DNA of 64,000 nt, taken from NCBI GenBank assembly GCA_001824255.1, contig MHWQ01000002.1, positions 205,446 to 269,445 of the forward strand, in the 5' to 3' direction. The position numbers and the translations under genes were made by a program. A model generated the notes under the pieces. That model had not been told where the DNA came from and made no database searches. It saw only the letters and a list, made by a program, of their open reading frames with translations. The DNA is from Candidatus Zambryskibacteria bacterium RIFCSPLOWO2_02_FULL_51_21. Lineage in GTDB: Bacteria; Patescibacteriota; Minisyncoccia; Phycocordibacterales; Zambryskibacteraceae. Position 1 is the first letter of the stretch. Each line of letters begins with the position of its first letter. Of the stretch, positions 1-64,000 are shown one piece after another.

Positions 1-620
1 TTGGCCTTCTGACTTGCTTCGACCACCGTCTTCTGCCCGGTAAGCTCGGTATTGAGACTGGCAATTTGCTTCCTCGCTGCCTCTTTCTTTTTCTTCTCTA
101 GGGAGAGCTCCTGCTTGGTATCGCGAAGAGTCGCTACCTCGTTACCCAAATCGCCGGAGAATCCCTCAAGCTGGCTTCTGTCCCGCCAAGCATCAGTGAA
201 GTTGGTGGAAGCCAGCATGTCTATCCAGAGCGGGCGCGTATCGTAGCCGGAGATGCTTCGGAGTGCCGTTTTAATCGCATTCTGATGGACATTAATCTGC
301 GCTTCTTTGTCCCCTATCGTGTTCTCAAGCGATTTGATGGAGAGGTCAGTCGAGCTTATTTTTGACTGAGTAATCTTGATATCAGTGGCGAGCTTCTTCT
401 TCGTTGCGTCAAGCGATTTCACCGCCGTGCCAAGATTTTGGCTCTCGCGATTTACCGCCTCAAGCTCGGTTTCCAGCCGTCGCTGTTCCGCCACGAGCGT
501 TTCTCTCTCGCGACGTATAACCTCCATTCTGGCGGATATCTGGGAGGGGTCAGTCGCTCTCGCGAAAGAAACAATAGACAAGAAGCAAGAAACGATGATT
601 AGAGCCTTAAATCTTCGCAT
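1..620 (-). CDS. Secreted coiled-coil protein, N-terminal part (runs off window start); EnvC/M23-activator-like coiled coil
   Basis: Manual minus-strand translation: ATG at 618-620, signal peptide MRRFKALIIVSCFLSIVSFARA, then long heptad-rich coiled coil; no stop before position 1; not in ORF track because stop is outside window. Confidence 0.55.
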   Translation of the reverse strand, partial: MRRFKALIIVSCFLSIVSFARATDPSQISARMEVIRRERETLVAEQRRLETELEAVNRESQNLGTAVKSLDATKKKLATDIKITQSKISSTDLSIKSLENTIGDKEAQINVHQNAIKTALRSISGYDTRPLWIDMLASTNFTDAWRDRSQLEGFSGDLGNEVATLRDTKQELSLEKKKKEAARKQIASLNTELTGQKTVVEASQKA

Positions 621-1824
621 TTAGCACCATTATAGCTCTTTCGAGGCGCTTCAGGGACTTCTCTTTACCCAATATTTCCAGCATGGTGAAGGGGTCGGGA
701 GATGCCTCGGCACCCGTCAGGGCGTAACGCACGGGCCAGAGTACATTGCCCTTCCCTTCCCTCTCCGCGTATTCCATCAAATTTCCATTTTCTTCAATAA
801 TCTTCTTCGCTTCTGCCAAGTGCTTCAGCGTTTCTTCTTTCGAAACTTTCTTCCAAGAGATTTTCTCCACGTCCAAATCCGGCTCACCTGCCATGTAGGG
901 CTCGTTCTCAATTTCTTTTAGCAAAATTTTTCTCTGTCCCTCCTTGGGCAAGAGTTTAATATGTTCCTTGTTGACCCATTGGAGTTTTTTCACATCGAAG
1001 AAAGCGCTGCTCTTCTGCACATGAGAGAAATCAAAAACACCTATCAATTCTTGGAGAGTGAATATTTCTTGTTCCGTGCCGGGATTCCAACCCAATAAGG
1101 CCATGTAATTGATTATTGCTTCCGGCAGATAACCCTCATCCTTATAAGTGCTAAGCCAGACAGCTGCACCATGTTTGCGCTTCGAGAGCTTCTTCCTGGA
1201 TTCATCGACAATCACGGGCAAGTGAGCATATATGGGACGCTCCGCGCCAATCGCTTCTTGGATGAGAATCTGCCTCGGCGTATTAGAAATATGCTCCTCG
1301 CCTCTTATAACATGTGTCACTTTCGATTCATGGTCATCGACGACAACAGCCAGATGATACAGCGGTTCTTCCACGCTTTTTGCAATGACAAAATCTCCGA
1401 GTTCCGTAGTGTCGAATTCCACGGAGCCGCGCACCAGGTCATCGAACTGAATTTTCTTATTCGGATTTTTGAAGCGAATTACCTCATCTCTTTGACCTTC
1501 TTCTTTCGGCTCTTCCTTGGACACGTAGGCCAGGCCGTCATCAATCATTTTCTTCAAATATCCTTTGTAAACATCCGTTCTCTCGGATTGTCTGTAAAAT
1601 TCGTCATGCTCAAGGCCGAGCCATTTCAGTCCGTTCAAGATATCGTCTTCGTATTCTTTCTTATTGCGTTCTTTGTCCGTATCTTCGATTCTCAATATAT
1701 ATTTGCCGCCGTTGTGCCTTGCGAAAAGAAAATTAAAAAGCGTGGTGCGTACGCTCCCGATGTGCAGATAACCCGTCGGCGACGGCGCCATGCGCACCAC
1801 TATATTTTCATTTTTCGATTTCAT
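607..1824 (-). CDS. gltX: Glutamate--tRNA ligase (class I)
   Basis: HIGS (PSPTGYLHIGS) and KLSKR motifs, full-length GluRS-like 405 aa. Confidence 0.9.
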   Translation of the reverse strand: MKSKNENIVVRMAPSPTGYLHIGSVRTTLFNFLFARHNGGKYILRIEDTDKERNKKEYEDDILNGLKWLGLEHDEFYRQSERTDVYKGYLKKMIDDGLAYVSKEEPKEEGQRDEVIRFKNPNKKIQFDDLVRGSVEFDTTELGDFVIAKSVEEPLYHLAVVVDDHESKVTHVIRGEEHISNTPRQILIQEAIGAERPIYAHLPVIVDESRKKLSKRKHGAAVWLSTYKDEGYLPEAIINYMALLGWNPGTEQEIFTLQELIGVFDFSHVQKSSAFFDVKKLQWVNKEHIKLLPKEGQRKILLKEIENEPYMAGEPDLDVEKISWKKVSKEETLKHLAEAKKIIEENGNLMEYAEREGKGNVLWPVRYALTGAEASPDPFTMLEILGKEKSLKRLERAIMVLNAKI

Positions 1825-2953
1825 GTTCCAGCGCTATTTTCAAAATTTCTTCCGCCACGAGCTTGGCGGCGTCGGGTTTGTAGAAGGCCTTGGCGGCAGC
1901 TTTCATTTCGTCCCTGACAGGATGGTTCTCAACCAGTCGGTCAATCTCCGCGATTAATATATTAGGAGTGAGATTCATCTCTTCCACTACCGTGCAGGCG
2001 CCCGAACGGGCGTAGGCGAAAGCATTAGAGCGCTGGTCGTGGCTTACTTTCTCGTTTATGGGAATGATGATGGAAGGCGCGCCCCAGGAAGCGATTTCGA
2101 AAATGGTTGAGCCGGCGCGCGAGACCACGACCGAGACCAGGCCCGCGGCCATGCGCAGAGCGAGACTGTTGAGATAATCGAATACTTTGTAACGGTCTTT
2201 GTGCACTGAGCCGTGGAGCACCGCGTCCGCCGTCGCCTTGACCTCGGGAAAGTTGTTCGGGCCCGTCTGATGGATGACGGCATATTTCTCGACCAGAGTC
2301 TTCGCCGCTTCTATGACTGCGCCGTTGATTTTCTGCGAACCCTGCGAGCCGCCGAGAATAAGCACTACGGGGACGTCGGGTTCAAGCTGGAGGAACTCCC
2401 TCGCTCCTTCGAGAATTGGCGTGGCAATCTCCTTCCTCACCGGCTGGCCGGTGTAAGCGGTTTTCTCCGGGGGAAAGAACTGCCCCGCTTCCCGGTATGA
2501 AATCGCTATGCGCTGCGCGAACTTGCCGGCCCAGAGATTCACCCGGCCGGGCACCGAGTCGGACTCATGGATGACAACCGGGATGAAGAGAATGCGCGCC
2601 GCGAGTAGCGCCGGAAAGGAGGCGTAGCCTCCTTTCCCGAACACGACGTCGGGGTAAAGGTTGAAAACCTGCACGACGGAGGTCAGTATCCCCCACCCCG
2701 TTTTGAAAAGGTCGAAGAAGTTCTTGAGGAAATTGAGTCCGTTCTTCGAGCGCCTGAGCTTGCCGGCGCTGTTCTTCCGGTATTCGATGCCGTGTTCAAA
2801 GAGAGCGCCCGGGTTGTACGGCGTCGGCGACATGTAGAAGAGCTCGAGTTCGAGCAAATGCTTGTCTTTGGCAAGCGCCTTGAGCTCGTCGGCAATGGAA
2901 ATAATCGGGTAGAAGTGTCCTCCTGTGCCTCCGCCGGTGAATAGAATTCTCAT
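1808..2953 (-). CDS. murG: UDP-N-acetylglucosamine--N-acetylmuramyl-(pentapeptide) pyrophosphoryl-undecaprenol GlcNAc transferase
   Basis: N-terminal GGGTGGH motif, GT28 architecture, dcw cluster context. Confidence 0.9.
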   Translation of the reverse strand: MRILFTGGGTGGHFYPIISIADELKALAKDKHLLELELFYMSPTPYNPGALFEHGIEYRKNSAGKLRRSKNGLNFLKNFFDLFKTGWGILTSVVQVFNLYPDVVFGKGGYASFPALLAARILFIPVVIHESDSVPGRVNLWAGKFAQRIAISYREAGQFFPPEKTAYTGQPVRKEIATPILEGAREFLQLEPDVPVVLILGGSQGSQKINGAVIEAAKTLVEKYAVIHQTGPNNFPEVKATADAVLHGSVHKDRYKVFDYLNSLALRMAAGLVSVVVSRAGSTIFEIASWGAPSIIIPINEKVSHDQRSNAFAYARSGACTVVEEMNLTPNILIAEIDRLVENHPVRDEMKAAAKAFYKPDAAKLVAEEILKIALEHEIEK

Positions 2954-4053
2954 GAAGATTTTTGGGACTTTGAGATAGAGAGAACGACTCCGATTTCGAA
3001 CACACTCAGGAAAAGCGAGCTGCCGCCGTGCGATACGAAAGGCAGTGTAATACCTGAGAGCGGTATCACTCCGAGCATGGCGCCGATATTGACGAATGCC
3101 TGGGAGATAATCATTATAACAATCCCCGCCGCCGTCAGTCTACCGAAGACGTCCGGCACATTGCCCGCGATTTTGAGCCCTCTCACAGTAAAAAGGGTGA
3201 ATATGGCGATGAGCAAGACCGAACCCACGAAGCCGAATTCTTCCGCCGCCACGGCGAATATCGAATCGCCCACCGGTTCGGGAAGGTAGGTGAATTTCTG
3301 CACGCTCTGGCCGAAGCCCTTGCCGAACAGTTTCCCTGAGCCAATGGCGATGAGCGACTGCTGGATCTGATAGCCAGAACCGAGAGCGTCCGAAGTGGGA
3401 TTGAGGAAGGTGGTGATTCTCTGCATGACGTAGGGCCGGGTGAAGGCGAGGAAGGTGATGCCCGCGAGGCCGGCCAGGGCTATCACGGCTATATGCCGCC
3501 AGCGCCCGCCGGCAGCCACGAACATGCCGAGTCCCGTCGCCACGATAACCATGAAGTTGTCCGTGTCCGGCTGCTTCAGGAGAAGCGCCCCGCAGAGACC
3601 GAGCAAAACAATAAGCGGCAGAAGGCCGCCGGAAAAAGTTTTGATTTTCTCCTTCGCCCCCGCAGCCCAGGCGGCAAAATAAATTATGAAAGCGAATTTG
3701 AGCGCTTCAGACGGCTGGAACGAGAGCTCTCCAACCCTAAGCCAACGCCTGGCTCCTCCGTGTTCGAAGCCGATGGAAGGAATAAGAACCAGAATATTGA
3801 GGACGACGGCGATAACCAGGAGATAGAAGGCCCATTTCTTCCAAACTTTGTAATCGAGCCGGGCGGCCAGAATCATGGCAATCGAACCAAGGAAGAGCCC
3901 GAGCACTGTCTGCGAGAAGGCGACGCTTGAATAGTTGGAAGTCTCCTTGGCTAGGAGCCCGAGCGAGGCGGAAGAGAAGATGAAGAAGCCTGCCACTATC
4001 AAAATCACGGTAATGATTAGAAATGTTTTGTCCGCTCTCATGCCGCGCGCCAT
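2950..4053 (-). CDS. ftsW: SEDS family peptidoglycan polymerase FtsW/RodA
   Basis: 10-TM SEDS-like protein between murG and mraY. Confidence 0.8.
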   Translation of the reverse strand: MARGMRADKTFLIITVILIVAGFFIFSSASLGLLAKETSNYSSVAFSQTVLGLFLGSIAMILAARLDYKVWKKWAFYLLVIAVVLNILVLIPSIGFEHGGARRWLRVGELSFQPSEALKFAFIIYFAAWAAGAKEKIKTFSGGLLPLIVLLGLCGALLLKQPDTDNFMVIVATGLGMFVAAGGRWRHIAVIALAGLAGITFLAFTRPYVMQRITTFLNPTSDALGSGYQIQQSLIAIGSGKLFGKGFGQSVQKFTYLPEPVGDSIFAVAAEEFGFVGSVLLIAIFTLFTVRGLKIAGNVPDVFGRLTAAGIVIMIISQAFVNIGAMLGVIPLSGITLPFVSHGGSSLFLSVFEIGVVLSISKSQKSS

Positions 4054-4101
4054 ATAGAAAAAGATTATAGCATTTATAGACGCGGAACTGCCGTATCAAT
4101 A

Positions 4102-5154
4102 CTACTCTTGAACCCTGTTGTCGGCGTCGAAAGCAATGAAGGAAGTTTCAAGGGCCCGGGTCTGGGAGACGTAGCCGTTGGTGATATGGAGAGCGAGGAT
4201 GACAGCCATGACCACCGCGCCGTTCAAGATGAGGTCGGGATGCTGGTGCTTAATTTTGATGAAGATATTGAAAAGGAGTGCCAGCGTGATGATGCCCAAA
4301 ACGCTATAGAGCATGGCGTCCGTCGCCTGGCGGGGCGAAGCGGCTGCTTCTTTGAAAAATTCCTTGACCGCGTTCTGGGTAACGCGATTAGTGCTCGGAG
4401 ATTTGACTTGAGCTTCGCCGAGAACGTTTGCGGGTTCAGGCGAAGGCGGAGCGTTATTGAGCGAAATCTGGCCATGCTCGCTGGCGGACGAAAGCATGCT
4501 TTCGTCTGAAGATTTCGAGATAGAACGTTCCGCCGCAGCTACTACTGCCGGCCTACCGTAAACCTGCGCCACGAAGACCGTCTGGTTGCCTTTGTAAACT
4601 CCGGTGGCGATGCCGGTGCCCATCTCGGTATAAGCGCCTTTAATTATATTGGCACGGTGTGTCGGAGAATTCATCCAGGCCTCTGTCACGTCCGCCGAAT
4701 CAATGAAATTAACCGCCAGATTTTCTCCGGCATAGACATAAGAATATCCCGCTTTTTGGAACCAGTACCAGGGAGTCTTCCCTTCCGGAGAGGTGTGGGC
4801 GAAGTATGCGTTCCTCGCCATGTCTTCGGCCTTGAGACGCGCTGCTTCATCCAGAAGGGGATTTTCCCTTAGTTCCGGCAAATTATTTTCCAGACGCTCG
4901 GCGTTGGTGAGTGCCGAGAGAACGCCCGGAAGCACCGCCGTGACATTCAGAGTTTGGAGAAAACTGACGAAATTGAGTCCCGGCAGGACAAAGAGTATCA
5001 GCTCGAAGAATAGGATTACGCCTATAAGCTGAGCCGCGTTTTTGCGGTGAAGAATATGGGGCCTATGACCATTTCCCTCGTGCGGTATGAAGTGCTTTTT
5101 GAGCCACTTTTTCATAATTTTATAATGCAGTAAAACCAGCTTAAAGTCAATCAA
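4102..5154 (-). CDS. Membrane-anchored CAP (SCP/PR-1-like) domain protein
   Basis: N-terminal TM, C-terminal CAP domain motifs (GENLA..., HRANI..., YTEMGTG). Confidence 0.65.
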   Translation of the reverse strand: MIDFKLVLLHYKIMKKWLKKHFIPHEGNGHRPHILHRKNAAQLIGVILFFELILFVLPGLNFVSFLQTLNVTAVLPGVLSALTNAERLENNLPELRENPLLDEAARLKAEDMARNAYFAHTSPEGKTPWYWFQKAGYSYVYAGENLAVNFIDSADVTEAWMNSPTHRANIIKGAYTEMGTGIATGVYKGNQTVFVAQVYGRPAVVAAAERSISKSSDESMLSSASEHGQISLNNAPPSPEPANVLGEAQVKSPSTNRVTQNAVKEFFKEAAASPRQATDAMLYSVLGIITLALLFNIFIKIKHQHPDLILNGAVVMAVILALHITNGYVSQTRALETSFIAFDADNRVQE

Positions 5155-6242
5155 CTCTTAACCGAGGCCTTGATAATCGGCATATTGTCCGAGGGAATAA
5201 TTTCGAAACTGATGCGTCCGATAATAAGCCCGTCCGGAGTGGCGACATTTACCCGCCAGAGGCCGGGAGTCAGGTCCGATTTGGCAGAGAAGGTGCGGAA
5301 GCCCTCGCTGCGCCCGCCGGAGAGACGGAGAGGTACTCTGGTCTTCGTCTTCCATTCCCCGTCGCCCTCGTCGTAATACTGCCACTCGTGGACGATGTCG
5401 GTGTTGAGGTCGGCGGGAGAAAAAATAGCGCTGTAAGCGAAGACGGTATTGCCAGGCACGAGATGAATCTTCTGCCTCAAGCTCAAATACTTCGCGAGTC
5501 CACTCTCCTCTTCCTCAAGCACTCTGTAGCCGCCTTGCGGCAGCTTCTCGACATTGTGGTAGATACCGGCGTCTTTGAGCGATAAGGGAATCGGCGGTAT
5601 GAGATTAGTGAAGTAGAGAATATTAAAGAGGATAAAGATGGATGCGACCGAGAGCCAGATGCGCTGCCAGCTTTGTTTGAATCTTTCCCTCGCCACTCTG
5701 TTTAACACAATGATAAAGAACCAAAGCACGACAAGCGAGAGAATCCCGCTTGAGAGGAAGATTATCGCGCCGATTCTGTGGACGAGAAGCGGCAGAAGGA
5801 AAATCATGAAGACAAAAAGCGAGAGGTACAGAAATGCGAGCTGGAAAATTAGTCGTTCGTAATGCTTCTTAAAGACTTCGTTGCCGACGAGCGCAGCCAG
5901 GAGCAGGAGGAGGAACGGCCACGAGACGATGAGTGTTGCCGAGCGGAAATAGAAGATGAAGGAGGCGCCAAGCAGCGCTCCGAAGGAGAATTGCAAGATG
6001 TTCATGAGCCAGAAATATTTCCAGCTTTCCCTGCTATCGCCTGTGTTCTCGGCACGGTTTATGAAGATGATGCAAGCGCCGATAGAAACGAGATTCGCGA
6101 CAAGCCAGAGATTGTCCCAGAGCGAATCTATGCGCTGGAGAGTAAGCGAGTCGAACACGAAGCCGAACATAAGCGAGAAGCTCGAAACTTTCCTCTCGTT
6201 CTCTTCGTACCAACTTTTGAGCTGTGTAAGTTTAGCTAACAA
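5151..6242 (-). CDS. Polytopic membrane protein with C-terminal soluble beta-rich domain (DUF2914-like), hypothetical
   Basis: Multiple TM helices then about 130 aa soluble C-terminal region; 4 nt overlap with downstream gene. Confidence 0.5.
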   Translation of the reverse strand: MLAKLTQLKSWYEENERKVSSFSLMFGFVFDSLTLQRIDSLWDNLWLVANLVSIGACIIFINRAENTGDSRESWKYFWLMNILQFSFGALLGASFIFYFRSATLIVSWPFLLLLLAALVGNEVFKKHYERLIFQLAFLYLSLFVFMIFLLPLLVHRIGAIIFLSSGILSLVVLWFFIIVLNRVARERFKQSWQRIWLSVASIFILFNILYFTNLIPPIPLSLKDAGIYHNVEKLPQGGYRVLEEEESGLAKYLSLRQKIHLVPGNTVFAYSAIFSPADLNTDIVHEWQYYDEGDGEWKTKTRVPLRLSGGRSEGFRTFSAKSDLTPGLWRVNVATPDGLIIGRISFEIIPSDNMPIIKASVKS

Positions 6243-7299
6243 GGTAAAGTATTACGCCCGTTATGGCGCAGACAACCGAGACTATCCAGTAGCGCATGAC
6301 GACTTTCTCGCGCGGCCAGCCCTTCGCCTGGAAGTGGTGATGGAGTGGCGCCACGATAAATACTCTGCGCTTGTGGAAGAATTTGTAAACAAAAATTTGG
6401 ATGATGACAGAAGCGGTCGTCGCCACCAAAGGCAAGGCGATGATGGGCAAGAGCAGGACCGAATCGGTGAGAAAGGCAATAACCGCGAGCGTCACTGTAA
6501 GCGCGAGCATGCCGCTCTCCCCCATGTAGAAACGCGCCGGCGGCACGTTGAACCAGAGGAAGGCCAGTATGCCGCCGGCGATAGCTCCGGAAAGCGCCGA
6601 GATGTCGTATTGAGCGCCAAGGAAGGCAATGGCGGCAAAGGCGGAGAAGCACGAGGCGAGCACCCCGCCCGCCAGGCCGTCGAGCCCGTCTATGACTGAG
6701 GTTGAGAAAGTCCCGAGCACCACTAGGACAAAGAGCGGTATGAACCAGGCGCCAAGCATCCACGGGCCGTCAAAGGGTATATGGATAGAAACGAAATCAA
6801 GCTTGAAGTAGAACCACGAGGCAATGGCCAAGCCGATGAGAGTGACGAAAACGATTTTTACCTTGCGGTAGGCCAGAGCATCCTTGGCATAGCTACCCTG
6901 CCCGAAAATCTGCAGAAGGTCGTCGAAGAGCCCGATAATAGCGGTAAGGAAGAAGGCACCCAGGGGTACTACCGTCTGCGAGCGGCTGAAGAAGTTTACT
7001 TGGTCGAAGATGCTCCGCTCGCCGCCGAAGAGCCCTGCCGGGAAAAATTTCGAGAGTATGAAGATTAAGGCGACGGTAACAAAGACCGAGACCCAGATGA
7101 TGACGCCGCCGACACGCGGGGTCGAGAGTTCATGGTCGGTATTGTGAATCTCTTTGAAAGCGCCCGAGGTATCCGCTTCAGTCCGCGGACTCTTTTTCCA
7201 CATTTTATATTTGTAGAAGTAGCGGGTGAGAATCGGGGTGATGAAAATACCGGTGAAGAAAGTCAGAACTGTAGGAGCAATTATCTTTAAAATATCCAT
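6232..7299 (-). CDS. mraY: Phospho-N-acetylmuramoyl-pentapeptide transferase
   Basis: MraY-like 10-TM protein with conserved DDxxD/HHH regions, dcw context. Confidence 0.9.
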   Translation of the reverse strand: MDILKIIAPTVLTFFTGIFITPILTRYFYKYKMWKKSPRTEADTSGAFKEIHNTDHELSTPRVGGVIIWVSVFVTVALIFILSKFFPAGLFGGERSIFDQVNFFSRSQTVVPLGAFFLTAIIGLFDDLLQIFGQGSYAKDALAYRKVKIVFVTLIGLAIASWFYFKLDFVSIHIPFDGPWMLGAWFIPLFVLVVLGTFSTSVIDGLDGLAGGVLASCFSAFAAIAFLGAQYDISALSGAIAGGILAFLWFNVPPARFYMGESGMLALTVTLAVIAFLTDSVLLLPIIALPLVATTASVIIQIFVYKFFHKRRVFIVAPLHHHFQAKGWPREKVVMRYWIVSVVCAITGVILYLVS

Positions 7300-9086
7300 T
7301 ATTTTATATACACATTGTACCAGAGCGCGAGCATGAGCAGGAGATAAATTTTCCTGGCGTTCTTGCGCGTATTTTCGAAAAGTTTTTCTATCTCACTTTG
7401 GTCAAAATGAGTCTGGATATAACGGCAACTCAAAATTTCTTTGAGCTGTTCAACGCCCAACCATTCCGCAACCGGCACGGGGAATCCCAATTTCTTTCTC
7501 CTTCGCGTCGATTCCGGCAGAATATTCTTGAACGCTTCGCGCAGAATATATTTCGTCGCGCCATTACGCCACTTGAACTTATCTGGAAGCTTAGAAGCGA
7601 GTGTTGCTACGAAACTATCAAGGAACGGCACGCGCAGTTCAAGCGAGTGGGCCATAGTCATCTTGTCAGCCTTGGCCAGGATGTCGCCCACGAGCCAAGT
7701 ATTGATATCTATGTATTGCATCTTGGCCGAATCGCTCAAACTTTTTGCCTCTTCGTACAAATCGCTAAGCTGATATCTTGCCTCGGAGCCGCCCTTCCAT
7801 AATTTCGAAATTTCCGATTGCTTGAAAATTGATGCATTGCCGATATAAGTGTCCTCAATTTTCTGGAGCGCCCTCTCGGCGTAATTTCTCCCACGCAGAG
7901 GAAGCTTCGACAGGAACTTCAATACGCCTTTCGGCAGGAGTGCCAGACGCCGTCGGGCGAATGGCTCTAGGTAAATGTTGTAGCCGCCGAAGAGTTCGTC
8001 GGCGCCTTCGCCTGAGAGCACCACCGTCACGCTCTTCCTCGCTTCGCGCGCAAGGAAGTAGAGCCCTATAGCCGAAGGGTCGGCCACCGGCTCGTCGAAG
8101 TGCCAGACCGCCTTGGGTAAGGTTTCAAAGTACTCTTTCTCCCCCACCGAGATTTCCGTGTGGTCGGTACCTAAGGGTTCGGAAGTTTCTTTCGCTTCAG
8201 CGCCCTCGCTTATAGTTTTGAATCCTACCGTAAATGTTTTTATTTTCTTTTCACCGCGAATCTTTTGCATCAAAGTGGCAATGATGGACGAATCTATGCC
8301 GCCGGAGAGGAAGGAGCCGACCGGCACATCGGCAATCAAGTGGTGCGCTACGGAATCCTTCATGAATTCGAGAATCTCTTTCTTTGTCTCGAGCTCGTCG
8401 AGAGATTTGTCGGGGCTAAATTTGAACTGCCAATATCGCTTCTTCTGCCACTCCCCCGTCATGAGGTCAATAGTCAGATAGTGAGCCGGAGGTAATTTGA
8501 AAACATTTTTGAAAAAAGTTTCTTCGAGCGGATTGTACTGATATGAAAGATAATTATATACGGCTATGTCGTTCACTTCCGCTTTGAAGTCCGGCAATTC
8601 GAGGAAAGACTTGATTTCAGACGAATACGCAAGGATTCGTCCGTCCTGTTTCAAATAGTACAGCGGTTTGATGCCGAAGAAGTCTCGGGCGAGGAAAACT
8701 TTTTTCTCTATAGTATCGTAAACGCAAAAGGCAAACATACCGCGAAGCTTCTTCAAAACGTCCGGGCCCCATTTCACGAATCCAGCCAGAATTACTTCCG
8801 TATCACTGTCCGTTTTCCAAAGATAATCACTTAGCTCTTTCTTAATCTCCTTGTAGTTATAAATTTCGCCGTTGAAAAATATTAGATATCTTCCGTCATC
8901 CGATGATATCGGCTGGTCGCCCTTCACCAGGTCGATGATGGCAAGCCGACGCATGCCAAGCGCCACGTACTCATCGGTATAGAACCCGTCATCATCAGGG
9001 CCCCGGTGTGCGATAACAGCCGTCATCTTCCCTATGAGTTCCTGCTTCGCTAGCTTTTTATTTGTAATTCCTGCTATTCCGCACAT
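7299..9086 (-). CDS. asnB: Asparagine synthetase (glutamine-hydrolysing)
   Basis: N-terminal MCGIAG Ntn amidotransferase, SGGIDSS PP-loop. Confidence 0.9.
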   Translation of the reverse strand: MCGIAGITNKKLAKQELIGKMTAVIAHRGPDDDGFYTDEYVALGMRRLAIIDLVKGDQPISSDDGRYLIFFNGEIYNYKEIKKELSDYLWKTDSDTEVILAGFVKWGPDVLKKLRGMFAFCVYDTIEKKVFLARDFFGIKPLYYLKQDGRILAYSSEIKSFLELPDFKAEVNDIAVYNYLSYQYNPLEETFFKNVFKLPPAHYLTIDLMTGEWQKKRYWQFKFSPDKSLDELETKKEILEFMKDSVAHHLIADVPVGSFLSGGIDSSIIATLMQKIRGEKKIKTFTVGFKTISEGAEAKETSEPLGTDHTEISVGEKEYFETLPKAVWHFDEPVADPSAIGLYFLAREARKSVTVVLSGEGADELFGGYNIYLEPFARRRLALLPKGVLKFLSKLPLRGRNYAERALQKIEDTYIGNASIFKQSEISKLWKGGSEARYQLSDLYEEAKSLSDSAKMQYIDINTWLVGDILAKADKMTMAHSLELRVPFLDSFVATLASKLPDKFKWRNGATKYILREAFKNILPESTRRRKKLGFPVPVAEWLGVEQLKEILSCRYIQTHFDQSEIEKLFENTRKNARKIYLLLMLALWYNVYIK

Positions 9087-9088
9087 GG

Positions 9089-10012
9089 TTAGTTTTGATT
9101 AAGGCTCTTGAAAACCGCGTCGATAAGCATCGCCGCGTCTTCGAAGCGGCCTTTCTCGGTCGAGCCGAGCACAGTCACGATGACCGGACGCCCGAGCTCC
9201 GGGTCGAAGATAAGAGACAGATTGCCGCCGGCCGTCGCGGTGAAGCCGGTTTTAGACGCGAGGAGACCGGGGATGTCCCCCGCCAGAGCATTGGTATTTG
9301 TCGCCTTGTGGCTCTGCTTGTCGAGGGAAGAGAAGACGGCTGAGATTTCCCTCGTCGCCTCGAGATAGTCCGGGTGATGGATGAGAAGATATTCCATGAG
9401 CGCCGTCACGTCCCTCGCGGTACCGTAGGCGCCGCCCTTGAACTCTGTCTCGTCGAGGCCGGTCTCATTCTTGAAATAAGTGTTCCTGAGGTCAAGCGCC
9501 GCGGCTTTCTCATTCATCCTCATCACGAAATCGCCGATAATCTCATCCTCGGACGCTTCCGACTTACTCATTGCGCCGAGTGAGAGAGCCGCGGCACGGA
9601 TGCCGTCGTTCGAGGAGGAAATGAGCGAGAAATCAAGCAGGTCGCCGAGATTCCACTTTTCCCCCGGTTTGAGCCCGCTGTCTCCCTCGGCGGCGAGAGC
9701 CCGGCCGTCAATCGCCACCTCCGCGTAATCCGGGGAGAGCTCGCGCGCCACGAGTGCCGACATAACCTTGGTGAGAGAAGCAAGCGGCAGGCGGAGATTC
9801 TCGTTCTTGGCGTAGAGCACTTCTCCGGTGCGGACGTCATAGACGTAAACAGCCTTGGCCTTGAGCTCGATTTTTTCGAACGGGTTTTGAACCAATTCGG
9901 TTGGCACCGAATTGGTTCTGCGCTCAGCCCGGGAACCGATGAGATAAGAGCCGAGCATGAGAACCGTGAGCCCGGCTGAAAGAAGAACCAGGAATTTTAT
10001 TTCATCAGTCAT
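9089..10012 (-). CDS. Serine-type D-Ala-D-Ala carboxypeptidase (peptidase S11, PBP5-like)
   Basis: SxxK motif (ASLTKVM), SxN (SSN), KTG; N-terminal TM. Confidence 0.8.
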   Translation of the reverse strand: MTDEIKFLVLLSAGLTVLMLGSYLIGSRAERRTNSVPTELVQNPFEKIELKAKAVYVYDVRTGEVLYAKNENLRLPLASLTKVMSALVARELSPDYAEVAIDGRALAAEGDSGLKPGEKWNLGDLLDFSLISSSNDGIRAAALSLGAMSKSEASEDEIIGDFVMRMNEKAAALDLRNTYFKNETGLDETEFKGGAYGTARDVTALMEYLLIHHPDYLEATREISAVFSSLDKQSHKATNTNALAGDIPGLLASKTGFTATAGGNLSLIFDPELGRPVIVTVLGSTEKGRFEDAAMLIDAVFKSLNQN

Positions 10013-10553
10013 TTTTTTCTTCTGGTTCGCCGGATTTTATAAATTCCTCCATTTTTTTGAACGCCGTCTCATAATCCGGCAATTCCTCGCGGCGGGGAGT
10101 GCCCAGATGTTCAAGGAGCTTGAGGGTAGGTTTATAACTGTAACTGCGTTCCCCTTCTATATCTGTCCTCTCGATAAGCCCTCTAATCATTAATGCGCGC
10201 AAAATGTAGCCGCAATTTACCCCCCTGATATGGTCAATTTCGCGCCTTGAAACCGGTCCACGATAAAGAATAATGGCTAGAGTCTCGAGTCCGGCCCGGC
10301 CAAGCTCGCGGGAAAATTCTTCTTTTTGAATCTCTTCTATTAATCCCGAATTGTCTGGGTGAGTGCCGAAGCTATAATTCTCCCCGTCGGTAACGATAAC
10401 TATCCCTCTTTCTTTATAAAATTCCTGCAAATTTTTCAAAACATCTTTTATCTCAAGCTGTGAAGCTCCAAGAAGCTTATGAAGCTCCGAAGCTGTAATT
10501 GGTTCGTTCCGGAAGAAAAGCACTGATTCAATTTTCTTCTCCAGGTCAGGCAT
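10005..10553 (-). CDS. scpB: Segregation and condensation protein B
   Basis: ScpB winged-helix repeats, adjacent to scpA. Confidence 0.85.
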   Translation of the reverse strand: MPDLEKKIESVLFFRNEPITASELHKLLGASQLEIKDVLKNLQEFYKERGIVIVTDGENYSFGTHPDNSGLIEEIQKEEFSRELGRAGLETLAIILYRGPVSRREIDHIRGVNCGYILRALMIRGLIERTDIEGERSYSYKPTLKLLEHLGTPRREELPDYETAFKKMEEFIKSGEPEEKND

Positions 10554-11244
10554 GGCTTATTTCTATTTCACCCCCGGCTTCCTGTGTGGCGAGAATTGCT
10601 CCGCGCTTCACAAGCTCTAGCATGGCGAGGAAGCCCACGATGGTCGAGATTTTGTCCTGGTGCTTCAAGTCGCGGAAGTGGAGCTTGCCCGCCTTGGCAA
10701 TCCGCTCCGCCAGTTTGTCTATCATCTCCTCGAGACTTATGACCTTCTTGACCGTGACCTGCGGCAAAGATTCTTTCTTCGGCAATGCCGCAATGAGTTC
10801 GCCCAGAGCAAGACGCAAGTTTTCTAGATTAGTTTTGGAATCAGGGGCGAAAACGACCACGTCGTTTTTACTCGGAGTCTTCTCGAAGATGATATTCTTG
10901 CCGAAGATGAGTTTGAGATTCGCCGCAAGCTCCTTAGTTTTTGCGTAGAGAACCAGCCTGTCTTCCAGGTCATGTATGCTCGCCTCTTCCTCTTCCGTAA
11001 GTTCGAGCGTCGGCAGGAGCGAGCGCGATTTGATAAGCATCAGAGTCGAAGCGACAAGGATGAATTCCGCGCTCTCCGCCAGAGAGTAATCCTCTTTTCC
11101 AGAGATGTATTTGATGAAATCGTCCGTAACCTGCGCGAGCGAAACGTCGTTCACGAAGAGTTTCCGCTTGCTTACGAGCTCCAGAAGCAAGTCTAGAGGA
11201 CCCTCGAAAACACGCGTCTTGACGGTATATGAGCTTACAGCCAT
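10546..11244 (-). CDS. scpA: Segregation and condensation protein A
   Basis: ScpA N-terminal motif (LELVSKRKL), overlaps scpB start. Confidence 0.85.
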   Translation of the reverse strand: MAVSSYTVKTRVFEGPLDLLLELVSKRKLFVNDVSLAQVTDDFIKYISGKEDYSLAESAEFILVASTLMLIKSRSLLPTLELTEEEEASIHDLEDRLVLYAKTKELAANLKLIFGKNIIFEKTPSKNDVVVFAPDSKTNLENLRLALGELIAALPKKESLPQVTVKKVISLEEMIDKLAERIAKAGKLHFRDLKHQDKISTIVGFLAMLELVKRGAILATQEAGGEIEISHA

Positions 11245-11263
11245 TACGGCCTATTATAGCCCT

Positions 11264-12085
11264 TTATTTGGCTTCTTTGAAGAGGGTGGCGGTGGCGATG
11301 ACTTTGTAGGGATAGCCCGAGGAGTCGTCGTTGAGTTTCCTCGTCAGAGTCTTGACCGCCGAACTCGAGAGAAGCTCGTGGATGGTGAGATGGTGCTTAT
11401 CGGCGTAAGCGCGGATGGCGGCCGGGTCTTTGACGCCAGGAAGGGTGACTCCGTGCTTCGCCTTCGCGTAAAGCTGGACGGCCTTGGCGACATTACCCTC
11501 GCCCGCGTGATAAGCCCAGGTGGCAAGTCCCCAGTCGCCGAAGCGGTAGTAGTTAAGCGCGAGATAGCGCATGCCGGCGTCTATATTCTTCTCCGGTATC
11601 TTGCGTTCATCAACTTTCTTATTGACGGTAAGGCCGAGGCTTCTTGCCGTGCCAGGCATAAGCTGGAAGACACCGAGAGCCCCGGCAGAAGAGACTGCTG
11701 TGTCCGAACCGCCGTTCTCAAGAAGGCCCACGCCGATAGCCACATCTTCGGGTACGCCATATTTCCTGGCCTTCTCCCTGATGATTTTCTCGTGCTTCTG
11801 AATGACGGCAAGCGAAGCCGGATAAGCATTGCGCGAGCTTACGAAGCCGACTTGCTTATCTATGACCTTCTTGGTCTCTTGTGCGGATGCATCAGCTCCG
11901 AAGAATACTTCCGTTATCGGAAGCGTCTCGCGGCTCGAAATGACTTCCCCGACGACCACCTTGGATACAGGGAGAACAACGGGCATCTTTACTGGGAACT
12001 GAAAGAGGCCGAAGAGGAATGCTCCCGGCACTATTACCGCCGCGAACCTGTAGAACTTTTCCGCTAGAGATGTGATCTTATTCAT
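11264..12085 (-). CDS. Lytic transglycosylase (SLT domain) with N-terminal TM
   Basis: SLT catalytic motif region (GALGVFQLMPGTA), Y-rich C-terminal segment. Confidence 0.75.
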   Translation of the reverse strand: MNKITSLAEKFYRFAAVIVPGAFLFGLFQFPVKMPVVLPVSKVVVGEVISSRETLPITEVFFGADASAQETKKVIDKQVGFVSSRNAYPASLAVIQKHEKIIREKARKYGVPEDVAIGVGLLENGGSDTAVSSAGALGVFQLMPGTARSLGLTVNKKVDERKIPEKNIDAGMRYLALNYYRFGDWGLATWAYHAGEGNVAKAVQLYAKAKHGVTLPGVKDPAAIRAYADKHHLTIHELLSSSAVKTLTRKLNDDSSGYPYKVIATATLFKEAK

Positions 12086-12102
12086 GGTTTTTTATTTTTG
12101 GC

Positions 12103-12128
12103 ACAAAAGAAAAACGCCTGTGGGCGTG
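12103..12128 (-). terminator. Rho-independent terminator after Asp/Asn-tRNA ligase gene
   Basis: Hairpin ACGCC-CACA-GGCGT followed by UUUUUCUUUU on minus strand. Confidence 0.6.
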
Positions 12129-12240
12129 CACGTATCCGTATGATTTACAACAAAAATCTTATCAAAAATGCGGGCTTGAAATCAATCGAAAACCGATGTG
12201 AAGAAGCGCCCAAACAAGGCCAGATTAACCGCGGCAGGAA

Positions 12241-13632
12241 TTATTTTCTGTCAATTTTAATGCCGAGCTCTTTGAGCTGTTTCTCGGAAACTTCCGAAGG
12301 CGCGTTCATCATGAGGTCTCTGCCCTCGCCCGTCTTAGGGAACGCTATCACCTCGCGGATGTTGGGCTCGTTCTGGAGAATCATCACTATGCGGTCGATG
12401 CCGGGAGCGAAACCGCCGTGCGGGGGTGCACCGTAGGTGAAGGCCTCAAGCATGTGGCCGAACTTCCTCTGTTGTTCTTCTTCGCTGATGCCCAAAAGGT
12501 CAAAAACCTGTTTCTGCTCCGTCCGCTCGTGTATGCGGATTGAACCGGAAGAGAGTTCGTAACCGTTGAGTACCAGGTCGTAAGAGTTGGCCCGGATATT
12601 GAATAAGTCCTCGCCCTTCATAAACTTCTCCTTGTCTTCCGGCTTGATAGAGCAGAAGGGGTGATGGGCCGCCTGAATCTCGCCTTCATCATTTTTCTCA
12701 AACATCGGGAAGTCCAGTATCCAGGCAAAAGCCAGTTCATTTGGATTATTTTTATCCTCGCGGAGATCCGGCTTGTCGGTACCGTACTTTTCCATCGCTT
12801 CCTTGTACGTCAGTCTCGGAAACGGAGTCTCGGAAATTTTCTTTTCCGGATAGAGAGTGCCGACCAGTTCTATAAACATTTTCTCGGTATAGGCGAGCAC
12901 GTTTTCCTGCTTGACGAAAGACATTTCGAAATCGAGCTGGGTAAATTCCGGCTGGCGGTCCCCTCTCGTATCCTCATCCCTCATGCAGCGGGCAATCTGG
13001 AAATATCTTTCGAATCCGGCCACCATTGAGAGTTGTTTGAACTGCTGCGGCGATTGAGGCAGAGCGTAGAAATGCCCGGGGAAAAGGCGGGCGGGCACGA
13101 TGTACTCGCGTGACCCTTCCGGCGTGCCCTTCATAAGCATAGGGGTCTCGATTTCGACAAAATCGTTTTTGTGCATGTATTCCCTGAAAAACGTTATGAC
13201 CTTGTCTCGCATGCGGATATTCTTCTGCATGCGCTCGGTCCTGAGGTCGAGATAGCGGTATTTCATCCTCGCTTCCTCGCCGACCGGCATAGTGTCGATA
13301 TTTATTTCGAAAGGCGGCGTTTCGGATTTGTTGAGCACTTCGATGTTTAAGACCTCAAGCTCGATGTCTCCGTTCAGGATTCCGGCATTGATATTCTTCT
13401 CCGGACGGGCATTCACTTTCCCTTCAATTTTCAGAACCCATTCCGGCCGGATTTCCTTGGCCAGGGCGATGGCGGGAGAATTCGGAAGAACGACGCATTG
13501 CACCTTGCCGAAGCCGTCACGGAAGTCGAAGAAAACCATCTTCCCCTGGTCGCGGCGCACGTCCACCCAGCCGGAAATACTGGCTTCAGAGCCAGTCTTC
13601 GACTTCAAATCCTTAATGAAAGTTCTCTCCAT
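12241..13632 (-). CDS. Class IIb aminoacyl-tRNA ligase: aspartate--tRNA ligase (type 2/non-discriminating) or asparagine--tRNA ligase
   Basis: N-terminal OB anticodon-binding domain, class II motifs 1-3 (C-terminal GGFAPGIDRIVM); cannot separate AspRS2 from AsnRS by eye. Confidence 0.8.
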   Translation of the reverse strand: MERTFIKDLKSKTGSEASISGWVDVRRDQGKMVFFDFRDGFGKVQCVVLPNSPAIALAKEIRPEWVLKIEGKVNARPEKNINAGILNGDIELEVLNIEVLNKSETPPFEINIDTMPVGEEARMKYRYLDLRTERMQKNIRMRDKVITFFREYMHKNDFVEIETPMLMKGTPEGSREYIVPARLFPGHFYALPQSPQQFKQLSMVAGFERYFQIARCMRDEDTRGDRQPEFTQLDFEMSFVKQENVLAYTEKMFIELVGTLYPEKKISETPFPRLTYKEAMEKYGTDKPDLREDKNNPNELAFAWILDFPMFEKNDEGEIQAAHHPFCSIKPEDKEKFMKGEDLFNIRANSYDLVLNGYELSSGSIRIHERTEQKQVFDLLGISEEEQQRKFGHMLEAFTYGAPPHGGFAPGIDRIVMILQNEPNIREVIAFPKTGEGRDLMMNAPSEVSEKQLKELGIKIDRK

Positions 13633-13633
13633 T

Positions 13634-14614
13634 TTAATAAAGCTTAAGGCCGACTAATTTTCTCACCTCTTCCATCTTCTTCTCAGCCCGCTCGCGCGCC
13701 GTCTTGCCGCCGGATTTCAGAACTTCGAGTACCGCTTGCTTGTCTTCCTCCAGGGCCTGCCTTCTCTCGCGCATGGGAGTGATAACTTTCTTGATGTTTT
13801 TTATGAGGATTTCCTTCGACTCCTTGTAGCCGATTTTGCCCGCTTCGTAGCGGTCGCGAAGCTCGGCAAATTCCGGCCCTTCGGTGAAGAGTTTGTGCAG
13901 AGCGAAGACATTGTCTTTCTCCGGGTCCTTGGGCTCATCCGGCAACTTGGAATCCGTGACAATGCTCATGACCGCCTTCTCAATCTCTTCGTCTGTGGCG
14001 AAAAGCGGAATGGTGTTGCCGTAGCTCTTGCTCATCTTCCGGCCGTCGGTGCCGGGAACTGTCGCTACCTGGTCGAGTATGAGAACATCCGGCAGTTTGA
14101 ATGTCTCGCCGAAAGCGTTGTTGAACTTCTGCGCCGTGTCGCGGGCAATTTCGACATGTTGTTTCTGGTCCTGGCCCACGGGCACCACATCCGTATCTTG
14201 AATTAAAATATCCGCCGCCATGAGTATCGGGTAGTCGAAGAGGCCGACGTTCGGCTCTTTCTTATTGGCGATGGCGTCTTTGTAAGCATGCGCTCTTTCG
14301 AGATACGGCACCGTCGTGAGACAGTTGAAAATCCATGCCAGCTCGGCCACTTGCGGCACGTCGGATTGTTTGTAAATGGTGACATTCTTCGGGTCGAGAC
14401 CTATGGCCATATAGTCGAGAAGCACTCCGGCCGTATTCTCCTCAAGCTCCTCCTTGTTCTGCACGGTCGTCAGGGCATGGAGGTCGGCGATGAAGATGTA
14501 GCTCTCGAACTCATTCTGAAGCTCCACGAACTGCTTCATGGCGCCGAAATAGTTGCCGACATGCGGCCTCCCCGTCGGCTTCACCCCTGAAAGCAGTATC
14601 TTTTTAGATGCCAT
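13634..14614 (-). CDS. trpS: Tryptophan--tRNA ligase
   Basis: Class I HIGH-like (TGRPHVGN) and KMSKS motifs, about 326 aa. Confidence 0.9.
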   Translation of the reverse strand: MASKKILLSGVKPTGRPHVGNYFGAMKQFVELQNEFESYIFIADLHALTTVQNKEELEENTAGVLLDYMAIGLDPKNVTIYKQSDVPQVAELAWIFNCLTTVPYLERAHAYKDAIANKKEPNVGLFDYPILMAADILIQDTDVVPVGQDQKQHVEIARDTAQKFNNAFGETFKLPDVLILDQVATVPGTDGRKMSKSYGNTIPLFATDEEIEKAVMSIVTDSKLPDEPKDPEKDNVFALHKLFTEGPEFAELRDRYEAGKIGYKESKEILIKNIKKVITPMRERRQALEEDKQAVLEVLKSGGKTARERAEKKMEEVRKLVGLKLY

Positions 14615-14639
14615 ATGAAGCTATAATACCAGAGAAAAT

Positions 14640-16403
14640 TTAGGCTGTCAGGAAACCGCCGGCCTGGTGAGCCCAGAGTTCAGCGTAGACGCCGCCAAGT
14701 TTAAGCAGCTCATCATGAGTGCCATCTTCAATAACTTTGCCATCGTCCATTACCACCAAGCGATCCATGGATCTGAGGGTTGAGAGACGATGAGCAATGG
14801 CGATAACGGTTTTGTTTTCCATCAATTTCTTGAGCGCTTCCTGAATCATTACCTCGCTCTCGCTATCGAGGGCACTGGTCGCTTCGTCGAGCAGCAATAT
14901 TTTTGCATCTTTTAAGAATGCTCTGGCGATGGCCACTCTTTGGCGCTCGCCTCCCGAGAGCTTGATGCCGCGCTCCCCAACCAGAGTGTCGTATTTCTTG
15001 GGCAATGTGTCGATAAACTGATGTGCCTGAGCATGCGTTGCCGCCAGGATTATTTCCTCATCGGTGGATGGTATTTTGCCATACCCGATATTCTCCTTAA
15101 GCGAACGGTGGAAAAGAAGCGGATCTTGAGGCACCACAGCTATAGAACCGCGCAAGCTCTCCTGCTTAACCATGGCAATATCCTGCCCGTCAATTAGAAT
15201 CTTACCGCCCGAAAGATCGTACTGACGCATCAAAAGCTTCATCAAGGTGGACTTGCCGGCGCCGCTTCGACCAATCAAGCCAACGCGCTGGCCGGGCTCA
15301 ATGCACAGATTGAGTCTGTCGAAAATCTTTCGCGATTCATATTCGAAAGAAACGTCTTCCAATCTTATTTCTCCACGAGAAACCTCGAGATCTTTGGATA
15401 AGGGATGGTCGATAATATCGTGTTCGTGGAGAATATCGATCAAGCCCTCTCTGGCCTGGCTGATAGTCTCGGCGAAATTGTCGAAATTGCGGCCAATCCT
15501 GGCCAAATCTCCCCTAATGGACACAACGAGTGTTAGCACCAAGATCACGTCTCCAGCCGTAACAATACCTATGCTCCAAAGATAAGCGGCAAACAAAATC
15601 ATTCCTCCCGAGAAAATACTCTCGAGCACGTTGTTGAGAGTCATGGACCATTCGGAATAAGTCCAGTTTCTTAACCCCGCCCTGCGGCGGATGTCGATGA
15701 GATTCCTAATGCGGGCAAGTTCGAATCCCCGGCGCGCATAGTCGTGCATGGCGTTTATGTTGGTCAGCACATCGATAGTCTGAGCGCGCAATTCCGTTTC
15801 TCTTTCGTTGGCCGCAATGCTAAGAGGCATCTTTTTTCTCACCAGAGCTATGTTTATGGGAGCGATAACCAAAACCCAAAATACGAAGATCCAACCAACA
15901 TACAGATTGGTACGGAAAACAAGAATAAGACTGACCACCAGCGAGAGTAGAAAGCCCATCCATTCCCACAAGATTTCTTGGATAATATTTTTTACTCCGT
16001 CGCTTGCGTTGGTAATTTTGCTTCCCAGCGCTCCAGCGAATCTGCTGGAGAAGTAACCGTAACCATGACTGGTGACATATTCGGTTAATGTCTCTCTCAC
16101 CGTCGCCCGTACTCCTGTGACCCAGCGCGAACCGGCGAAACCGCTTGAGCGCCAACCCAAGGCCTCGGCGAAGGTAAAAACGATATAAATTAATGCCCAA
16201 AACAACACGCTTTCCGGGCCGAACCCGGCCGCACCATTAACGCTGTCAACCACGCGTTTGAAAACGTAGGGTACAAGAGAACCCAAGGTAGAGGCAAAAA
16301 TGACCGAAAAGACAGCCAAAAAGGCCGCCACTCGATAAGGCTTGGAGCTATAAAGCAAGAAACTGAATGGCCCTTTCGGGAGTTGTGGTACTTTTGCAGT
16401 CAT
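14640..16403 (-). CDS. ABC transporter permease/ATP-binding fusion (MsbA-like exporter)
   Basis: 6-TM domain plus Walker A (GRSGAGKST), signature LSGGERQ, Walker B. Confidence 0.85.
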   Translation of the reverse strand: MTAKVPQLPKGPFSFLLYSSKPYRVAAFLAVFSVIFASTLGSLVPYVFKRVVDSVNGAAGFGPESVLFWALIYIVFTFAEALGWRSSGFAGSRWVTGVRATVRETLTEYVTSHGYGYFSSRFAGALGSKITNASDGVKNIIQEILWEWMGFLLSLVVSLILVFRTNLYVGWIFVFWVLVIAPINIALVRKKMPLSIAANERETELRAQTIDVLTNINAMHDYARRGFELARIRNLIDIRRRAGLRNWTYSEWSMTLNNVLESIFSGGMILFAAYLWSIGIVTAGDVILVLTLVVSIRGDLARIGRNFDNFAETISQAREGLIDILHEHDIIDHPLSKDLEVSRGEIRLEDVSFEYESRKIFDRLNLCIEPGQRVGLIGRSGAGKSTLMKLLMRQYDLSGGKILIDGQDIAMVKQESLRGSIAVVPQDPLLFHRSLKENIGYGKIPSTDEEIILAATHAQAHQFIDTLPKKYDTLVGERGIKLSGGERQRVAIARAFLKDAKILLLDEATSALDSESEVMIQEALKKLMENKTVIAIAHRLSTLRSMDRLVVMDDGKVIEDGTHDELLKLGGVYAELWAHQAGGFLTA

Positions 16404-16467
16404 AAATTTAGACGCAAGAAATTACTATACCACAAATTCTATATTTTTGGAGGATACTGCTGATTAT

Positions 16468-17325
16468 TTATAACCCCTGCTTTTTTAATTCCTCAACGAG
16501 TTTCTTTTGCTCCTTGGAGAGTTTCTCTGGAATATCAATAAGGATGCGGACATAGAGGTCGCCGCGCTTTGAACCGCCCATGGGCACGCCCTTGCCCTTC
16601 ACGCGGAGAATCGTGCCGTGCTTGGTGCCGGCGGGCACTTTCAAAATTATTTCGCCGTCGAGCGTGCCGATTTTCTTCTCCGCGCCGAGCAGCGCGTCGG
16701 AGAGAACCACGTGAAGGTCCATGATGAGGTTGTAACCCTCTTTCCTCAAATACGGATGCCTTCTCACATGAACCTTCACATACAGGTCGCCGGGCAAGCC
16801 GCCCTCGAGCGTCTCACCCATGCCCGAGAGGCGTATCATCTGGCCGTCGTCGATGCCGGGCGGCACGGAGATGGAAACTTCTTTCTGCTTGATAAATTTG
16901 GAATTGACGACAACCTTCCTCTCCGCGCCGAAGATGGCTTCCTGGAAAGAAAGTTCGATATCGACAGCAATGTCTCTGCCTCGGCGCACCCGTCTGCCGC
17001 CGAAAATGGAGGAGAGAATGTCGCCGAGGTCTCCCGCGTCGAATCCTCCTTGGCCGAAACCGGAAAAGTCGAAACCGAAGTCAGAAGGATTGAAACCTCC
17101 TTGATAATTGAACCCGCCGGTTCCTGCGTTGCCGAATTGGTCGTATTGAGAGCGTTTCTTCCTGTCCGAAAGCACGCTATACGCTTCGTTCGCTTCTTTG
17201 AACTTTGCTTCGTCGCCGCCGGATTTGTCGGGGTGGTACTGATGCGCGAGCTTTCTGAAAGCCTTCTTTATTTCCTCCTCGCTCGCGTCCTTCTTGACTC
17301 CTAGAATTTTGTAATAATCCTTCAT
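16468..17325 (-). CDS. dnaJ: DnaJ-class co-chaperone, type II (J domain, G/F region, no zinc finger)
   Basis: J domain with HPD motif (YHPDK), G/F-rich linker, C-terminal substrate-binding domains; follows dnaK. Confidence 0.85.
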
Positions 17326-19193
17326 TACTTGGTTTCAGCGTCCTTGATATCCGGCCCTTCTTCTTTGGGCGGCTGTTGGTTGTCAGTGGTAGTCTGTTGT
17401 TTGTTCATGTGTTCCCCAATCTTCTGCATTTCCGCAGAGAGAGCTTCTGTCGCCGATTTGATTGATTCGAGCGTGCCGGAATCTTTTTCTTTCTTGAGAG
17501 CATCAATTTTGGCATTCACGCCGGTCTTTATGTCCTCGGGTACGGATGGTGCATCTTTCAGCGCCTTTTCGGCGGTATAAATGAGCTGCTCGGCGGTATT
17601 CCTTTGGTCCACGAGCTCTTTCTTCTTCGCGTCTTCGGCGGCGTTCGCCTCGGCATCTTTCTGCATCTTCTCGATGTCTTCCTTAGAGAGACCGCTGGCC
17701 GCTTCTATCCTGATGGACTGCTCTTTGTTGGTCGCCTTGTCCTTGGCTTTGACATTCAGGATGCCATTGGCGTCAATGTCGAAGGTAACTTCGACCTGCG
17801 GCATACCTCGAGGTGAAGGCGGTATGCCGTCGAGGATGAAGCGCCCAAGCGACTTGTTGTCGGCAGCCATGGCGCGTTCGCCTTGGACAACGTGAATCTC
17901 AACGGAAGTCTGGTTATCGGCCGCGGTGGAGAAAATCTGCGAGCGCGCCGAAGGGATGGTGGTGTTCTTCTCGATGAGCTTGGTCGCCACGCCGCCCATG
18001 GTCTCGATGCCGAGTGATAGCGGGATGACGTCGAGAAGCAAAACATCTTTGACATCGCCCGCGAGAATGCCTCCCTGGATGGCGGCGCCCATAGCCACCA
18101 CTTCGTCCGGGTTGATGGATTTGTTGGGCTCTTTGCCGAAGAAGCTCTTTACCGCCTCGGCAATCATGGGCATCCTGGTCTGTCCGCCCACCAAGAGCAC
18201 TTCATTGATATCTCCCGTTTTGAAAGGAGATGCTTCGACCGCCCGCTTGGTAATCTCCATGGCCCGGTCCACGAACTCGCGGGCAAGCTCCTCGAGCTTG
18301 GCGCGCGAAATCTTCATCAGGAGATGCCTCGGGCCGGAAGCGTCGGAAGTGATGAATGGAATATTCACTTCCGTATCGGTGGCGGTACTGAGCTCAATCT
18401 TCGCCTTCTCGGCCGCTTCATCGAGACGCTGGAGAGCCAGAGCGTCGCTTCGCACATCGATGCCGGACTCCTTCTTAAATTCCTCGGCGATGTAATTCAA
18501 AATTTTCTGGTCGATGTCCTTGCCACCGAGGTGGCTATCGCCGTCGGTCGATTTCACCTCCACTACATCGTCGCCCACTTCGAGAATGGAGATGTCGAAA
18601 GTGCCTCCGCCAAAGTCGAAGACCGCAATTTTTTCATTTTTCTTTTTATTGAGACCGTAAGCGAGCGCGGCGGCCGTCGGCTCGTTGATGATGCGCTTGA
18701 CCTCAAGACCGGCAATCTGCCCGGCATCCTTGGTGGCCTGTCTCTGAGAATCGTTGAAGTAGGCAGGCACGGTGATGATGGCTTCCGTTACTTTCTCGCC
18801 GAGGCGCGCTTCGGCATCGGCCTTCAGCTTCTGGAGAATCATGGCGGAAATTTCTTCCGGCCTGTAATCCTTGTCGGACATCTTCACCAATACGCCGCCG
18901 TTCGGAGCCTCTTTGAGCTCATACGGCACGGTAAGTTTGTCCTTCTGCACGGCCGGGTCGGAGAAAGTGTGCCCGATGAAGCGCTTGATGCCGAAGACGG
19001 TGTTCCTGGGATTCGTCACCGCCTGGCGTTTGGCCAGAAGCCCCACCAGGCGCTCGCCCGTCTTCGAAATAGCGACAATCGAGGGCGTGGTGCGCGCGCC
19101 TTCGGAGTTCTCGAGAATCTTCGGAGCGCCGGCTTCCATCACCGACACCGCGGAAAACGTCGTACCCAGGTCAATTCCGATTATTTTTGCCAT
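17325..19193 (-). CDS. dnaK: Chaperone Hsp70
   Basis: Canonical Hsp70 signatures ([16 protein letters not shown]). Confidence 0.95.
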
Positions 19194-19202
19194 AGTGGTT
19201 AT

Positions 19203-19733
19203 TTAATTCTTAAATTCGCCAATCTTTACCTTGGCGGGTCTGATAATTTTCCCCGATAGTATATAACCTTTAAGTACAACTTCAAGAATCTTGTGGTCGT
19301 CCTCTTTGTTACCGGTAGGAATTGTTCCCGCCGACTCGTGGAGACGCGGGTCGAACTTCTCCCCCACGGGATTCGATTCCTCAAGGCCGTTGGTCTTGAG
19401 GGTAGACAGAAGCTGACGGTATATGGCCTCCAATTCTTTATTCCCGTGAGGCAAGGACAATTCGAAGCTGTCGAGAACGGGGATAAGCTGGTAAACGAGG
19501 TCCGCGTTGGCGAACTTCAGGAATTCGACCTTGGCATCCTCGTCCCGCTTCCTCATATTGACGAAGTCGGCCTGCGCTCTCTGCCAGCTATCAAGATACT
19601 CCTTGGCCTTTGCCTCGCACTCTTTGAGCTTCTCTTTAAGCTTCTTTACCATATCTCCGGCATGCTCTTCGGCGAGGACGGAGTCGTCTACACCTTCTTT
19701 GTCCAACTCAATATCCTGTTCTTGTTCGTCCAT
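19203..19733 (-). CDS. grpE: Nucleotide exchange factor GrpE
   Basis: GrpE coiled-coil plus beta domain; grpE-dnaK-dnaJ operon. Confidence 0.85.
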   Translation of the reverse strand: MDEQEQDIELDKEGVDDSVLAEEHAGDMVKKLKEKLKECEAKAKEYLDSWQRAQADFVNMRKRDEDAKVEFLKFANADLVYQLIPVLDSFELSLPHGNKELEAIYRQLLSTLKTNGLEESNPVGEKFDPRLHESAGTIPTGNKEDDHKILEVVLKGYILSGKIIRPAKVKIGEFKN

Positions 19734-19780
19734 GGTAAAAGCTAATTTACCTTAATAAACAGCCGAAATCAAGGCCGTAT

Positions 19781-19809
19781 TTGACAAAATTATTAAACAG
19801 GTTTATAAT
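19781..19809 (+). promoter_or_regulatory. Consensus sigma70-type promoter TTGACA-N17-TATAAT
   Basis: TTGACA 19781-19786, 17 nt spacer, TATAAT 19804-19809; RBS GAGGTG and ATG 19834 downstream. Confidence 0.65.
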
Positions 19810-19833
19810 TGCAAAAGACTGATAGAGGTGCTT

Positions 19834-20109
19834 ATGCTCGAAAATGGAAAGAAGACTCAACTGAAAAGTGGTGACCTCCTGGTCCTGGAGAAGTCCAGCG
19901 GACGCATCCAGGTCTTGCGTCAAACAGCGTTCCCGGATGAGCGGCTTTTCTGGGATGACGGTGTCAATCCAGACAACAAGAGCCCTTTCGTAGTGGAGGA
20001 AGAGGACTTCTACTCCATAGCTCGAATGCTCGCCAATGTGGTGGGTCTCGGGCTGAGAGAGTACGAACCGGACAACCGACATGCATACGTCGGCTTCAAG
20101 CTCGTCTAG
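19834..20109 (+). CDS. Small hypothetical protein (91 aa), monocistronic, GC3-rich
   Basis: ORF track (19828 alt start; ATG at 19834 after RBS), perfect promoter upstream, terminator downstream. Confidence 0.55.
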   Translation: MLENGKKTQLKSGDLLVLEKSSGRIQVLRQTAFPDERLFWDDGVNPDNKSPFVVEEEDFYSIARMLANVVGLGLREYEPDNRHAYVGFKLV

Positions 20110-20117
20110 ATACGTGC

Positions 20118-20155
20118 ACAAAGGGCGGCTTGCGAGCCGCCCTTTCGATTTTTAT
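20118..20155. terminator. Bidirectional rho-independent terminator between small ORF and rpsI
   Basis: AAAGGGCGGCU-UGCG-AGCCGCCCUUU hairpin flanked by A-run and UUUUUAU. Confidence 0.7.
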
Positions 20156-20156
20156 A

Positions 20157-20549
20157 TTAACGCTTGGACCACTTTGGAGCTTTTCTGGCTTTCTTGAGGC
20201 CGAATTTGCGGCGTTCTTTGGCGCGGGGGTCGCGCTTCAAGAATCCTTTCACTTTGAGCTTGCCGCGGAGATTGATGTCGTATTCGAGAAGAGCGCGGGC
20301 AATACCGTGGCGAAGGGCTACCGCCTGGCCAGCTATTCCGCCGCCGATAAGCTTGGCCGAGACGTGGAATTTCTCCGGCACATCGTTGAAAACGGAGAGG
20401 ATGGTGCGGCGGAGTTCCTGAGTCGGGAAATATACTTCAAATTCTTTGCCGTTGGCAGTGATAGCAACCTTCGTGGCAGGAGTAATACGCACGCGGGCGA
20501 TAGCGGTCTTTCTCCTCCCTACTGCTTCTAGATATTTTTCTTTACTCAT
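20157..20549 (-). CDS. rpsI: 30S ribosomal protein S9
   Basis: C-terminal KKARKAPKWSKR signature. Confidence 0.9.
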   Translation of the reverse strand: MSKEKYLEAVGRRKTAIARVRITPATKVAITANGKEFEVYFPTQELRRTILSVFNDVPEKFHVSAKLIGGGIAGQAVALRHGIARALLEYDINLRGKLKVKGFLKRDPRAKERRKFGLKKARKAPKWSKR

Positions 20550-20886
20550 TGATTTTCAAATTTTTCATCATCCTCGGGCGCAATTTGTTCTTGGGGAGCA
20601 TACCATAAACGGCCCGGCGGAGCACCTCCCTCGCGCCCTTCTTCTCGACCACGTGCGACATAGATTCGAGCGTAAGGCCGCCCGGGTAGAGTGAGTGGCG
20701 GGAGTAGCGCTTGTCTCTCATTTTCTTCGCGTCAAGCGACATGGCGCCAGCATTCGACACTTCCACTTCGATATCGGGAATTTTGTTCCTGGCGAAGTCG
20801 GTTCTGTTTTTCCCCATCAGAAGCACCGCCACTTCGGTGGCTATTCTGCCGGGCACTTTTCCTTTTGCATCTATAGAATATTTCAT
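20542..20886 (-). CDS. rplM: 50S ribosomal protein L13 (compact)
   Basis: L13-like sequence, upstream of rpsI as in rplM-rpsI operons. Confidence 0.8.
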   Translation of the reverse strand: MKYSIDAKGKVPGRIATEVAVLLMGKNRTDFARNKIPDIEVEVSNAGAMSLDAKKMRDKRYSRHSLYPGGLTLESMSHVVEKKGAREVLRRAVYGMLPKNKLRPRMMKNLKINE

Positions 20887-21230
20887 ACGAATTCGATTAC
20901 GGCCATCTGGGCGCCATCCGACTTCCTTCTCACCATCTTGGTGATGCGAAGGTATCCGCCGGAGCGGCTCTTGTAGGTTTGTGAGATGTCGGCTGCGATT
21001 TTCTTCGCGGCCTGCACTCCGACTCGGGAAGTGAGCAGCCTCTTGGAAGCGGGAGTTTCTTTCTTGCCGAGCGTGACGAGCTTCTCCATGAAGGGGCGAA
21101 GTTCCTTGGCCTTGGCCTCGGTCGTCTTGATCTTCCCCTTGAGCGCAAGCGAATGCGCGAGAGATTTCATCAGAGCCCTTCTCTGGTTTGTCTTCCGGCC
21201 GAATTTTCTGTGGGCTCTGTGGAATGCCAT
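20883..21230 (-). CDS. rplQ: 50S ribosomal protein L17
   Basis: N-terminal HRKFGRKTNQRRAL motif typical of L17. Confidence 0.9.
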   Translation of the reverse strand: MAFHRAHRKFGRKTNQRRALMKSLAHSLALKGKIKTTEAKAKELRPFMEKLVTLGKKETPASKRLLTSRVGVQAAKKIAADISQTYKSRSGGYLRITKMVRRKSDGAQMAVIEFV

Positions 21231-21231
21231 G

Positions 21232-22194
21232 TTATTTCAAAGTAATGCCGTATTCACCGAGCGCTTTCCTGATTTCCTGGATGCCCTTGGCGCCAAGACC
21301 CTCTATCTCGAGAAGGTCTTTCTCCTTCTTCCTGGCAAGACCCCCGACGGTCCTGATGTTCGCGTCCGCGAGAGCATGCTGGGCTCTGGAGCTGATGTCG
21401 AGAGACTCGACTCTGGTCTTAAGCACTTCTGGGTCAACTTCCGAACGGGCCGCCACGGGCGCGCTGATTGTCGCCTTCGGTTCCTCTTCCGAAGGCAGCT
21501 CTTCCTTGAAGCCGACAACCGCCTTGAGCTGGTTAATCATAACCTCGATAGCATAGGTAAGAGCCTCGGTCGGAGTGATGGTGCCGTCCGTCTCGATCGA
21601 GATGCGGAGTTTGTTGAAGTCGGTCCTGTCGCCGACGCGCATGTTCTCGACTTCGTAGCTCGCGCGGCGGATGGGAGTGAAGATGCCGTCAAGCGCTATA
21701 GTGCCGATATCGACGCGGGACTTGTCGATCATTTCCTTCGGCATGAAGCCGAGGCCCTTCTCGGCCCTAATCTCCATATCAATCGAAGCCGATTTGGAAG
21801 TGAGAGTGGCCAAGCTCACATTCGGAGTGAGAATCTCCACCTGTCCGGGCACCTCGAGGTCCTTGGCGGTGAGCGCCTTCTCACCCTTGGCCTTGAGATA
21901 AAGCGTCTGCGGTTCGTCAGTGGTGAAGCGCATGCGAACCTTTTTAAGATTAAGGAGGATGGTTACCACATCCTCCTTGACTCCGTCGAGCGTCGAGAAT
22001 TCGTGAGAAACGCCGGCAATCTTGACCGAGGTAATGGCCACTCCGGGAAGCGAGGAGAGAATGATGCGCCTCAGACTGTTGCCGAGCGTGTGGCCGTAGC
22101 CCGGGTAAAGGCCCTCAATTTCGAAGATTCCACTTTCTCCCTCTTCTGAAACCACTCGGGGCTTCGAGGGCAGATGTATTGTGTAGTCGGCCAT
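21232..22194 (-). CDS. rpoA: DNA-directed RNA polymerase subunit alpha
   Basis: NTD dimerisation motifs and CTD helix-hairpin-helix; position between rpsD and rplQ. Confidence 0.9.
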   Translation of the reverse strand: MADYTIHLPSKPRVVSEEGESGIFEIEGLYPGYGHTLGNSLRRIILSSLPGVAITSVKIAGVSHEFSTLDGVKEDVVTILLNLKKVRMRFTTDEPQTLYLKAKGEKALTAKDLEVPGQVEILTPNVSLATLTSKSASIDMEIRAEKGLGFMPKEMIDKSRVDIGTIALDGIFTPIRRASYEVENMRVGDRTDFNKLRISIETDGTITPTEALTYAIEVMINQLKAVVGFKEELPSEEEPKATISAPVAARSEVDPEVLKTRVESLDISSRAQHALADANIRTVGGLARKKEKDLLEIEGLGAKGIQEIRKALGEYGITLK

Positions 22195-22218
22195 AAAATA
22201 TTGAAATTTAATGTTAAT

Positions 22219-22824
22219 TTACCTGTTATAGAACTCGATTACCACTCCCAGGTCGAAGAGATGCTCCGACGGCAGGTACACCGGCTCTCCCGCGACTGCG
22301 ACTGTCTTCTTCTCGGGGTCTGCCGTGAGCCACTCCGGGACGGTGAGAGCCTTCATTCTCTCCACTGCTTCGCCGAACAATGGCGAATCCGCGGAGCCGG
22401 CGCGCAAAGACACGACATCTCCGGCTGTAAGATGGATGGACGGAATAGTGACTTTCTTCCCGTTCACCAGCGTGTGCCCGTGGCTTGCCATCTGTCTCGC
22501 GCCGGCCCGCGTCTTGGCGAGGCCCGCGCGGTAGAGCACGTTGTCGAGACGCGTCTCGAGGAGAGCAAAGAGTTTCTGCACTGGCGTTGCTGAGGAAAGC
22601 GCCTTGTCCACATACACACGAAACTGTCTCTCGGTCAGACCGTAAGACAGCCTGGCCTTCTGCTTCTCGATGAGCGCCGTGCCGTACTCGCTCTTCTGCC
22701 GGCCGCGGCGCGGACCAGTCTTCTCTTTGCGCGAAAGAGAGAGAGCGTACTTGGCCGTCTGAGTCTTCTCGAAAATGGGAGCTCCAAGGCGGCGGGCTAT
22801 TTTGTATTTCGGTCCTATTTTCAT
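22219..22824 (-). CDS. rpsD: 30S ribosomal protein S4
   Basis: N-terminal MKIGPKYKIARRLG; S4 domain. Confidence 0.9.
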   Translation of the reverse strand: MKIGPKYKIARRLGAPIFEKTQTAKYALSLSRKEKTGPRRGRQKSEYGTALIEKQKARLSYGLTERQFRVYVDKALSSATPVQKLFALLETRLDNVLYRAGLAKTRAGARQMASHGHTLVNGKKVTIPSIHLTAGDVVSLRAGSADSPLFGEAVERMKALTVPEWLTADPEKKTVAVAGEPVYLPSEHLFDLGVVIEFYNR

Positions 22825-22825
22825 A

Positions 22826-23281
22826 TTAATTTCTTCGGGGCTTAGGCGGCTTGGGGCCGTTGTGAGGCACCGGTGTCATATCCTGGATGGAAGTGAGATT
22901 GATACCCTTGGAAATGAAGCCTCTGATAGCCGACTCCCGGCCCGAACCGACCCCTTTGACCACGACTCTCACTTCCTTCACCCCCAGAGTGGCAGCCACG
23001 GCAGCGAGTGTCTCCCCCACCTTGGCGGCGGCGAAGGGTGTGCCCTTCTTTGCCCCCTTGAAACCAAGCGCCCCGGAGGAAGACCAGGCGAGCGTCCCGC
23101 CCTTATTGTCGGTGAGAGCGAGCTTGGTATTGTTATAAGTCGATTCTACGCAGAGAACGCCTGAGTCAACTCGACGCTTGGAAGATTTCTTGGCTTCGGC
23201 GGCGGGCGCGGCTCCTGCCACAACCTCTCCAGTTGTCTTGTCGGGGACCTCTTCTGCTGTAACGATTTTTTTCTTACCCAT
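22826..23281 (-). CDS. rpsK: 30S ribosomal protein S11
   Basis: S11 core motifs; operon position. Confidence 0.9.
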   Translation of the reverse strand: MGKKKIVTAEEVPDKTTGEVVAGAAPAAEAKKSSKRRVDSGVLCVESTYNNTKLALTDNKGGTLAWSSSGALGFKGAKKGTPFAAAKVGETLAAVAATLGVKEVRVVVKGVGSGRESAIRGFISKGINLTSIQDMTPVPHNGPKPPKPRRN

Positions 23282-23292
23282 GCGTATTTAAA

Positions 23293-23676
23293 TTACTTCT
23301 TTTCCGCAATCTTCCTGCCCGTGCCCATGGTCTTCCTGCCGCGGTAAGGACGAGTGGTGCGGGAGTTCGACTTGGTGCGCTGTCCTTTGGTCGGAAGATT
23401 TCTTTGGTGTCTAACGCCGCGGTAGGCCTTGATGTCCTTCAAGCGCTTGACGTTCGCGGCCACTTCGCGCTTCAGGTCTCCTTCGAGCTGGAGCGATTCG
23501 ATGATGGCGCGGATTTTGTTCTCTTGTTCGACTGTAGTTTCCTTTCCTTTGGTGGCGTAAGGGACCTTGGCTTCATCAAGAACCTTCCTTGCGCGGGAAC
23601 GCCCGACTCCGTATAGGGTGGTCAGGCCGATTTCAAGACGCTTTTCCTCTGGAATGGTGATGCCGAGTAATCTCAT
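23293..23676 (-). CDS. rpsM: 30S ribosomal protein S13
   Basis: MRLLGITIP... N-terminus, R/K-rich tail. Confidence 0.9.
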   Translation of the reverse strand: MRLLGITIPEEKRLEIGLTTLYGVGRSRARKVLDEAKVPYATKGKETTVEQENKIRAIIESLQLEGDLKREVAANVKRLKDIKAYRGVRHQRNLPTKGQRTKSNSRTTRPYRGRKTMGTGRKIAEKK

Positions 23677-23792
23677 TAACCTTGTCTTTGTTTATGGCGG
23701 GGGTTGCCCTTGCAAACAACGTAAACATAGCCCTTCCTGCGGACTATCTGGCACTTTGAACACAATTTTCTTACCGCCGCCTTTACTTTCAT
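23676..23792 (-). CDS. rpmJ: 50S ribosomal protein L36 (38 aa; below ORF-track size cut-off)
   Basis: Manual translation [38 protein letters not shown] with C-x2-C...C-x4-H zinc ribbon; stop TAA overlaps rpsM ATG (TAATG). Confidence 0.85.
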
Positions 23793-23841
23793 GACGAATA
23801 GGCATTGTAACCCAACCTCGAAATTTTGGCAAGGTTTTGGC

Positions 23842-24060
23842 CTATAGTCGCTTAGTTATGCGGGCTTTACCGCCATATGGGTCCATTTCCATGATGACTT
23901 TGTCGCCCACCAGGACGCGGATTCTGTGCAGACGCATTTTGCCGGAGAGGTAAGCGAGAATCGGCTCGCCACCCTCTTCCAACTGCACTCGAAACATGAT
24001 GTTCGGGAGCGATTCCGTCACGACACCGGTCTTTTCTATCGGCTGATTATTATTTGCCAT
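23842..24060 (-). CDS. infA: Translation initiation factor IF-1
   Basis: S1-like OB fold, 72 aa, typical IF-1 sequence. Confidence 0.9.
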
Positions 24061-25374
24061 TTACTGGGCAGGGAGTTTAACGACCTTTATCTTATCCGGT
24101 TTGTCGGGAAGCGAACTTTTCCAGAAAGGTCTGACCGTAATATTGGCGGCGGCAATGGTCGGGTAATTGTTGAGAATGCCCTGCACTTCGCTTTTGTTAT
24201 GACCGGCAAGGTCAGCTTTGAGCGCCACTTCGTCCGTAAGCCATACCACTTGCGCGGCGCCAGTAATCTTGAAGGAAATATCGCTCGATGAGAGAAGGTC
24301 CTCGGGCACCGCGGAGGCGAACGAGATATTGAGCGGAGAGTAGTCCGTAATTCCCACCGGTTCGGCCGGGCCTATGCCGAGTTTCTTCACGGCAAGGAAG
24401 CTCGCGAGGTCGCTTCTCTTGAACATTACCCCGTAGAAATGTCCTCTCATGTTCAAAACAACGCTCGCACCGGAGCCGGCTGTCTGCGGCAAGTCTTCGA
24501 AATCGAAGGTAGAGAGCGAGCGGAAAAGGACGAAGTCTTCCGGCACTTCCGCCTCGGCCTCGGTGTAGAGTTCCTCTTTGAGTGAAGCTTGGAGTGAAGA
24601 TTTGGCCACGACCAAATCTTCCGATTTGACCACTTTCTCCTTGCCTATGAAGCCGGCGGCGATAGGCGTCTTCGACCTGGCGTAGACGGACTCGAAGCGC
24701 GGAGTGCCCTTAAGACCTGGCACGGTGAAGTCGGTCGGAGCGCTGTTGTATGCTTCGCCTGCTTGGTCAGCGTACACCGTCGCTTCGACGCTGCCCGGCT
24801 GTGCCGAACCGCTGACCGTTTTCTTGGCTGGCACGGTTATGGGCTTATCTATGCGGTAAATTTTCCCGGCCGAAGATTCGAAACGCGTATTCACCACCAG
24901 GCGCTGAGCTTCCGCGCTGTCGTTATAAACGATGATGACGCCCGAGGCCTTCCTGCTCACGTCCTGCTCTCCGCCGGCGGCGGCGGCCATGCCCTTATCC
25001 CGGGAAAGTTTGACTACGCTGTAGAAAAGGCCGTTCGTTCCGGACTTGTGCGCGGTGTAAACATCTTCCTTGAAAGCGAGTGCGGCTGACTTGGGCGTGT
25101 AGCTCAAGGTCGCGCCGTTGAAGAAAGACAGGGCGGCAAAAACAAGTATAAGAAAGGCCACAATACTAGCCCAAAAGATTCTTTTCCTCGACCCTCTTCT
25201 GTGTCTAGGTATAGGGGTACGGACGGGCGGCAGTCCCGGTTCCGATTCTTCTTCCGGCCTTTTTGTATCTTGTATCTTGGTTCTTGCTTCCTTTCTCCTG
25301 CTTTCCGGAACAGGAATATCCCGGATGCTCCTTTTTCTGTCCGGAATGACAATATCCTCGATTTTTTTCGGCAT
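24061..25374 (-). CDS. Hypothetical membrane-anchored protein with disordered basic N-terminus and large extracytoplasmic domain
   Basis: ORF track; about 70 aa charged/Pro-rich N-terminus, single TM (IFWASIVAFLILVFAALSFF), 350 aa beta-rich region. Confidence 0.6.
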   Translation of the reverse strand: MPKKIEDIVIPDRKRSIRDIPVPESRRKEARTKIQDTKRPEEESEPGLPPVRTPIPRHRRGSRKRIFWASIVAFLILVFAALSFFNGATLSYTPKSAALAFKEDVYTAHKSGTNGLFYSVVKLSRDKGMAAAAGGEQDVSRKASGVIIVYNDSAEAQRLVVNTRFESSAGKIYRIDKPITVPAKKTVSGSAQPGSVEATVYADQAGEAYNSAPTDFTVPGLKGTPRFESVYARSKTPIAAGFIGKEKVVKSEDLVVAKSSLQASLKEELYTEAEAEVPEDFVLFRSLSTFDFEDLPQTAGSGASVVLNMRGHFYGVMFKRSDLASFLAVKKLGIGPAEPVGITDYSPLNISFASAVPEDLLSSSDISFKITGAAQVVWLTDEVALKADLAGHNKSEVQGILNNYPTIAAANITVRPFWKSSLPDKPDKIKVVKLPAQ

Positions 25375-25378
25375 AAGA

Positions 25379-26914
25379 CTATTCTAACACAGCTTTTATG
25401 CGACGCACGCCGGCGGAGGAGGATTCTTCGTTGGTAATGCGGAAATGTCCAAGCTCGGCGGTAGAATTCACGTGCGGCCCGCCGCAGAATTCTTTCGAGT
25501 AATCACCGATAGAATAGACGCTTACCTCCTCCGGATACTTCTGGTCGAAGAAGTGCCGGGCGCCGATTTTTTCTGCCTCAGCTTTCGGCATGACAGCCTT
25601 ATTCACAGGTAGAGCTTCGGAAATCTTCTCGTTCACAATCTCTTCGACCTTCTTCTTTTCTTCTTCCGTCAGTTTGCGTTGGAAGGAAAAGTCGAATCGC
25701 AGCCGCTCCGGCGTAATGTTGCTGCCTTTTTGCATCACTTCATCTCCGAGCACATCGTGAAGCGCCTGGTGCAAGAGGTGTGTGGCGGTATGAAGCTTAA
25801 CCTCCATCTCCCCGTGCCCCGCAAGCCCGCCTTTGAATTTTTGCTCTGCACCTGCACGGGAGATTTCCTTATGTTGTTTGAATTTTTCCGCAAAATCTTT
25901 TTCATCGACTTCCACGCCAAGTTCTTTGATTAATTCGACCGGAAATCCATAGGAAGTAAACAATACGAAGGGGTCTTCTCCTTCTTTCAACTTCTTCAAA
26001 CCGGCTTCCAGAGTCTCGTCAAACTTGTTTGATTCTTGTTTAAAGACTTCGGACTCAACCGGTATTTCGAGCTGGTAACGATTTTTATACAAAAGGACGC
26101 GTCGCATGAGCCTGCGCAGAACATAACCCTGGTCTTTGTTGGAAGGAATTAGACCTTCTTCAAGCAGGGCATTGATGGCGCGGGAGTGGTCAGCCACAAT
26201 TCCCTCTTCGCGAGTTTTAGGGTGGGAGGGGAAAAGATCGGTTTCGAAAAGATTGGAAACATTTTGCGAAACCATTGTGAGGCGTTCCAGGCCCATGCCC
26301 GTATCAATGCCTTTTATATCGAGCGGCTTGAGTGATTTGTCGCGGTTGCAATAAAACTCGTTGAAAACAATGTTCCAAATCTCAATGCCGTTCACGTAAA
26401 TCTCGGTCGTCGGACCGCAAGGTCCCTCCTCTCCCGTTGGGCCCCAGAAATTATCTTCTCTGCCGGCTTTTCTTATTTCCAGACTTGAATCAATCGATTT
26501 CCAAATCTCCGCCGATTCTTTGTCTTCCGGCACGCCCGGTTCGCCGGCAAAAACAGAGACGTAATCAATCTTTAATCCCATCTCTCTCGTAATAAATTCG
26601 TGCGCGTACTCAATCGCCTCCTTCTTCCAGTATCCGCCGAAGGAGAAGTTGCCGAGCATCTCGAAGAAGGTCAGGTGGCTTTCATCCCCCACCTCGTCAA
26701 TATCAGAGGTGCGAACGCATTTCTGGACCGAAGCGACGTTTTTGCCATACGGCGATTCCTTGCCGAGATAGTAGGGCTTGAACTGCTGCATCCCGGCCGT
26801 AGTGAAGAGCACGGACGAATCCCCTTCCGGCACAAGCGGAGACGACGGCACTACTTTGTGCCCCTTGCTTTCGAAAAATTTTAGAAATTTATCCCGTATT
26901 TCAGAAGACAACAT
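25379..26914 (-). CDS. alaS: Alanine--tRNA ligase, compact form (catalytic, partial tRNA-recognition and editing domains; no C-Ala domain)
   Basis: N-terminal AlaRS signature, editing HxxxH...CxxxH (HTATHLLHQALH...CGGPHV); only 511 aa. Confidence 0.85.
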   Translation of the reverse strand: MLSSEIRDKFLKFFESKGHKVVPSSPLVPEGDSSVLFTTAGMQQFKPYYLGKESPYGKNVASVQKCVRTSDIDEVGDESHLTFFEMLGNFSFGGYWKKEAIEYAHEFITREMGLKIDYVSVFAGEPGVPEDKESAEIWKSIDSSLEIRKAGREDNFWGPTGEEGPCGPTTEIYVNGIEIWNIVFNEFYCNRDKSLKPLDIKGIDTGMGLERLTMVSQNVSNLFETDLFPSHPKTREEGIVADHSRAINALLEEGLIPSNKDQGYVLRRLMRRVLLYKNRYQLEIPVESEVFKQESNKFDETLEAGLKKLKEGEDPFVLFTSYGFPVELIKELGVEVDEKDFAEKFKQHKEISRAGAEQKFKGGLAGHGEMEVKLHTATHLLHQALHDVLGDEVMQKGSNITPERLRFDFSFQRKLTEEEKKKVEEIVNEKISEALPVNKAVMPKAEAEKIGARHFFDQKYPEEVSVYSIGDYSKEFCGGPHVNSTAELGHFRITNEESSSAGVRRIKAVLE

Positions 26915-27157
26915 GGAAAGAATATACCATATTTATAAACGAAACGGCCCCTCACCATCGGGTGAAGGGCCAGGGAGCTATGCCAGGACGGAACGTGGCG
27001 AGCCGCGTGACGTAGCGGCCCCAGTCACCCCCGAGTTCCTGCAAGAACCGACGAAGACGATGCAGCCGATAACGAACGGGCGCGCGCCGGATCGTATAGT
27101 CCATGCGGTCTCCTTTGTAATCTTTCCCTATTATCCCACAACCCTACAAATTTGCAA
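26915..27157 (-). promoter_or_regulatory. alaS 5' leader: promoter (TTGCAA-N16-GATAAT) plus about 200 nt GC-rich structured region with alternative antiterminator pairing; candidate T-box-like or attenuator riboswitch
   Basis: -35 at 27152-27157, -10 at 27130-27135 on minus strand; upstream GGGUGA-CU-GGGGCC is complementary to the 5' arm of the terminator. Confidence 0.4.
26933..26971 (-). terminator. Intrinsic terminator/attenuator hairpin in alaS leader, about 20 nt before start codon
   Basis: 11 bp stem GGCCCUUCACC-CGAU-GGUGAGGGGCC followed by GUUUCGUUUAU on minus strand. Confidence 0.55.
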
Positions 27158-27725
27158 GCGCTTTGAAATCCTCCTTGAGAGTACTCATGAGATGCTGGTT
27201 ATAGATAGCCGCCGCGGGGTGGTAAAGAGGAATGAATTTAAATCCTTCCGCCTGGAAAACTTGGCCGTGAAGTTTTGAAATAGTGTCGAGTTCGAAGTCG
27301 AGACCGTAGTGGGTCATGACGTAAGCCATGGAAAATCGCCCGAGCGTGGCAATAATTTTCGGCTGAATTATTTTGATTTGCCTGTCGAGAAACGGCGCGT
27401 ACGCCGCGATTTCATCCGGCAAGGGGTCGCGGTTGCCCGGCGGGCGGTCTTTTACAATATTGGTGACATACACATCTTTCCTCTCGATGCCGACACTCTG
27501 TAGAAGGTCGTCCAGCACTTTTCCAGCCCTTCCGCAGAAGGGCCGGCCGGTCTTGGCCTCATTCTCTCCCGGCGCCTCGCCCACGAACATGATGTCCGCC
27601 CTATGATTCCCTTCGCCAATGACCGGAAAATATTTATTCTCCACCCTCTCGGCATAAAGCGGCGAGGAAACGAGATTCAAAATTTCGTTTTTTATTTTCT
27701 TAAGCTCCTCTTCCCTTTCATCCAT
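27144..27725 (-). CDS. Uracil-DNA glycosylase, family 4
   Basis: GEAPGENEAKTGRPFCGRAGKVLD motif. Confidence 0.85.
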   Translation of the reverse strand: MDEREEELKKIKNEILNLVSSPLYAERVENKYFPVIGEGNHRADIMFVGEAPGENEAKTGRPFCGRAGKVLDDLLQSVGIERKDVYVTNIVKDRPPGNRDPLPDEIAAYAPFLDRQIKIIQPKIIATLGRFSMAYVMTHYGLDFELDTISKLHGQVFQAEGFKFIPLYHPAAAIYNQHLMSTLKEDFKALANL

Positions 27726-28137
27726 CGCGCCTGTTTGGAATTAATTTGTGTTCTATGAACCAGAATAGCGTGAAGGCGATAAGTGTGGCGAGAGTGGCGA
27801 AAACCGCGAGCGAGATAAGTCCGTAGCCCGCCGCCATGCCGATGCCGGCCGCCACCCAGAGCCCGGCCGCCGTAGTGAGCCCCTGCAGAGTCGAGTCTTT
27901 GAAAACAATCACTCCGCCGCAGAGGAAGCCGATGCCCATGACAACGCCCGCCGCAATACGCATAGGGTCGTAGTTGAAAGTCTCAACGGTCGGGATGATG
28001 TATTTCGCAATAGTAATAAAGAGGGCCGAACCCATCGAGACGAGGCCAAAGGTTCTCACCCCCGCGCTCTTGTGGGCGATGGAGCGTTCGAGGCCGAGAA
28101 GCGAACCGAGCATGAGCGCCAGCAGAAGATTTATCAT
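27718..28137 (-). CDS. mgtC: MgtC/SapB family membrane protein
   Basis: MgtC N-terminal domain signature, 4 TM. Confidence 0.75.
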   Translation of the reverse strand: MINLLLALMLGSLLGLERSIAHKSAGVRTFGLVSMGSALFITIAKYIIPTVETFNYDPMRIAAGVVMGIGFLCGGVIVFKDSTLQGLTTAAGLWVAAGIGMAAGYGLISLAVFATLATLIAFTLFWFIEHKLIPNRRDG

Positions 28138-29009
28138 TTAAGTTCGTTTATTTCATTAATAACCTGTTCCGGCGCGAAGCCGGGACCTAAAATTTTGCCA
28201 AGCATTTCCGGATGCTCCTTAATCTTCGAGCAGAGCACTACTCCGCCGGCGAGTAATTGTGTCTTCTCGGTGTCGGAAAGAGTGGTAAGACAAGTCACGG
28301 GGTGGAGACCTTCTTCTTCTATCATATCCTGGAGATTGCCCTTCTCCGGATAATTCCAGCCGATAAGGGTCATCGAATTGCATTCCGCGTAGTGTATGGC
28401 GGTCGAGGAAAACTTGGTGTTGGTGACAAGCCAGCCGTCGCTTATTTTCCTGTTCCTGCCGCCGTAATCGTAGACATTGTCCTTGAGGTCGTCGAAGCGC
28501 GCCTTGACATAAAGCACCACCTTGAGGTCGGACTTGGTGCCGAGCTCGTTGTGGAACTTGGCTTCAATCATGATGAGCTTCTTCTCGTTCCAGGCCACCA
28601 CATCCACTTCGTGCGGCACACAGCCGCCGATAACCGTCTGGCGGGTGGCGCACTCATAGCCCTTGGCTCGGAGAACTTCCGCCACGAAATCTTCGAACGG
28701 AAAGCCGGAAGGCCCCAAGTCCATGACCGCGCGGCGGAGCGAATAGCTTCTCGCCGCGTGGCGGGAGAGACCGGCGAGAATCTTGAAGGCATGGCGATAG
28801 ATGTCGTGCGTCGACATGCCGCTTTTGAGTTCCGGCACAAGGTGAGTTAGAACCTTTTCGGCCTCTTCGACGGACGCGCCAGAATTAAGAAGCGAGAAAC
28901 GCAGTTTCTCGGGGTCGAAAGCTTCGTGCTTACCGCTCGCCTTAACGATGGTTATCGTATTGGCGCCGAGCACCTTCTCTTCTTTCTCCAATTCCGCCGT
29001 ATTTGGCAT
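28134..29009 (-). CDS. ATP-cone domain fused to Mrr-like PD-(D/E)xK nuclease domain protein
   Basis: ATP-cone consensus (ITIVKASGKHEAFDPEKL...), then nuclease core with D-x-D...E-A-K motif (EVDVVAW...IEAKF). Confidence 0.6.
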   Translation of the reverse strand: MPNTAELEKEEKVLGANTITIVKASGKHEAFDPEKLRFSLLNSGASVEEAEKVLTHLVPELKSGMSTHDIYRHAFKILAGLSRHAARSYSLRRAVMDLGPSGFPFEDFVAEVLRAKGYECATRQTVIGGCVPHEVDVVAWNEKKLIMIEAKFHNELGTKSDLKVVLYVKARFDDLKDNVYDYGGRNRKISDGWLVTNTKFSSTAIHYAECNSMTLIGWNYPEKGNLQDMIEEEGLHPVTCLTTLSDTEKTQLLAGGVVLCSKIKEHPEMLGKILGPGFAPEQVINEINELK

Positions 29010-29021
29010 GAAAATATTATA

Positions 29022-30101
29022 TCAGGAAATAATTTTATCCATTATTCCGCCGCCGAGGAGGTTGCCGTTCTCATAAAAGACCAGCGATTGGCCGAGGGAA
29101 AGACCCCGAACAGGGGTCTTGAATTCCACAGACAACCTGCGACCGACAACTGACAACCTTATCGGCAGTTTTTCGCCGCGATAACGGACTTGACCTGTGA
29201 GCTCGGGCGATTCGGGCTCCCTAATCCAGTTCACGTTTTTCAGAATAATTTTTCTCGGGGAGAATTCGAGAATCTCCGACTCTTCGTCCGAAACGACGAG
29301 AGTGTTCGTGTCCGCATCCTTCGCCACTATGTAGAACGGCCCGTTGTCGGCTCCTTTCTGTGTCACTTCGAATCCTTTGCGCTCGCCCACGGTGTAGTAA
29401 GGAAGCCCGTCGTGCCGGCCGATTACCGCTCCTTCCGTATTCATAACCTTGCCTCTCTTCGCTTTTACATAATGCGAGAGAAATTCTTCCATGGAAACAT
29501 TGCCCATGAAGCAGATGCCCTGGCTGTCCTTCTTCTCGGCGACCGGCAGGTTGTATTTCTTGGCTAATTTTCTCACTTCCGATTTTTCCATGTGGCCAAC
29601 CGGAAAAATAGTGTGGGAAAAATCGTCCGGAGTAAGCATCCAGAGGAAATACGATTGGTCTTTCTCGCCGGAGAGATAATGCCCAGTCGCGATGAAGTCC
29701 GCACCAAGCTCCTTCGCTTTATTCCAGAAGACGCCGAACTTAATCTCCTTGTTGCAAAGTACGTCCGGGTTGGGCGTACGGCCGGCTTTGTACTCGGCAA
29801 TCATCTTATCCACGACATCTTTCTTGTATTCCGCTTCCGCGTCGAGGAAAAGGAATGGTATACCGAGAGTGAGGCATATTTTCATCGCATCCCTTCTCTC
29901 CTCTCTCCAGGTGCAAGAAAGCCACTCCGGCTGCCAGGCGCGTATAAAGACTCCCGTCACGTCGTAACCCTGCTCCTTGAGCAGAGCCGCCGAAACGGCG
30001 GAATCCACGCCACCGGAAAGTCCGACGAAAACCCTCGGGCGTAGCCCTATGGGCAAGTCCTTAGTTCGAGAGATATTTCGCGATATTGGCTTTGTGTTCA
30101 T
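29022..30101 (-). CDS. mnmA: tRNA-specific 2-thiouridylase
   Basis: PP-loop SGGVDS, conserved Cys residues, full length. Confidence 0.9.
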   Translation of the reverse strand: MNTKPISRNISRTKDLPIGLRPRVFVGLSGGVDSAVSAALLKEQGYDVTGVFIRAWQPEWLSCTWREERRDAMKICLTLGIPFLFLDAEAEYKKDVVDKMIAEYKAGRTPNPDVLCNKEIKFGVFWNKAKELGADFIATGHYLSGEKDQSYFLWMLTPDDFSHTIFPVGHMEKSEVRKLAKKYNLPVAEKKDSQGICFMGNVSMEEFLSHYVKAKRGKVMNTEGAVIGRHDGLPYYTVGERKGFEVTQKGADNGPFYIVAKDADTNTLVVSDEESEILEFSPRKIILKNVNWIREPESPELTGQVRYRGEKLPIRLSVVGRRLSVEFKTPVRGLSLGQSLVFYENGNLLGGGIMDKIIS

Positions 30102-30942
30102 CGAAGGTCTTGGAATAATGCATCTTGCCGTCCTTGCCCGTCAAATAATAGAGATAGGGCGTCGAAGTCGGATGTATGGCGGCACGGATAGAGGCTAATC
30201 CTGGATTATTTATGGGCGCTTCGGGCAGGCCGGGGAATTCGTAAGTTTTCGCCTCCACATCGACCTGCAAGGCCATGCCGAGTTTGAGGCGCTTCCAGAG
30301 AATGCCGGAGACAATTTCGCGGTCTATCTGATTGTTCGTCTCCCCTTCTATGAGCGAGGCCATGGCGATGATGTCCTCAAGCTCTTTGCCGGAAGCTTCA
30401 ATCTCCGGCATAACCGGGAAAATTTTCCTGATGAAATTGTCACGCATAATCTTCATCGTCGAGGTGGCGGTAGATGTCACCGGCATGAAGTACGTGTCAG
30501 GGAATAGGTATCCCTCTGGCGCCGTTTTCTTGAACAATGAGTTGTCGAAGAACGGAAAGCGGTCATCGAAAAGGGCCGAAATTTTCTCCACCGTGAATCC
30601 TTCCGGCACGGTAATCTTCATCGATTCGATGCCGTAGCTGCCGCGCCTAATCCTCCAGGCAATAATGAAAGGGCTCTGCGGGCGTTCGAAATAATACTGG
30701 CCCGCCTTCATGTCCCGCTCGCCACCAAGAAATATGGCGGCTGTGCGGAACCAGAAGGGTGAGCGGATGACATTCTGCTTTTCTAAATCAAGAGAAAGAG
30801 TCTGGAGGCCTAAACCTTCAGCCACGTTAATGATCGAACCGGCAGGAAAATTGCCCGGCGGAGTTAGAAAACTGGCCGCGCCTATAACGACAGCAATCCC
30901 CAAGAAAAATAGAAGAATCTTTACGGTCTGTGATTCTTGCAT
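30061..30942 (-). CDS. mltG: Endolytic murein transglycosylase MltG (YceG-like)
   Basis: YceG motifs (EGYLFPDTY, GLP..PI..PG); ORF-track N-terminal extension rejected, start at internal ATG 30942 next to upstream stop. Confidence 0.75.
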   Translation of the reverse strand: MQESQTVKILLFFLGIAVVIGAASFLTPPGNFPAGSIINVAEGLGLQTLSLDLEKQNVIRSPFWFRTAAIFLGGERDMKAGQYYFERPQSPFIIAWRIRRGSYGIESMKITVPEGFTVEKISALFDDRFPFFDNSLFKKTAPEGYLFPDTYFMPVTSTATSTMKIMRDNFIRKIFPVMPEIEASGKELEDIIAMASLIEGETNNQIDREIVSGILWKRLKLGMALQVDVEAKTYEFPGLPEAPINNPGLASIRAAIHPTSTPYLYYLTGKDGKMHYSKTFDEHKANIAKYLSN

Positions 30943-30944
30943 CG

Positions 30945-32204
30945 CTAGACTGGAAGATTGGCCGGCGCTTCGGCCTTCTTGCTCGGTGCCCTCACAAGCG
31001 AAGGCGTGGTGGCGACTGAGCCGGGCAAATGGAAGAGGCTGGCCACTTCTTCGACGGTGAGTATGTAGGGTTCGGAAAAGAGATGGTAATGGAGCGGCCC
31101 GTGGTAGGCCCGGCGCTTGTAGGAGTCGATGAAACTTGTCAGCCGTTCGTTCTTCCTGATATCGTTCCAATCCTGCCATGAGTGCGTCAGGGCGAAGAAA
31201 ATTGGTTTGATGCCGTTTAGCATCGTGGCCGAACCGAACTGACGCATGGAACCGATGATGCCCATGCCGCGAGTCTTGTCGAACTCATCCTTGGGAGCGA
31301 TGTACATAAGGCGAATCATGGTGTCAAAGGCGAGCTTGCCGGCATTTCTCTGGATGGACGCGACAGTATCGGTCTGCGCCTTGGTCAAGTTAAGGAAACG
31401 GAAGGTCTGGGCTTCGCCTTCTTTCGGCTTGAGCAGAGATTCTTCCTCAACCATCTTTTCTATCTCCTTCTTGATACCGGCGCGCCAGTCCGGCTTGGCG
31501 ATGAGGCGGCCATAGAGATAACTCTCTTTGGCATGGGCGCGGATGAGAATCTGTATGCCGGCCACTTCGCCGGGCTTCAGCGTGCCCAGATATTCTATGA
31601 CCGGTGTTATGGGGTCGACAATCTTCGCTTGTTCTTCCTGGTCGCCGGCTTTTTTATCAAGTTCGAATTCAATGTAGGTCTTGATGGGATACGCGTCGGG
31701 TTTGACGAGACCGGTGTTGACGCCGAAGACTTTCACCTTCTCCGGGTCGTAACGCAGGTCTAGCGCGTAGTCCCTGACCTCGAAGACTTCCGCCTCCGGG
31801 TATTGGGCGTAAATTCTTGACTCGATGATTTTCTTCCACCTCGGGAAGGCCCAGATGAAGAATCTCACCTGCCCGCCGATGGAAACGATTTCGAGCGAGA
31901 ACCATTCGCGCATTTTGCCCTCCCAAAAAGCGTCGGCCGGAGTGGAAATGTTGGCGTTCTCCCAGATGCCCTGGAGCACGAGCTCCATGGCCGCCGGGGA
32001 CTTCGTCACCTCCTTCGGCAGTCTTATCTCGAGTAGAATCGAGCCCTGCTGGCTGACCCAGAGCCGGCGGATGTACCTGAGCCAGGTGGTCCAGGCGAGA
32101 CTTATGAGAATCAGCGGCACCCAGACCGGCCAAGCGGAGAAAAAGAAACCAATAGCCCGCGAGAGCACCTCCTGATTGAAAGGGTTGGCTAAGTCTTCGA
32201 ACAT
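30945..32204 (-). CDS. Conserved hypothetical membrane-associated protein (419 aa)
   Basis: ORF track; N-terminal TM pair then large soluble domain; tightly packed with mltG. Confidence 0.6.
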   Translation of the reverse strand: MFEDLANPFNQEVLSRAIGFFFSAWPVWVPLILISLAWTTWLRYIRRLWVSQQGSILLEIRLPKEVTKSPAAMELVLQGIWENANISTPADAFWEGKMREWFSLEIVSIGGQVRFFIWAFPRWKKIIESRIYAQYPEAEVFEVRDYALDLRYDPEKVKVFGVNTGLVKPDAYPIKTYIEFELDKKAGDQEEQAKIVDPITPVIEYLGTLKPGEVAGIQILIRAHAKESYLYGRLIAKPDWRAGIKKEIEKMVEEESLLKPKEGEAQTFRFLNLTKAQTDTVASIQRNAGKLAFDTMIRLMYIAPKDEFDKTRGMGIIGSMRQFGSATMLNGIKPIFFALTHSWQDWNDIRKNERLTSFIDSYKRRAYHGPLHYHLFSEPYILTVEEVASLFHLPGSVATTPSLVRAPSKKAEAPANLPV

Positions 32205-32225
32205 TAACTATATTCTAACCCGAGA

Positions 32226-33260
32226 CTACACGTTTGAGTAGCGTCCGTCTTTGTCCTTCTTGAAATATTTGGAATTCTGGAGGTTGACGAGGATGGTGTT
32301 CTCTTTGACATAGCGCTCCTTCAAAACTTTTTTGACTATTTCCTCGCGGCTAAGCGGGCCCTCCTTGGCAAGAATACTCTTGATGACATCCTTGACGACG
32401 CCCGACATATAACCCCACTCGGCAAGCGCATAGAGTCCGCGTCCAACGAGAACGAAACGCTTGTCCTTGATAAGCTCGTTGTGCGTGGTGGCGACGTGAG
32501 CCTTCTTGTTGAAATACTGGGTGATGGCCTTAGCCACTTCCTTGAAATGGATGGGCGAACCATGCTTCCTGATAACGAGGAAGGCATAGTCGCGCATACC
32601 CTTGGCATTGACGTTGGGAGAAGAGGCCCGGCCCCATTCGCCGAGAGGATTCTTGCCTATCTTATGCGAAATGCCGAGCCAGCGCTTGATAATCTCATCG
32701 TCCTTATACTTCTCGTTGAGGTCCTTCACCTCCTCGAGGAAAGAGGAAATGAGGTCGCCTTCGACCACGAGCTCGTCATCGGAAAGCTTGGCATAGAGTT
32801 TCCTCAAAGTATTCTGAATCTTATCAGCCAGCTGTTGGTCGACGTGCCAGCGGTGGCGGAATTCTTCGTCCTCCTTATCGCGCTTGAACTCCTCGCCGAT
32901 GATGAGAAGAAAGTGGTAATGATTCTGGGTTGAAGGCTCTTTGGCCAGATGTTTCAAGAGGTCTTTCTCTGACACAATGCCTCCCAACGCCGTGACGATA
33001 TCCTTGAGTTCGGCAAAGACGGCCTCAGCTTCCTTGTAGGACTTCGACTTCCTGATGGCAGCGATGGAATGGTTCTCAATCTGGCGGACGCGCTCGCGGG
33101 TGATGCCGTACTTCTTGCCGATGGCATCGAGAGTGAGCTTCTGAGCCTTGGCGCCCAGGCCGTAGCGAGAAACGATTACGTCCTGGCCGCGCTTGGTGAG
33201 AACCGACAAAAGTTTCTTGGTGGCTTCCTTGGGCTTAAAGCTGGTTGCTATCTTTTCCAT
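32226..33260 (-). CDS. Protein with N-terminal sigma-70 region-4-like HTH followed by about 250 aa uncharacterised domain
   Basis: Region 4 signature (LTLDAIGKKYGITRERVRQIENHSIAAIRK) at N-terminus, not C-terminus. Confidence 0.6.
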   Translation of the reverse strand: MEKIATSFKPKEATKKLLSVLTKRGQDVIVSRYGLGAKAQKLTLDAIGKKYGITRERVRQIENHSIAAIRKSKSYKEAEAVFAELKDIVTALGGIVSEKDLLKHLAKEPSTQNHYHFLLIIGEEFKRDKEDEEFRHRWHVDQQLADKIQNTLRKLYAKLSDDELVVEGDLISSFLEEVKDLNEKYKDDEIIKRWLGISHKIGKNPLGEWGRASSPNVNAKGMRDYAFLVIRKHGSPIHFKEVAKAITQYFNKKAHVATTHNELIKDKRFVLVGRGLYALAEWGYMSGVVKDVIKSILAKEGPLSREEIVKKVLKERYVKENTILVNLQNSKYFKKDKDGRYSNV

Positions 33261-33281
33261 TTGATTGTGTTATTTCTATCA

Positions 33282-33302
33282 CTTGACACCTCTAGTGTCA
33301 AG
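33282..33302. promoter_or_regulatory. Perfect palindrome CTTGACAC-CTCTA-GTGTCAAG between leuS stop and the sigma-region-4 gene start; putative operator overlapping a -35-like TTGACA
   Basis: 8 nt inverted repeat arms with 5 nt spacer, 20 nt upstream of the ATG at 33260. Confidence 0.45.
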
Positions 33303-33307
33303 CATCA

Positions 33308-36067
33308 TCAAGAAGTCACGATATTTACCAGTTTTCTAGGGACATAAATCCTATTCTTGACTGCCTTATCCCCAACCCACTTTTGCGTTTCGGGGAGATT
33401 CTCTGCAAGCTCGAAAGCTTCCGCCTCATCGAGCGCTCTCAGCGCTTCGAATTTGCCGCGCACGCGGCCGTTGACCTGAACCACAATTGTAACAACTTCG
33501 CTCACAAGCTTCGTTTCATCGTACCCGGGCCAGCTCTGTGAATGAATTGAATCGCTGTGTCCGAGCGAGTGCCACAACTCTTCCGCCATATGCGGCGCGA
33601 ATGGTGCTAAGAGCTTTAGTAATGTTTCGTATTCTTCTTTGGAGATTTTCTCTTTCTTCTCCAAATCATTTACAAAAATCATCAGGGTTGAAATCGCAGT
33701 ATTGAAACGCATGTGCTCGATATCGCCGGTCACCTTTTTTATCGTTTGATGAGCGGAAGATGAAACTTCATCGAGCGAAGTCTGGCCATGCTTGCCGGAG
33801 GCAACATCCGAAGACTTTGTGAGAGGAAGTTTCGTCTGAAGTCTCCATATTTTCTCCAAAAATCTCCGCGGCCCGACCAGAGAACTCTCACTCCAGGCAA
33901 TTGCCTGTTCGAAGGGGCCCATGAACATCTCGTAGAGGCGCAGAGTGTCGGCGCCGAAACGTTCAACGATAGAATCGGGATTTATGACATTGCCTTTCGA
34001 CTTACTCATCTTCTCTCCCCCTTCGGCCAAGATAAGCCCGTGAGAAGTGCGCTTCTTGTAGGGTTCACTTACGGGCACAAGGCCTATGTCATATAGAAAC
34101 TTATTCCAGAAACGGGAATAGAGAAGATGAAGAACTGTGTGCTCCATACCGCCGTTGTACCAGTCCACGGGCATGAAATATTTGAAATTTTCAATTTGCA
34201 ATTTCCAATTTTCAGTAGAAACCGGATTCTCAAATCCTTTCTTATCGAATAGGTAGGCGAGAAAATACCAGGAGGAGCCGGCCCAATTGGGCATAGTATC
34301 TGTCTCGCGCTTGGCAGGACCGTCGCATTTCGGGCAAGTTATATTGACCCACTCATCTATCGCCGCGAGCGGCGACTCGCCGGTGTCGGTGGGCATATAA
34401 TTCTTTACCTCTGGGAGAAGGACCGGCAAATCTTTCTCCGGCACGGGCACTATGCCGCATTTATCGCAGTGCACAACCGGAATCGGTTCACCCCAGTATC
34501 TCTGCCTCGAGAAAACCCAATCACGAAGTTTGTATTTGACGACCTTCTTGCCGAATTTCTCCGTAATTTTCTCTCTGGCTTCTCCCGATTCAAGACCATC
34601 GAATTCATTGGAATTCGCAATGATTCCTTCTCCTGTATAGAAATCTTTGCCAGTCTCAATACGCTGTCTGATAATTTCTATTTCCGAGTGATTTATACGA
34701 ATAGTTTTGAATTCCTCTTTGGATATCCATTCGACTTCATGCTTTTCAAGCTCTTCTTCTGTTACGGTTTGACGGGCATTACTCTTTAATTCAAAAAACA
34801 GCAAGACATCATGAGCGATGCGATTAACTCCTTTATGAGCTGCATAAAATTCCGCTTGAGTATCCCCGCCAAGCCTTCTAATTAATTCGATATCTGTGTA
34901 TCCGGTTTCTTCCGTTATTTCTCTCTTGGCCGATTCTACGGCATTCTCTCCTTCTTCTATGCCTCCTGTTACAAAAGTTCTCCATGGAACTTTTTTCCAT
35001 TTCAGAGTGAGATACTTCTCCGTTTTTGGATCATAAACAATGCTTAAGGTGACTTTTCGCGCCACAATATCTTTGCCGTTTTGATGCGGATTGGTGGAAT
35101 CCGGCAGGCGCGGCGTTATCACGTGCTTAATCGGCAAATCGTGCTTCTTGGCGAACTCATAGTCGCGCTCGTCGTGCGCGGGCACCCCCATAATGGCTCC
35201 GGTGCCGTAGTCGAAGTAAACATATTCCGCTTCCCAGACGGGAATTTTTTCCCTGGTCGCGGGATTAATTGCGTAATCTCCAGTAAATTTGTCTTCTTTA
35301 CCCGCCTTGACCAAGAAAGTAGCACCGAAGATTGTGTCCGGCCGAGTCGTGAATACTTCTATATCATCAAATTTGATAAGCGCGCCTTCCGACTTCCCTA
35401 TCCAGTTCTTCTGCTGAACTTTGACCCGCTCCGGATAATCCACGGTGTCGAGGTCAGCCAGAAGTTTGTCGGCATACTTAGTGATGGCGAGCATCCATTG
35501 CTCTTTTTCCCGCTGTTCCACCGGCGTGCCACAGCGCTCGCACTTGCCGTCCACCACTTCTTCGTTGGCGAGGCCAATCTTATCCTTCGGACACCAGTTG
35601 ATGGGAATCTTCGCCTTGTACGCGAGTCCATGCTCAAGAAACTTCAAGAAGAGCCATTGAGTCCATTTGTAATACTTGGGGTCAGTCGTGTTAATCTCGC
35701 GCGACCAGTCGAAGGAGATGCCGAGCGACTGAATCTGCCTGCGAAAAGTGTCTGTGTTTTCCTTCGTAATTTCTGCGGGCGGACGGCCTGTTTTGATAGC
35801 GTAATTCTCCGTCGGCAAACCGAAAGCGTCCCAGCCGATGGGATAGAGTACATTCTTGCCTTCCATCCTTTTCTTCCTCGCAATGATATCCATGCCGATG
35901 TACGGGCGAGGATGTCCCACATGAAGACCGTCTCCGGATGGATACGGAAATTCTATAAGCGCGTAATATTTTTGCTTAGAAGAATTATCTTCTGCATTGT
36001 ATAGGCCATCTTTCTCCCATTCCTTCTGCCACTTAGACTCTATCTGTTTCGGGTCGTATTCTGTCAT
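33308..36067 (-). CDS. leuS: Leucine--tRNA ligase with reduced CP1/editing region and an inserted Nudix hydrolase domain
   Basis: HVGH and KMSKS motifs; TTRPDT...GTGA spacing only about 45 aa; canonical Nudix box GGIEEGENAVESAKREITEETGY at aa 368-390. Confidence 0.85.
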   Translation of the reverse strand: MTEYDPKQIESKWQKEWEKDGLYNAEDNSSKQKYYALIEFPYPSGDGLHVGHPRPYIGMDIIARKKRMEGKNVLYPIGWDAFGLPTENYAIKTGRPPAEITKENTDTFRRQIQSLGISFDWSREINTTDPKYYKWTQWLFLKFLEHGLAYKAKIPINWCPKDKIGLANEEVVDGKCERCGTPVEQREKEQWMLAITKYADKLLADLDTVDYPERVKVQQKNWIGKSEGALIKFDDIEVFTTRPDTIFGATFLVKAGKEDKFTGDYAINPATREKIPVWEAEYVYFDYGTGAIMGVPAHDERDYEFAKKHDLPIKHVITPRLPDSTNPHQNGKDIVARKVTLSIVYDPKTEKYLTLKWKKVPWRTFVTGGIEEGENAVESAKREITEETGYTDIELIRRLGGDTQAEFYAAHKGVNRIAHDVLLFFELKSNARQTVTEEELEKHEVEWISKEEFKTIRINHSEIEIIRQRIETGKDFYTGEGIIANSNEFDGLESGEAREKITEKFGKKVVKYKLRDWVFSRQRYWGEPIPVVHCDKCGIVPVPEKDLPVLLPEVKNYMPTDTGESPLAAIDEWVNITCPKCDGPAKRETDTMPNWAGSSWYFLAYLFDKKGFENPVSTENWKLQIENFKYFMPVDWYNGGMEHTVLHLLYSRFWNKFLYDIGLVPVSEPYKKRTSHGLILAEGGEKMSKSKGNVINPDSIVERFGADTLRLYEMFMGPFEQAIAWSESSLVGPRRFLEKIWRLQTKLPLTKSSDVASGKHGQTSLDEVSSSAHQTIKKVTGDIEHMRFNTAISTLMIFVNDLEKKEKISKEEYETLLKLLAPFAPHMAEELWHSLGHSDSIHSQSWPGYDETKLVSEVVTIVVQVNGRVRGKFEALRALDEAEAFELAENLPETQKWVGDKAVKNRIYVPRKLVNIVTS

Positions 36068-36596
36068 TGAATTTTTTCATCGCTATCCAGAAGAGGATGC
36101 TCAGCGCGATGGCGAGTATTACAACTCTCGCCCAATTGTCCGCCGAGCCCCAGTAGCGCACGGATGCGACGAGAAATGAGAGAAGACCTGCAAGCGAGAG
36201 ACCGCCCGTGATCACTGTATTACCTGCGAAGAAGTTGCCTGCCGCTACCGAGAACGCACCGAGCACCACGAGCACTATGAAGACATTTCTGTTGTAACTT
36301 TTGTTAGCCGCGTCAAACTCTTGTCGGCAAGAGTACTGTAGGTCGCAATAACCGCGCGGTTCTGTAAATCCGGCCGGGACGGGCTTGCCATATCCGGGAT
36401 TGGTCGTCCACTGGCCACCTTGTGCTACACAAGTACTCTGAGTCTCGGGAATATTCACCACTTGTTCGCTCTTGCAGAAGTTCTCGTACTGGGGGCTCTT
36501 GTAAGCGAGCGAGAGCGCATAGTTGAAGAAGAGATTGAGCACAATCATGATGCCCAAAATGACCGACCAGCGCCCGATGCGATTGGATGTATTCAT
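36033..36596 (-). CDS. Small integral membrane protein, hypothetical
   Basis: ORF track; 3-4 TM helices, Cys/Tyr-rich loop. Confidence 0.55.
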   Translation of the reverse strand: MNTSNRIGRWSVILGIMIVLNLFFNYALSLAYKSPQYENFCKSEQVVNIPETQSTCVAQGGQWTTNPGYGKPVPAGFTEPRGYCDLQYSCRQEFDAANKSYNRNVFIVLVVLGAFSVAAGNFFAGNTVITGGLSLAGLLSFLVASVRYWGSADNWARVVILAIALSILFWIAMKKFNDRIRPETDRV

Positions 36597-36619
36597 ATAG
36601 CTATTCTAGCAGAATTGAG

Positions 36620-37438
36620 CTAAATCAAAAACTCCAAGACGTCGCCGTCTTGGACGATGTATTCTTTGCCTTCGATACGTACCCAGCCCTTGGCGCGGGC
36701 GGCAGCGTAAGAGCCGGCTTCCAGAAGCTTGTCCCAATGAATCACTTCGGCCCTGATGAACTTCTCCATGAAGTCGGTATGTATTGATTTTCCGGCAAAA
36801 GGCGCTGTGGCTCCCCTCTTCGTTGTCCAGGCGCGGGACTCTTTTTCTCCGGTGGTAAAGAAAGTGATAAGGTCGAGCAGTTTGTAGGCCTCTGTAATGA
36901 GTTTGTCAAGACCGGTGCCGAAAATGGGATCAATCTCCACATACGGCCCGGGAATCTGGTCGAGCACGTCGCGCTTGTTCTCGGAGGCCTCGGAAGTATT
37001 CACTACATAAAGAATCGGCTTATCGATGCCCGCGGCCTTGAGCTCCAGATTGATAATTTCTATATCGAAGAGCGGGTCAATTTTGTCGTGAACGTGAATG
37101 ATTTCTTTGTCTTCAAATATTCTCACCACCTCGATAATGGCATCAACCTCGCGGATATGAGAAAGGAATTTATTGCCCAGTCCCTCGCCTTCCGACGCGC
37201 CCCTGACAAGACCGGCGATATCGACAAATTCGACAACCGCGGGAATAGTTTTTTTAGACTTAGAGAGCGCCGAGAGTTTATCAAGTCGCTCGTCTGGCAC
37301 CGGCACAATGCCGACCGAGGGGTCGATAGTGCAAAAAGGATAATTCTCCGCCGGCACGCCCTTCTTCGTCAGCGCGTTAAACAACGTTGATTTGCCAACA
37401 TTGGGTAGACCTACAATACCGACAGACAGCTTGGACAT
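36620..37438 (-). CDS. ychF: Ribosome-binding ATPase YchF (Obg family, with C-terminal TGS domain)
   Basis: G1 motif [15 protein letters not shown]-like C-terminus ([16 protein letters not shown]); start set at MSKLSVG. Confidence 0.85.
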
Positions 37439-37462
37439 TAGAAAATTAGAATAGCTTAAATA

Positions 37463-37500
37463 CCGAAACAAAACAAAAGCGCCACGATGTTCCGTGGCGC
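37463..37500 (-). terminator. Rho-independent terminator after small ORF 37521-37769
   Basis: GCGCCACG-GAACAU-CGUGGCGC hairpin followed by UUUUGUUUUGUUU on minus strand. Confidence 0.65.
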
Positions 37501-37520
37501 CCTGCTTCGTGAATGGGTAA

Positions 37521-37769
37521 CTAAAGTCCAGTCACCCAGGCGCGCTCGAACCACTCACCCGCAAGATCCTGCCTCGTCCCGTTTGGAACTTCGACAGTTA
37601 CCATGTAGGGAGCGACCGACGGCTTGCCGATGTCGCTGGTCCAGAGTCTGAGACCGACCACTTTGAATGGCCCTTCTCCATACCTCTGGATCATGTCGGG
37701 CAGGATAGATGGGTAGACCTCTCGATCCCACACCACCATTTCGCCCAACTTCAGGTCGTTCAGCACCAT
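37521..37769 (-). CDS. Small hypothetical protein (82 aa), monocistronic, GC3-rich
   Basis: RBS GGAGGT 4 nt before ATG 37769; own promoter and terminator; ORF-track alt start rejected. Confidence 0.6.
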   Translation of the reverse strand: MVLNDLKLGEMVVWDREVYPSILPDMIQRYGEGPFKVVGLRLWTSDIGKPSVAPYMVTVEVPNGTRQDLAGEWFERAWVTGL

Positions 37770-37786
37770 GTGTACCTCCAATTACT

Positions 37787-37815
37787 ATCTTAGCACAAAG
37801 TGCTTGATTTGTCAA
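37787..37815 (-). promoter_or_regulatory. Promoter TTGACA-N17-TAAGAT with extended -10 (TGCTAAGATAGTA)
   Basis: -35 37810-37815, -10 37787-37792 on minus strand; same 13 nt motif TGCTAAGATAGTA as promoter at 54061. Confidence 0.55.
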
Positions 37816-37848
37816 ACGGCGTATGGTGAACTTGCCGAACTATAAGGC

Positions 37849-37873
37849 GAGGCCCCGCAAAATGCGGGGCCTG
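37849..37873 (-). terminator. Hairpin GGCCCCGC-AAAAU-GCGGGGCC after ORF 37880-38137 (weak U tract)
   Basis: 8 bp GC stem immediately 3' of stop codon. Confidence 0.4.
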
Positions 37874-37879
37874 ATTCCG

Positions 37880-38137
37880 TTACTGTATGTGCTGGATGAA
37901 CAGAAGCGAAGGGTCTTCCGGCTGGGGAAGCGCGACGAGCTTCCGCATACCGAGAGCGGAGTCGAGCGAGTCGAGCATCTGGTCCAGGGTGTAAGACTCG
38001 CCTTCCTCCTCTCCCGCGAACTTTACCCTCACAAGTTCGCCGGCACCTGGCAAGAATGCATCCAGCCAGTATTTCTTCTCCTTCTTACCGTTCTCCGAGC
38101 ACGAAACGACAATTAACTGCCCAGCCTGGAATTCCAT
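37880..38137 (-). CDS. Small hypothetical acidic protein (85 aa)
   Basis: ORF track; GC3-rich coding signal; last gene of exonuclease/flavodoxin operon. Confidence 0.55.
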   Translation of the reverse strand: MEFQAGQLIVVSCSENGKKEKKYWLDAFLPGAGELVRVKFAGEEEGESYTLDQMLDSLDSALGMRKLVALPQPEDPSLLFIQHIQ

Positions 38138-38164
38138 ATTTCCTCCACTGCAAGGCGTAAAGGT

Positions 38165-38737
38165 CTAATTCGCTTTCCAGCCGAAATTATACACCTTTCT
38201 CTTGATGCGCTCGCGACGACCGGTCGAGCCAAAGTGTTTGAGGTATCCGAATTTCTTAACTCTGACCTTAAATCCGGCGAACCAGAGAATCGCCCGGGCG
38301 ATTTCGTTCGAGGTGTCGCCGAAGAGGATGTAGGCGGCGAAGGGAATATTGTCAGAAGTGATTACGACTCTCGCTGTCTTGCCTTTGTGGAGCTTCTTCC
38401 AGGTGAAGCTCGATGTAAATTTGTACGCAAATCCCGGCAGCCACGCACGGTCGAAAATACCTTTGAGAAGTGCCGGCATAGTGGACCACCAAGTGGGATA
38501 GAAGATAACGAAATGTTCGCACCAAGCCACGTTCTCCTGAAACGCCTTGAGGTCCGGCTCAAGCTCTTGGATGCTTCTGTAGCCGTGGCGAAGAATCGGG
38601 TCGAACTGCATTTCGCCCAGATTCATCCTCCGCACTTCGTGCCCCACCTCCTCCGCCCCGCGCTGATACTCATCGGCCAGAGTGCAGTTGAAGCTGTCAG
38701 CATCCGGATGTCCCAAGAGAATGAAAATTTTTTTCAT
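38165..38737 (-). CDS. Flavodoxin-like fold NAD(P)H-dependent oxidoreductase (NQO1/MdaB-like)
   Basis: N-terminal flavodoxin-like motif LLGHPDADSFNC and conserved C-terminal region. Confidence 0.7.
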   Translation of the reverse strand: MKKIFILLGHPDADSFNCTLADEYQRGAEEVGHEVRRMNLGEMQFDPILRHGYRSIQELEPDLKAFQENVAWCEHFVIFYPTWWSTMPALLKGIFDRAWLPGFAYKFTSSFTWKKLHKGKTARVVITSDNIPFAAYILFGDTSNEIARAILWFAGFKVRVKKFGYLKHFGSTGRRERIKRKVYNFGWKAN

Positions 38738-38964
38738 TGGCGGAGAAGTTTCTGCAGTTCCGCCTGATTCTCCCGCATCACGGCCATAGTCGCGGCCATT
38801 TCGCTCTCGCCCCGCTTGGTGCGCGCCTTAATCTCATCACCTATTCTTTTGAAAAAATCTGGATTCTTCTCCATCGCGCCCATGAGCATGTCGCGCTGAG
38901 CCTCCGGCACATCCTTTAATTTGTGCTTCAGAGCCTGCTTTAGAAAGAAATCTTTTATTCCCAT
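38734..38964 (-). CDS. Small hypothetical helical protein (76 aa)
   Basis: ORF track; ATGA overlap with downstream gene. Confidence 0.5.
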   Translation of the reverse strand: MGIKDFFLKQALKHKLKDVPEAQRDMLMGAMEKNPDFFKRIGDEIKARTKRGESEMAATMAVMRENQAELQKLLRQ

Positions 38965-38971
38965 GGCGGTA

Positions 38972-39664
38972 TTATACCTTCAAATAATGTTTCAGAGTAA
39001 ATATCCAGTCTTCGTCGGTATCCTGACCCGCTGAGAGCATCGTATTCAATAGCCATTCCATGTACCTTCTGTCAGTTTGAAGCACCTCCGCGACTGGTTT
39101 GCCCTTGTACTTGCCGAAGATAAAGTTCTTGAAAAGGGTCGGGCGGGAAGAAATCTTTATCAGCTCTTCAATATCCGGCAGCTTTTTATAAAGACGCTGG
39201 AAAACCGCTTCCAAGACTCTTACGTCCTCCTCGGCGTCATGCGCTCCGCCGTCTATCTCAAGGTCGAGATAGTAGCGCAGGAATTGCAGATTGTATTCGG
39301 GAATTTTATTCTCGCCATCCAAGTGCCGCGCGACCCGCAGAGTGTCGATGAAGCGCGGCACTTCCAAGCCCTCCGCCTTGAGCATGGCAATGTCGAAGAG
39401 AGCGTTGTGAGCGACCATGACGCCGTTTTTTAAAAGTTCCGCCAACTCCTTCTTCATCTCGCTGTCTTCGAACGCCGGCTTGTCATCAAGCATCTTGTTG
39501 GTGATATGGGTAACACTCATCGCTTTGACCGATATGGGAACAGGCGGCTTGAAATATGCCGTCCCAACTCCACCCTTCTCGGTTTTATAGGAAACTTGAA
39601 CGAGCCGGTCTTTCGCCGGCTCGTTCCCGGTAGCTTCGGTATCGAGAAAAATCAGTTTGTCCAT
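38972..39664 (-). CDS. DEDDh 3'-5' exonuclease (DnaQ-like) with C-terminal extension
   Basis: Exo I (FLDTEATG), Exo II (VAHNALFD), Exo III (HDAEED) motifs. Confidence 0.75.
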   Translation of the reverse strand: MDKLIFLDTEATGNEPAKDRLVQVSYKTEKGGVGTAYFKPPVPISVKAMSVTHITNKMLDDKPAFEDSEMKKELAELLKNGVMVAHNALFDIAMLKAEGLEVPRFIDTLRVARHLDGENKIPEYNLQFLRYYLDLEIDGGAHDAEEDVRVLEAVFQRLYKKLPDIEELIKISSRPTLFKNFIFGKYKGKPVAEVLQTDRRYMEWLLNTMLSAGQDTDEDWIFTLKHYLKV

Positions 39665-39705
39665 TGCTACTAGCTTACAGCTTTTAGCTTATAGCTTCTA
39701 GCGAT

Positions 39706-39732
39706 TTGACACACACGTAAAAATATTATAAT
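39706..39732 (+). promoter_or_regulatory. Promoter TTGACA-N15-TATAAT for small ORF 39759
   Basis: TTGACA 39706-39711, TATAAT 39727-39732, RBS GGGAG 8 nt before ATG. Confidence 0.5.
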
Positions 39733-39758
39733 TTATCCAACGGAAGGGAGCTGAATCC

Positions 39759-40064
39759 ATGGCTGAAGAAAAGCGTCCGTGCCACGAAGTCCTCTCGTCA
39801 ATGCTCAGTTTGATGGCTAACAATGCCTACAACGAGAAAGACGAGGTGAAAACCGTCCTCATCGTACTGCAGCAGAGCAGGTTCAAGGCTGCCGATGCCC
39901 ACAAGATCGCCGAAGATCACGCTGGGCTGCCTGGCATGCTGAGATCCATCCGCATGAGTGGTCTCGCCGAGTTCGCCGAGGAAGTCCTCGCCGACCTGCG
40001 CGGCCGCAAGGACGAGAAGAAGCCGGGGGTCAGCGCGGCGACGGCTTCAAACGTCGACGGATAG
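39759..40064 (+). CDS. Small hypothetical protein (101 aa), monocistronic, GC3-rich
   Basis: Promoter, RBS and strong terminator. Confidence 0.6.
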   Translation: MAEEKRPCHEVLSSMLSLMANNAYNEKDEVKTVLIVLQQSRFKAADAHKIAEDHAGLPGMLRSIRMSGLAEFAEEVLADLRGRKDEKKPGVSAATASNVDG

Positions 40065-40075
40065 GTCGAGGTCCC

Positions 40076-40120
40076 GAGCCCGCGAAGAGCCTGCGCTCTT
40101 CGCGGGCTCTTCTATTTTTG
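40076..40120 (+). terminator. Rho-independent terminator
   Basis: 15 bp stem GAGCCCGCGAAGAGC-CUGC-GCUCUUCGCGGGCUC then UUCUAUUUUUG. Confidence 0.75.
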
Positions 40121-40933
40121 GTTACACAAAGTTTCGAGCGCTTGGAGGTCGGCAGGGGTGGCGCGGAGGAAGTCGGCGTTGTTTATTTTATACATGATGG
40201 CCAAGGGGTCCGAGACGTGTTCGAGGCCGAGCGCGTGACCGAACTCGTGCGCGAGGAGCCGCACCAGCTTCGTCCGGCTGTCGAATTCGTAAATATTTAT
40301 CCCCTCCCCTTCCGGCCCGTTGTAATAAATGCCGCCCTCGAAAGTCTCGCCGCGCGCGGCGCCGACGGCGTTGTATTGGCTGACGTTCAGATTGAGACTC
40401 TTCGCCAGCTTATTCAATCTATCGGCAAGAGCGTTGAGTTCGGTCGCCTTGCCGTTGAGTTCATCTTCCAGAGACCTCAGAGCTTCAATTTCGGCATTGG
40501 TTACTCTCCTTTTGGATTGGAATTCCGCTACTTGCCTGTCATAAGCGCTTTTAAGCGAATTGTATTCGCTCTCAAGTCTTTTGTAAGAAGCCTCGAGCGA
40601 GTCGTAGCTTGTCTCGTTCGTCTTGAGATTGCTTTCTATAGACCCCAGCTCCTCCGTCGTCTCTTGGCGGTAGTCGTAAACCAGGTTTACCGGCAAGGCA
40701 CCACCCTCCGTCTTGTAAACAAAAAGGTCTCGGCCAGAAGGTCTCTCCCAAATCGCTTCGGCTTCGCTCAAAGCGGAGAGGAAATCTGTCCGGCTTACGT
40801 CAAAGCGCTGGTCGAAAGCGCCTATTTCATACGCAATAGGCCTAGTACAGGGAGGAACCGCGCCGCCGGGACCAACGGTGAACCACCAGGCTGCGGCGAC
40901 GAGAACCAGAAGGAAGCTTAGGGCCTTGAGCAT
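40112..40933 (-). CDS. Secreted zinc metalloprotease (zincin HExxHxxGxxH, matrixin/M10-like) with coiled-coil region
   Basis: Signal peptide, HEFGHALGLEH motif. Confidence 0.75.
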   Translation of the reverse strand: MLKALSFLLVLVAAAWWFTVGPGGAVPPCTRPIAYEIGAFDQRFDVSRTDFLSALSEAEAIWERPSGRDLFVYKTEGGALPVNLVYDYRQETTEELGSIESNLKTNETSYDSLEASYKRLESEYNSLKSAYDRQVAEFQSKRRVTNAEIEALRSLEDELNGKATELNALADRLNKLAKSLNLNVSQYNAVGAARGETFEGGIYYNGPEGEGINIYEFDSRTKLVRLLAHEFGHALGLEHVSDPLAIMYKINNADFLRATPADLQALETLCNQK

Positions 40934-41025
40934 TTACTTAATTATCTATGGTATAATCCCCTTGTCCAGCCGGAGAGACTTCTTAGGCCGGTATTAGGGA
41001 CTTAATTACCAATTACATTTAAATT

Positions 41026-41283
41026 ATGGCAAGAACTGCGAATCCGGCACTCCTTAGGCCCATGACCCTGTCTTCGGAACTCGAGGCAGTAGTGGGCAAA
41101 GGACCGATGCCCAGGGGCCAAGTGGTGAAGAAGATGTGGGAGTACATCAAGAAGAACGACCTCCAGAATCCTTCCAACAAGAGGAACATCTTCTCTGATG
41201 AGAAGCTTAAGCCCATCTTCGGCGGCAAGAGCGAAGTGACGATGTTTGAGATGACCAAGCTTGCTTCCGGACACATGAAGTAA
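41026..41283 (+). CDS. SWIB/MDM2 domain protein (85 aa)
   Basis: SWIB-like conserved pattern (..VVKKMWEYIKKNDLQNP..KR.I..DEKLK.IFG...V.MFEM.KL...H); extended -10 TGGTATAAT at 40949-40957. Confidence 0.6.
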   Translation: MARTANPALLRPMTLSSELEAVVGKGPMPRGQVVKKMWEYIKKNDLQNPSNKRNIFSDEKLKPIFGGKSEVTMFEMTKLASGHMK

Positions 41284-41310
41284 TTCGGGCTTGGGTCTGA
41301 GAGGAGAAAA

Positions 41311-41346
41311 CCAGCCCCGCCGCTCTGCGGCGGGGCTGGTTTTGAT
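41311..41346 (+). terminator. Rho-independent terminator after SWIB gene
   Basis: 13 bp GC-rich stem CCAGCCCCGCCGC...GCGGCGGGGCUGG followed by UUUUGAU. Confidence 0.75.
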
Positions 41347-41381
41347 AAAGAACGGCATCAGGTAGATTCTTTTTATCACAC

Positions 41382-41411
41382 TTGACATAGTGTCCTTTTT
41401 TGTATTAAGAT
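41382..41411 (+). promoter_or_regulatory. Promoter TTGACA-N18-TAAGAT upstream of sulfatase-like gene
   Basis: TTGACA 41382-41387; TAAGAT 41406-41411; partial inverted repeat GACA-TAG-TGTC overlaps the -35. Confidence 0.45.
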
Positions 41412-41491
41412 AATGAATAGAAGTTCGTTGGAATTCAGCACGCCAAGCCCAAACTTGGCCCACACAACCCCACACAGGAAGAAGGTAGACA

Positions 41492-43186
41492 ATGCGGAAA
41501 AGACTTGGATTCGCCGTGCTGGTCGCTATTCTCACGGGGGCCATCCTAACCCCCGCTCAGACGAAATCGAATGTCGTCGTCATCATGGCGGACGACATTC
41601 CCATGAGCGACATCACCACCATGGTGGCTCAAAGCCAGCTCCCCAACATCAAGGGGCTACTGGACACCGGAATCGAGTTCACCCAAGCCATTTCTAGCGG
41701 CTCGGTCGGCTCGACGGCGCGCATCTCTGTCCTCACAGGACAATACGCGCAGAACCACAAGGAGTTTGGAGCGGACCTCTTCTACGGAGGCCCGGTCCGA
41801 CACAACGAGGCGACCCTCTTGCCAAACTGGCTGCGGCCCGCCGGCTATATTACCGCGAAGGTCGGACGCACCATCCCAGGCTACGGCGCTGGTGATCTCA
41901 CCACTGAAGAGCTCCAGGGAATCGCCGCAATGCATCCGACCGTGACAGCTGAGCAGCTTCGTCTGTTCTACTCCACTTTCCCGAAGTGTTCGTACATGCC
42001 GCCGGGTTGGTCCATTTGGTTCGTTTTTTGCGAGCCGTGGACCTGGAGCGTCCACAAGTACAAGGCCTCTATCAGCGGGACCAAGATGGACTTCAGTTCA
42101 TACAACACCCCGGTGGAAAGGTGGCACCAGACCGACTTCGTAGCTGATGTCGGAGACTGGTTCATCAGGACAGCCGCAACTTTGGGAGCACCATGGTTTC
42201 TGGAGCTCGCTCCAGTCGCCTACAACCGCGAGTTATGGCCCGGGCCGGACGTTTACAACGTCTGTCCGGACCCCACGCAGCCACAAGCATGGTGGTACGG
42301 TGGACGATACTCGGGCGTCTCAGAAAGGCCGCCACTGCGCCACATAAACACCATCTGGAACGCGAATGACCCGAACGGCGTGGCACTAGCGTCGCTCGAC
42401 TTCTCGTTCCCCACGCCACCCTCATTCGACGAAGAGGATGTTTCAGACAAACCCACGTGGGTTCAGAACCTCCCGAGAATCTCTGCAGAGGACTTCGATT
42501 GCCTCCAGAAACGTTACTGGCGCCGGCTCGAGACGGTCAAGTCCATCGACGACCTGGTGGGCAAGGTGATGAAGGCGCTCGCGGAGACGGGCCAGCTCGA
42601 CAACACTTACGTGGTGTTCATGGCCGACAACGGAAACAACGACGGCCATCACCGCTACAACGAGAAGCTGTCGGCGTATGAGAATTCCCTACGGATCCCC
42701 CTCATCATCCGGCGGCCAGGCACGACTACTCCGGTCAAAGTGGACAAGCTGGTGCTGGGCGTCGATATCGCCCCGACCATCGCGGCCATCGCTGGAGCTA
42801 CGCCGAATATCGTGGTGGATGGCAGGTCTCTCCTGCCACTCATGGACAACCCCAGTTTGCCTTGGCGCAAGATGGGGCTCATCCAGCACACGCTCGGTGT
42901 CTGGGACGCAGGGGAAGCCACTACTGCTCCCCGTGAGTACTACGGGCTCCGGATCGGCAACGGTAACCCGCGCTTGTTCCTGAACTACCCCAAGGTGCAA
43001 ACCGGCGTCCGAGGGGAGTACTACAAGATGGCGACGGACCCGTATCAGCTCAATAACCTGTACGGGATGGCGACCACGGAGATAACCAACATCTCCCCAT
43101 GGCTCAACGCCATGAAGGTGTGTAGGGGCAACAACCCCACCACCGTGGGAAGCTGTGCGTGGTTGGAGAACAACTTCAACCGCTGA
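41492..43186 (+). CDS. Secreted sulfatase-fold hydrolase (alkaline phosphatase superfamily); canonical C/S-x-P-x-R formylglycine motif not evident
   Basis: Signal peptide, VVVIMADD metal-binding start, ...GSTARISVLTGQY where sulfatases have CxPxR...LTGRY; GC about 58-60%, GC3-rich. Confidence 0.65.
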   Translation: MRKRLGFAVLVAILTGAILTPAQTKSNVVVIMADDIPMSDITTMVAQSQLPNIKGLLDTGIEFTQAISSGSVGSTARISVLTGQYAQNHKEFGADLFYGGPVRHNEATLLPNWLRPAGYITAKVGRTIPGYGAGDLTTEELQGIAAMHPTVTAEQLRLFYSTFPKCSYMPPGWSIWFVFCEPWTWSVHKYKASISGTKMDFSSYNTPVERWHQTDFVADVGDWFIRTAATLGAPWFLELAPVAYNRELWPGPDVYNVCPDPTQPQAWWYGGRYSGVSERPPLRHINTIWNANDPNGVALASLDFSFPTPPSFDEEDVSDKPTWVQNLPRISAEDFDCLQKRYWRRLETVKSIDDLVGKVMKALAETGQLDNTYVVFMADNGNNDGHHRYNEKLSAYENSLRIPLIIRRPGTTTPVKVDKLVLGVDIAPTIAAIAGATPNIVVDGRSLLPLMDNPSLPWRKMGLIQHTLGVWDAGEATTAPREYYGLRIGNGNPRLFLNYPKVQTGVRGEYYKMATDPYQLNNLYGMATTEITNISPWLNAMKVCRGNNPTTVGSCAWLENNFNR

Positions 43187-43195
43187 AGACCATTC

Positions 43196-43252
43196 GCAAG
43201 GCGTGTCATGACTCTGCTTTCGCAGAAGCATGACACGCCTTGATTTATTTTG
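43196..43252 (+). terminator. Rho-independent terminator after sulfatase-like gene
   Basis: AAGGCGUGUCAUG...CAUGACACGCCUU stem with structured loop, then AUUUAUUUUGG. Confidence 0.7.
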
Positions 43253-43324
43253 GTGGACCTAGGCGGAATCGGACCGCCGTTTCGGCAATGCGAATGCCGT
43301 GTTCTGCCACTAAACTATAGGCCC
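43251..43324 (-). tRNA. tRNA-Ala (anticodon CGC), CCA encoded
   Basis: Manual cloverleaf: acceptor GGGCCUA/UAGGUCC with G3:U70, D-loop AGUGGCA, anticodon loop UUCGCAU, T-stem GGCGG/CCGCC; T-loop UCCGAUU has C at position 55; 5' end overlaps DedA stop codon. Confidence 0.6.
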
Positions 43325-43905
43325 TTTTTCCCCTTAAAATATTGGATAACCGGCGGAATCAAGGATACCACAACGATAAGCCCCACGATAGGCAAAACAT
43401 AGCGGTCCGCATCGGGAATCGACTGGCCGAAGAAATATCCCGCCGAGGTAAGGCCGACCGCCCAGATAAGAGCCCCGAAGAAGTTATAGAAAGTAAAAAT
43501 TTTGTACTTCATCTCCCCCACTCCGGCCATTACGGGGATAAAAGTGCGCACTATTGGAACGAAGCGTGCGAGCACTATCGCTTTCTTGCCATGCTGGTCG
43601 AAAAAGCTCCTGGTCTTCTCGATATTTTCCGGGCTGAACCAGAATGATTTGGGCCGAGAGAAAATTCTTGGGCCGATTTTCCTTCCAATCCAGTAACCGG
43701 TCGCGTCTCCGGCAAAAGCCGCGAGGAAAAACATGGGCAAGAGAAACTCTATGCGCAAGTACCCCTGCGACGCGAGAAATCCGGCGGTGAAAAGAAGCGA
43801 ATCCCCCGGCAGGAAAAAACCGACGAATATGCCCGATTCGGCATAAATGATGCCGAAAAGGCCGAGATATCCGGCTGTTTGAATCAAAGAGACGAGGTCG
43901 AACAT
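43315..43905 (-). CDS. DedA/SNARE-associated (TVP38/TMEM64) family membrane protein
   Basis: DedA signature region (GIFVGFFLPGDSLLFTAG...), multiple TM. Confidence 0.75.
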   Translation of the reverse strand: MFDLVSLIQTAGYLGLFGIIYAESGIFVGFFLPGDSLLFTAGFLASQGYLRIEFLLPMFFLAAFAGDATGYWIGRKIGPRIFSRPKSFWFSPENIEKTRSFFDQHGKKAIVLARFVPIVRTFIPVMAGVGEMKYKIFTFYNFFGALIWAVGLTSAGYFFGQSIPDADRYVLPIVGLIVVVSLIPPVIQYFKGKKGL

Positions 43906-43928
43906 TGACCCACTATATCATCGAAATA

Positions 43929-44189
43929 TTATTCGAGGAAAACCTGCGCGCCCTCCTTGGCTCTCTGCGAGAGCTTCACCGCCGCGTCGGCTCCTTTCTT
44001 CGCCTTATCCGCGTCGGCGTGGTCAATCTGGAGGGAGGAAACAGTCTCTTCGAACTCCTCATCCCCTTTCTTTATCTTTATCCTGTCGCCCTTCCCGAGC
44101 GGACCGGTGAGCTTTATCACGGCTACGCCGATCTTGTCGTACCAATGGGTAACGGTGCCTATCTGCTTGGCCATGCCTGTATTATACAC
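43929..44189 (-). CDS. Small hypothetical protein (about 81-86 aa), beta-rich N-terminal half and Lys/Ala-rich tail
   Basis: ORF track; likely start at internal MAKQIG (44174) with TATAAT 7 nt upstream (possibly leaderless). Confidence 0.5.
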   Translation of the reverse strand: MYNTGMAKQIGTVTHWYDKIGVAVIKLTGPLGKGDRIKIKKGDEEFEETVSSLQIDHADADKAKKGADAAVKLSQRAKEGAQVFLE

Positions 44190-44206
44190 CCGGGAGAATA
44201 TACCAG

Positions 44207-44280
44207 TGGACGATACAGGATTCGAACCTGTGACCTTACGAATGTGAATCGTACGCTCTAACCAGCTGAGCTAATCGTCC
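44207..44280 (-). tRNA. tRNA-Val (anticodon CAC)
   Basis: Canonical cloverleaf: GGACGAU/AUCGUCC acceptor, D-arm GCUC-AGCUGGUUA-GAGC, anticodon loop UUCACAU, T-arm ACAGG-UUCGAAU-CCUGU. Confidence 0.85.
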
Positions 44281-44284
44281 CTTG

Positions 44285-44355
44285 TGGACCCACGGGGAGT
44301 CGCACCCCGGACTCGTCCATGCCATGGACGCGTGTTACTGCTATACCATGGGCCC
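44285..44355 (-). tRNA. tRNA-Ala-like (anticodon GGC), degenerate D-arm and T-loop; possibly pseudo-tRNA
   Basis: Acceptor GGGCCCA/UGGGUCC with G3:U70, anticodon stem CGUCC/GGACG, loop AUGGCAU; T-loop UGCGACU (G55) and weak D-stem. Confidence 0.4.
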
Positions 44356-44410
44356 ATTTGCGGCTTTATTTTGCTTCATTTTTAAGATAGAATCAAGTTC
44401 GTTACTTTTC

Positions 44411-44435
44411 AAAAATGAGCCCCCGGCTCATTTTT
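44411..44435. terminator. Bidirectional terminator-like element AAAAA-UGAGCC-CCC-GGCUCA-UUUUU abutting tRNA-Ala(TGC) 5' end
   Basis: 6 bp stem, 3 nt loop, symmetric A and T runs. Confidence 0.5.
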
Positions 44436-44508
44436 GGGCCCTTAGCTTAGTTGGTAGAGCGCCTCATTTGCAATGAGGAGGTCAGCGGTTCGAATCCGCT
44501 AGGGTCCA
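44436..44508 (+). tRNA. tRNA-Ala (anticodon TGC)
   Basis: GGGCCCU/AGGGUCC acceptor with G3:U70, D-arm GCUU-AGUUGGUA-GAGC, anticodon loop UUUGCAA, T-arm AGCGG-UUCGAAU-CCGCU. Confidence 0.85.
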
Positions 44509-44512
44509 CAAA

Positions 44513-44555
44513 AGACACAAATGTCCCGCCTGCGCGGGACTTTGTGCTTTTGTGG
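44513..44555 (+). terminator. Rho-independent terminator after tRNA-Ala(TGC)
   Basis: Extended hairpin ACAAAUGUCCCGC-CUG-GCGGGACUUUGU followed by GCUUUUGUGG. Confidence 0.6.
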
Positions 44556-44807
44556 ATGGCGCAGGTATATCGAGGATGCCAATCCGAGATACCGAGCCGG
44601 GGTCGAGAAATTTTGTGAGCGACGGCGAACAAAATATTCGTGACCACAATAAATCTGCATGCGAAGCATACAAAATAAAATAACCCATGATGGGTTCTTT
44701 GTGCTCCACTCGGGCAGAGTGAAAGGTCGAAATTACCTCTAGAGAGTGCTTATAGTCCAGTATGATACCCGTATTCTAAACGTCTAATCTTGCATTAGTA
44801 GGGCATT

Positions 44808-45794
44808 TTGTATATGAAAAATATAATACTCATAGGATTTATTATTTTAACTCTCGGACTGTCTAGTATTGGCCACGCGGCTACCACTCCTACCTTATCG
44901 GACAGTTCGACGTATGCGATTCTTTCCAGTACCTATACCGATACGTCTGGCGCAACGACAATCAATGGAGACGTCGGCTTCACCACTCCCCCGGCAACCC
45001 CGCCACTTGGCACACAAACGAATTATGGAAGTGGAGCGCCATACTCTGTGGCTGGTACTGACCAAGCGGCCGTATTAGCTCTCTTGAATGCCCAGCCGTG
45101 CGATTTTACCTTCGGGGCTGCCACTGATTTGAGCCTGGAGACCCAGCCTCTCCAGCCGGGTGTTTATTGCATTACGGGAGCGCAATCTGTTGGGACAGCA
45201 GGGATCACATTGCTTTCTGGAACGTATATATTTAGATCAACGGGTGCTCTCAATACAGTGGCGAACTCCGTGGTTTCTGGTGGTAATGCCTGCGATGTTT
45301 TCTGGACACCAACGGCTACCACATTGGGAGCCAACTCTACTTTTTTCGGAACAGTGATTGATGACGCTGGAATCACAGTCGGAGCCGTAACTACATGGCT
45401 TGGCCGGGCGCTTGCTTTTGGGGGCACGGTTACGACAGACACTAATACCATCACAGTGCCTAATTGTGCTCCTGTGGTCCCCACACCACCCTCGCCTCCA
45501 GTCCCAACCCCTTCTTCTGGCTCATCGCATTCTGGAGGAACGAAGAGATGTGATACTTCTACCACACTTAGTTGCGAAGAATATTTCAGAAGCCCGGCAG
45601 TTAGCCCAGCAGTAAGTACGGTAGTTGCGGTACCTGAAGTGCTTGGAGTTTCAGTGTCTCCATATTCATATCCGACTCCATCGATGCCTAGTACAGGAGG
45701 GAGTCGTGATTACATGATCCATCTACTTCAACTTGCGAGCATTCTAATTGTTTCTGGAGGACTATCAATGTTCGTAGCAAGAAAAAGTAGATAA
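44808..45794 (+). CDS. Secreted DUF3494 (ice-binding-like beta-helix) family protein with C-terminal sortase-type sorting signal (MPSTGG-TM-RKSR)
   Basis: Signal peptide; N-terminal ...YAILSSTYTDTSGATTINGDVGFTTP... and C-terminal ...GRALAFGGTVTTDTNTITVP resemble DUF3494; Pro/Ser-rich stalk; lower GC about 45%. Confidence 0.5.
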   Translation: MYMKNIILIGFIILTLGLSSIGHAATTPTLSDSSTYAILSSTYTDTSGATTINGDVGFTTPPATPPLGTQTNYGSGAPYSVAGTDQAAVLALLNAQPCDFTFGAATDLSLETQPLQPGVYCITGAQSVGTAGITLLSGTYIFRSTGALNTVANSVVSGGNACDVFWTPTATTLGANSTFFGTVIDDAGITVGAVTTWLGRALAFGGTVTTDTNTITVPNCAPVVPTPPSPPVPTPSSGSSHSGGTKRCDTSTTLSCEEYFRSPAVSPAVSTVVAVPEVLGVSVSPYSYPTPSMPSTGGSRDYMIHLLQLASILIVSGGLSMFVARKSR

Positions 45795-46046
45795 TACATT
45801 TTGAAAATAAAATAATAGCCTCGGGCTGAAGACAAAAGGTTTTACATTGTTCCCGTAGGGCTCCACCCCTTGAGTGCTTTCTATAATCTGTTAATGTAAG
45901 AGCTAGAGTTTGCCCCGAGAGGAGGGGCCCACATGGGAGGCGGCCTCCTCTCGGAGGCGCCACGGCGCAGAACGGAAGAGTGGGATCGCCAGATCCCGCT
46001 TACTTCGCGCCGAAGCGCCCGATGTCGCACCCGCTCCCATTACACC

Positions 46047-46086
46047 GAGCCGGCCAGGCGATCCTGGCCGGCTTTTTCTATTTCTT
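46047..46086 (+). terminator. Rho-independent terminator in 45795-46094 intergenic region
   Basis: AGCCGGCCAGG-CGAU-CCUGGCCGGCU then UUUUUCUAUUUCUUC. Confidence 0.6.
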
Positions 46087-46094
46087 CTGCGAAA

Positions 46095-46292
46095 CTATTT
46101 TCTTCTGCCGAAGACCCCGTAGAGCACCACTCCGAGAATCGGGAAGACGAAGCAAGCCAATATCCAGAGAGTTTTCCATAAAACGCTCTTTCTCGTACCC
46201 AGGATGTCCATCATGGCCCATACAAACAATATAAGCCAAATGATAAACAGGACAGTCTTGAATGCCATGATGCCTGCGAAAGCTTCAACCAT
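46095..46292 (-). CDS. Small two-TM membrane protein, PLD-nuclease N-terminal (PLDc_N)-like
   Basis: 65 aa, two TM helices, C-terminal ...PILGVVLYGVFGRRK typical of PLDc_N family. Confidence 0.5.
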   Translation of the reverse strand: MVEAFAGIMAFKTVLFIIWLILFVWAMMDILGTRKSVLWKTLWILACFVFPILGVVLYGVFGRRK

Positions 46293-46376
46293 TTTTTTAA
46301 TTTTTATCTTTTAAAATCGGATTCGTTATCTACTCTTATAAATTATACTAGAAAATATAAAAAGTGAAACGTACAA

Positions 46377-47279
46377 CTATCCGTTTCGGCTGAGGACAAG
46401 ACTTATGCAATGGTCCACGAAGTCATGCGGCTTAATACCGGTTGAGAGAAGCGAGTCATACAGGCGCGAATCTTCGTGCAGAACCGGCTGAGAATCTGTT
46501 TCGAGGATATAAATTTTACCTCTCGGCGTGATAATGAAATCCGAACTCGAATAGTGCCTTAGACCAAGCGCTTCGTGCGCTCGCTTGCTTATCTCGATAA
46601 TCTTCGCGTTTTCTTCCTGAGTGGTATTGCCGTATGGAATCAGGGCATAAGTCTTCTCCCCCCTCAGACCCTCGACCACTCCGCAGGTCGCTTCCCTGCC
46701 CTGTACGAATTCCTCGACCAGAACTTTTCTCGAATGAGAGAAAGCGTTCTTTATCGCCTCTTTGAGTTCGATGATACCGTGTGCCAGACGGACACCGACG
46801 GAGGAACCGGCGGAAGCGGGCTTCACTATAACCGGATGGATGTAATTCCTCACCACATAAACCAGTTTTTCTTCCGTTAAGGTCTCGGGGGTAAAGAGCT
46901 CATGCCGCGGCATGAGAAGTCCGGCATTCTGGTAAGCGAGCTTGGCGACCTCCTTGTCGTAAGCGCGAGCCGAGGCGTGCATACCGGAGCCGGTGTAAGG
47001 AATTTTCAGATTCTCGAGCTGTTTCTGCACTTGTCCGTCCTCGCCATAGTGTCCGTGCATGGCATTCCAGACCACATCGGCGTCTCCCAGAGCTTCGTAA
47101 GGCTCGCGCACGATGCCGTCGCGATGCCATTCGCCGTCTTTTGATATGAAAATATCCACCGGCTCGTATCTACCCTCCCATTTGCGGAGAAGCGAGAGGA
47201 TATTTGCACCGGTTTTGAGTGACACGTCGTACTCGGGCGAAGGACCGCCCCGGAGAACCGCGACTCTGATGCTCGACAT
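46377..47279 (-). CDS. ddl: D-alanine--D-alanine ligase
   Basis: ATP-grasp Ddl; N-terminal VAVLRGGPSPEYDVSL. Confidence 0.85.
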   Translation of the reverse strand: MSSIRVAVLRGGPSPEYDVSLKTGANILSLLRKWEGRYEPVDIFISKDGEWHRDGIVREPYEALGDADVVWNAMHGHYGEDGQVQKQLENLKIPYTGSGMHASARAYDKEVAKLAYQNAGLLMPRHELFTPETLTEEKLVYVVRNYIHPVIVKPASAGSSVGVRLAHGIIELKEAIKNAFSHSRKVLVEEFVQGREATCGVVEGLRGEKTYALIPYGNTTQEENAKIIEISKRAHEALGLRHYSSSDFIITPRGKIYILETDSQPVLHEDSRLYDSLLSTGIKPHDFVDHCISLVLSRNG

Positions 47280-47291
47280 ACTAATATTATA

Positions 47292-48491
47292 TCAAATCCT
47301 GAATCCTTTGTTCCTCAAAAGACGGTGATAATTTATGGCGAAGCGGTGCGCTTCGGAGTTCGCTAGGAGAATCTCTTTTTCTTTTGTTTCTTGCTTCTTG
47401 ATTCTTGCTTCTTGCCAAAGTATGGCTCTGGCCCTATGCCTTTCATCCTTCACTACAGACACAACCCCAATCATTTCGAGGCCCATCTTGTCGAGTTCGG
47501 AGCGGGCGGCATTGAGTTGCCCCTTGCCGCCGTCCACCACAACCAGGTTCGGGAAACGCCATTCCGGATGGCCGAATCGCCTGGAGATTATTTCCCTGAG
47601 ATTCTTCGTATCATCGTTCTTATCCTCACGAATTTTGAACTTCCTATACTGGCTCTTGTTCACTTCCCCATCCTCAACGACAGTCATTACTCCCACGGCA
47701 TTTGTGCCGGAAATATGCGCAATGTCGTATGCCTCAATACGAAAACTGGGTGTTAAGGACTTGGTGCTAGGTGCTAGGTCTTGCTTTATTAACACAACAT
47801 CATGAATATGCTGTAGGGCAAAAATCTGCCTTTTCGCAATCTCTGCGTTCTCGAACTCATGCTTTTTCGCATAAGATTTCATTTCCCTCTCGAGAGATTT
47901 TATGAGAGTTTCCTTCTTGCCTTCAAAAAATAATTTTATCTTTCTGATTTGCTTCCGGTAGTCAGTCTTCGAAATCTTGCCGGCACACGGGCCGGGACAG
48001 AGGCCGATCTGCGCGTTGAAACAAGGTTTGCCCGAGAGTTTGCACCTGTCATCGCGATACGGGAAAATTTTCCGAATAATTTTCAAAGCTTCCTTCAATT
48101 CTCCAGAATGCGGAAATGGGCCGTACGTGCCCGAGCCTCTTGTGATTACCACTTTCGGAAACTCCTCTCTCGTAACTGTAACGAAGTTGTAGCTCTTGTC
48201 ATCCTTCTCGCGCGAGTTGTATATGGGCTGATGCTTCTTAATCTCATTGGCTTCGAGAATTAAAGCTTCCAGTACTGAATCAGTCTGCGCATACTCGACT
48301 GATTCTGCTTCTTCGAGCATCTTCACTATTTTCGGCCCGCGGGATAGGAAAATATCTTTCGAAAAATAGCTCCTCACCCTGTCGGCAAGCGAAGTGGCCT
48401 TGCCGATATACAGAATCCCCTTCCCCTTCTTGAAGAAATAGACCCCGGGCGCATCAGGGAGATTGAACTTTTTTAGCTCTTGACTTTTCAT
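47292..48491 (-). CDS. uvrC: Excinuclease ABC subunit C, short form (GIY-YIG, Cys-rich/UvrB-binding, RNase H-like endonuclease domain; no C-terminal HhH)
   Basis: GIY-YIG (GVYFFK...ILYIGKA), only 399 aa. Confidence 0.8.
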   Translation of the reverse strand: MKSQELKKFNLPDAPGVYFFKKGKGILYIGKATSLADRVRSYFSKDIFLSRGPKIVKMLEEAESVEYAQTDSVLEALILEANEIKKHQPIYNSREKDDKSYNFVTVTREEFPKVVITRGSGTYGPFPHSGELKEALKIIRKIFPYRDDRCKLSGKPCFNAQIGLCPGPCAGKISKTDYRKQIRKIKLFFEGKKETLIKSLEREMKSYAKKHEFENAEIAKRQIFALQHIHDVVLIKQDLAPSTKSLTPSFRIEAYDIAHISGTNAVGVMTVVEDGEVNKSQYRKFKIREDKNDDTKNLREIISRRFGHPEWRFPNLVVVDGGKGQLNAARSELDKMGLEMIGVVSVVKDERHRARAILWQEARIKKQETKEKEILLANSEAHRFAINYHRLLRNKGFRI

Positions 48492-48524
48492 TTTATAGTT
48501 GTATTATAGTACTTGGAGGTTTCC

Positions 48525-48743
48525 ATGTTCATAACTGTAGACATTCTGTACCTGAAGAACAAGAAAACGGTTCCTGCCCCCGCCGGCTTCCCGAGCCAGG
48601 TGACGGTCGAGCTGGCGGATGCCAGACAGCTCACAGACAAGGTGGTCGAGGAAGCGGTGTGCCGCCGCCTCGCCTACCACAACATCACCGCCCGGCAGGG
48701 AGTTGGAGCGGTGGAATTCGGGTACATCCCCGTAGACCGCTAG
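48525..48743 (+). CDS. Small hypothetical protein (72 aa), GC3-rich, between uvrC and uvrA on opposite strand
   Basis: RBS GGAGGT 4 nt before ATG 48525, -10 TATAGT upstream, terminator downstream; ORF-track TTG start rejected. Confidence 0.45.
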   Translation: MFITVDILYLKNKKTVPAPAGFPSQVTVELADARQLTDKVVEEAVCRRLAYHNITARQGVGAVEFGYIPVDR

Positions 48744-48750
48744 TGCCCTC

Positions 48751-48789
48751 AAGGCCGCCCATGTTGGGCGGCCTTAATTTATTTCTTCC
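48751..48789. terminator. Terminator hairpin shared by small ORF (+) and uvrA (-)
   Basis: AAGGCCGCCC-AUGUU-GGGCGGCCUU followed by AAUUUAUUUCUUCC on + strand. Confidence 0.65.
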
Positions 48790-51331
48790 TCAGTGCCTTA
48801 CGCAGATACTTGCCCGTGTAAGTATCGGTATTGGCGACCTCTTCCGGCGTGCCTTCGGCCACCAGCTCGCCTCCGCCGTCACCCCCCTCCGGCCCGATGT
48901 CGAGGATGTAGTCGGCGGACTTGATGAAGTCGAGATTGTGCTCGATGACAATGACCGTATTGCCCTTATCCACAAGCTTCTGGAGAATCTCGATTAATTT
49001 CTTTACATCAGCATAGTGGAGACCGATTGTCGGCTCATCGAGAAGATAAATCGTTTTCTCGAGATGTGGGCGGTAAAGTTCCGAAGCAATCTTTACCCTC
49101 TGCGCTTCTCCGCCGGAAAGAGTCGTCGCCGATTGCCCCAGAGCAAGATAGCCGAGCCCCACGTCATTCATACTCTTCAATCTGTCATAAATGGCCGGAA
49201 TATCCTCGAAGAACTTGAGCGCCTCCTCGACCGTCATCTCAAGGACTTGGAAAATATTTTTGCCCTTATACTTCACTTCCAGAGTCTCTTTCATAAATCT
49301 CTTGCCGCCGCAGACATCGCAAGGCACATAGACGGTCGGTAGGAAATGCATCTCGACCTCTATCATGCCGTTCCCCTGGCAAGTCTCGCAGCGGCCGCCC
49401 TTCACGTTGAAGGAGAACCTGTTCGCCTTCCAGCCGCGGGCCCTGGCCTCGGCCGACTCGGCGAATAACTCGCGTATGAAAGTGAATGCACCTGTATAAG
49501 TGGCCGGGTTACTCCTCGGCGTGCGGCCTATGGGCGACTGGTCGATGAGAATGGAGCGGCCGAGATACTCCGACCCTTCAAATGATTGGCAGTTGTAAGT
49601 ATTGGCGTTCCTGTAACGGCGGTCGAGGCGGACCTCAAGATTCTTGTGCAAGATTTCATAGACGAAAGAGGATTTGCCCGAACCGGAGACTCCCGTGACC
49701 GCTATGAGCCGGTGGAGCGGGACATCAACGTTCAAATGTTTGATGTTGAAAATCTTGCCGCCGCGAATTCTTATAACTCCCCTCTCACTTTCTCTCCTCT
49801 TCTCGGGCTTCTCTATTTTCTCTTCGCCACGAAGATAAGAGAGGGTGAGAGAACCGGATTTATTCTTGGGGCTGGTGAGAAGTTCGTCGAGGTCTCCTGA
49901 CACAACCACTTCTCCGCCGTGCACTCCCGCGCCGGGACCGATATCCACTATGTAGTCGGATGAGTAAATAGTTTCTTCGTCATGCTCGACTATGAGAATG
50001 GTGTTGCCGAGGTCTCGCAAATTTATAAGCGTCTTGATAAGGCGCTCGTTGTCGCGGGCGTGAAGCCCGATAGTCGGCTCATCGAGCACATAGAGCGCGC
50101 CGACAAGGCCGGAGCCAAGCTGGGAGGCGAGGCGTATGCGCTGCGCCTCGCCGCCGGAGAGCGTGTGCGCCCGGCGGTCAAGCGAGAGATATTCGATACC
50201 GACGTTTAACATGAAGGAGAGACGTGCTTCAATCTCCTTGGTCACCACCTTTGAAATATTTTTCTCGCGGACCGTCAGCTTCAACTTCTTGAAGAATTCG
50301 TCACAATCTTTGATAGACATCTTCGTCAGTTCAAGAATATTCTTGCCGCCGATTAAAACATGGAGGGCTTCCTTCCTAAGCCTGGCTCCGCCGCAATCTT
50401 CACAGGGTTCAGAGCCAAATAAATATTTTGTCCCCAAACCATTACAAGTCGGGCAGGCGCCGTAAGGCGAGTTGAAGGAGAAAAGGCGCGGCTCGATTTC
50501 TGGGAAGGAGAAGCCGTCCTTTGGGCAAGCCCACTTGGCGGAGAGTAAATGTTCTTCGGAGCCGAGGCGGAGCACCAGAAGCCCGTCGGATTCGTGTATC
50601 GCCTTCTCTATCGCCTCGCTTAGCCTCTCGCCGGAGCTCTTCTCGTCGAATTTAAACTCTTTCGGATTGATGAAGTCGACCAGGACAGAAATTTCGTGCT
50701 TCTTGGTCTTGGTGAGCTCGATTCGCTCCCTTAGAGACTTCTTCTTGCCGTCCACCATGACGGTGGTATAGCCCTTACCGAGCAAATCATACAGCAGCTG
50801 GTAATATTCCCCCTTCCGCCCGCGGACGATGGGGCTCCATATCTCGACGTCTGCCGAGGATTTCGCTACTTTCTCCAGCACGAAGTTCTTTATCTCTTCA
50901 TTCGACAATTTTTTAATCTCGGTGCCACAAACCAGGCAGTGCGGGTGACCGACGCGCGCGTACAAAATTCTCAAATAATCATAAATCTCGGTAATGGTCG
51001 CTACCGTCGATCGCGGATTGTTGGAGCGACTTTTCTGGTCTATGGAAATGGCGGGTGAAAGGCCGATAATCTCGTCCACATCCGGCTTCTGCATCTGGCG
51101 CAGGAACTGTCGCGCGTAGGAAGAAAGCGATTCCACATAGCGCCTCTGCCCCTCTGCGAAAATGGTGTCGAAGGCAAGCGATGATTTGCCGGAACCAGAG
51201 AGGCCGGTGAAGACAATCATCTTGTTCCGCGGCATCTCAACCGTAATATTCTTAAGGTTATGGGTGCGGGCACCTTTTACAATGATTTTGTCGCCCGGAG
51301 CTACCGATGTTTTGGTCTTTTTCTCTGACAT
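48779..51331 (-). CDS. uvrA: Excinuclease ABC subunit A
   Basis: Two ABC ATPase modules with Walker [10 protein letters not shown] / GVSGSGKSS, zinc-finger Cys clusters; 850 aa. Confidence 0.9.
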
Positions 51332-51393
51332 ATAGCAATTCGCCCATGGGCTGGCCCATAGGGGTATAACGGAACAATCCTAACATATCCATC

Positions 51394-51972
51394 TTACTTT
51401 TTCTCGCGCTCAAACCTGAGCACACTACCTGTAAAGTTCTTACCTGAGTCCTCAAAGCAGACTTCATAATCAACAGAATATTTTTCTGCTTCAGGAATAT
51501 GATTCTTTTTTATAAACCGGAATTCTCGAATCAGTCCCGTTGATTTCTTGAGAGGACAATCCTTAAGATGTTCCACGAGGTATTTTGCAAACATGAGCCA
51601 AGGAGGAATATTTGTTATATCGGAAGGAAGCCCAAACTGCTCAAGCATATTGTAGAGATTCCCCCTTAGATCTCCAAGAGAGAAGAACTGGTGATTGAAA
51701 TCTGAGTGATGAAATTTATCTTCAGGATGCTCAATGATAAATTTCTCCATTTCTTCCAGTGTTCCTCTGGCAAATTCCTTATTAGTGAGATTTGTGTGCA
51801 CAGCCCAATTGCACCAATGTTTAACTCTATCCCATTCAGGAAGACTGCTTCCATTTTCTTCTTCCATTTTATCTACCAGTCTTCTCAACTCGACCATTAT
51901 GTACACGACTCGCTCTTTTTCGATTGGTTTTTGTAAGGCTGACCTTAAGTTTTCTATTATTTCTTGTCTCAT
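51394..51972 (-). CDS. Hypothetical protein (192 aa), AT-rich (about 38% GC), start overlaps uvrB stop (TAATG)
   Basis: ORF track; strong compositional contrast with flanking uvrA/uvrB; His/Cys/Trp-containing, no recognisable domain. Confidence 0.6.
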   Translation of the reverse strand: MRQEIIENLRSALQKPIEKERVVYIMVELRRLVDKMEEENGSSLPEWDRVKHWCNWAVHTNLTNKEFARGTLEEMEKFIIEHPEDKFHHSDFNHQFFSLGDLRGNLYNMLEQFGLPSDITNIPPWLMFAKYLVEHLKDCPLKKSTGLIREFRFIKKNHIPEAEKYSVDYEVCFEDSGKNFTGSVLRFEREKK

Positions 51973-53996
51973 TATTTCTTCTTGGGTAATCTGGCTTCCA
52001 ATGCCCTAATCTCATCTCTGATAATAGCGGCGGATTCGAAGTCGAGGTTTTTGACGGCTTCTTCCATCTCCTTCATCTTCTGCTTGATGACTTTCTTCGG
52101 CGACTTCTTGAAGAGCGCGGCGTCGGTTTCAAGAAGCATATCGACGGCATGGTGATGCTCGCGCTCGAGCGTGTCGGTGATGTCCTTAATCTTCTTCACA
52201 ATGGTCTTGGGCGTTATGCCATGCTTGGTGTTGTAGGCAGTCTGAAGCTTCCTCCGGCGGGCGGTCTCATCTATGGCGTACTTCATCGAGCCCGTGACTG
52301 AGTCGGCGTAGAGGATAACTCGGCCAAGAACGTTCCTCGCCGCCCGGCCGATAATCTGGATGAGCGAAGTCTCGCTCCGCAAAAAACCTTCTTTATCAGC
52401 ATCGAGAATACCGATAAGGGTTATTTCGGGAAGGTCTATACCTTCCCTCAATAGATTCACTCCCACGATGCAGTCGAACTCGCCCTTGCGCAGACGGGTC
52501 AGTATCTCTATGCGCTCGATGGTCTTGATATCGCTGTGCAAGTATTCCGCCTTTATCCCCTTCTCTTTCAAATATTCACTCAAGTCCTCGGCCATCTTTT
52601 TGGTCAGCGTTGTCGCCATGACCCGGCCGCCCTTCCCTATCGCCTTCTCCGCTTCGGCGATGAAGTCTTGCACCTGGCCAGGATAAGACCCTTTTTGAAG
52701 TATCGGCTTCACCGATACTTCTGGGTCTATGAGGCCTGTCGGGCGGATAATCTGCTCGACCACCTTCTCACTCACCTCTTTCTCATACTTGGCCGGCGTG
52801 GCGCTCGTATATATGACCTGCCCCACGCGCTCGGAGAACTCTTCGAACTTCAAAGGCCGGTTGTCGCGGGCCGAAGGCAGCCGGAAGCCGTGCTCGATGA
52901 GCGTGTTCTTCCTCGACCTGTCTCCCGCGAACATGCCCCCAATCTGCGGCACGGTGACGTGGCTCTCGTCGATAATAGTCAAGAAACCTGCCTCGCCGGT
53001 AGGCAGGTCTTTAGGAAAATAATCCAGAAGCGTGTAAGGCGCTTCGCCCACCTTCTTCCCGGTAAAATGTCTCGAATAATTCTCGATGCCGTTGGTGTAG
53101 CCGACTTCGCGAAGCATGGCGAGGTCATAGGAGGTGCGGCGCTTCAGGCGCTCGGCTTCGAGCACTTTGCCGTCCTTCTTTAATTCCTCGAGCCGGTCTT
53201 CAAGCTCGCTCTTGATGCTTTCGAGTGCGCGCTTGTTGGCATCGTCCGCAGTGATGAAGTGCTTGGCCGGGAAGAGGAAAAAGACTTCCGGCTCGGAGAT
53301 TATCGTCCGCGAGACTGCGTCTATCTTTTGTATCTTCTCTACCCTCTCGCCTTTAAACTCGACCCTGTATATGACCCGCTCTGAGATGGGCATGATTTCG
53401 ACCGCGTTACCCAGAGCGCGGAACACACCCGGCTTCACGTCCGCGTTGGTGCGTTTGTAATGGATATCGATGAGATTCCTGACAAGATCTCCCCTGGAGA
53501 TCTTGTCCCCGTTCGAAAGTTTCAGATTTACCTTTTCATATTCCTCCGGGTCGCCCAAACCATAGATGCAAGAGACGGAGGCGACGATAATGACGTCCTT
53601 CCTCGTGAGCAGGGCTTGGGTCGAGGCGTGGCGCAGGCGCTCAATCTCTTCGTTAATCATCGCCTCCTTCTCGATGTAAGTATCCGTCACCGGCAGATAC
53701 GCTTCCGGCTGGTAGAAGTCATAATAGGAAACGAAGTAGTGCACGGCGTTGTCCGGGAAAAATTCCCGGTACTCCTGCGCGAGTTGGGCAGCCAGGGTCT
53801 TGTTGTGCGCGATGACAAGCGTGGGCTTCCCAATTTTCTCTATGACATTGGCGACGGTGAAGGTTTTGCCGGAACCGGTCACGCCAAGCAAGGTTTGATG
53901 TCTCAAACCTTGCTTAATACCTGCCACCAGCTCCTTTATGGCCTGAGGCTGGTCGCCGGCCGGCTTGAAATCGTTCTTTATCTTAAAGGCGGTCAT
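51972..53996 (-). CDS. uvrB: Excinuclease ABC subunit B
   Basis: Helicase motifs GVTGSGKT, DESH, C-terminal UVR domain. Confidence 0.9.
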   Translation of the reverse strand: MTAFKIKNDFKPAGDQPQAIKELVAGIKQGLRHQTLLGVTGSGKTFTVANVIEKIGKPTLVIAHNKTLAAQLAQEYREFFPDNAVHYFVSYYDFYQPEAYLPVTDTYIEKEAMINEEIERLRHASTQALLTRKDVIIVASVSCIYGLGDPEEYEKVNLKLSNGDKISRGDLVRNLIDIHYKRTNADVKPGVFRALGNAVEIMPISERVIYRVEFKGERVEKIQKIDAVSRTIISEPEVFFLFPAKHFITADDANKRALESIKSELEDRLEELKKDGKVLEAERLKRRTSYDLAMLREVGYTNGIENYSRHFTGKKVGEAPYTLLDYFPKDLPTGEAGFLTIIDESHVTVPQIGGMFAGDRSRKNTLIEHGFRLPSARDNRPLKFEEFSERVGQVIYTSATPAKYEKEVSEKVVEQIIRPTGLIDPEVSVKPILQKGSYPGQVQDFIAEAEKAIGKGGRVMATTLTKKMAEDLSEYLKEKGIKAEYLHSDIKTIERIEILTRLRKGEFDCIVGVNLLREGIDLPEITLIGILDADKEGFLRSETSLIQIIGRAARNVLGRVILYADSVTGSMKYAIDETARRRKLQTAYNTKHGITPKTIVKKIKDITDTLEREHHHAVDMLLETDAALFKKSPKKVIKQKMKEMEEAVKNLDFESAAIIRDEIRALEARLPKKK

Positions 53997-54040
53997 TTCG
54001 GGGCTATATTACAACATTTTTTAAGCTATGCCAAATCATG

Positions 54041-54069
54041 CTTGACAAATATACTATAGTATGCTAAGA
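54041..54069 (+). promoter_or_regulatory. Promoter TTGACA-N17-TAAGAT with extended -10 (TGCTAAGATAGTA)
   Basis: TTGACA 54041-54046, TAAGAT 54064-54069; 13 nt identical to promoter at 37787-37799. Confidence 0.55.
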
Positions 54070-54099
54070 TAGTACAAGACTCCCCCAGGAGACGGGACA

Positions 54100-54243
54100 T
54101 GAAGAGCATCGCGGGACTTCTCGGATTTCTGGTGTTCATGGTCATCATGGTCGTACTTGCCGGCAACTGGATCGAGGCAAGAAAGGCCGCGATGAGCAAG
54201 TGCACCGACACCCGAGCCCAGCTCGGACTCTGCGTGAAGTAAG
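54100..54243 (+). CDS. Small membrane protein (47 aa; below ORF-track cut-off)
   Basis: Manual translation MKSIAGLLGFLVFMVIMVVLAGNWIEARKAAMSKCTDTRAQLGLCVK; RBS AGGAGA, promoter upstream, strong terminator downstream; GC3-rich. Confidence 0.45.
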
Positions 54244-54245
54244 AC

Positions 54246-54280
54246 GAAGGCGGCCTCATCGGAGGCCGCCTTTTTGTTTG
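54246..54280 (+). terminator. Rho-independent terminator
   Basis: AAGGCGGCCUC-AUCG-GAGGCCGCCUU then UUUUGUUUGG. Confidence 0.75.
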
Positions 54281-54293
54281 GCAGGGTGCACAG

Positions 54294-54476
54294 TCAGATG
54301 CGACGGTCGGTGTAGCCGTGCGGATTGCGGACGAAATACGGTCCGCGTTCGCTCCGGGTTTTCTCTGAATCCGGGTGGCCGAGGCCGTAGCGCTCGGCGA
54401 GGTCGTCGTCATTGGGTTCTGGGCCAACGGCGTCGTGCTGCGGCTTCTCTTCATCAGACCGGGTCTTCTCACTCAT
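54294..54476 (-). CDS. Small acidic hypothetical protein (60 aa)
   Basis: RBS AGGGAGGG 5 nt before internal ATG of ORF 54294-54590. Confidence 0.4.
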   Translation of the reverse strand: MSEKTRSDEEKPQHDAVGPEPNDDDLAERYGLGHPDSEKTRSERGPYFVRNPHGYTDRRI

Positions 54477-54531
54477 ACACCCTCCCTGTTGCAGACAGAA
54501 CGAGATTTTGAAACGCCTTTGGATAAAGTTA

Positions 54532-55740
54532 CTACTCTTTCCGATACTTGGCAAGGAACTCATTTTTAAATTGTGGAAAGCGGTTTTCAAGAATAGCCCG
54601 CCTCATATTCTTTACCAGATTGATGATGAAGTAGAGATTGTGGATGGAACCAAGCGTGCCGCCAAGCATCTCGTGCGCGCGATAGAGATGGCAGAGATAC
54701 GCTCTCGAATAATTTTTGCAAACAGAGCACTCGCATTCTTCGTCCACCGGACCCTGGTCTTCTCGATACTCCGCGTTCTTGATATTTATTTTGCCTCTCG
54801 AAGTATAGAGCGTACCTCCCCTGCCATTCCGCGTGGGAGCAACACAGTCGAAGAGGTCCACCCCGTTCTCGACACCCATAAACAAATCTTCCGGCTCGCC
54901 GATACCCAGGAGATGTCTCGGTTTATCTTTCGGCAATATTTCATTGACCCATTTCACCGCCGTTTCCATGTCCTCCTTGGCGAAACTGCCGCCGATACCG
55001 AAACCGTCGAAATCGAGCGAACCGATAAACTCCGCCGAACGTCTGCGCAAAGACTCTTCGCGCCCGCCTTGGACAATACCAAACAAAGCTTGAAACTCGG
55101 CATTGGGCTTAGATTTGTGATAGTCGAGACTGCGTTGTGCCCATCTATGCGTCCTTTCTAAGGCTTCTTCCTGATACCTGTAACCCTCCGAGGGCGAGGT
55201 GCATTCGTCGAAGGCGAAAATAATGTCCGCGCCTAAGTTGTGCTGAATTTCGATACTCTTCTCCGGCGTAATGTAGTGGAGTGAGCCGTCGTGGTGGGAA
55301 CGGAAGGAGACGCCGTCCTGCCCGACGCGCGCCAAGCGCGGCGCCTCGCCGTCGAGCGAGCGCTCCACGAGAAGCTGGGAAGGGTCGGTAATCTTTGTGA
55401 TTTTCGACAATTCCTTGCCATACGCCGCGCCGAGGGAGAAGACCTGGAAGCCGCCTGAGTCCGTCATCATCGGCCCCTGCCAATTCATGAATTTATGAAG
55501 GCCTCCAAAATTTTTTACCCTCTCGTCTCCCGGTTCGAGATACAAGTGATAAGTGTTGGCAAGCACTACCTGCGCGCCCGTCTCTAAGATTTGCTCCGGC
55601 GTAAGCGCCTTAACGCTCGCTTTCGTCCCCACAGCCACAAACGTCGGTGTCTCTATGACTCCGTGCGGCGTCTCAATCTTCCCCGCCCTGCCCATCTGTC
55701 CGGGGATTTCTTTTTCTATTTCAAATTTAATCGGCGCCAC
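54532..55740 (-). CDS. tgt: Queuine tRNA-ribosyltransferase
   Basis: TIM-barrel TGT with zinc site CxCxxC...H (CECSVCKNYSRAYLCH). Confidence 0.9.
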   Translation of the reverse strand: MAPIKFEIEKEIPGQMGRAGKIETPHGVIETPTFVAVGTKASVKALTPEQILETGAQVVLANTYHLYLEPGDERVKNFGGLHKFMNWQGPMMTDSGGFQVFSLGAAYGKELSKITKITDPSQLLVERSLDGEAPRLARVGQDGVSFRSHHDGSLHYITPEKSIEIQHNLGADIIFAFDECTSPSEGYRYQEEALERTHRWAQRSLDYHKSKPNAEFQALFGIVQGGREESLRRRSAEFIGSLDFDGFGIGGSFAKEDMETAVKWVNEILPKDKPRHLLGIGEPEDLFMGVENGVDLFDCVAPTRNGRGGTLYTSRGKINIKNAEYREDQGPVDEECECSVCKNYSRAYLCHLYRAHEMLGGTLGSIHNLYFIINLVKNMRRAILENRFPQFKNEFLAKYRKE

Positions 55741-56744
55741 TAGCGTTTCGCGATTATGCTCTTTTTATAAGTATCCAAATGTTCGAGGGCAACACCGGTG
55801 CCCTTGGCCACGCAGAAGTAGGCGTCTTTGGCCATGACGGCTTTCACTCCAGTGCGGCGATACATAAGTTCCGGGAAATTACGAAGCTGTGAGGAACCGC
55901 CAGTCATGATGATTCCCCTATCGATGATATCCGATGCCAGTTCCGGCGGCGTCTCCTGCAAGACTTCCTTGACCGCCTTAATCATTTCTCGAAGTTCCTT
56001 CGAAATCGCTTTGACCACCTCATTGGTCTTGAGCTCTATAGTCCTCGGCAAACCGAGAATGAAGTCGCGGCCCTTGACCGACATGGTAAGCTCTTCGTCG
56101 AGAGGAATGGCGCTTCCAATTTTAATCTTCACATCCTCAGCCATCTTGTCGCCGATAATTAGATTGAAATTCTTCTTAAGGTAATCAGCGATGGCCGCAT
56201 CCATCTTGTTGCCGGCGACCTTCACGGAAGTGGAGGCGACGATGCCGCCGAGAGAGATGACAGCCACGTCGGTGGTGCCGCCGCCTATGTCCACAATCAT
56301 GTGTCCAGCCGCCTCCTGAATGGGTATGCCCGCACCAATGGCGGCAAGAATCGGCTCTTTGACCACATAGGCATTCTTGGCACCGGCTTTCATGGCCGCC
56401 TCCACGACGGCACGCCGCTCGGTAGAGGTAATACCCGCGGGTACGGAGATAAGCACATCAGGCTTCCAAATGTTCCACTTGCCGAGCGTCTTGTCGATGT
56501 AGTAGCGGAGCATCGCTTCCGTCACTCGGTAGTCGGCGATGACGCCGTCCTTCATCGGGCGGTAAGCGGAGATGCCTCCCGGAGTTCTACCTATCATTGT
56601 CTTGGCTTCGGAACCGATGGCGAGAATCTTGTTGTCGGACTCCGAGACCGCCACGACCGAAGGCTCGTTCAAAACAATACCCTTGCCTGGTACGAAGACC
56701 AGGATATTGGTGGTGCCGAGGTCGATGCCGAGTTTTTTCGCCAT
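55740..56744 (-). CDS. mreB: Rod shape-determining protein MreB
   Basis: Actin-like ATPase (GIDLGTTN...), 334 aa. Confidence 0.9.
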   Translation of the reverse strand: MAKKLGIDLGTTNILVFVPGKGIVLNEPSVVAVSESDNKILAIGSEAKTMIGRTPGGISAYRPMKDGVIADYRVTEAMLRYYIDKTLGKWNIWKPDVLISVPAGITSTERRAVVEAAMKAGAKNAYVVKEPILAAIGAGIPIQEAAGHMIVDIGGGTTDVAVISLGGIVASTSVKVAGNKMDAAIADYLKKNFNLIIGDKMAEDVKIKIGSAIPLDEELTMSVKGRDFILGLPRTIELKTNEVVKAISKELREMIKAVKEVLQETPPELASDIIDRGIIMTGGSSQLRNFPELMYRRTGVKAVMAKDAYFCVAKGTGVALEHLDTYKKSIIAKR

Positions 56745-56768
56745 TTGCCCACATGATACTATAACTAT

Positions 56769-58622
56769 ATGAGTGACGGAAAGCAGGCTGGCGCGTATCT
56801 GGTGGAAGCAATTCCCCTGGCTAAATCCGCCTCAAGAAATCTTTCTTATTTCTCCTCTGTCCGTTTGGTACCCGGAACTTTGGTGCGAGCGCCTCTGCGA
56901 AAAGGATTTATCCTCGCCGTAGCGACAAGCTGCCGGAGCGCCGCGGCTGCCAAGACCGCAATACGCCGAGCCGAATTCCCTCTTCGGAAAATCGCGAGAA
57001 AAGACATTTACGAAGCCGGCTTCGCGCCGGAGTTTCTCTCTGCAGTGGAAAAAGCTTCACTCTACTACGCCTGCAGCGCCGGAGCGCTCCTCTTCTCCCT
57101 CCTGCCCAAAATACTTCTTGAGAATCCTGAGAAATTCTTCCCGCCGCCGCAGAAAAGAAGCCGCGCCGCCGGTCCCAAGGAAGTACTACTTCTCCAGATG
57201 GAGGACGAGGAGCGCTTCGGACAATACCGCGCGCAGGTGCGCCAGTGCTTCGCCAGAGGAAAGTCGGCCATGTTCGTATCGCCGACGCACGTTGATGCGG
57301 TGAAAGCCGCGACGCGGCTTTCACAAGGCATAGGGCCATACGTCTTCGTCTTTACCCTCAAGGCGAAGGCCGCTGAAGCGAGGAGAATCTGGCAGGCGGC
57401 GCTTGGCGAAGAACATCCCATACTCTTCATCACAACCGCGGCCGGAGCGGCCTTCGACCGCCCTGACATCGACACTATTATCATCGAGAGAGAGAACTCC
57501 CGCGCTTACTGCTCTCTATCGAGGCCATACCTACACCTCAAGGTTTTTCTCGAATATCTGGCCAGAGATACTTCGCGCCAGCTCATACTCGGAGACTCAG
57601 TCCTCTCGCTTGAATCATTGAGGAAAGAGAAGCAGGGCGAGTGCGCCGAGCTATCGCTTGTGAGGTGGCGACTGCCAGCAGCACTCTCCCGCCTGGTTGA
57701 CGCCAGAGAAAAACCCGATGGCAAAGGGAAATTCGAAATCTTCTCACCCGAACTTAAAACACTTATCTCCAAAGCCCTTGAGGAAAAGGAAAAAATATTT
57801 CTCTTCGGCGCCAGGAAGGGTCTTGCTCCCACTACCGTTTGTGGCGACTGCGGTTATATCCTCCCCTGTCTCAACTGCGGCGCGCCTGTCGTGCTTCACC
57901 GGCAGAAAGCGGGCGGAAATGTCTATGTCTGCCACGCCTGCGGCGAGAAGCGAGATTCGAAAACAGTCTGCGGATATTGCGGCAGCTGGAAACTCGTGCC
58001 TCTCGGCATAGGTATTGAGAGGATAGTGGCGGAGGCGAGAGACCTTTTCCCTTCCGCTACAGTCGAAATACTCGACAAGGACCACGCGCCGACGGACGCG
58101 AAAGCGCGAATCATCGTGAAGAAATTCGAGGAGACCGGCGGTATCCTCGTCGGCACGGAGTTCGCCTTCTTCCACCTTGAGAAGGTCCCGTATGCCGCTC
58201 TCGTCTCGGCGGACTCGCTCTTCTCCATCCCCGACTTCGGGATAAACGAGCGCATCTTCTACCTGGTCTCCCGCCTGCGCGAGATGACGCAGAAAGAATC
58301 TCTCATCCAGACCAGGAACATCGGCAAACAGGTCCTCGCTTGGGCGGCGCAAGGCAATATCATCGACTTCTATCTGAGTGAAATCGCGGAGAGAAAAAGT
58401 CTTTCTTATCCGCCGTTTGCAATTTTTATCAAAATTGAAGACGCAAGAAACAAGATGCAAGAGACAAAAGATAAATTATTGAAATGGCATCCAGAGAGTT
58501 ATAAGAATTCGCTCATTATAAGAATACCTAAGGAGAAGTGGCCAGACGAAGAACTCTCGCGCGAACTCTCATGGCTTTCACCGCAATTTTCCATTAAAGT
58601 AGACCCTGAGAGTATCATATGA
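56769..58622 (+). CDS. priA: Primosomal protein N' (PriA)-like with degenerate helicase ATPase motifs
   Basis: N-terminal 3'-DNA-binding domain, PriA Cys4/Cys4 zinc module (CGDCGY...CLNCG...CHACG...CGYCG) and helicase C region; Walker A reduced to ARGKS, DExH replaced by EREN. Confidence 0.6.
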   Translation: MSDGKQAGAYLVEAIPLAKSASRNLSYFSSVRLVPGTLVRAPLRKGFILAVATSCRSAAAAKTAIRRAEFPLRKIARKDIYEAGFAPEFLSAVEKASLYYACSAGALLFSLLPKILLENPEKFFPPPQKRSRAAGPKEVLLLQMEDEERFGQYRAQVRQCFARGKSAMFVSPTHVDAVKAATRLSQGIGPYVFVFTLKAKAAEARRIWQAALGEEHPILFITTAAGAAFDRPDIDTIIIERENSRAYCSLSRPYLHLKVFLEYLARDTSRQLILGDSVLSLESLRKEKQGECAELSLVRWRLPAALSRLVDAREKPDGKGKFEIFSPELKTLISKALEEKEKIFLFGARKGLAPTTVCGDCGYILPCLNCGAPVVLHRQKAGGNVYVCHACGEKRDSKTVCGYCGSWKLVPLGIGIERIVAEARDLFPSATVEILDKDHAPTDAKARIIVKKFEETGGILVGTEFAFFHLEKVPYAALVSADSLFSIPDFGINERIFYLVSRLREMTQKESLIQTRNIGKQVLAWAAQGNIIDFYLSEIAERKSLSYPPFAIFIKIEDARNKMQETKDKLLKWHPESYKNSLIIRIPKEKWPDEELSRELSWLSPQFSIKVDPESII

Positions 58623-59134
58623 AAAACGAGAAATTAATACTCAATAGAAGCGCCAAAGTCCTGCGGCAGAAGGCCTTGCCCGTGCCGCTCAAAGACATTG
58701 GTACCAAGAAGCTTGGCGACATCATCGCCAAGATGAAGAATGCTGTCCGCGCCGAGGAGGACGGCGTGGCTATAGCCGCGCCGCAGGTGGGAGCGGGCCT
58801 CCGACTCTTCATCGTCAAGGGCGGAGTCCTCCCGCGCTACGAGAACGACCGGGTGTTCATCAATCCCGAGATTGTGAAAATTTCGAGGAAGAAACAAAAG
58901 GTTGAGGAGGGCTGTCTCTCGGTGCGCTGGCTCTACGGAGTGGTGGAGAGACATGAGAAAATAACTATAACAGCCTGGGATGAGAAGGGTAGAAAGCAGA
59001 CTATTGGCGCCTCGGGTCTTCTATCGCAAATTTTCCAGCATGAGATAGACCATTTGGACGGCATCCTCTTCACCGACAAGGCGGAAAACGTGCGCGACCT
59101 GCCGCCGTTAGAAAACAAAGATGCAGAAAATTAA
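58619..59134 (+). CDS. def: Peptide deformylase
   Basis: GVAIAAPQVG, EGCLS and HEIDHLDG motifs. Confidence 0.9.
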   Translation: MKNEKLILNRSAKVLRQKALPVPLKDIGTKKLGDIIAKMKNAVRAEEDGVAIAAPQVGAGLRLFIVKGGVLPRYENDRVFINPEIVKISRKKQKVEEGCLSVRWLYGVVERHEKITITAWDEKGRKQTIGASGLLSQIFQHEIDHLDGILFTDKAENVRDLPPLENKDAEN

Positions 59135-59861
59135 ATTCGCTTTTTTCGGGAGTTCGAAATTTTCTGAATATGTTTTGGACGAACTTGAGAAAGCCGGATA
59201 TTCTCCGATTCTTAAAGTTACGGATGCCAAAGAAGCACTGCCGGAACTCCCGGCGGAAATAGATTTGTGCGTCGTGGCTTCTTTTGGCAGAATTCTGCCA
59301 AAAGAATACCTGGAAATTCCGAAAGAGGGATTCATAAACGTCCACCCCTCCCTCCTGCCTGACTTGCGCGGACCATCACCTATTCAAAATTTGATACTCC
59401 AGAACAAAGAGCCCGGGATTACAGTCATAAAGATGGATGAGAAAATGGACCACGGACCGATACTGGCGCAGGAAAAAGTTGGTATAGAACCCTGGCCCGA
59501 CCATTATGCGATAGCGGAAGAAAAACTGGGACGGGCCGGCGGAAAACTTTTGCTAAGAATTTTTGAGGGAGAAGCGCTTGAAAGAGAGCAGGACCACGAC
59601 GATGCCACTTACGTAAAAATGGTAAAAAAAGAAGACGGCTTGCTTGATTTGAAAGATAATCCGGAAACAAATCTGAGAAAAGTTCTCGCCTATTCGACTT
59701 GGCCCGGGGCTCACATATTTTTCAAAAGAAAAACCGGGGAAGAAATTCGGGTAGTCGTCAGAAACGCGAAAATTATCGATAACCAATTCATCCCCACCCG
59801 CGTCATCCCCGCCGGCAAGAAAGAAATGGACTGGCAGGATTTCCTCCGCGGCAACGTTTGA
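59121..59861 (+). CDS. fmt: Methionyl-tRNA formyltransferase (short, formyltransferase core)
   Basis: def-fmt operon; formyl-transferase N-domain (INVHPSLLPDLRG). Confidence 0.8.
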   Translation: MQKIKFAFFGSSKFSEYVLDELEKAGYSPILKVTDAKEALPELPAEIDLCVVASFGRILPKEYLEIPKEGFINVHPSLLPDLRGPSPIQNLILQNKEPGITVIKMDEKMDHGPILAQEKVGIEPWPDHYAIAEEKLGRAGGKLLLRIFEGEALEREQDHDDATYVKMVKKEDGLLDLKDNPETNLRKVLAYSTWPGAHIFFKRKTGEEIRVVVRNAKIIDNQFIPTRVIPAGKKEMDWQDFLRGNV

Positions 59862-59863
59862 TT

Positions 59864-60020
59864 ATAAAGATTCCTCGTAACCCGCGAAGTTGTCTGAGGC
59901 CTGGAGACGGTTCTCCATCCTTACGAGCCAGAAAAGAAGGACGGAAGAAGCGAGACCGCCGGCAAGAACCGCAATAGAAACCCAAGGAGCCGCTTTCTGG
60001 TGCCAGTACCCTCCGTTCAT
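59864..60020 (-). CDS. Putative small membrane protein (52 aa) translationally coupled to hpf (ATGA overlap)
   Basis: Manual translation MNGGYWHQKAAPWVSIAVLAGGLASSVLLFWLVRMENRLQASDNFAGYEESL; no independent SD. Confidence 0.25.
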
Positions 60021-60391
60021 GAGCGCTTTTTAAAAATATTCATGCCTCTGGCCAGATCCTTCACCTTCCTCGCACCTCTTCTCAAAAGCGTTTCTCTCCT
60101 CCCCTTCTCCTGAAGCAAAGTTTCTTTGACCTCGTCCTTGACCAAATCGATGGCGGCATAAAGGTCGGAGTGTTCGGCAACGGCGTAGAGGTCAAGCCCG
60201 GCGCCGGTGAGATGCACCTCGGCCATAAATACTTCTCCGGTCTTGTGATGCTGCGTGCTCCGGCCCACCTCGACCGAAGCCACCGCGTCCGCGTTCTTCA
60301 CGTACTTCTCAAGCGCGCCCACTTTCTTATTCACGTATTCCGAAATAGCCGGAGTAAGCTCTATCCCAGTCGCTTTGATGTTTATCTTCAT
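60017..60391 (-). CDS. hpf: Ribosome hibernation promoting factor (short HPF/RaiA)
   Basis: S30AE-family sequence (MKINIKATGIELTPAI...). Confidence 0.85.
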   Translation of the reverse strand: MKINIKATGIELTPAISEYVNKKVGALEKYVKNADAVASVEVGRSTQHHKTGEVFMAEVHLTGAGLDLYAVAEHSDLYAAIDLVKDEVKETLLQEKGRRETLLRRGARKVKDLARGMNIFKKRS

Positions 60392-60467
60392 AACTTAAGT
60401 ATATCAAATGATGATAATTGAAAGAGGCGGACCACATGTGGTCCGCCCCGTTCACACTTCCAAGCGG

Positions 60468-60947
60468 TTAACGAATGGCCGCCAGCCGAACCTTCTCGCC
60501 GGCGATCTCCGCATCGAACTCGCTTGACTCCATCATCATCTTGACGGCGGAGCTGTAGTACTTGCCCGCCTGCGCGAGCGCGAGGACCCGGTCGAGGCGC
60601 TTGTTGACGTCCTCCATCGACGCGCCAGCTCTTCGAGCATCCTCGAGCATCGGCAGAAAACTGTCGGAGTACGAGCCGATGAACCGCACTTCCCGCCCGG
60701 CCTCCACGAGATCGAGGTTGTTGTCGATAAGGGTGAAGGCCATCTGCGGATTCTTCTCGACCACCGCCGCAAATCGGTTTTCGTTCTCGTACACCCGGCT
60801 CGCGAGGTCATGATGGCGATCCTCGAGACCGCTGATTATCTCGCCCGCCTCTTGTGCCCGCTTCTCAAGCTGATGCACCCGATAGAGAAGCGTGACGTTC
60901 GACACGATGAGTCCTAGGATAACGATGCCGAGCAACACTTTCTTCAT
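60468..60947 (-). CDS. Hypothetical membrane-anchored protein
   Basis: ORF track; N-terminal TM then helical domain. Confidence 0.55.
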   Translation of the reverse strand: MKKVLLGIVILGLIVSNVTLLYRVHQLEKRAQEAGEIISGLEDRHHDLASRVYENENRFAAVVEKNPQMAFTLIDNNLDLVEAGREVRFIGSYSDSFLPMLEDARRAGASMEDVNKRLDRVLALAQAGKYYSSAVKMMMESSEFDAEIAGEKVRLAAIR

Positions 60948-61084
60948 CTGGAAATCCTCTCTGAAGAAAAGGGTTTGTGTGCCCTGTTTCTAATCCTTTT
61001 CCATCCTAGCATATTTATACTTAAATGTCAAGTATAATATGCTTCCTCAATATAAATTAAACTCTTGTTGAGCTATTTTTAGGC

Positions 61085-61936
61085 CTAGTCGAAAAGGTTC
61101 ACGAGATACTTGTCAATTTCTCTCTGGTCCAGATCATAGAAAAACTTGTTCTCGTCGTGGAGCTTCGTTGCCAGTTCTATGCCGACGTAGCGCCAGTGCC
61201 AGGGCTCGTACTGATAATACGCATTGTTTTTGGGATAAGAAAGAATGAAGCCGTATTTATGCGCGTTCTCCTGGAGCCATTTGTAAGCCGGCTCCGATGC
61301 GAAGGCCGAGAAGCCAGTGCCTAGCTTATTAGTAGTGAAGTCCACCGCTGTGCCAAGCTGATGCTCGGAATAACCCTGGTCAGCTGAGAAGCGGTTGGCG
61401 CCCGAGCCATAAGATACGGTATAAGCTGACTTCAGCGCCGATTGGGTGCCAAAAGAGCGATAGGCGGAAGCGATGAGAAGGTTCTGTCCTGCGGAATGCG
61501 CCGCTTCAAGCAGGTCCCGCAAATGCGGCCAGACCTTGCCGTATATCATAAAATTTTTCGACCCTGGCAGAAGATATTTCTCGTCGATGTCGAACAGAGT
61601 CGCCGGGATGTAATTCTCGTTCAGGAAATAAACTTTCGAATATTTCTTCAGAAGCTCTTCGTCGGTATGCGCAAGTTTGTCGAGCACTCCCACGGTGACG
61701 CCAAGCTCTTCCAACTGACTTGAGAAAGAATCCACGATTCTCTCCTTCTCCCGCACATCGAGAAGTAATTCGTAATTCCAGTCCTGCGCAGCTGTAAGCT
61801 CAGTAAGCAGCCACGCTCTCTCCCCCTCAAAGTTCCTGTAAGTATAAAAACCGTAACCGGCGATGCCGACGAGCACTACCGCCCCGATAATAGCCGCCGG
61901 CGTCCCGTCGAACTTCTTGAAAATATCTTTATTCAC
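61085..61936 (-). CDS. Peptidase M15B (VanY-like) D-alanyl-D-alanine carboxypeptidase with N-terminal TM
   Basis: SxHxxGxAxD motif (SEHQLGTAVD) and C-terminal EPWHWRY. Confidence 0.75.
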   Translation of the reverse strand: MNKDIFKKFDGTPAAIIGAVVLVGIAGYGFYTYRNFEGERAWLLTELTAAQDWNYELLLDVREKERIVDSFSSQLEELGVTVGVLDKLAHTDEELLKKYSKVYFLNENYIPATLFDIDEKYLLPGSKNFMIYGKVWPHLRDLLEAAHSAGQNLLIASAYRSFGTQSALKSAYTVSYGSGANRFSADQGYSEHQLGTAVDFTTNKLGTGFSAFASEPAYKWLQENAHKYGFILSYPKNNAYYQYEPWHWRYVGIELATKLHDENKFFYDLDQREIDKYLVNLFD

Positions 61937-61961
61937 TATTTAAGTTTAATACAACTCTCGG

Positions 61962-62034
61962 CTCCGCGACCAGGGATCGAACCTGGGACATCCTCGTTAA
62001 CAGCGAGGCGCTCTACCGGCTGAGCTATCGCGGA
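61962..62034 (-). tRNA. tRNA-Asn (anticodon GTT)
   Basis: UCCGCGA/UCGCGGA acceptor, D-arm GCUC-AGCCGGUA-GAGC, anticodon loop CUGUUAA, T-arm CCAGG-UUCGAUC-CCUGG. Confidence 0.85.
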
Positions 62035-62112
62035 ATTAAGGCAAATAATAACAGAAAAAGCTACTTAATCAAGATAAAAAGGCTTTTTACTTACTCTGTG
62101 GTCTAAAGAAAA

Positions 62113-64000
62113 TTACTTATTCAATTCACTCCTAGTGAGCGGACCAACTGAACCAACTGGCTCTAGACCCCGGGCACTCTGGAAGGCAGTCACAGCGGCT
62201 TTGGTCAGTTCACCGAAGTAGCCGGTAATTGGCCCCAAGTAATAGCCTAAGCTCTTCAGTGTTTCTTGAAGTAGAGTCACCTCTGGGTCTCTTACTCCCA
62301 CATAAAGAGTTTCGGTAAACTTGTCGGAAGAGAAAGTTTGGTTACCAGTATTAGCCACCACCTGGAGCTGGTTAAGCTCATCGGCGATGGCCTGCAATTC
62401 CACTATGTAAGAGGTTAGGTTTACCAACCCAGGATCAGCGGCAATTCTCTGAGAGAGTAAGGCAAGTTTGTTTTGGACAGGCACAAGACGAGAGGGGTCA
62501 ATTGGCTTTAGCGCTTGATTATTGATAACGCCACCGGTACCCCCTCTATTGTTTGGGCTCGGAGAATCCCCAGGAGTCGTAGGAGGGTTAGTCGGTGGTG
62601 GCGAAGGCGGTGGAGGTGAGACACTGTATACAGATAAGAAGTCTTCTGCGGAATAACCATCAGCTCCAGTGTCATAGTTAATCTGCCACCAGTTGAATGA
62701 GTCTGCGGTCACTGGTCCGGATGTGACGGTGCCTAGACTACCGAGTGTTTGAGTACCGAGGAGTGTGCCTGTGGTATCTGCTGTGGCTCTGACGTTTATA
62801 TTAGTTGTTGCTTGGACTCTTTGACCTATGGTGAATTTGGCTGATGGGGTTGGAGGAGGGGGGGGTGGAGGTACTGGTGGAGGAGTAGTTTGGGTACCGC
62901 TAAATTCATAAGCTCCGATGTCCCAGGCGGGGCCTTGGGGGCGGGAGACGTTCCCAATGTCATACCGTATGCTTTGTCCCGGATACCTTGTTTCAAAAGC
63001 CGCCATAGCCGCAGATAATCCGCCCGTATCTATAGCGGGAGAACCAGCCTGAAGTTTAAAATCACCGCCCGCTGGATTAACAAGGAGTGGGTTAACATTC
63101 CTTGTGTTTATTGACTGAGCAGGAAATGCAGAATTAAACCCGGCAACATCGTATATTGAAGTCGTGCCCCACTGAATTCTTGCCGGAGAATTGAATATTA
63201 TATTGTTCTTCATGCTTCCCCCTGCAGAAATACTTGTATCAAAAAGCCAGATATCTCTTCCCTGAGAGTCATTTCTGTTGCCCAAAATATTATTTTCAAT
63301 AATTATTGACCCTGGAGCAGGAGTTTGTATTCCTGCCGAATAATTCCAAAAAGTATTATTCAGAATATACTTGGTGCCGGAATGCCGTAAACTCATAGCC
63401 GCATCAAGATGCGGATTATCCATTGAGCTTCCGTCACTATTGGTAACGTTCATAATGACATTGCCGATGAAAAATCCGTTAGGAACATTGGCGCTTCCGG
63501 TGCCTATCCCCACTTCACAATCAAGCATGTAATTGCCTATAAACCATATATAATCCGGATAATCACCTTGCATACCCATACAAGCACCCCCCGATGAGTT
63601 GCTGGGCCTAAAGCTTTGCAGTAAGTTCTGAGAAAATATCACATCAGTTGCGTCTTTCGTCCATAGACCAGTCTGCTTGTTGTTATGTGAATAGTTGCGT
63701 CCAATATATATTTTGTAAGGCCTGGCCCCGACGGCAGATGGTGAGTTCCCCACCTGCACTCCATCACCGCTGCAACGCGCCAGCTCGTTATCAAGCACCC
63801 AAACATTATTAGCCGCGCCCTCCATTTTTATGCAATGGATATCCTGATCATAAGTAGCATAAATATCACCCGCATCATGAATATAATTTTTATAAATTAC
63901 TATATACGCGGAGCTCCCAAACCCGATACCTCCTGAAGTTAAACTTCCGACGAGCTCATTATTACGGATTGATATGGCATAATTTGCCCCGATCTCAATT
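62113..64000 (-). CDS. Large secreted right-handed beta-helix (pectate-lyase-fold) protein with poly-Pro linkers, SH3-like domain and C-terminal peptidoglycan-binding (PG_binding_1) domain; N-terminus beyond window
   Basis: PbH1-like repeats (NNIIFNS..., GNVIMNV...), PPPVPPPPPPP and PPPPSPPPTNPP linkers, C-terminal LQETLKSLGYYLGPITGYFGELTKAAVTAFQ; reading frame open from 63825 to 64000. Confidence 0.7.
   Translation of the reverse strand, partial: IEIGANYAISIRNNELVGSLTSGGIGFGSSAYIVIYKNYIHDAGDIYATYDQDIHCIKMEGAANNVWVLDNELARCSGDGVQVGNSPSAVGARPYKIYIGRNYSHNNKQTGLWTKDATDVIFSQNLLQSFRPSNSSGGACMGMQGDYPDYIWFIGNYMLDCEVGIGTGSANVPNGFFIGNVIMNVTNSDGSSMDNPHLDAAMSLRHSGTKYILNNTFWNYSAGIQTPAPGSIIIENNILGNRNDSQGRDIWLFDTSISAGGSMKNNIIFNSPARIQWGTTSIYDVAGFNSAFPAQSINTRNVNPLLVNPAGGDFKLQAGSPAIDTGGLSAAMAAFETRYPGQSIRYDIGNVSRPQGPAWDIGAYEFSGTQTTPPPVPPPPPPPTPSAKFTIGQRVQATTNINVRATADTTGTLLGTQTLGSLGTVTSGPVTADSFNWWQINYDTGADGYSAEDFLSVYSVSPPPPSPPPTNPPTTPGDSPSPNNRGGTGGVINNQALKPIDPSRLVPVQNKLALLSQRIAADPGLVNLTSYIVELQAIADELNQLQVVANTGNQTFSSDKFTETLYVGVRDPEVTLLQETLKSLGYYLGPITGYFGELTKAAVTAFQSARGLEPVGSVGPLTRSELNK

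Follow-up and report, generated by a model that had tools for sequence, protein, structure and literature searches.

An ATP-cone joined to a PD-(D/E)xK nuclease in Patescibacteria and other bacteria: a candidate gated nuclease of nucleic-acid turnover and nucleotide salvage

The window analysed here, a single stretch of 64,000 nucleotides, encodes on its minus strand (28134..29009 in the list of open reading frames) a protein of 291 aa composed of an ATP-cone, a PD-(D/E)xK nuclease core and an AF1548-like_C domain, and the question raised by this locus is what such a combination is for. ATP-cone allostery is a textbook case, and the domain was reportedly defined by Aravind, Wolf and Koonin in 2000. 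That founding paper lay outside the scope of our literature search, which returned no study of an ATP-cone nuclease family; the family is catalogued in databases, and no study of it was found. Nor was an assay found in the literature for any member of the subfamily, including AF1548 of Archaeoglobus fulgidus. The ATP-cone papers that were found deal only with ribonucleotide reductase (RNR) and NrdR; in the present family this sensor is attached to a nuclease. The first-pass annotation, made from the letters of the window, had named genome defence, nucleotide-pool surveillance and repair as possible roles.

All features described below lie on the minus strand. MnmA, the tRNA 2-thiouridylase (29022..30101; Pfam tRNA_Me_trans, 226 bits), is encoded directly upstream of the target, with 12 nt between its stop and the target start as read from the sequence. 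On the other side are an MgtC-family membrane protein (27718..28137; Pfam MgtC, 116 bits) and a family-4 uracil-DNA glycosylase (UDG4; 27144..27725; TIGR00758, 188 bits against a cutoff of 125), and these profile matches uphold the identities first given to the two neighbours. The start/stop overlaps that had been noticed earlier are also real and are seen directly in the sequence: the target stop and the MgtC start share four nucleotides (ATGA, 28134-28137), and the MgtC stop and the UDG4 start share eight (ATGGATGA, 27718-27725). A pattern scan found a consensus match to a terminator-like hairpin between UDG4 and AlaRS (26945..26972), with a 12-bp stem, eight G-C pairs and a T-rich tail, which likely marks the end of the transcription unit. 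Because of the codon overlaps and this strong hairpin after UDG4, the target, MgtC and UDG4 are plausibly co-transcribed in the window; as a conserved functional operon of the family, however, the arrangement does not hold. A promoter scan was uninformative (9 sites against 5.5 expected).

The ATP-cone occupies residues 20-96 (28722..28952), starting at about residue 20 behind a disordered tail. The N-terminal domain has the beta-hairpin lid and four-helix cone fold, and the structures closest to it are those of NrdR. The match of the target itself to the Pfam profile PF03477 is below the cutoff (20.3 bits against 25.8; E-value = 8 × 10-4; profile positions 2-83 of 88), but 19 of 20 close homologues were matched, with a best E-value of 7 × 10-9, and the cones of distant members score above the cutoff at 27-36 bits (for example, 36.3 bits in P0289). 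At the level of the family, the profiles do not refute the earlier assignment of this region to the ATP-cone. Residues K23, E29, K35, I21, F31, L36 and I70 align with the nucleotide-contact residues K53, E59, K65, V51, F61, L66 and I108 of Escherichia coli NrdR, and I21, K23, E29 and K35 align with V48, K50, E56 and K62 of Streptomyces coelicolor NrdR. Among 387 members from three branches, K23, G26 and K35 are conserved in 94-100%, whereas E29 is conserved in only 58-97% and is replaced by V in about one third of the Bacteroidota/Balneolota branch. At the position after the first Lys, where many cones have Arg (R51 in S. coelicolor), the target has Ala and E. coli NrdR has Ser. No Zn-ribbon precedes the cone, and no NrdR family of NCBIfam matches the target.

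The PD-(D/E)xK (Mrr_cat) core spans residues 106-217 (28359..28694). It was matched by PF04471 at 33.4 bits, above the cutoff of 21 (E-value = 5 × 10-8; residues 102-216), and the same profile was recognized in 20 of 20 homologues; with the cone backed by fold and at the level of the family, the fusion reported in the first-pass annotation is true. The catalytic residues are E106 (codon 28692-28694), D136 (28602-28604), E149 (28563-28565) and K151 (28557-28559). The sequence motifs quoted earlier are present in the open reading frame, HEVDVVAW holding D136 and IEAKF holding E149 and K151, and upon proper alignment all of the catalytic residues are in place, with 99-100% conservation in the 387 members of the three branches. 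R171, D174 and N197 of the core are likewise invariant. In an AlphaFold model of the whole open reading frame (pLDDT 92, pTM 0.84), the catalytic residues sit on helix 104-115 and on strands 132-140 and 145-151. From its sequence, the target is best read as an AF1548-type PD-(D/E)xK endonuclease that is competent for catalysis.

The linker DLGPSGFPF (residues 97-105; 28695..28721) leads from the last helix of the cone to the first helix of the nuclease, which carries E106. G99, G102 and F105 are conserved in 98-100% of members in all three branches, P100 in 96-100% and P104 in 83-100%, and we infer that the linker couples the cone to the nuclease. The 130-aa C-terminal domain described at first is not one domain, as Mrr_cat extends to residue 216 and a separate helical domain covers only about residues 226-290 (28140..28334). 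This domain is the counterpart of Pfam AF1548-like_C and resembles DNA-binding domains of the HhH type. Homology to AF1548 (PDB 1Y88) covers both the Mrr_cat nuclease and the C-terminal helical domain; AF1548, with 199 aa, has no ATP-cone, whereas the target has one. AF1548 is a structural-genomics "protein of unknown function", so that the match supplies a fold and an active site and no role. NCBIfam contains no family-level model for the target protein and gave only a weak match to YraN (E-value = 0.013).

At an E-value of 1 × 10-3 or lower, 5,648 homologues were found, of which the best 120 are all at least 68% identical to the target. Clustering at 50% identity of those with E-values of 1 × 10-30 or lower gave at least 425 clusters, nearly all of them full length, and the family occurs in Patescibacteria, Bacteroidota, Balneolota and Chlamydiota. 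No match was present in 50,697 phage records or in the 2.9 million viral contigs of IMG/VR, and only two were present in 72,556 plasmids. In shared loci, the median identity of the target is 62%, as against 52% for MnmA, 48% for AlaRS and 41% for YceG; the target is under stronger constraint than the adjacent tRNA synthetases. The best reading is that of a chromosomal housekeeping enzyme, and not of a mobile defence gene.

A genome scan with alignment A1 yielded 80 loci in Patescibacteria, all of them at least 51% identical and belonging to one clade. The block LeuRS...MnmA-target-UDG4-AlaRS...IF1 is syntenic in all 80 genomes, with MnmA as the upstream neighbour in 75 loci and UDG4 downstream in 64. 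MgtC is downstream of the target in only 27, and its slot is otherwise taken by a Cas4-like nuclease, a YfbR-like 5'-deoxynucleotidase, a DEDD exonuclease or peptidases. Between the target and UDG4, a Cas4-like 4-Cys nuclease is found in 16-21 loci and a DEDD exonuclease in three, and the YfbR-like 5'-deoxynucleotidase adjoins the target in five to six. The idea that an MgtC-UDG operon sets the function of the target was ruled out, since these neighbours reflect lineage-specific synteny. No defence or methyltransferase genes neighbour the target in the 80 loci. Across the loci analysed there is no consistent linkage to RNR (nrd) genes, although nrdD is nearby at one distant locus.

Outside this set the situation is different. 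In 88 loci beyond the close Patescibacteria (L088, a divergent patescibacterial locus that keeps MgtC, was set aside), neither UDG4 nor MgtC was found near the target. In Bacteroidota, Balneolota and Chlamydiota the target heads a conserved cassette in the order target, beta-CASP/RMMBL nuclease, TP-family enzyme (an archaeal-type nucleotide/nucleoside phosphorylase) and PRPP synthetase (ribose-phosphate diphosphokinase), often joined by PPK2 and a P-type ATPase. The TP-family enzyme is TP/AMP-phosphorylase-like (TIGR02645, 579 bits; AMP_phos, 486 bits against a cutoff of 535). Roseivirga has the full cassette, and so do a Pontibacter plasmid and a Criblamydia plasmid, with overlapping genes in Criblamydia. 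Among non-redundant metagenome loci, 29 of 51 have beta-CASP immediately downstream of the target, and the TP-family enzyme, PRPP synthetase and P-type ATPase are present in 15, 14 and 21 of 37, respectively; PPK2, type II GAPDH, PFK and DeoC also recur near the target. The cassette accounts for only about 40-57% of the non-Patescibacteria loci, the remaining contexts being variable; none of the 80 Patescibacteria loci has it, nor does the 64-kb window. In Bradyrhizobium diazoefficiens, the partner trio bll3115-3117 (MBL, PRPP synthetase and TP-family) is induced under microoxia (PMC6515984).

Based on these data, we propose that the target may be a housekeeping nuclease gated by ATP/dATP, with a part in the turnover of nucleic acids and in nucleotide salvage, a reading to which we give slightly less than an even chance. 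Its predicted working parts would be the ATP-cone, joined to the N terminus of an AF1548-type nuclease core, and the HhH-like, putatively nucleic-acid-binding C-terminal domain. RNR is activated by ATP and inhibited by dATP, and the cone alters the oligomeric state in both RNR and NrdR (PMC5794259, PMC9110341). With the catalytic residues intact and the contact residues of the cone mostly conserved, gating of the nuclease through the cone by adenine nucleotides is the natural inference from this analogy. The cone of the target would bind ATP or dATP, possibly ADP too, as in RNR and NrdR, and binding would probably change the oligomeric or conformational state of the protein and so turn the enzyme on or off. 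The signal may travel through the invariant GPSGFPF linker to the helix bearing the catalytic E106. The most likely job would be to start a controlled breakdown of nucleic acids upon a signal from the adenine-nucleotide pool, and the breakdown products would be passed on to nucleotide salvage and energy metabolism. The steps that would follow, by a beta-CASP nuclease, an archaeal-type NMP/nucleoside phosphorylase, PRPP synthetase and PPK2, are encoded together with the target outside Patescibacteria. Patescibacteria themselves mostly lack de novo nucleotide synthesis, and there the gene lies in a core syntenic block beside UDG4 and further nucleic-acid enzymes. For the most part, CPR bacteria have no nucleotide biosynthesis and rely on an archaeal AMP-phosphorylase route (PMC5113843). 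As the salvage cassette is missing from the Patescibacteria loci and from the window, the role would be transferred from relatives in other phyla that are 40-50% identical. Among the roles first suggested, nucleotide-pool surveillance or salvage thus gains support, from the cassette and the genes that recur near it, the microoxia induction of the partner trio, the YfbR-like 5'-deoxynucleotidase beside the target in some Patescibacteria and the nucleotide metabolism of CPR bacteria; in addition, a closely related cone (about 50% identity) is joined to a glucoamylase within the same island. Counted against salvage is the difference between the partner beta-CASP, which bears an "RNA specificity" domain, and the C-terminal domain of the target, which is like a dsDNA binder. 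The score of the target's cone below the cutoff, the V in place of E29 in other members and the Ala after the first Lys also count against the proposal.

The furthest-reaching claim in this direction is that the nuclease opens a route from nucleic acids to nucleotide and energy salvage under feedback control by ATP/dATP, which would represent a third context for the ATP-cone, with a supply valve in Patescibacteria and a cassette head elsewhere; we consider it rather doubtful. If it were true, the patescibacterial enzyme would be a regulated (deoxy)nucleotide supply valve and would correspond in function to the allosteric control of RNR, and its conservation above that of the tRNA synthetases would thereby be explained. 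The enzyme of Bacteroidota, Balneolota and Chlamydiota would then stand at the head of a cassette for energy limitation, made up of largely archaeal-type enzymes.

A role in repair is the main rival and a live one, though on the whole somewhat unlikely. The target would then cut DNA in repair or recombination, as an endonuclease of the NucS, Hjc or AP/flap type, and work alongside UDG4; the cone would permit strands to be cut only if there were dNTPs or ATP for resynthesis. UDG4, the Cas4-like nuclease and the DEDD exonuclease, the recurrent neighbours in Patescibacteria, are no less suited to DNA repair than to salvage; in the window the target is translationally coupled to UDG4 via MgtC, the high conservation suits a core repair enzyme, and some members are named "Holliday junction resolvase-like" by JGI. 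However, the adjacency to UDG4 is limited to one syntenic clade, in which all genes of the block are equally linked, and in the 88 other loci UDG4 is not near the target and the surrounding genes belong to metabolism. We found no earlier example of a repair nuclease that carries an ATP-cone, and the structural matches to NucS and Hjc represent the shared PD-(D/E)xK core, restriction enzymes and Can2 being matched at similar Z.

Genome defence, the first of the suggested roles, is disfavoured and seems very improbable. A type IV (Mrr-like) restriction or abortive-infection nuclease, whose cone fires when a phage perturbs the dATP/ATP pool, would be consistent with the Pfam family (Mrr_cat) and with a fold like those of MspJI, AspBHI and the ligand-gated defence nucleases Can2, Card1, Cap4 and NucC, and sensing of the nucleotide pool is reasonable as a logic of defence. 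PADLOC also gave a match to the candidate system PDC-S02 (E-value = 3 × 10-4) and another to Csx1 (E-value = 0.026), but both are weak and confined to the nuclease domain, and they were not counted as defence evidence. Against defence stand the phage, viral and plasmid counts, the fixed place in a housekeeping block of 80 species free of defence or methyltransferase neighbours, the metabolic cassettes around the target outside Patescibacteria, and the lack in Pfam searches of Mrr_N or any other modification-reading domain; moreover, conservation above that of tRNA synthetases at the same locus is the opposite of what is seen in fast-evolving defence genes. An NrdR-like regulator is also quite improbable. 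In such a nucleotide-sensing protein, the nuclease fold and the HhH-like domain would only bind DNA, for example to repress genes of nucleotide metabolism. An ATP-cone with a DNA-binding module is exactly the logic of NrdR, whose cones are the nearest in structure; PD-(D/E)xK folds are sometimes inactive DNA binders, such as Pfam NA-iREase1 (weakly matched here), and the single nrdD neighbour would fit. However, E106, D136, E149, K151, R171, D174 and N197 are 99-100% conserved in about 390 sequences down to 35% identity, and such near-invariance is the signature of an active enzyme; the Zn-ribbon and a consistent linkage to RNR genes are both absent.

The proposed gated nuclease of turnover and salvage can be compared with several known systems. 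Can2, Card1/VC1899, Cdn1, Cap4 and NucC of CRISPR and CBASS are sensor-gated PD-(D/E)xK nucleases, as is proposed for the target, but they sense by CARF or SAVED domains rather than by an ATP-cone, and their ligand is a second messenger, whereas that of the target would be a housekeeping nucleotide. The target also lacks a CRISPR or CBASS context, its family being chromosomal, syntenic and highly conserved. Mrr and the type IV restriction endonucleases share the Mrr_cat family and the D...ExK motif with the target, which differs from them in its N-terminal module, in place of Mrr_N, and in having no defence-island or mobile context. The output of the cones in NrdR and in RNR (NrdA/NrdB/NrdD) is a Zn-ribbon or the RNR barrel, in contrast to the nuclease of the target. 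If the cone does gate the nuclease, a direct molecular link would exist between the adenine-nucleotide pool and nucleic-acid breakdown. This would bear on the nucleotide economy of ultra-small symbionts without nucleotide biosynthesis, and would give a function to the structural-genomics orphan AF1548 and to the beta-CASP/phosphorylase/PRPP synthetase cassette, the trio of which is microoxia-induced in Bradyrhizobium. Because culturable hosts exist (Algoriphagus, Roseivirga, Pontibacter and Fodinibius), the question of gating is directly testable.

The ORF of the nuclease (28134..29009, minus strand, 291 aa) ends in a 4-nt overlap (ATGA, read from the window sequence) with the start of the MgtC-family gene, and the MgtC stop in turn overlaps the start of the gene for family-4 uracil-DNA glycosylase (UDG4) by 8 nt (ATGGATGA). 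On the upstream side, the mnmA stop lies 12 nt before the nuclease start, and a strong terminator-like hairpin with a 12-bp stem (26972-26945) was found 3' of UDG4. These readings agree with the coordinates, motifs and overlaps of the first-pass annotation, which were therefore correct.

At 33.4 bits, the match of the Pfam Mrr_cat profile to residues 102-216 exceeds the curated cutoff of 21, and the ATP-cone profile matched residues 20-93 over nearly its full length but below cutoff (20.3 bits versus 25.8). The ATP-cone was matched in 19 of 20 close homologues (best E-value = 7e-9), and distant family members score over the Pfam cutoff, so that the predicted cone is rescued at the family level. 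Searched against the PDB, the family profile also picked out NrdR cones in the expected position (E-value = 0.06-0.1). Among solved structures, only AF1548 of Archaeoglobus fulgidus (1Y88) is significantly related in sequence; it matches residues 108-267 (E-value = 2e-25), or 107-286 with the family profile, and, unlike the protein studied here, has no cone. An AlphaFold model built from 36 diverse homologues was confident (pLDDT 92, pTM 0.84), and NrdR cones superpose on it at 1.6-2.0 Å (Foldseek). Based on these profile matches, the AF1548 match, the model and the superposition, the protein consists of three modules: an ATP-cone (residues 20-96), a PD-(D/E)xK core (106-217) and an HhH-like AF1548_C domain (226-290). 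What had been described as a 130-aa C-terminal domain thus combines the latter half of the nuclease with a separate domain of about 65 aa.

An alignment of 387 sequences covers three branches of the family: the close Patescibacteria, representatives at 50% identity, and Bacteroidota/Balneolota. In it, E106, D136, E149 and K151 are conserved at 99-100%, and R171, D174, N197 and F105 at 100%. The D/E/K triad is spaced as are D38, E51 and K53 of AF1548, which Yooseph et al. predicted to be catalytic (PMC1821046); the 13-residue offset between that numbering and the PDB chain presumably reflects a tag or a different start. Within the cone, K23 (98-100%), G26 (97-100%), K35 (94-100%) and Y89 (95-100%) are conserved. 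The reported nucleotide contacts are K53, E59, K65, V51, F61, L66 and I108 in Escherichia coli NrdR and V48, K50, E56 and K62 in Streptomyces coelicolor NrdR, and K23, E29, K35, I21, F31, L36 and I70 align to such contact residues, although about one in three sequences of the Bacteroidota/Balneolota branch has Val in place of E29. A second caveat is that the residue after the first Lys of the cone, an Arg in many cones, is Ala here and Ser in E. coli NrdR. The linker G99-P-S-G-F-P-F105, which joins the last helix of the cone to the E106-bearing helix, is essentially invariant (G99, G102 and F105 at 98-100%), which suggests that it may couple the cone to the nuclease.

At E ≤ 1e-3, the protein matched 5,648 clusters at 90% identity, the best 120 of them at least 68% identical, and 1,134 clusters of the 50%-identity library (425 at E ≤ 1e-30); almost all of the 150 best of the latter library have a length of about 280 aa and align end to end. 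Close relatives exist in 224 GTDB species-representative genomes, and the best 80 of these genomes are all Patescibacteria (Zambryski-, Taylor-, Paceibacteria and similar). The top match is 82% identical, which makes a Zambryskibacteria-like source of the window probable. The same architecture was recognized in cultured Bacteroidota (Roseivirga, Algoriphagus, Marivirga, Marinoscillum and Pontibacter), in Balneolota (Fodinibius and Halalkalibaculum) and in Criblamydia (Chlamydiota). By tblastn, the 50,697 phage records searched gave no match and the 72,556 plasmids only two (Pontibacter and Criblamydia), and no relative turned up when 2.9 million viral contigs were scanned twice. Members carry source names such as "ATPase", "ATP cone domain-containing protein", "restriction endonuclease" and "Holliday junction resolvase-like endonuclease". 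The architecture is already catalogued, in RefSeq product names and by the Pfam families Mrr_cat, ATP-cone and AF1548-like_C, and the window protein is a typical representative. NCBIfam holds no model for the family, and we found no published study of it in the literature searched, where work on ATP-cones was confined to RNR and NrdR.

The surrounding block is co-directional and conserved across the 80 syntenic Patescibacteria loci, in the order LeuRS, a Sigma70_r4/HARE-HTH protein, a DUF8128-like protein, YceG, MnmA, the nuclease, a variable slot, UDG4, AlaRS, a GlxA-like protein and IF1, followed by S13 and S11. MnmA is present near the nuclease in 75 loci, AlaRS in 69 and UDG4 in 64, whereas MgtC, which fills the slot in the window, does so in only 27. 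The slot otherwise holds a Cas4-like 4-Cys PD-(D/E)xK nuclease (16-21 loci), an HD_3/YfbR-like 5'-deoxynucleotidase (5-6), an RNase_T-type DEDD exonuclease (3) or peptidases; in one such locus (L037, 6829-7659) the Cas4-like nuclease has CxxC...CxxC motifs and a PDDEXK_1 match (E-value = 2e-12), and 15-20 others are alike. The proposed operon with MgtC and UDG is therefore real locally, but it reflects synteny specific to the lineage in a core region, as opposed to a three-gene system of its own. The nuclease is conserved better than several housekeeping neighbors, at a median 62% identity to the window protein as against 52% for MnmA, 48% for AlaRS and 41% for YceG, and comparably to UDG4 (67%) and IF1 (70%); no earlier description of this unusually high conservation was found in the literature searched.

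Other members of the block have features of their own. Its most conserved gene encodes the Sigma70_r4/HARE-HTH protein (32226-33260, minus strand, 344 aa), with a median identity of 74% over 58 loci, higher than IF1. LeuRS (33308-36067, minus strand) carries a NUDIX hydrolase domain (residues 341-463, 46 bits) inserted in the region of the editing (CP1) domain, as does, by precomputed annotation, the syntenic gene of the divergent Patescibacteria locus L088. The mechanical YceG ORF (30061-31179, minus strand) shares about 235 nt with the upstream gene (30945-32204, minus strand) and its Pfam match begins only at residue 117, so the true start is probably further downstream.

Outside the Patescibacteria, the nuclease gene stands first in a cassette, followed by genes for a beta-CASP/RMMBL metallo-hydrolase, a thymidine-phosphorylase (TP)-family protein and ribose-phosphate diphosphokinase (PRPP synthetase). 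None of these partners, or of the further ones named below, was found in the 80 Patescibacteria loci or elsewhere in the 64-kb window, and we found no earlier description of the cassette in the literature searched. The best full-length named relative of the beta-CASP protein is archaeal aCPSF1; the phosphorylase (about 505 aa) reaches 579 bits with the TIGR02645 "ARCH_P_rylase" model and 486 bits with that for AMP phosphorylase (cutoff 535). A 229-aa protein of unknown function, PPK2 and a P-type ATPase often lie downstream, and type II (archaeal) GAPDH, PFK, DeoC and 2-hydroxyacid dehydrogenase upstream. Once loci whose nuclease shares 85% identity or more with another had been removed, beta-CASP followed directly downstream in 29 of 51 loci, and the TP-family gene occurred in 15 of 37, PRPP synthetase in 14 of 37, the P-type ATPase in 21 of 37 and type II GAPDH in 13 of 36; the remaining contexts vary. 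In Bradyrhizobium diazoefficiens, the partner trio bll3115-3117 is induced under microoxia at the protein and RNA levels (PMC6515984).

The four-gene order is annotated on one Pontibacter and one Criblamydia plasmid, which hints that the whole cassette has spread horizontally; on the latter the genes overlap and sit among those for phosphoketolase, glycogen phosphorylase, acetate kinase and glucoamylase. In two Balneolota-like loci (L085, 7200-8729, and L125), a glucoamylase two genes downstream of the nuclease has its own ATP-cone, about 50% identical to the nuclease cone, which suggests reshuffling of this cone subtype between hydrolases within one island. Archaeal-type enzymes (type II GAPDH, the TIGR02645 phosphorylase, aCPSF1-like beta-CASP and the AF1548-like nuclease) make up the bulk of the island in non-Patescibacteria loci (L083/L084, L090, L091 and many of L092-L171).

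In RNR, ATP switches activity on and dATP switches it off, and in both RNR and NrdR the cone alters the oligomeric state (PMC5794259, PMC9110341); by analogy, nucleotide-dependent switching would be the most economical mechanism here, and we rate the protein as a putative sensor-gated PD-(D/E)xK nuclease, or equivalently an ATP-cone-regulated enzyme. The process served we infer from gene context. The cassette would tie the nuclease to further nucleic-acid degradation (beta-CASP), to NMP/nucleoside phosphorolysis and PRPP formation, and to polyphosphate-driven nucleotide phosphorylation (PPK2) and lower glycolysis, steps that combined would lead from polymer to nucleotides and energy. Because CPR bacteria mostly lack nucleotide biosynthesis and use the archaeal AMP-phosphorylase pathway (PMC5113843), a regulated nuclease would be an attractive core function for them. 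A salvage/energy role is the reading that we favor tentatively, as quite possible.

A repair nuclease acting with UDG4 is a less likely reading, although a real contender that fits well with the Patescibacteria neighbors. Against it, no MnmA, MgtC or UDG4 gene was found near the nuclease in the 88 non-Patescibacteria loci analysed (a count that leaves out L088, which keeps the Patescibacteria order). That the protein has three modules and an intact active site for the nuclease is firmly supported, as is, on alignment, the retention by the predicted cone of most NrdR nucleotide-contact residues; that the protein is an NrdR-like regulator seems improbable. It is also firmly supported that the gene is chromosomal, widespread and under strong purifying selection, and a defence nuclease is highly improbable. 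What probability remains after salvage, repair, regulation and defence goes to some other role.

Elsewhere in the window, genes for a UvrA-like protein (48779-51331, minus strand, 850 aa) and UvrB (51972-53996, minus strand) are present, and the organism therefore has at least part of nucleotide-excision repair. A 617-aa ORF (56769-58622, plus strand) has no Pfam match at E ≤ 1e-5, and a compact cluster on both strands (43251-44509) contains three tRNA-Ala isoacceptors (CGC, GGC and UGC) and tRNA-Val(CAC).

Follow-up and report, generated by a model that had tools for sequence, protein, structure and literature searches.

A predicted Nudix hydrolase domain inserted in the CP1 editing domain of a Patescibacteria leucyl-tRNA synthetase

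Leucyl-tRNA synthetase (LeuRS) hydrolyses mischarged products in its CP1 domain, a drug target and one of the most thoroughly studied proofreading domains. Bacterial aminoacyl-tRNA synthetases are regarded as enzymes of well-catalogued architecture, and it is unexpected for CP1 to have another, unrelated hydrolase folded into it. The leuS gene of the window analysed here, a 64-kb stretch of Candidatus Zambryskibacteria DNA, encodes such a protein and raises the question of whether the additional domain has taken over editing or was added to an editing-competent enzyme, and which reaction it might catalyse. The features of the gene, all on the minus strand, are as follows (Tt, Thermus thermophilus LeuRS numbering).

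33308..36067, minus strand: leuS, complete coding sequence of a bacterial-type LeuRS, 919 aa, a single ORF with the stop codon at 33308-33310
35426..36067, minus strand: N-terminal half of the Rossmann catalytic domain and Zn module, aa 1-214 (PF00133 at aa 12-223; aligns with Tt 1-~220)
35912-35923, minus strand: HVGH, aa 49-52 (motif search)
35117..35425, minus strand: CP1 editing domain, N-terminal part, aa 215-317 (PF13603; alignments to Tt LeuRS and A. aeolicus CP1)
35333-35350, minus strand: TTRPDT, aa 240-245, within CP1
35189-35206, minus strand: GTGAIM, from aa 288, within CP1
35162-35179, minus strand: AHDERD, within CP1
34628..35116, minus strand: inserted Nudix hydrolase domain, aa 318-480 (PF00293, AlphaFold2, Foldseek, and the alignment break against a Nudix-less locus)
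34898..34966, minus strand: Nudix box GGIEEGENAVESAKREITEETGY, aa 368-390, catalytic metal-binding motif (exact match to the regular expression GX5EX7REUXEEXGU)
34517..34627, minus strand: CP1 editing domain, C-terminal part, aa 481-517, GEGIIANSNEFDGL... (aligns with Tt 377-417 and A. aeolicus CP1 ~160-190)
33833..34516, minus strand: second half of the catalytic domain, aa 518-745 (aligned to Tt 418-581 and from 637 onward)
33998-34012, minus strand: KMSKS, aa 686-690 (motif search)
33311..33832, minus strand: anticodon-binding and C-terminal tRNA-binding domains, aa 746-919 (PF08264 at aa 769-876; aligns with Tt up to 876)

The whole protein scored 946.2 bits with the bacterial LeuRS model TIGR00396 (leuS_bact; equivalog cutoff 548.4), phmmer matched it to T. 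thermophilus LeuRS (PDB: 1h3n, E=2e-207), and Foldseek matched the full-length model to LeuRS structures (E~1e-73). It shares with the T. thermophilus and Escherichia coli enzymes the domain order of a Rossmann domain bearing the HIGH and KMSKS motifs, a Zn module, CP1 at the bacterial position, and the anticodon-binding and C-terminal domains, and is 36% identical to T. thermophilus LeuRS over the structure alignment. Both class I signature motifs are present (HVGH and KMSKS), and together with the anticodon-binding and C-terminal domains they agree with the original prediction, made from the DNA alone, that the gene is otherwise intact. In the T. thermophilus and family alignments, the leucine-specific domain that precedes KMSKS (Tt 582-636) has no counterpart, and the tetrapeptide EGGE bridges the gap. 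A published study describes the same arrangement in the functional LeuRS of Mycoplasma mobile (PDB: 3ziu), where the tetrapeptide GKDG replaces this domain (PMC3643597); because that enzyme works without one, the leucine-specific domain does not strictly define a LeuRS. Both enzymes are remodelled and come from small-genome organisms, but M. mobile LeuRS (637 aa) lacks any CP1, whereas the protein studied here keeps the CP1 core and gains a domain. A closer parallel to the Mycoplasma enzyme is offered by sibling Zambryskibacteria forms of ~730 aa, from which the C-terminal piece of CP1 is missing.

The insert occupies a CP1 loop after the PIKHVI strand (IKHVI, aa 313-317), between the positions of Tt residues 363 and 377. 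Its central part (aa 341-463) significantly matches the PF00293 NUDIX model (E=5e-12; 46.4 bits, cutoff 21.1). Modelled alone, the insert folds confidently (AlphaFold2 pLDDT 94.6, pTM 0.87), and Foldseek links the model with a probability of 1.0 to more than 400 Nudix chains; the Nudix fold accounts for the whole insert. GGIEEGENAVESAKREITEETGY is the sole Nudix box in any frame of the window. The original prediction had placed a Nudix insert at aa 318-480 after IKHVI, with a textbook box at nt 34898-34966; its coordinates proved exact, as did the match of the box to the consensus. We rejected an intein or homing endonuclease as the explanation of the insert, because no intein/Hint or homing-endonuclease (LAGLIDADG/HNH) Pfam family matched the 919-aa protein at E<=1. 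We are thus highly confident that this protein has the anatomy of a LeuRS with a complete Nudix lobe carried in frame in a surface loop of CP1.

The original prediction had further proposed that most of CP1, and with it hydrolytic editing, was lost. The first part is incorrect: all three of the motifs TTRPDT, GTGAIM and AHDERD belong to CP1, and this protein has them in conserved form. The short gap between TTRPDT and GTGA that had suggested the loss is real (42 residues), but the canonical spacing is ~80 residues, as in T. thermophilus LeuRS, and not ~190. The LeuRS editing-domain model PF13603 scores 146.1 bits (cutoff 25) in three stretches, split by the insert and by a deletion. That deletion is a variable CP1 sub-segment of ~40 aa (Tt ~260-302), which is missing relative to the T. 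thermophilus, E. coli and Aquifex aeolicus enzymes and is all that the alignments show to be missing from CP1; ~136 aa (aa 219-317 and 481-517) remain of a complete domain of ~190 aa. Among relatives, the sub-segment is absent in the clade of this protein, half-length in P0060 and P0096, and present in P0035, P0043 and P0051. The C-terminal part of CP1 restarts directly past the insert and is conserved in alignments across the LeuRS family. When aa 320-474 are deleted in silico, CP1 aligns unbroken across the junction to Tt 303-430 and to residues 88-190 of the A. aeolicus CP1 crystal construct; because the domain is contiguous once the insert is removed, the Nudix domain is an addition within CP1 and not a substitute for editing. 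Residues T240, T241, R242, D244, T245, G288, H298, D299, R301 and D302 are invariant or near-invariant in 53 relatives, and D299 and D302 are the equivalents of Tt D344 and D347. In the full-length model, the CP1 and Nudix region (aa 201-520) has a pLDDT of 81-96. From alignments and model, the CP1 editing core is predicted to be intact but trimmed, with its catalytic motifs retained. The proposed loss of hydrolytic editing is unsupported, as the core is present, conserved and confidently folded in the model.

To find out how widespread the insertion is, we relied for family counts on an exhaustive profile search, since a homology search with the insert alone was too insensitive (five matches). 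The profile search returned 160 clusters at E<=1e-30, in which the long host proteins are nearly all LeuRS. A Nudix domain at the same site (site B) occurs in 62 of the 120 closest LeuRS, so that the same insertion is widespread in related genomes, and 77 of the 80 best species-genome loci place the domain within LeuRS ORFs. Members of the family are present in hundreds of LeuRS from Patescibacteria. They occupy at least three insertion sites, and a single protein can have as many as three of them; sites A and B are in CP1, and site C is in the catalytic core. Five further proteins (P0236 and P0276-P0279) are class II prolyl-tRNA synthetases (ProRS) of DPANN archaea that carry the same Nudix family in the linker between the anticodon-binding and C-terminal domains. 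The family also exists as stand-alone genes. Their genomic surroundings, which we inspected for hints of function, differ from one locus to another: gmk-adk-map-ndk in L003, pth and hisS in L045, and unrelated genes in L001 and L037. We found no description of a LeuRS with an embedded Nudix domain in the searchable literature, which agrees with the original prediction, to whose author no such description was known; an apparent co-mention of IleRS and Nudix was dismissed as a reference-list entry only. LeuRS-Nudix is thus an architecture undescribed in the searchable literature that recurs in hundreds of CPR/Patescibacteria genomes. It is unexpected that the copy number and position of a hydrolase vary across so widespread a lineage, that an archaeal class II synthetase carries this family as well, and that sibling alleles lack both the Nudix domain and part of CP1. 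These observations raise the testable questions of which nucleotide a synthetase-tethered Nudix domain hydrolyses, whether CPR bacteria tolerate an editing-reduced LeuRS, and how whole domains enter and leave essential genes by recombination.

The catalytic residues of the family are well conserved. In the 62 site-B inserts of the closest LeuRS, E383 and E387 are invariant (62/62 each), and E386 (60/62), R382 (57/62) and E374 (55/62) nearly so. All three metal-binding Glu are kept in 224 of 238 Nudix copies and all five box residues in 128 of 152 site-B copies, and R20, K95, N98, R99 and W130, residues of a basic and aromatic signature specific to the family, are each kept in 218-235 of the 238. 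Judging from these patterns, the Nudix domain is probably an active hydrolase.

The best profile and structural neighbours of the insert are Ap4A hydrolases and RppH (NudH) enzymes (1f3y, 3i7u, 4s2w/7sp3 and CT771), with which it shares the canonical fold and box. Its best PDB profile match is the Ap4A hydrolase of a plant, lupin (1f3y, 2.9e-7), and the nearest folds in Foldseek include E. coli RppH (one structure with bound Ap4A), the Aquifex Ap4A hydrolase 3i7u, DR1025 and CT771, although these structural matches reach a TM-score of only 0.6-0.66 at 13-21% identity. The conserved basic residues suit a polyphosphate chain, and an aromatic pair (F/Y-Y/F; F407 and Y408 here) lies 17-18 residues past the box, in the part of the sequence where ApnA hydrolases have a marker Tyr. 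A published summary of Dunn et al. (1999) assigns this conserved Tyr to the X-loop, which follows the box (PMC5389931). Our profile alignment to human NUDT2, an Ap4A hydrolase, stops after the box, short of the marker-Tyr region. The insert differs from these free-standing enzymes in being embedded in a synthetase and in having a signature of its own (R20, W40, W45, K95, N98, R99 and W130), and it falls below every curated family cutoff. The NCBIfam models for RppH, NudB and NudI score far below their cutoffs and assign no substrate significantly, with RppH (NF001936) the best-scoring named Nudix model at 25.4 bits against an equivalog cutoff of 118; the PHROGs, PADLOC and NCBIfam curated models gave only generic or sub-threshold matches with respect to substrate.

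As the best overall explanation, to which we assign a probability of roughly 45%, we propose that the protein combines an intact LeuRS with a catalytically competent Nudix lobe. The gene product would, with the same tentative standing, be a working bacterial-type LeuRS, and the lobe would act autonomously on a small nucleotide substrate, with no part in leucylation or editing. The likeliest substrates would be dinucleoside polyphosphates (Ap4A, Ap3A or Np4N), which arise as side products of adenylate-forming synthetases, or closely related nucleoside polyphosphates; an NpnN-type compound is a tentative suggestion that we consider less likely than not. LeuRS is not known as a prominent producer of Ap4A. 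It is well established that Ap4N comes mainly from synthetases (PMC7705103). Tethering would put the degrading enzyme at a site where NpnN compounds arise, and its dosage would follow that of an essential gene, constitutively expressed in a minimal genome. A parallel may be drawn with NadM-Nudix, an NMN adenylyltransferase fused to an ADP-ribose pyrophosphatase, in which an adenylate-forming enzyme is likewise covalently joined to a Nudix domain acting on a related nucleotide. NadM-Nudix, however, is an end-to-end fusion with a known metabolic logic, whereas the Nudix domain of LeuRS is inserted within a domain and at several alternative sites.

Alternatively, the Nudix domain may be a self-contained housekeeping enzyme that lodged repeatedly and in frame in permissive surface loops of LeuRS and DPANN ProRS and is spread and lost by homologous recombination between alleles, with the host providing expression only and no link to aminoacylation. 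The multiple insertion sites and copies are consistent with such a mobile passenger, as is the divergence between the Nudix copies of one protein, which share only 19-45% identity; the nearest relatives of some site-A copies are site-B copies in other proteins, and those of site-C copies are stand-alone genes. Identity between hosts does not correlate with identity between their inserts (Spearman -0.07, 1,275 pairs). Near-identical LeuRS alleles exist with and without the Nudix domain, and on this sequence evidence the module is dispensable. The hosts P0022 and P0121 are 98.8% identical with the central block swapped and mismatches clustered at the block edges, although a strain-level assembly chimera could also account for the P0121 allele. 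No Nudix domain is present at locus L085, which is orthologous and syntenic, and the nucleotide alignment to it breaks at window positions 34571-35129. At least 17 gains or losses are required on a host-only tree, which is a neighbour-joining tree without bootstrap support. The GC3 of the insert is 0.356 against 0.578 in the rest of the gene, a difference that persists after controlling for amino-acid composition, and 62 of 75 genomes show a lower value for the insert; however, we downgraded this dip as a sign of recent horizontal transfer, and it may reflect weak constraint and not foreign origin, because diverged relatives share it and other variable LeuRS segments are also low in GC3. Other lineages have unrelated hydrolases at these LeuRS sites (HAD, an alpha/beta serine hydrolase and a DUF559 nuclease), so permissive loops that collect passengers fit as well as a specific coupling. 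Against this account, nearly all hosts in the best 150 representatives are LeuRS, joined by ProRS, a pattern not expected of a random passenger; strong purifying selection acts on the catalytic residues and on those of the family signature; and the protein lacks any intein, Hint or homing-endonuclease domain. We consider it possible but on balance unlikely.

A module on CP1 that resembles RppH and removes 5'-triphosphates or Np4N/NAD caps from precursors of tRNA(Leu), or from other RNAs encountering the synthetase, would draw on several of the same similarities: E. coli RppH is a top structural neighbour and its model the highest-scoring named one, there are weak matches to Dcp2 and Nudt16-like models, CP1 contacts the tRNA acceptor end, and a stand-alone member lies near hisS and overlaps pth at its 3' end. 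The RppH score is nevertheless far from its cutoff, and the insertion sites vary between CP1, the catalytic core and the ProRS linker, so there is no fixed geometry of the Nudix domain relative to the tRNA. Moreover, RNase P leaves 5'-monophosphates on mature tRNAs. Such a decapping role seems distinctly improbable. The idea in the original prediction that the Nudix domain replaces a lost CP1 activity by hydrolysing mis-activated aminoacyl-adenylates, as pre-transfer proofreading, could appeal to the position of the insert in the editing domain and to the missing CP1 sub-segment and leucine-specific domain. The alignments have largely refuted it already, as the CP1 motifs are in place and the domain folds in the prediction. 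Relatives with a full-length sub-segment (P0035, P0043 and P0051) also carry Nudix, and the genuinely truncated CP1 forms of ~730 aa are those without it. Gain and loss of the module and its occurrence in ProRS and as stand-alone genes also disfavour this role, and aminoacyl-AMP, a carboxylic-phosphoric anhydride without the P-O-P bond that Nudix enzymes cleave, would be an untypical substrate; we regard it as highly improbable. Hardly more credible is a non-catalytic lobe that regulates LeuRS on binding a nucleotide signal, such as ADP-ribose or (p)ppGpp, or that serves as a scaffold for protein contacts. Nudix domains without an enzymatic role are a recognised class (PMC5389931), boxes are degenerate in P0015, P0021, P0030, P0037 and many second copies, and only 14 of 27 site-A copies have a fully intact box. 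Yet the protein studied here, like most site-B copies, keeps all five box residues, and the retention of the three Glu throughout most of the family is hard to explain without catalysis.

Elements of the preferred intact-LeuRS reading and of recombination-borne spread may also be combined. An in-frame domain cassette carried by recombination could have specifically colonised synthetases of ultra-small symbionts (LeuRS in CPR, ProRS in DPANN) and been retained for destroying a nucleotide by-product or signal formed at the synthetase, such as Ap4A, Np4N or Np4N-capped RNA, a scenario that we regard as speculative and rather unlikely. If true, it would be the first known case in which a single polypeptide physically couples the synthesis of an alarmone to its degradation, and translation enzymes would have a modular accessory of a new kind. 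Many proteins of the LeuRS-Nudix kind are named by NCBI only as "class I tRNA ligase family protein", and the finding therefore bears on annotation as well.

The leuS gene is a single open reading frame for a bacterial-type leucyl-tRNA synthetase (LeuRS), which scores 946 bits against TIGR00396 (cutoff 548), matches T. thermophilus LeuRS with E = 2e-207 in phmmer, and carries the Pfam domains tRNA-synt_1, PF13603 (LeuRS editing domain, 146 bits), Anticodon_1, and PF00293 (NUDIX). Its full-length AlphaFold model matches LeuRS structures at E ~1e-73. Every motif position in the original prediction proved exact when re-located in the protein, and the Nudix box is the sole one across all frames of the 64-kb window.

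Window 33308-36067, reverse strand: leuS, 919 aa
aa 49-52: HVGH
aa 240-245: TTRPDT
aa 288: GTGA
aa 313-317: IKHVI
aa 318-480 (nt 34628-35116): Nudix insert
aa 368-390 (nt 34898-34966): Nudix box, GGIEEGENAVESAKREITEETGY
aa 686-690: KMSKS

The insert is a genuine Nudix domain, as had been predicted: PF00293 matches aa 341-463 with E = 5e-12 and 46.4 bits against a threshold of 21.1, and residues 318-480 modeled alone form a Nudix fold (pLDDT 94.6, pTM 0.87). Among solved structures, it is closest to an E. faecalis MutT/Nudix protein, several E. coli RppH entries (one in complex with Ap4A), Aquifex Ap4A hydrolase, DR1025, and CT771, at TM scores of 0.6-0.66 and identities of 13-21%. A profile of the Nudix family best matched lupin Ap4A hydrolase (2.9e-7), followed by AvrM14, NudB, Dcp2, DIPP, and ADP-ribose pyrophosphatases. 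Curated models of RppH, NudB, and NudI scored far under their cutoffs on the query, and PHROGs and PADLOC scans returned generic Nudix matches only. Fold and catalytic motif are therefore certain, whereas the substrate class is not.

The original prediction also held that the protein had lost most of the CP1 editing domain, and with it editing, and this did not survive alignment. Alignment to T. thermophilus LeuRS (Tt) pairs query residues 1 to ~255 with Tt 1 to ~260, 258-318 with 303-363, 477-683 with 377-581, and 686-918 with 637-876. CP1 (Tt 224-417) contains both TTRPDT and GTGAIM, which lie ~80 residues apart in Tt, not ~190; the query has no counterpart to a ~40-aa sub-segment (Tt ~260-302), which leaves 42 residues between the motifs. 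After in silico deletion of residues 320-474, the rest of CP1 aligns continuously over the junction, both with Tt 303-430 and with residues 88-190 of the crystallized A. aeolicus CP1 construct; the query shows a gap of only 8-10 residues, in the insert-bearing loop. Across 53 relatives, the editing-site residues T240, T241, R242, D244, T245, G288, H298, D299, R301, and D302 show no or almost no variation, and mean pLDDT is 81-96 in each 10-residue block of aa 201-520 of the full-length model. Together with the match to LeuRS structures, this establishes that the protein keeps an editing core under constraint. Only the peripheral sub-segment of CP1 and the leucine-specific domain (Tt 582-636, where the query has EGGE) are lacking; M. 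mobile LeuRS likewise has a tetrapeptide where that domain would be (PMC3643597). The sub-segment varies within the family: the homologues P0035, P0043, and P0051 have it at full length, P0060 and P0096 at half length, and the query clade not at all, and every one of these has the Nudix domain. The apparent absence of the sub-segment from A. aeolicus CP1 was rejected as an alignment artefact.

The Nudix module is widespread. Among the 120 closest LeuRS, 62 have a ~160-aa insert at the site used in the query, with Nudix-box residues E383 and E387 kept in 62/62, E386 in 60/62, R382 in 57/62, and E374 in 55/62. Searching 1.84 billion representatives exhaustively with a profile gave 160 clusters at E <= 1e-30; within the best 150, the long proteins are nearly all LeuRS or LeuRS fragments, and ~35 are stand-alone Nudix proteins of 150-200 aa. 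The domain occupies at least three LeuRS sites (query numbering):

Site A, ~q207-235: start of CP1
Site B, q317/481: site used in the query
Site C, ~q577-587: Zn-module region

Up to three copies occur per LeuRS, and multi-copy proteins usually pair one intact box with one degenerate box. The three metal-binding Glu are kept in 224 of 238 copies, and a signature outside the box (R20, K95, N98, R99, W130, and an aromatic pair at +17/+18) is conserved better still. We found one non-LeuRS host type, an archaeal-type class II prolyl-tRNA synthetase (ProRS; P0236) with the Nudix domain between its anticodon-binding and C-terminal domains. Four further ProRS clusters (P0276-P0279) share this architecture; the five ProRS are 641-674 aa long, and their Nudix-less siblings carry the names Nanoarchaeota or Woesearchaeota. 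The boxes of P0236 and the related fragments P0255, P0262, and P0192 keep the three Glu but have K or D in place of R, and most of them also have D or N in place of E7.

At one genome per species, at least 203 loci encode relatives; of the best 80, 77 sit within LeuRS ORFs. Patescibacteria (Saccharibacteria, Parcubacteria/Paceibacterota, Taylorbacteria, Berkelbacteria, Moraniibacteriota, and Adlerbacteria) account for most, and a few belong to MAGs with the labels Bacilli, Bacillota, or Tenericutes. The MAG titles of LeuRS-Nudix loci L051, L069, L071, L074, L077, L078, L079, and L082, and of L043 and L067, read Bacilli, Bacillota, Clostridia, Tenericutes, Woesearchaeota, and Methanosarcinales; such titles may reflect real spread outside Patescibacteria or else mis-binning or mis-labelling.

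Host identity does not correlate with insert identity (Spearman -0.07, 1,275 LeuRS pairs), and at ~77% host identity insert identity spans 34% to 78%. Copies from the same protein share only 19-45% identity; the nearest match of some site-A copies is a site-B copy from another protein, and that of site-C copies is a stand-alone gene. At least 17 presence/absence changes are needed on a host-only neighbor-joining tree, computed without bootstrap. The host closest to the query, P0017 (87%), has no Nudix domain; its locus, L085, keeps synteny with the window (~81% nucleotide identity), and the alignment breaks at window 34571-35129. The most telling pair is P0022, which has the Nudix domain (915 aa), and P0121, which lacks it (734 aa): the two share 98.8% identity, and 15 of the 19 differences between them cluster within ~12 residues of the borders of the indel, at which P0121 has a junction typical of short LeuRS forms. 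This pattern is the signature of central-block exchange through homologous recombination, barring a strain-level assembly chimera.

Those short forms, ~55 close relatives of ~720-740 aa (including P0033, P0039-P0041, P0044, P0089, and P0114), several of them named Zambryskibacteria, lack both the Nudix domain and the C-terminal CP1 piece (YTGEGxLxNSxEFDGL...). Most also have AHD changed to ADD adjoining the editing Asp. They may be naturally editing-impaired LeuRS, comparable to the Mycoplasma cases.

GC3 is 0.356 in the insert and 0.578 in the rest of leuS (z = -4.9 to -6.7 with amino-acid composition controlled); window-wide codon usage predicts ~0.6. The edges of the dip are sharp (~aa 331-480), and of 75 other genomes, 62 likewise have a lower GC3 in the insert than in its host. 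Because diverged relatives (P0007 and P0011) have the dip too and other variable LeuRS segments are likewise low, the dip is ambiguous and may stem from weak constraint, foreign origin, or translation pacing.

These results show a LeuRS that is intact, CP1 core included, and that bears on a separate lobe an autonomous Nudix active site kept by selection. We suggest that this lobe would act as a pyrophosphohydrolase independently of leucylation and editing, with dinucleoside polyphosphates or related nucleoside polyphosphates as our preferred candidate substrates. We favor these substrates because Ap4N is established to originate from synthetases (PMC7705103), because the family is linked with a pair of unrelated synthetases, because its nearest relatives include Ap4A hydrolases as well as RppH, and because it has conserved basic and aromatic residues in the region where ApnA hydrolases hold a marker Tyr (PMC5389931), to which the aromatic residues may correspond.

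The main rival to this pyrophosphohydrolase reading is that the domain is a passenger or cassette with no functional coupling to aminoacylation, which is strengthened because unrelated domains (HAD, alpha/beta serine-hydrolase, and DUF559 nuclease) occupy the same LeuRS sites in other lineages; the family's ties to two synthetases and its conserved signature speak against it. Less likely is an RppH-like function at RNA 5' ends: RppH is among the structural neighbors, but its curated model scores far under the cutoff. A non-catalytic sensor is also less likely; the degenerate boxes of multi-copy proteins favor it, and the near-universal metal-binding Glu speak against it. Less likely, too, is the original proposal that the Nudix domain replaces editing by hydrolyzing adenylates, against which stands the retained editing core.

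Public databases already hold many LeuRS-Nudix sequences with automatic Pfam labels, often under the NCBI name 'class I tRNA ligase family protein' only. Our literature searches found no paper describing the architecture, and synthetases go unmentioned in a comprehensive review of the Nudix clan (PMC5389931). The architecture is a LeuRS, or in DPANN archaea a ProRS, with an embedded, variably positioned Nudix hydrolase module; the oddity first noticed stands and is broader than one sequence could reveal, while its headline of lost editing falls.

Other CPR LeuRS carry further in-frame domains at the same sites, namely a serine or alpha/beta hydrolase, a HAD phosphatase, or a DUF559 (Vsr-like) nuclease (P0056 aa 750-905, P0123 aa 442-598, P0139 aa 653-808, P0015 aa 268-372, and P0029 aa 447-548), and reach 1,073-1,336 aa. 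In Candidatus Taylorbacteria (L014, PLXZ01000004.1), the LeuRS match lies in a stop-to-stop open frame of 1,735 aa with Nudix at aa 255-406 and large stretches without assignment.

Two genes follow leuS in the window:

32226-33260, reverse strand: 344-aa protein with sigma-70 region 4 and HARE-HTH domains, immediately downstream of leuS
30945-32204, reverse strand: 419-aa ORF without a Pfam match, next in order; its L085 counterpart matches PF26449 (DUF8128)

The order YchF, membrane protein, leuS, 344-aa protein, 419-aa ORF is kept in loci L085, L087, and L088. L085 has an extra 126-aa gene (3601-3981) directly upstream of leuS encoding PF05635, a 23S_rRNA_IVP four-helix-bundle protein; the window lacks this gene at the corresponding place (~36033-36100), and there the start of leuS and the 187-aa ORF upstream of it (36033-36596) share 35 nt. 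The 64-kb window has no tRNA-Leu. It has a tight tRNA cluster (43251-44509) with tRNA-Ala isoacceptors CGC, GGC, and TGC, the last on the opposite strand, and tRNA-Val(CAC). Stand-alone Nudix genes occur in other contexts. At L045 one (ORF 3938-4480) overlaps the 3' end of a peptidyl-tRNA hydrolase gene (3397-3978) on the same strand, with hisS close by on the opposite strand, a translation-related setting. At L003 (1170-5356) the stand-alone homologue P0001 lies in a nucleotide-metabolism cluster in the order guanylate kinase, adenylate kinase, Met aminopeptidase, second Nudix, NDK, unknown gene, and P0001, with an RHH/YafQ-like toxin-antitoxin pair upstream.

Follow-up and report, generated by a model that had tools for sequence, protein, structure and literature searches.

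What do two putative promoters on opposite strands of the same chromosomal region have in common when they share not only their -35 hexamer and spacer length but also a run of 13 identical nucleotides around the -10 position, and what kind of genes do they serve? The preliminary description of the region offered two answers, a distinct regulon or a class of acquired cassettes inserted between operons. The window, by which we mean the whole stretch of 64,000 nucleotides that was analysed, comes from "Candidatus Zambryskibacteria", a groundwater CPR/Parcubacteria MAG of the Rifle aquifer data set. The tiny genomes of CPR bacteria encode many small proteins without a known function, and both the expression of their genes and the routes by which new genes arrive are poorly understood. 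The window is crowded with housekeeping genes, nearly all of them on the minus strand, including grpE-dnaK-dnaJ, several aaRS genes, an S13-S11-S4-rpoA-L17-L13-S9 block, infA, mreB-tgt-uvrB-uvrA-uvrC-ddl, hpf and vanY. The two promoters are present at 37815-37783 on the minus strand and at 54042-54074 on the plus strand and, as described, share TTGACA, a 17-nt spacer and a 13/13-identical block; TTGACAAAT is common to both as well.

37815-37810 (TTGACA) and 37795-37783 (13-mer TGCTAAGATAGTA), minus strand, 17-nt spacer: promoter of p82
54042-54047 (TTGACA) and 54062-54074 (13-mer TGCTAAGATAGTA), plus strand, 17-nt spacer: promoter of p47

The 13-mer is made up of the TG of an extended -10, one free base, the -10 hexamer TAAGAT and four discriminator bases. 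Sites of this general type are far more frequent in the window than expected: the motif TTGACW-N16-18-TANNNT occurs seven times, compared with 1.28 +/- 1.07 times in 100 dinucleotide shuffles of the window, none of which reaches seven. All seven sites are intergenic and lie directly upstream of p91, p82, p101, a sulfatase-family gene, p72, p47 and p159, respectively. Their -35 hexamer is TTGACA at six sites (6/6) and TTGACT at 48480. The sites at 19781-19809 (TTGACA-N17-TATAAT) and 41382-41411 (TTGACA-N18-TAAGAT) read exactly as previously described, and the one at 39706, described as a related consensus promoter, does so in part: TTGACA is present, but TATAAT follows at 15 nt and the hexamer at 17 nt is TAATTT. 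A further site that had been missed, at 61031-61003 on the minus strand, combines TTGACA-N17 with TGCTAGGAT upstream of the 159-aa gene. A TG-extended -10 (TGCTAAGAT or TGCTAGGAT) at a 17-nt spacing is found at 37815, 54042 and 61031 and the other four sites are without the TG; the pattern TTGACA-N14-TGCTARGAT that these three sites define is found in none of the shuffles. The transcription units that the seven sites precede, together with p60, are as follows.

19781..20153, plus strand: p91 cassette, with TTGACA-N17-TATAAT (19781-19809), SD GAGG (19825-19828), ORF of 91 aa (19834-20109) and terminator (20120-20153)
37476..37815, minus strand: p82 cassette, with -35 (37815-37810), TGCTAAGAT (37795-37787), SD GGAGG (37779-37775), ORF of 82 aa (37769-37521) and terminator (37503-37476)
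39706..40119, plus strand: p101 cassette, with TTGACA (39706-39711), TAATTT at 17 nt (TATAAT at 15 nt), SD GGGAG (39746-39750), ORF of 101 aa (39759-40064) and terminator (40076-40119)
41382..43251, plus strand: sulfatase-family gene, with TTGACA-N18-TAAGAT (41382-41411), 80-nt leader, weak SD (41477-41485), ORF (41492-43186; Pfam Sulfatase, 3.6e-31) and terminator (about 43197-43251)
48480..48785, plus strand: p72 cassette, with TTGACT-N16-TATTAT (48480-48507), SD GGAGG (48515-48519), ORF of 72 aa (48525-48743) and bidirectional terminator (48751-48785)
54042..54273, plus strand: p47 cassette, with -35 (54042-54047), 13-mer (54062-54074), SD AGGAGA (54087-54092), ORF of 47 aa with an N-terminal TM helix (54099-54242) and bidirectional terminator (54246-54273)
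54294..54486, minus strand: p60, with SD GGGAGGG (54486-54480) and ORF of 60 aa (54294-54476)
60418..61031, minus strand: p159 cassette, with TTGACA (61031-61026), TGCTAGGAT (61011-61003), SD GAGAGGA (60961-60955), ORF of 159 aa with an N-terminal TM helix (60947-60468) and terminator (60449-60418)

The span of the p47 ORF thereby replaces the earlier 54100-54243. In agreement with the earlier claim that each of the named genes has its own strong terminator, the terminator scan finds a GC-rich hairpin and then a T-run directly past the stop codon of every one (dG -20 to -42 kcal/mol). The p72 gene lies between uvrA and uvrC on the strand opposite to both. The p60 gene follows tgt, is convergent with p47 and without a promoter of its own, and is part of a block that is missing from sister genomes. 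As a 47-aa TM peptide, p47 was also considered as a type I toxin; the terminator/promoter scan found no overlapping antisense promoter-like site.

The cassette genes differ from their neighbours in the signals that precede the start codon. When the 30 nt before every start codon of the 65 called genes in the window are listed, about 58 native genes, including those for ribosomal proteins, dnaK, rpoA and the aaRS genes, are without an SD sequence. In at least 12 native genes a -10 of the form TGnTAnnnT or TAnnnT ends 6-8 nt before the ATG, and the native promoters are mostly without a recognisable -35; the spacing implies that native mRNAs would often be leaderless. An SD sequence is present before p91, p82, p101, p72, p47 and p159, is weak before the sulfatase-family gene, and is also found before three more small ORFans, p60, p85 and a 50-aa ORF. 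The latter two and the SWIB/DM2 gene are located as follows.

26952..27157, minus strand: 50-aa ORF (27104-26952), a possible further member, with SD AGGAG (27114-27110)
37850..38146, minus strand: p85, an 85-aa ORFan (38137-37880), with SD GGAGG (38146-38142) and terminator (37872-37850)
40949..41350, plus strand: SWIB/DM2 gene (ORF 41026-41283), with an extended -10 only (TGGTATAAT, 40949-40957) and terminator (41307-41350)

The putative promoter of the 50-aa ORF consists of TTGCAA (27157-27152), a 16-nt spacer and GATAAT with an upstream TG (TGGGATAAT, 27138-27130), and a family search with this ORF (26952-27104) returned no match. The p85 gene (37880-38137) lies at the end of the RNase T/flavodoxin operon and is SD-led without a consensus -35. 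The SWIB gene, which had been grouped with the others, is indeed GC3-rich, but it has neither a good -35 nor an SD sequence and therefore falls outside the class. With the SD sequence defined strictly as a 5-mer, 7 of the 65 genes are SD-positive, and a full -35/-10 promoter precedes six of these seven, compared with 1 of the 58 SD-negative genes (Fisher p=6e-7). The SD-positive genes are also shorter (median 85 vs 284 aa) and have a larger GC3 excess (dGC3 +0.12 vs +0.02), and 6 of 8 cassette genes are on the plus strand, compared with 4 of 60 native genes (p=5e-5). These data support a class that is sharper than the preliminary description had it, in which cassettes appear SD-led with a full -35/-10 promoter and native genes SD-less and, as their -10 spacing predicts, often leaderless. 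The apparent coexistence of two expression grammars in one genome is the main new result of this analysis. About half of the Parcubacteria have been reported to be without an anti-SD sequence (PMC9297842).

Are the small ORFs genes at all? Their codon scores are like those of native genes, and three of the families (p82, p47 and p91) were searched for homologues, of which each has between one and five that are detectable. Among 5.8 billion proteins p82 has five homologues only, with 66-82% identity; p47 has one, with 87% identity, at locus L021; and p91 has only two remote ones, of 41% and 31% identity and the same length, among 1.84 billion representatives. For p72, p101 and p159 the coverage comprised 90%-identity clusters and 80 loci of relatives, and no detectable relative of p47, p60, p72 or p159 is found in the 80 syntenic loci. 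The protein collection gives no NCBI source for p47. Purifying selection is indicated by a dN/dS of 0.08 at a dS of 1.06 for p82 and of 0.16 at a dS of 0.64 for p47, so that relatives do carry the coding signature whose absence would have spoken against the earlier view, and on these ratios, the p91 homologues and the codon scores we regard the small ORFs as protein-coding genes.

The signals around the ORFs are conserved along with them. In the p82 orthologues at loci L018 and L020 the -35, the spacing, TGCTAAGAT and the SD sequence are kept, while the spacer has diverged (dS about 1.06). The upstream region of the former reads TTGACAAGTCAAGTTGTTTA-TGCTAAGATAGTA-AATGGAGGTGAGCATG, with the 13-mer identical at 13 of 13 positions, and that of the latter reads TTGACATTATAGTGTTTGCG-TGCTAAGATTAGA...AGGAGGTGCAATATG, with TGCTAAGAT identical at 9 of 9. 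No common gene neighbourhood links the p82 orthologues, and a promoter, an SD sequence and a terminator of its own accompany each of them. The L021 locus of p47 keeps TTGACAAAT, the 17-nt spacing, TGCTAnGAT, AGGAGA and the terminator stem, while the terminator loop differs; at the position of the 13-mer it reads TGCTATGATGGAC, a 9/13 match to TGCTAAGATAGTA. That the SD sequence is kept in such diverged orthologues argues that it is in use in the cassettes.

The homology and structure comparisons that had been suggested for the small proteins were productive in respect of the few homologues given above and much less so in respect of function. The small cassette proteins have no match in Pfam, PHROGs, PADLOC or NCBIfam and no similarity to one another. 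Their AlphaFold models are weak (pLDDT 62 for p82 and 54 for p101), and Foldseek against the PDB gives a best E-value of 0.4, with a hint only of an SH3/Tudor-like fold.

Comparison with related genomes bears on how the cassettes came to lie where they are. A scan with UvrB covered 80 loci of relatives (53-80% identity), the closest being contig L023 (UvrB 80%). Many of them share the order (mreB-)tgt-uvrB-uvrA-uvrC-ddl, all on one strand. In L023 the gaps at tgt|uvrB, uvrB|uvrA and vanY|hpf are 16, 98 and 17 nt; in the window the same junctions hold the p60 and p47 block, a 192-aa gene of low GC3 and the p159 cassette, respectively. The adjacency of tgt and uvrB is also found in L033, L042, L047 and L048, and p60 is missing there and in L023. 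Similarly, uvrA and uvrC are 4-62 nt apart in seven relatives and the window carries p72 at that junction. The equivalent slots in relatives hold no ORF like p47, p60, p72 or the 192-aa protein (all E>0.3). Because tgt|uvrB and uvrA|uvrC are adjacent in several relatives, insertion in the lineage of the window is the parsimonious reading for p60/p47 and for p72. For p159, which is absent from L023, the comparison has that single comparator. The presence/absence check in sister genomes that had been proposed thus finds tgt|uvrB and uvrA|uvrC cassette-free in several relatives and, at vanY|hpf, extends to L023 only.

The uvrA|uvrC junction is occupied in more than one way. L023 has TTGACA-N16 with TGATATAAT, an AAGGAGGG SD, an unrelated 196-aa ORF and a terminator in this slot, and L055 has, on the opposite strand as in the window, TTGACA-N18-TAAGAT, AGGAGG, an 88-aa ORF and a terminator. 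Counting the window, three genomes have unrelated cassettes here, and the slot appears to behave as a hotspot. Inserted genes are not all of the cassette type, since in many relatives the genes found between the same housekeeping neighbours have no consensus promoter. The earlier proposal of a stand-alone class between housekeeping genes is borne out, as tgt|uvrB, uvrA|uvrC and vanY|hpf are split in the window and tight in relatives. Its stronger form, acquired cassettes, fares less evenly: insertion relative to the relatives is seen at the three sites, but neither a donor nor a mechanism of mobility was found. The cassette flanks in the window show no target-site duplications, no terminal repeats and no adjacent mobility gene, and the cassettes, compared with one another, have nothing similar outside the consensus positions and no common promoter module.

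The cassette genes had also been called markedly GC3-rich. The difference is real and moderate rather than marked: GC3 of the eight cassette genes ranges from 0.66 to 0.78 with a median of 0.76, compared with a median of 0.65 (IQR 0.61-0.69, maximum 0.73) for the 52 other genes (Mann-Whitney p=7e-6). The sulfatase-family gene, with a GC3 of 0.76, has a codon usage at the 2.5th percentile of native subsets. Taken together, the cassettes have an RSCU correlation with native genes of 0.71, against a null of 0.84 +/- 0.08 (7th percentile), and their codon usage is only modestly distinct; L17 and S4 are the native genes nearest to the cassette pattern. Given this modest distinctness and the likeness to L17 and S4, the GC3 signal could stem from expression-linked bias, from foreign origin or from the two together.

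Based on these results, we propose that the genes in question are probably autonomous cassettes whose core promoter and translation elements stand at consensus, which are insulated by terminators and which were inserted between core genes. Each site would be the promoter of a monocistronic cassette for a small lineage-restricted protein, near consensus for the housekeeping sigma factor (TTGACA, a spacer of 17 +/- 1 bp and TAnnnT, often TGn-extended) and followed by a short putative leader with a canonical SD sequence (GGAGG, AGGAG or GAGG) 6-9 nt ahead of the ATG, a GC3-rich ORF and a predicted strong intrinsic terminator that is often bidirectional. Most cassettes would be oriented against the native genes and would separate housekeeping genes that are neighbours in relatives; they would accordingly act as insulated insertions and be the chromosomal equivalent of phage morons. 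The host genes would follow the other grammar, with an extended -10 and no -35, a transcription start at or near the ATG and no SD sequence. Since every promoter and translation element of the cassettes is at consensus, strong, activator-independent expression may be expected, with transcription predicted to start about 7 nt downstream of the -10, and the cassettes are probably highly expressed.

The alternative that survives best, though we consider it unlikely, holds that these are native, vertically inherited and very highly expressed small genes, whose consensus promoter, SD sequence, terminator and GC3-rich codons all result from selection on expression level and whose absence elsewhere reflects loss or divergence past recognition. 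Among native genes, the cassette codon model outperforms the native one for L17 and S4 only, and in relatives, too, highly expressed genes are richer in GC3 (hpf of L023, 0.61 vs about 0.42; the L35 gene of L019, 0.60 vs 0.41-0.50). The p82 orthologues in two lower-GC genomes, at a dS of about 1 each, are still GC3-richer than their neighbours, and an excess held over such a distance argues for maintained selection and not for foreign DNA that has yet to ameliorate. In addition, no donor lineage or phage relative was found (searches of PHROGs, and of IMG/VR for p82 and p101, were negative). Against this alternative stand the adjacency at tgt|uvrB and uvrA|uvrC in several independent relatives, which marks that state as ancestral, the unrelated cassettes in the same slot of three genomes, and the lack of synteny among p82 orthologues. 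Two further points weigh against it: neither an SD sequence nor a -35 is used by the genes for ribosomal proteins or for DnaK, whose expression is surely high, and the codon excess covers G-ending as well as C-ending codons, with AGC, CTG and CGG raised relative to the highly expressed set.

We consider it very improbable that p82, p47 and p159 form a dedicated regulon under a regulator or specialised sigma factor of their own that recognises TGCTAAGATAGTA, or TGCTArGAT 17 nt from TTGACA. The case for such a regulon starts from the 13/13 identity: with 18 intergenic TGnTAnnnT sites in the window, 0.025 identical 13-mer pairs are expected. Taken alone, however, this match is weak evidence, since ordinary promoters among the same 18 sites agree at 12/13 positions in one pair and at 11/13 in four, and the identical pair was picked post hoc. 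The three occurrences of TTGACA-N14-TGCTARGAT, with none expected, and the conservation of all 13 positions in L018 at a dS of about 1 (an estimated p of about 1e-3 for the eight non-canonical positions) also speak for a regulon; yet every conserved position falls on the sigma-70 -35, extended -10 or -10, and the p47 orthologue, in which 9 of 13 positions match, has changed at four of the eight free positions, approximately the neutral expectation. TAAGAT likewise recurs at 41406, in the tRNA-Ala promoter at 44383 and in two cassettes of L055, as well as in the native promoter at 12152. It is, however, one among several -10 variants in use in the source genome; other cassettes use TATAAT, TATTAT or TAATTT, and TAnGAT is not significantly enriched (four of seven cassette promoters vs 2 of 14 native ones). 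No operator-like palindrome or direct repeat is found at the promoters.

The motif count that had been suggested covered the window, about 9.4 kb of its flank (L103) and the 80 loci of relatives; a scan of 596 Gb of species-representative genomes, among which the source genome is not included, gave five TTGACA-N17-TGCTAAGATAGTA hits in unrelated taxa, which is the chance level. In 1.09 Mb of sequence from relatives the -10 hexamers of full-consensus promoters are diverse, and in this sequence and the 596 Gb scan together the 13-mer was not found in relatives other than the orthologues. The decay of the 13-mer in the p47 orthologue, the chance-level hits and the diverse -10 hexamers lead us to reject a regulon defined by the motif, and the earlier suggestion that TGCTAAGATAGTA marks one is not supported, although we leave a small probability to TGCTArGAT as the mark of a subset. 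By its positions, the exact identity of the 13-mer reads as coincidence on a shared sigma-70 and extended -10 consensus, and not as an operator or an alternative-sigma motif. Finally, that the motifs are chance matches in AT-rich spacers and the small ORFs not genes can hardly be right, for although about 100 shared 13-mer pairs are estimated for 64 kb on both strands, consensus sites are enriched (7 vs 1.28 in shuffles), the promoter, SD sequence and terminator are kept in orthologues, dN/dS is far below 1, and at L021 the terminator stem is conserved with its loop changed. The cassette genes are a real, distinct class that resembles phage morons, and not a special regulon.

The link between SD sequence and full-consensus promoter extends beyond the window. 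Among 445 called genes in 31 loci of SD-poor relatives, SD-positive genes are again the shorter ones (150 aa, compared with 269 aa for the others; p=9e-5), and full-consensus promoters precede 18% of them but only 3% of the rest (odds ratio 7.2, p=2.5e-4); a GC3 excess is not general among the SD-positive genes of these 31 loci. An independent check used about 9.4 kb of new sequence lying to the left of the window in the source genome (L103). Two of its three further full-consensus promoters precede SD-led ORFs of 125 and about 70 aa without a Pfam match (GC3 0.73 and 0.76), the 125-aa ORF with a terminator of -31.6 kcal/mol. No SD sequence precedes the genes for L27, CysRS, DnaB and an S41 peptidase in this flank, which have a -10 at 6-8 nt instead.

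As the quoted definition of Juhala/Hendrix 2000 has it (in PMC2920897), a moron is an extra gene between genes that are adjacent in relatives, with its own promoter and terminator and a deviant composition. The cassettes agree in their insertion between genes adjacent in relatives (tgt|uvrB, uvrA|uvrC, vanY|hpf), in having their own promoter and terminator, in a composition that differs from that of their neighbours (GC3 0.76 vs 0.65) and in a hotspot with different units in one junction (uvrA|uvrC in the window, L023 and L055). They differ in lying in a CPR chromosome amid uvrABC, tgt, mreB and ribosomal, chaperone and aaRS genes, in having no phage homology in PHROGs and IMG/VR, and in the contrast of translation signals between cassette and host (SD vs putatively leaderless), which is outside the moron concept. 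Since the traits of morons are found except for the phage context, the units would work like morons without being morons.

The promoters themselves are of the familiar sigma-70/sigma-A extended -10 kind (TTGACA, 17-bp spacer, TGnTAnnnT), and the native promoters of the window correspond to the "-35-independent extended -10" type; what is different is the unusual partition of the two types between accessory and native genes. Some SD-poor bacteria keep a strong SD sequence on a few genes, an example being rpsU autoregulation in Bacteroidota. There, as here, most genes are SD-less and a small minority has a strong conserved SD sequence, but here that minority consists of ORFan cassettes and not of a ribosomal protein gene. 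Integron cassettes are also small, single-ORF, variable accessory units, but they are promoterless, end in attC and are arrayed next to intI behind a common Pc, whereas the units in the window are scattered across 41 kb, have individual promoters and share no repeats. Attachment sites of the attC type were considered for the 3' hairpins and set aside, as these are perfect GC stems followed by T-runs, i.e., terminators; ends of mobile elements were likewise set aside in view of the flanks described above.

More tentatively, we suggest that SD-poor, largely leaderless Parcubacteria may exchange accessory genes for small proteins as "plug-and-play" morons of the chromosome, each equipped with a universal expression kit (consensus -35/-10, SD sequence and terminator) and landing repeatedly in the same junctions of conserved genes; one cell would then use two expression grammars, with SD initiation in effect reserved for flexible genes, perhaps those of host interaction. 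If the dichotomy holds genome-wide, a rule read from sequence alone, a full -35/-10 with SD sequence and terminator vs an extended -10 with leaderless start, would separate a flexible, probably highly expressed pool of ORFans from the core genome, and the survival of SD initiation could be tested where core genes have abandoned the SD sequence. Gene callers with a single start model would mis-call one of the two classes, p47 with its missing NCBI source being an example. The proteins singled out for study are p82, p47, p72, p91, p101 and p159.

Three further observations concern the wider region. A tyrosine recombinase is encoded 13 kb outside the window and adjoins no cassette in the window. 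A 570-aa protein is encoded at 62113-63825, and a look-up of it gave no record. The apparent gene desert at 44510-46094 is an artefact of a codon-based caller, and the segment encodes an ice-binding-like surface protein of atypical composition.

Across the window, native genes share a start signal, in which a TGnTAnnnT motif ends exactly 6-8 nt 5' of the ATG and no Shine-Dalgarno (SD) motif is found, including at internal genes of long operons. Examples are found at the following positions:
4060-4068, 14619-14627, 26917-26925, 29012-29020 and 36599-36607, minus strand: TGnTAnnnT before native ATGs
43908-43916, 47282-47290 and 60394-60402, minus strand: TGnTAnnnT before native ATGs
56754-56762, plus strand: TGnTAnnnT before a native ATG
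Judged from the motif, its spacing and the missing SD, this arrangement implies that transcription of the native genes would be pervasively leaderless, with many internal promoters. A literature search found no published description of pervasive leaderless transcription with internal promoters in Parcubacteria.

Two loci outside the window are also of note, a flank locus of the same genome (L103) and the relative's locus that carries the closest orthologue of the cassette gene p82 (L018). The flank locus contains:
L103 12925-16763, in the left-hand flank: a Phage_integrase-family tyrosine recombinase and its neighbours
On its flanks lie an OMP-decarboxylase gene, which is SD-led and very rich in GC3 (0.80), and three small genes that have strong terminators and no Pfam match. 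The region may represent a small island of genes of the cassette type. In L018 (495-2091), the two no-Pfam genes adjoining the p82 orthologue are GC3-rich (0.67 and 0.71, versus approximately 0.5 elsewhere), and the divergent TTGACT-N17 promoter that drives one of them shares bases with the p82-type -35, where TTGACAAGTCAA is palindromic. For the 47-aa cassette gene of the window (54099-54242), the protein collection lists JGI, ENA and Logan gene calls as sources and no NCBI source; the gene is probably not annotated in the GenBank record.

A second type of insertion, whose composition is opposite to that of the cassettes, is:
51394-51972, minus strand: a 192-aa ORFan between uvrB and uvrA
Its GC3 is very low (0.37), the uvrB stop and the ORFan's start overlap, and neither a promoter nor an SD of its own is present. 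It separates a gene pair that is adjacent in the relatives' loci L023 and L024 and in several other relatives.

At 48480-48511, the promoters of the cassette gene p72 (-10 TATTAT, plus strand) and of uvrC (TACTATAAT, minus strand) face each other over the same bases, and the p72 -35 falls within the first codons of uvrC. Another overlap precedes the following gene:
32226-33260, minus strand: a gene with sigma-70 region 4 and HARE-HTH domains
The perfect palindrome TTGACAC-TAGAG-GTGTCAA upstream of it (33262-33300, minus strand) overlaps its -35 and, from its sequence, looks like an autoregulatory operator. Where the RNase T operon and the cassette gene p101 diverge, a run of about five 7-nt units (AGCTTnn; 39666-39700) lies between them and reads on the minus strand as several tandem -10-like hexamers (TAAGCT/TAAAGCT).

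Three tRNA-Ala genes (CGC, GGC and TGC) lie within 1.3 kb, one of which stands alone:
44356-44435: the tRNA-Ala(TGC) gene region
Its -10 region, TTTTAAGATAGAA, shares TAAGATAG with the identical 13-mers of the p82 and p47 promoters.

Further features include a surface protein:
44814-45794, plus strand: an ice-binding-like surface protein gene (PF11999, 3e-17)
The protein has a signal peptide, and its C-terminus, PSTGG followed by a hydrophobic segment and an RKSR tail, looks like a sortase signal. The codon-based gene caller missed the gene because of its atypical composition (GC3 0.40). At 45900-46080 lies a stretch that is rich in GC and highly self-complementary (GAGAGGAGGGGCC...GGCGGCCTCCTCTCGGAGGCGCC); it matches no Rfam family, contains no convincing ORF and is followed by a terminator at 46047-46074. 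In the leucyl-tRNA synthetase (33308-36067, minus strand), precomputed Pfam hits place a NUDIX domain between the tRNA-synt_1 segments, which would be an unusual insertion.
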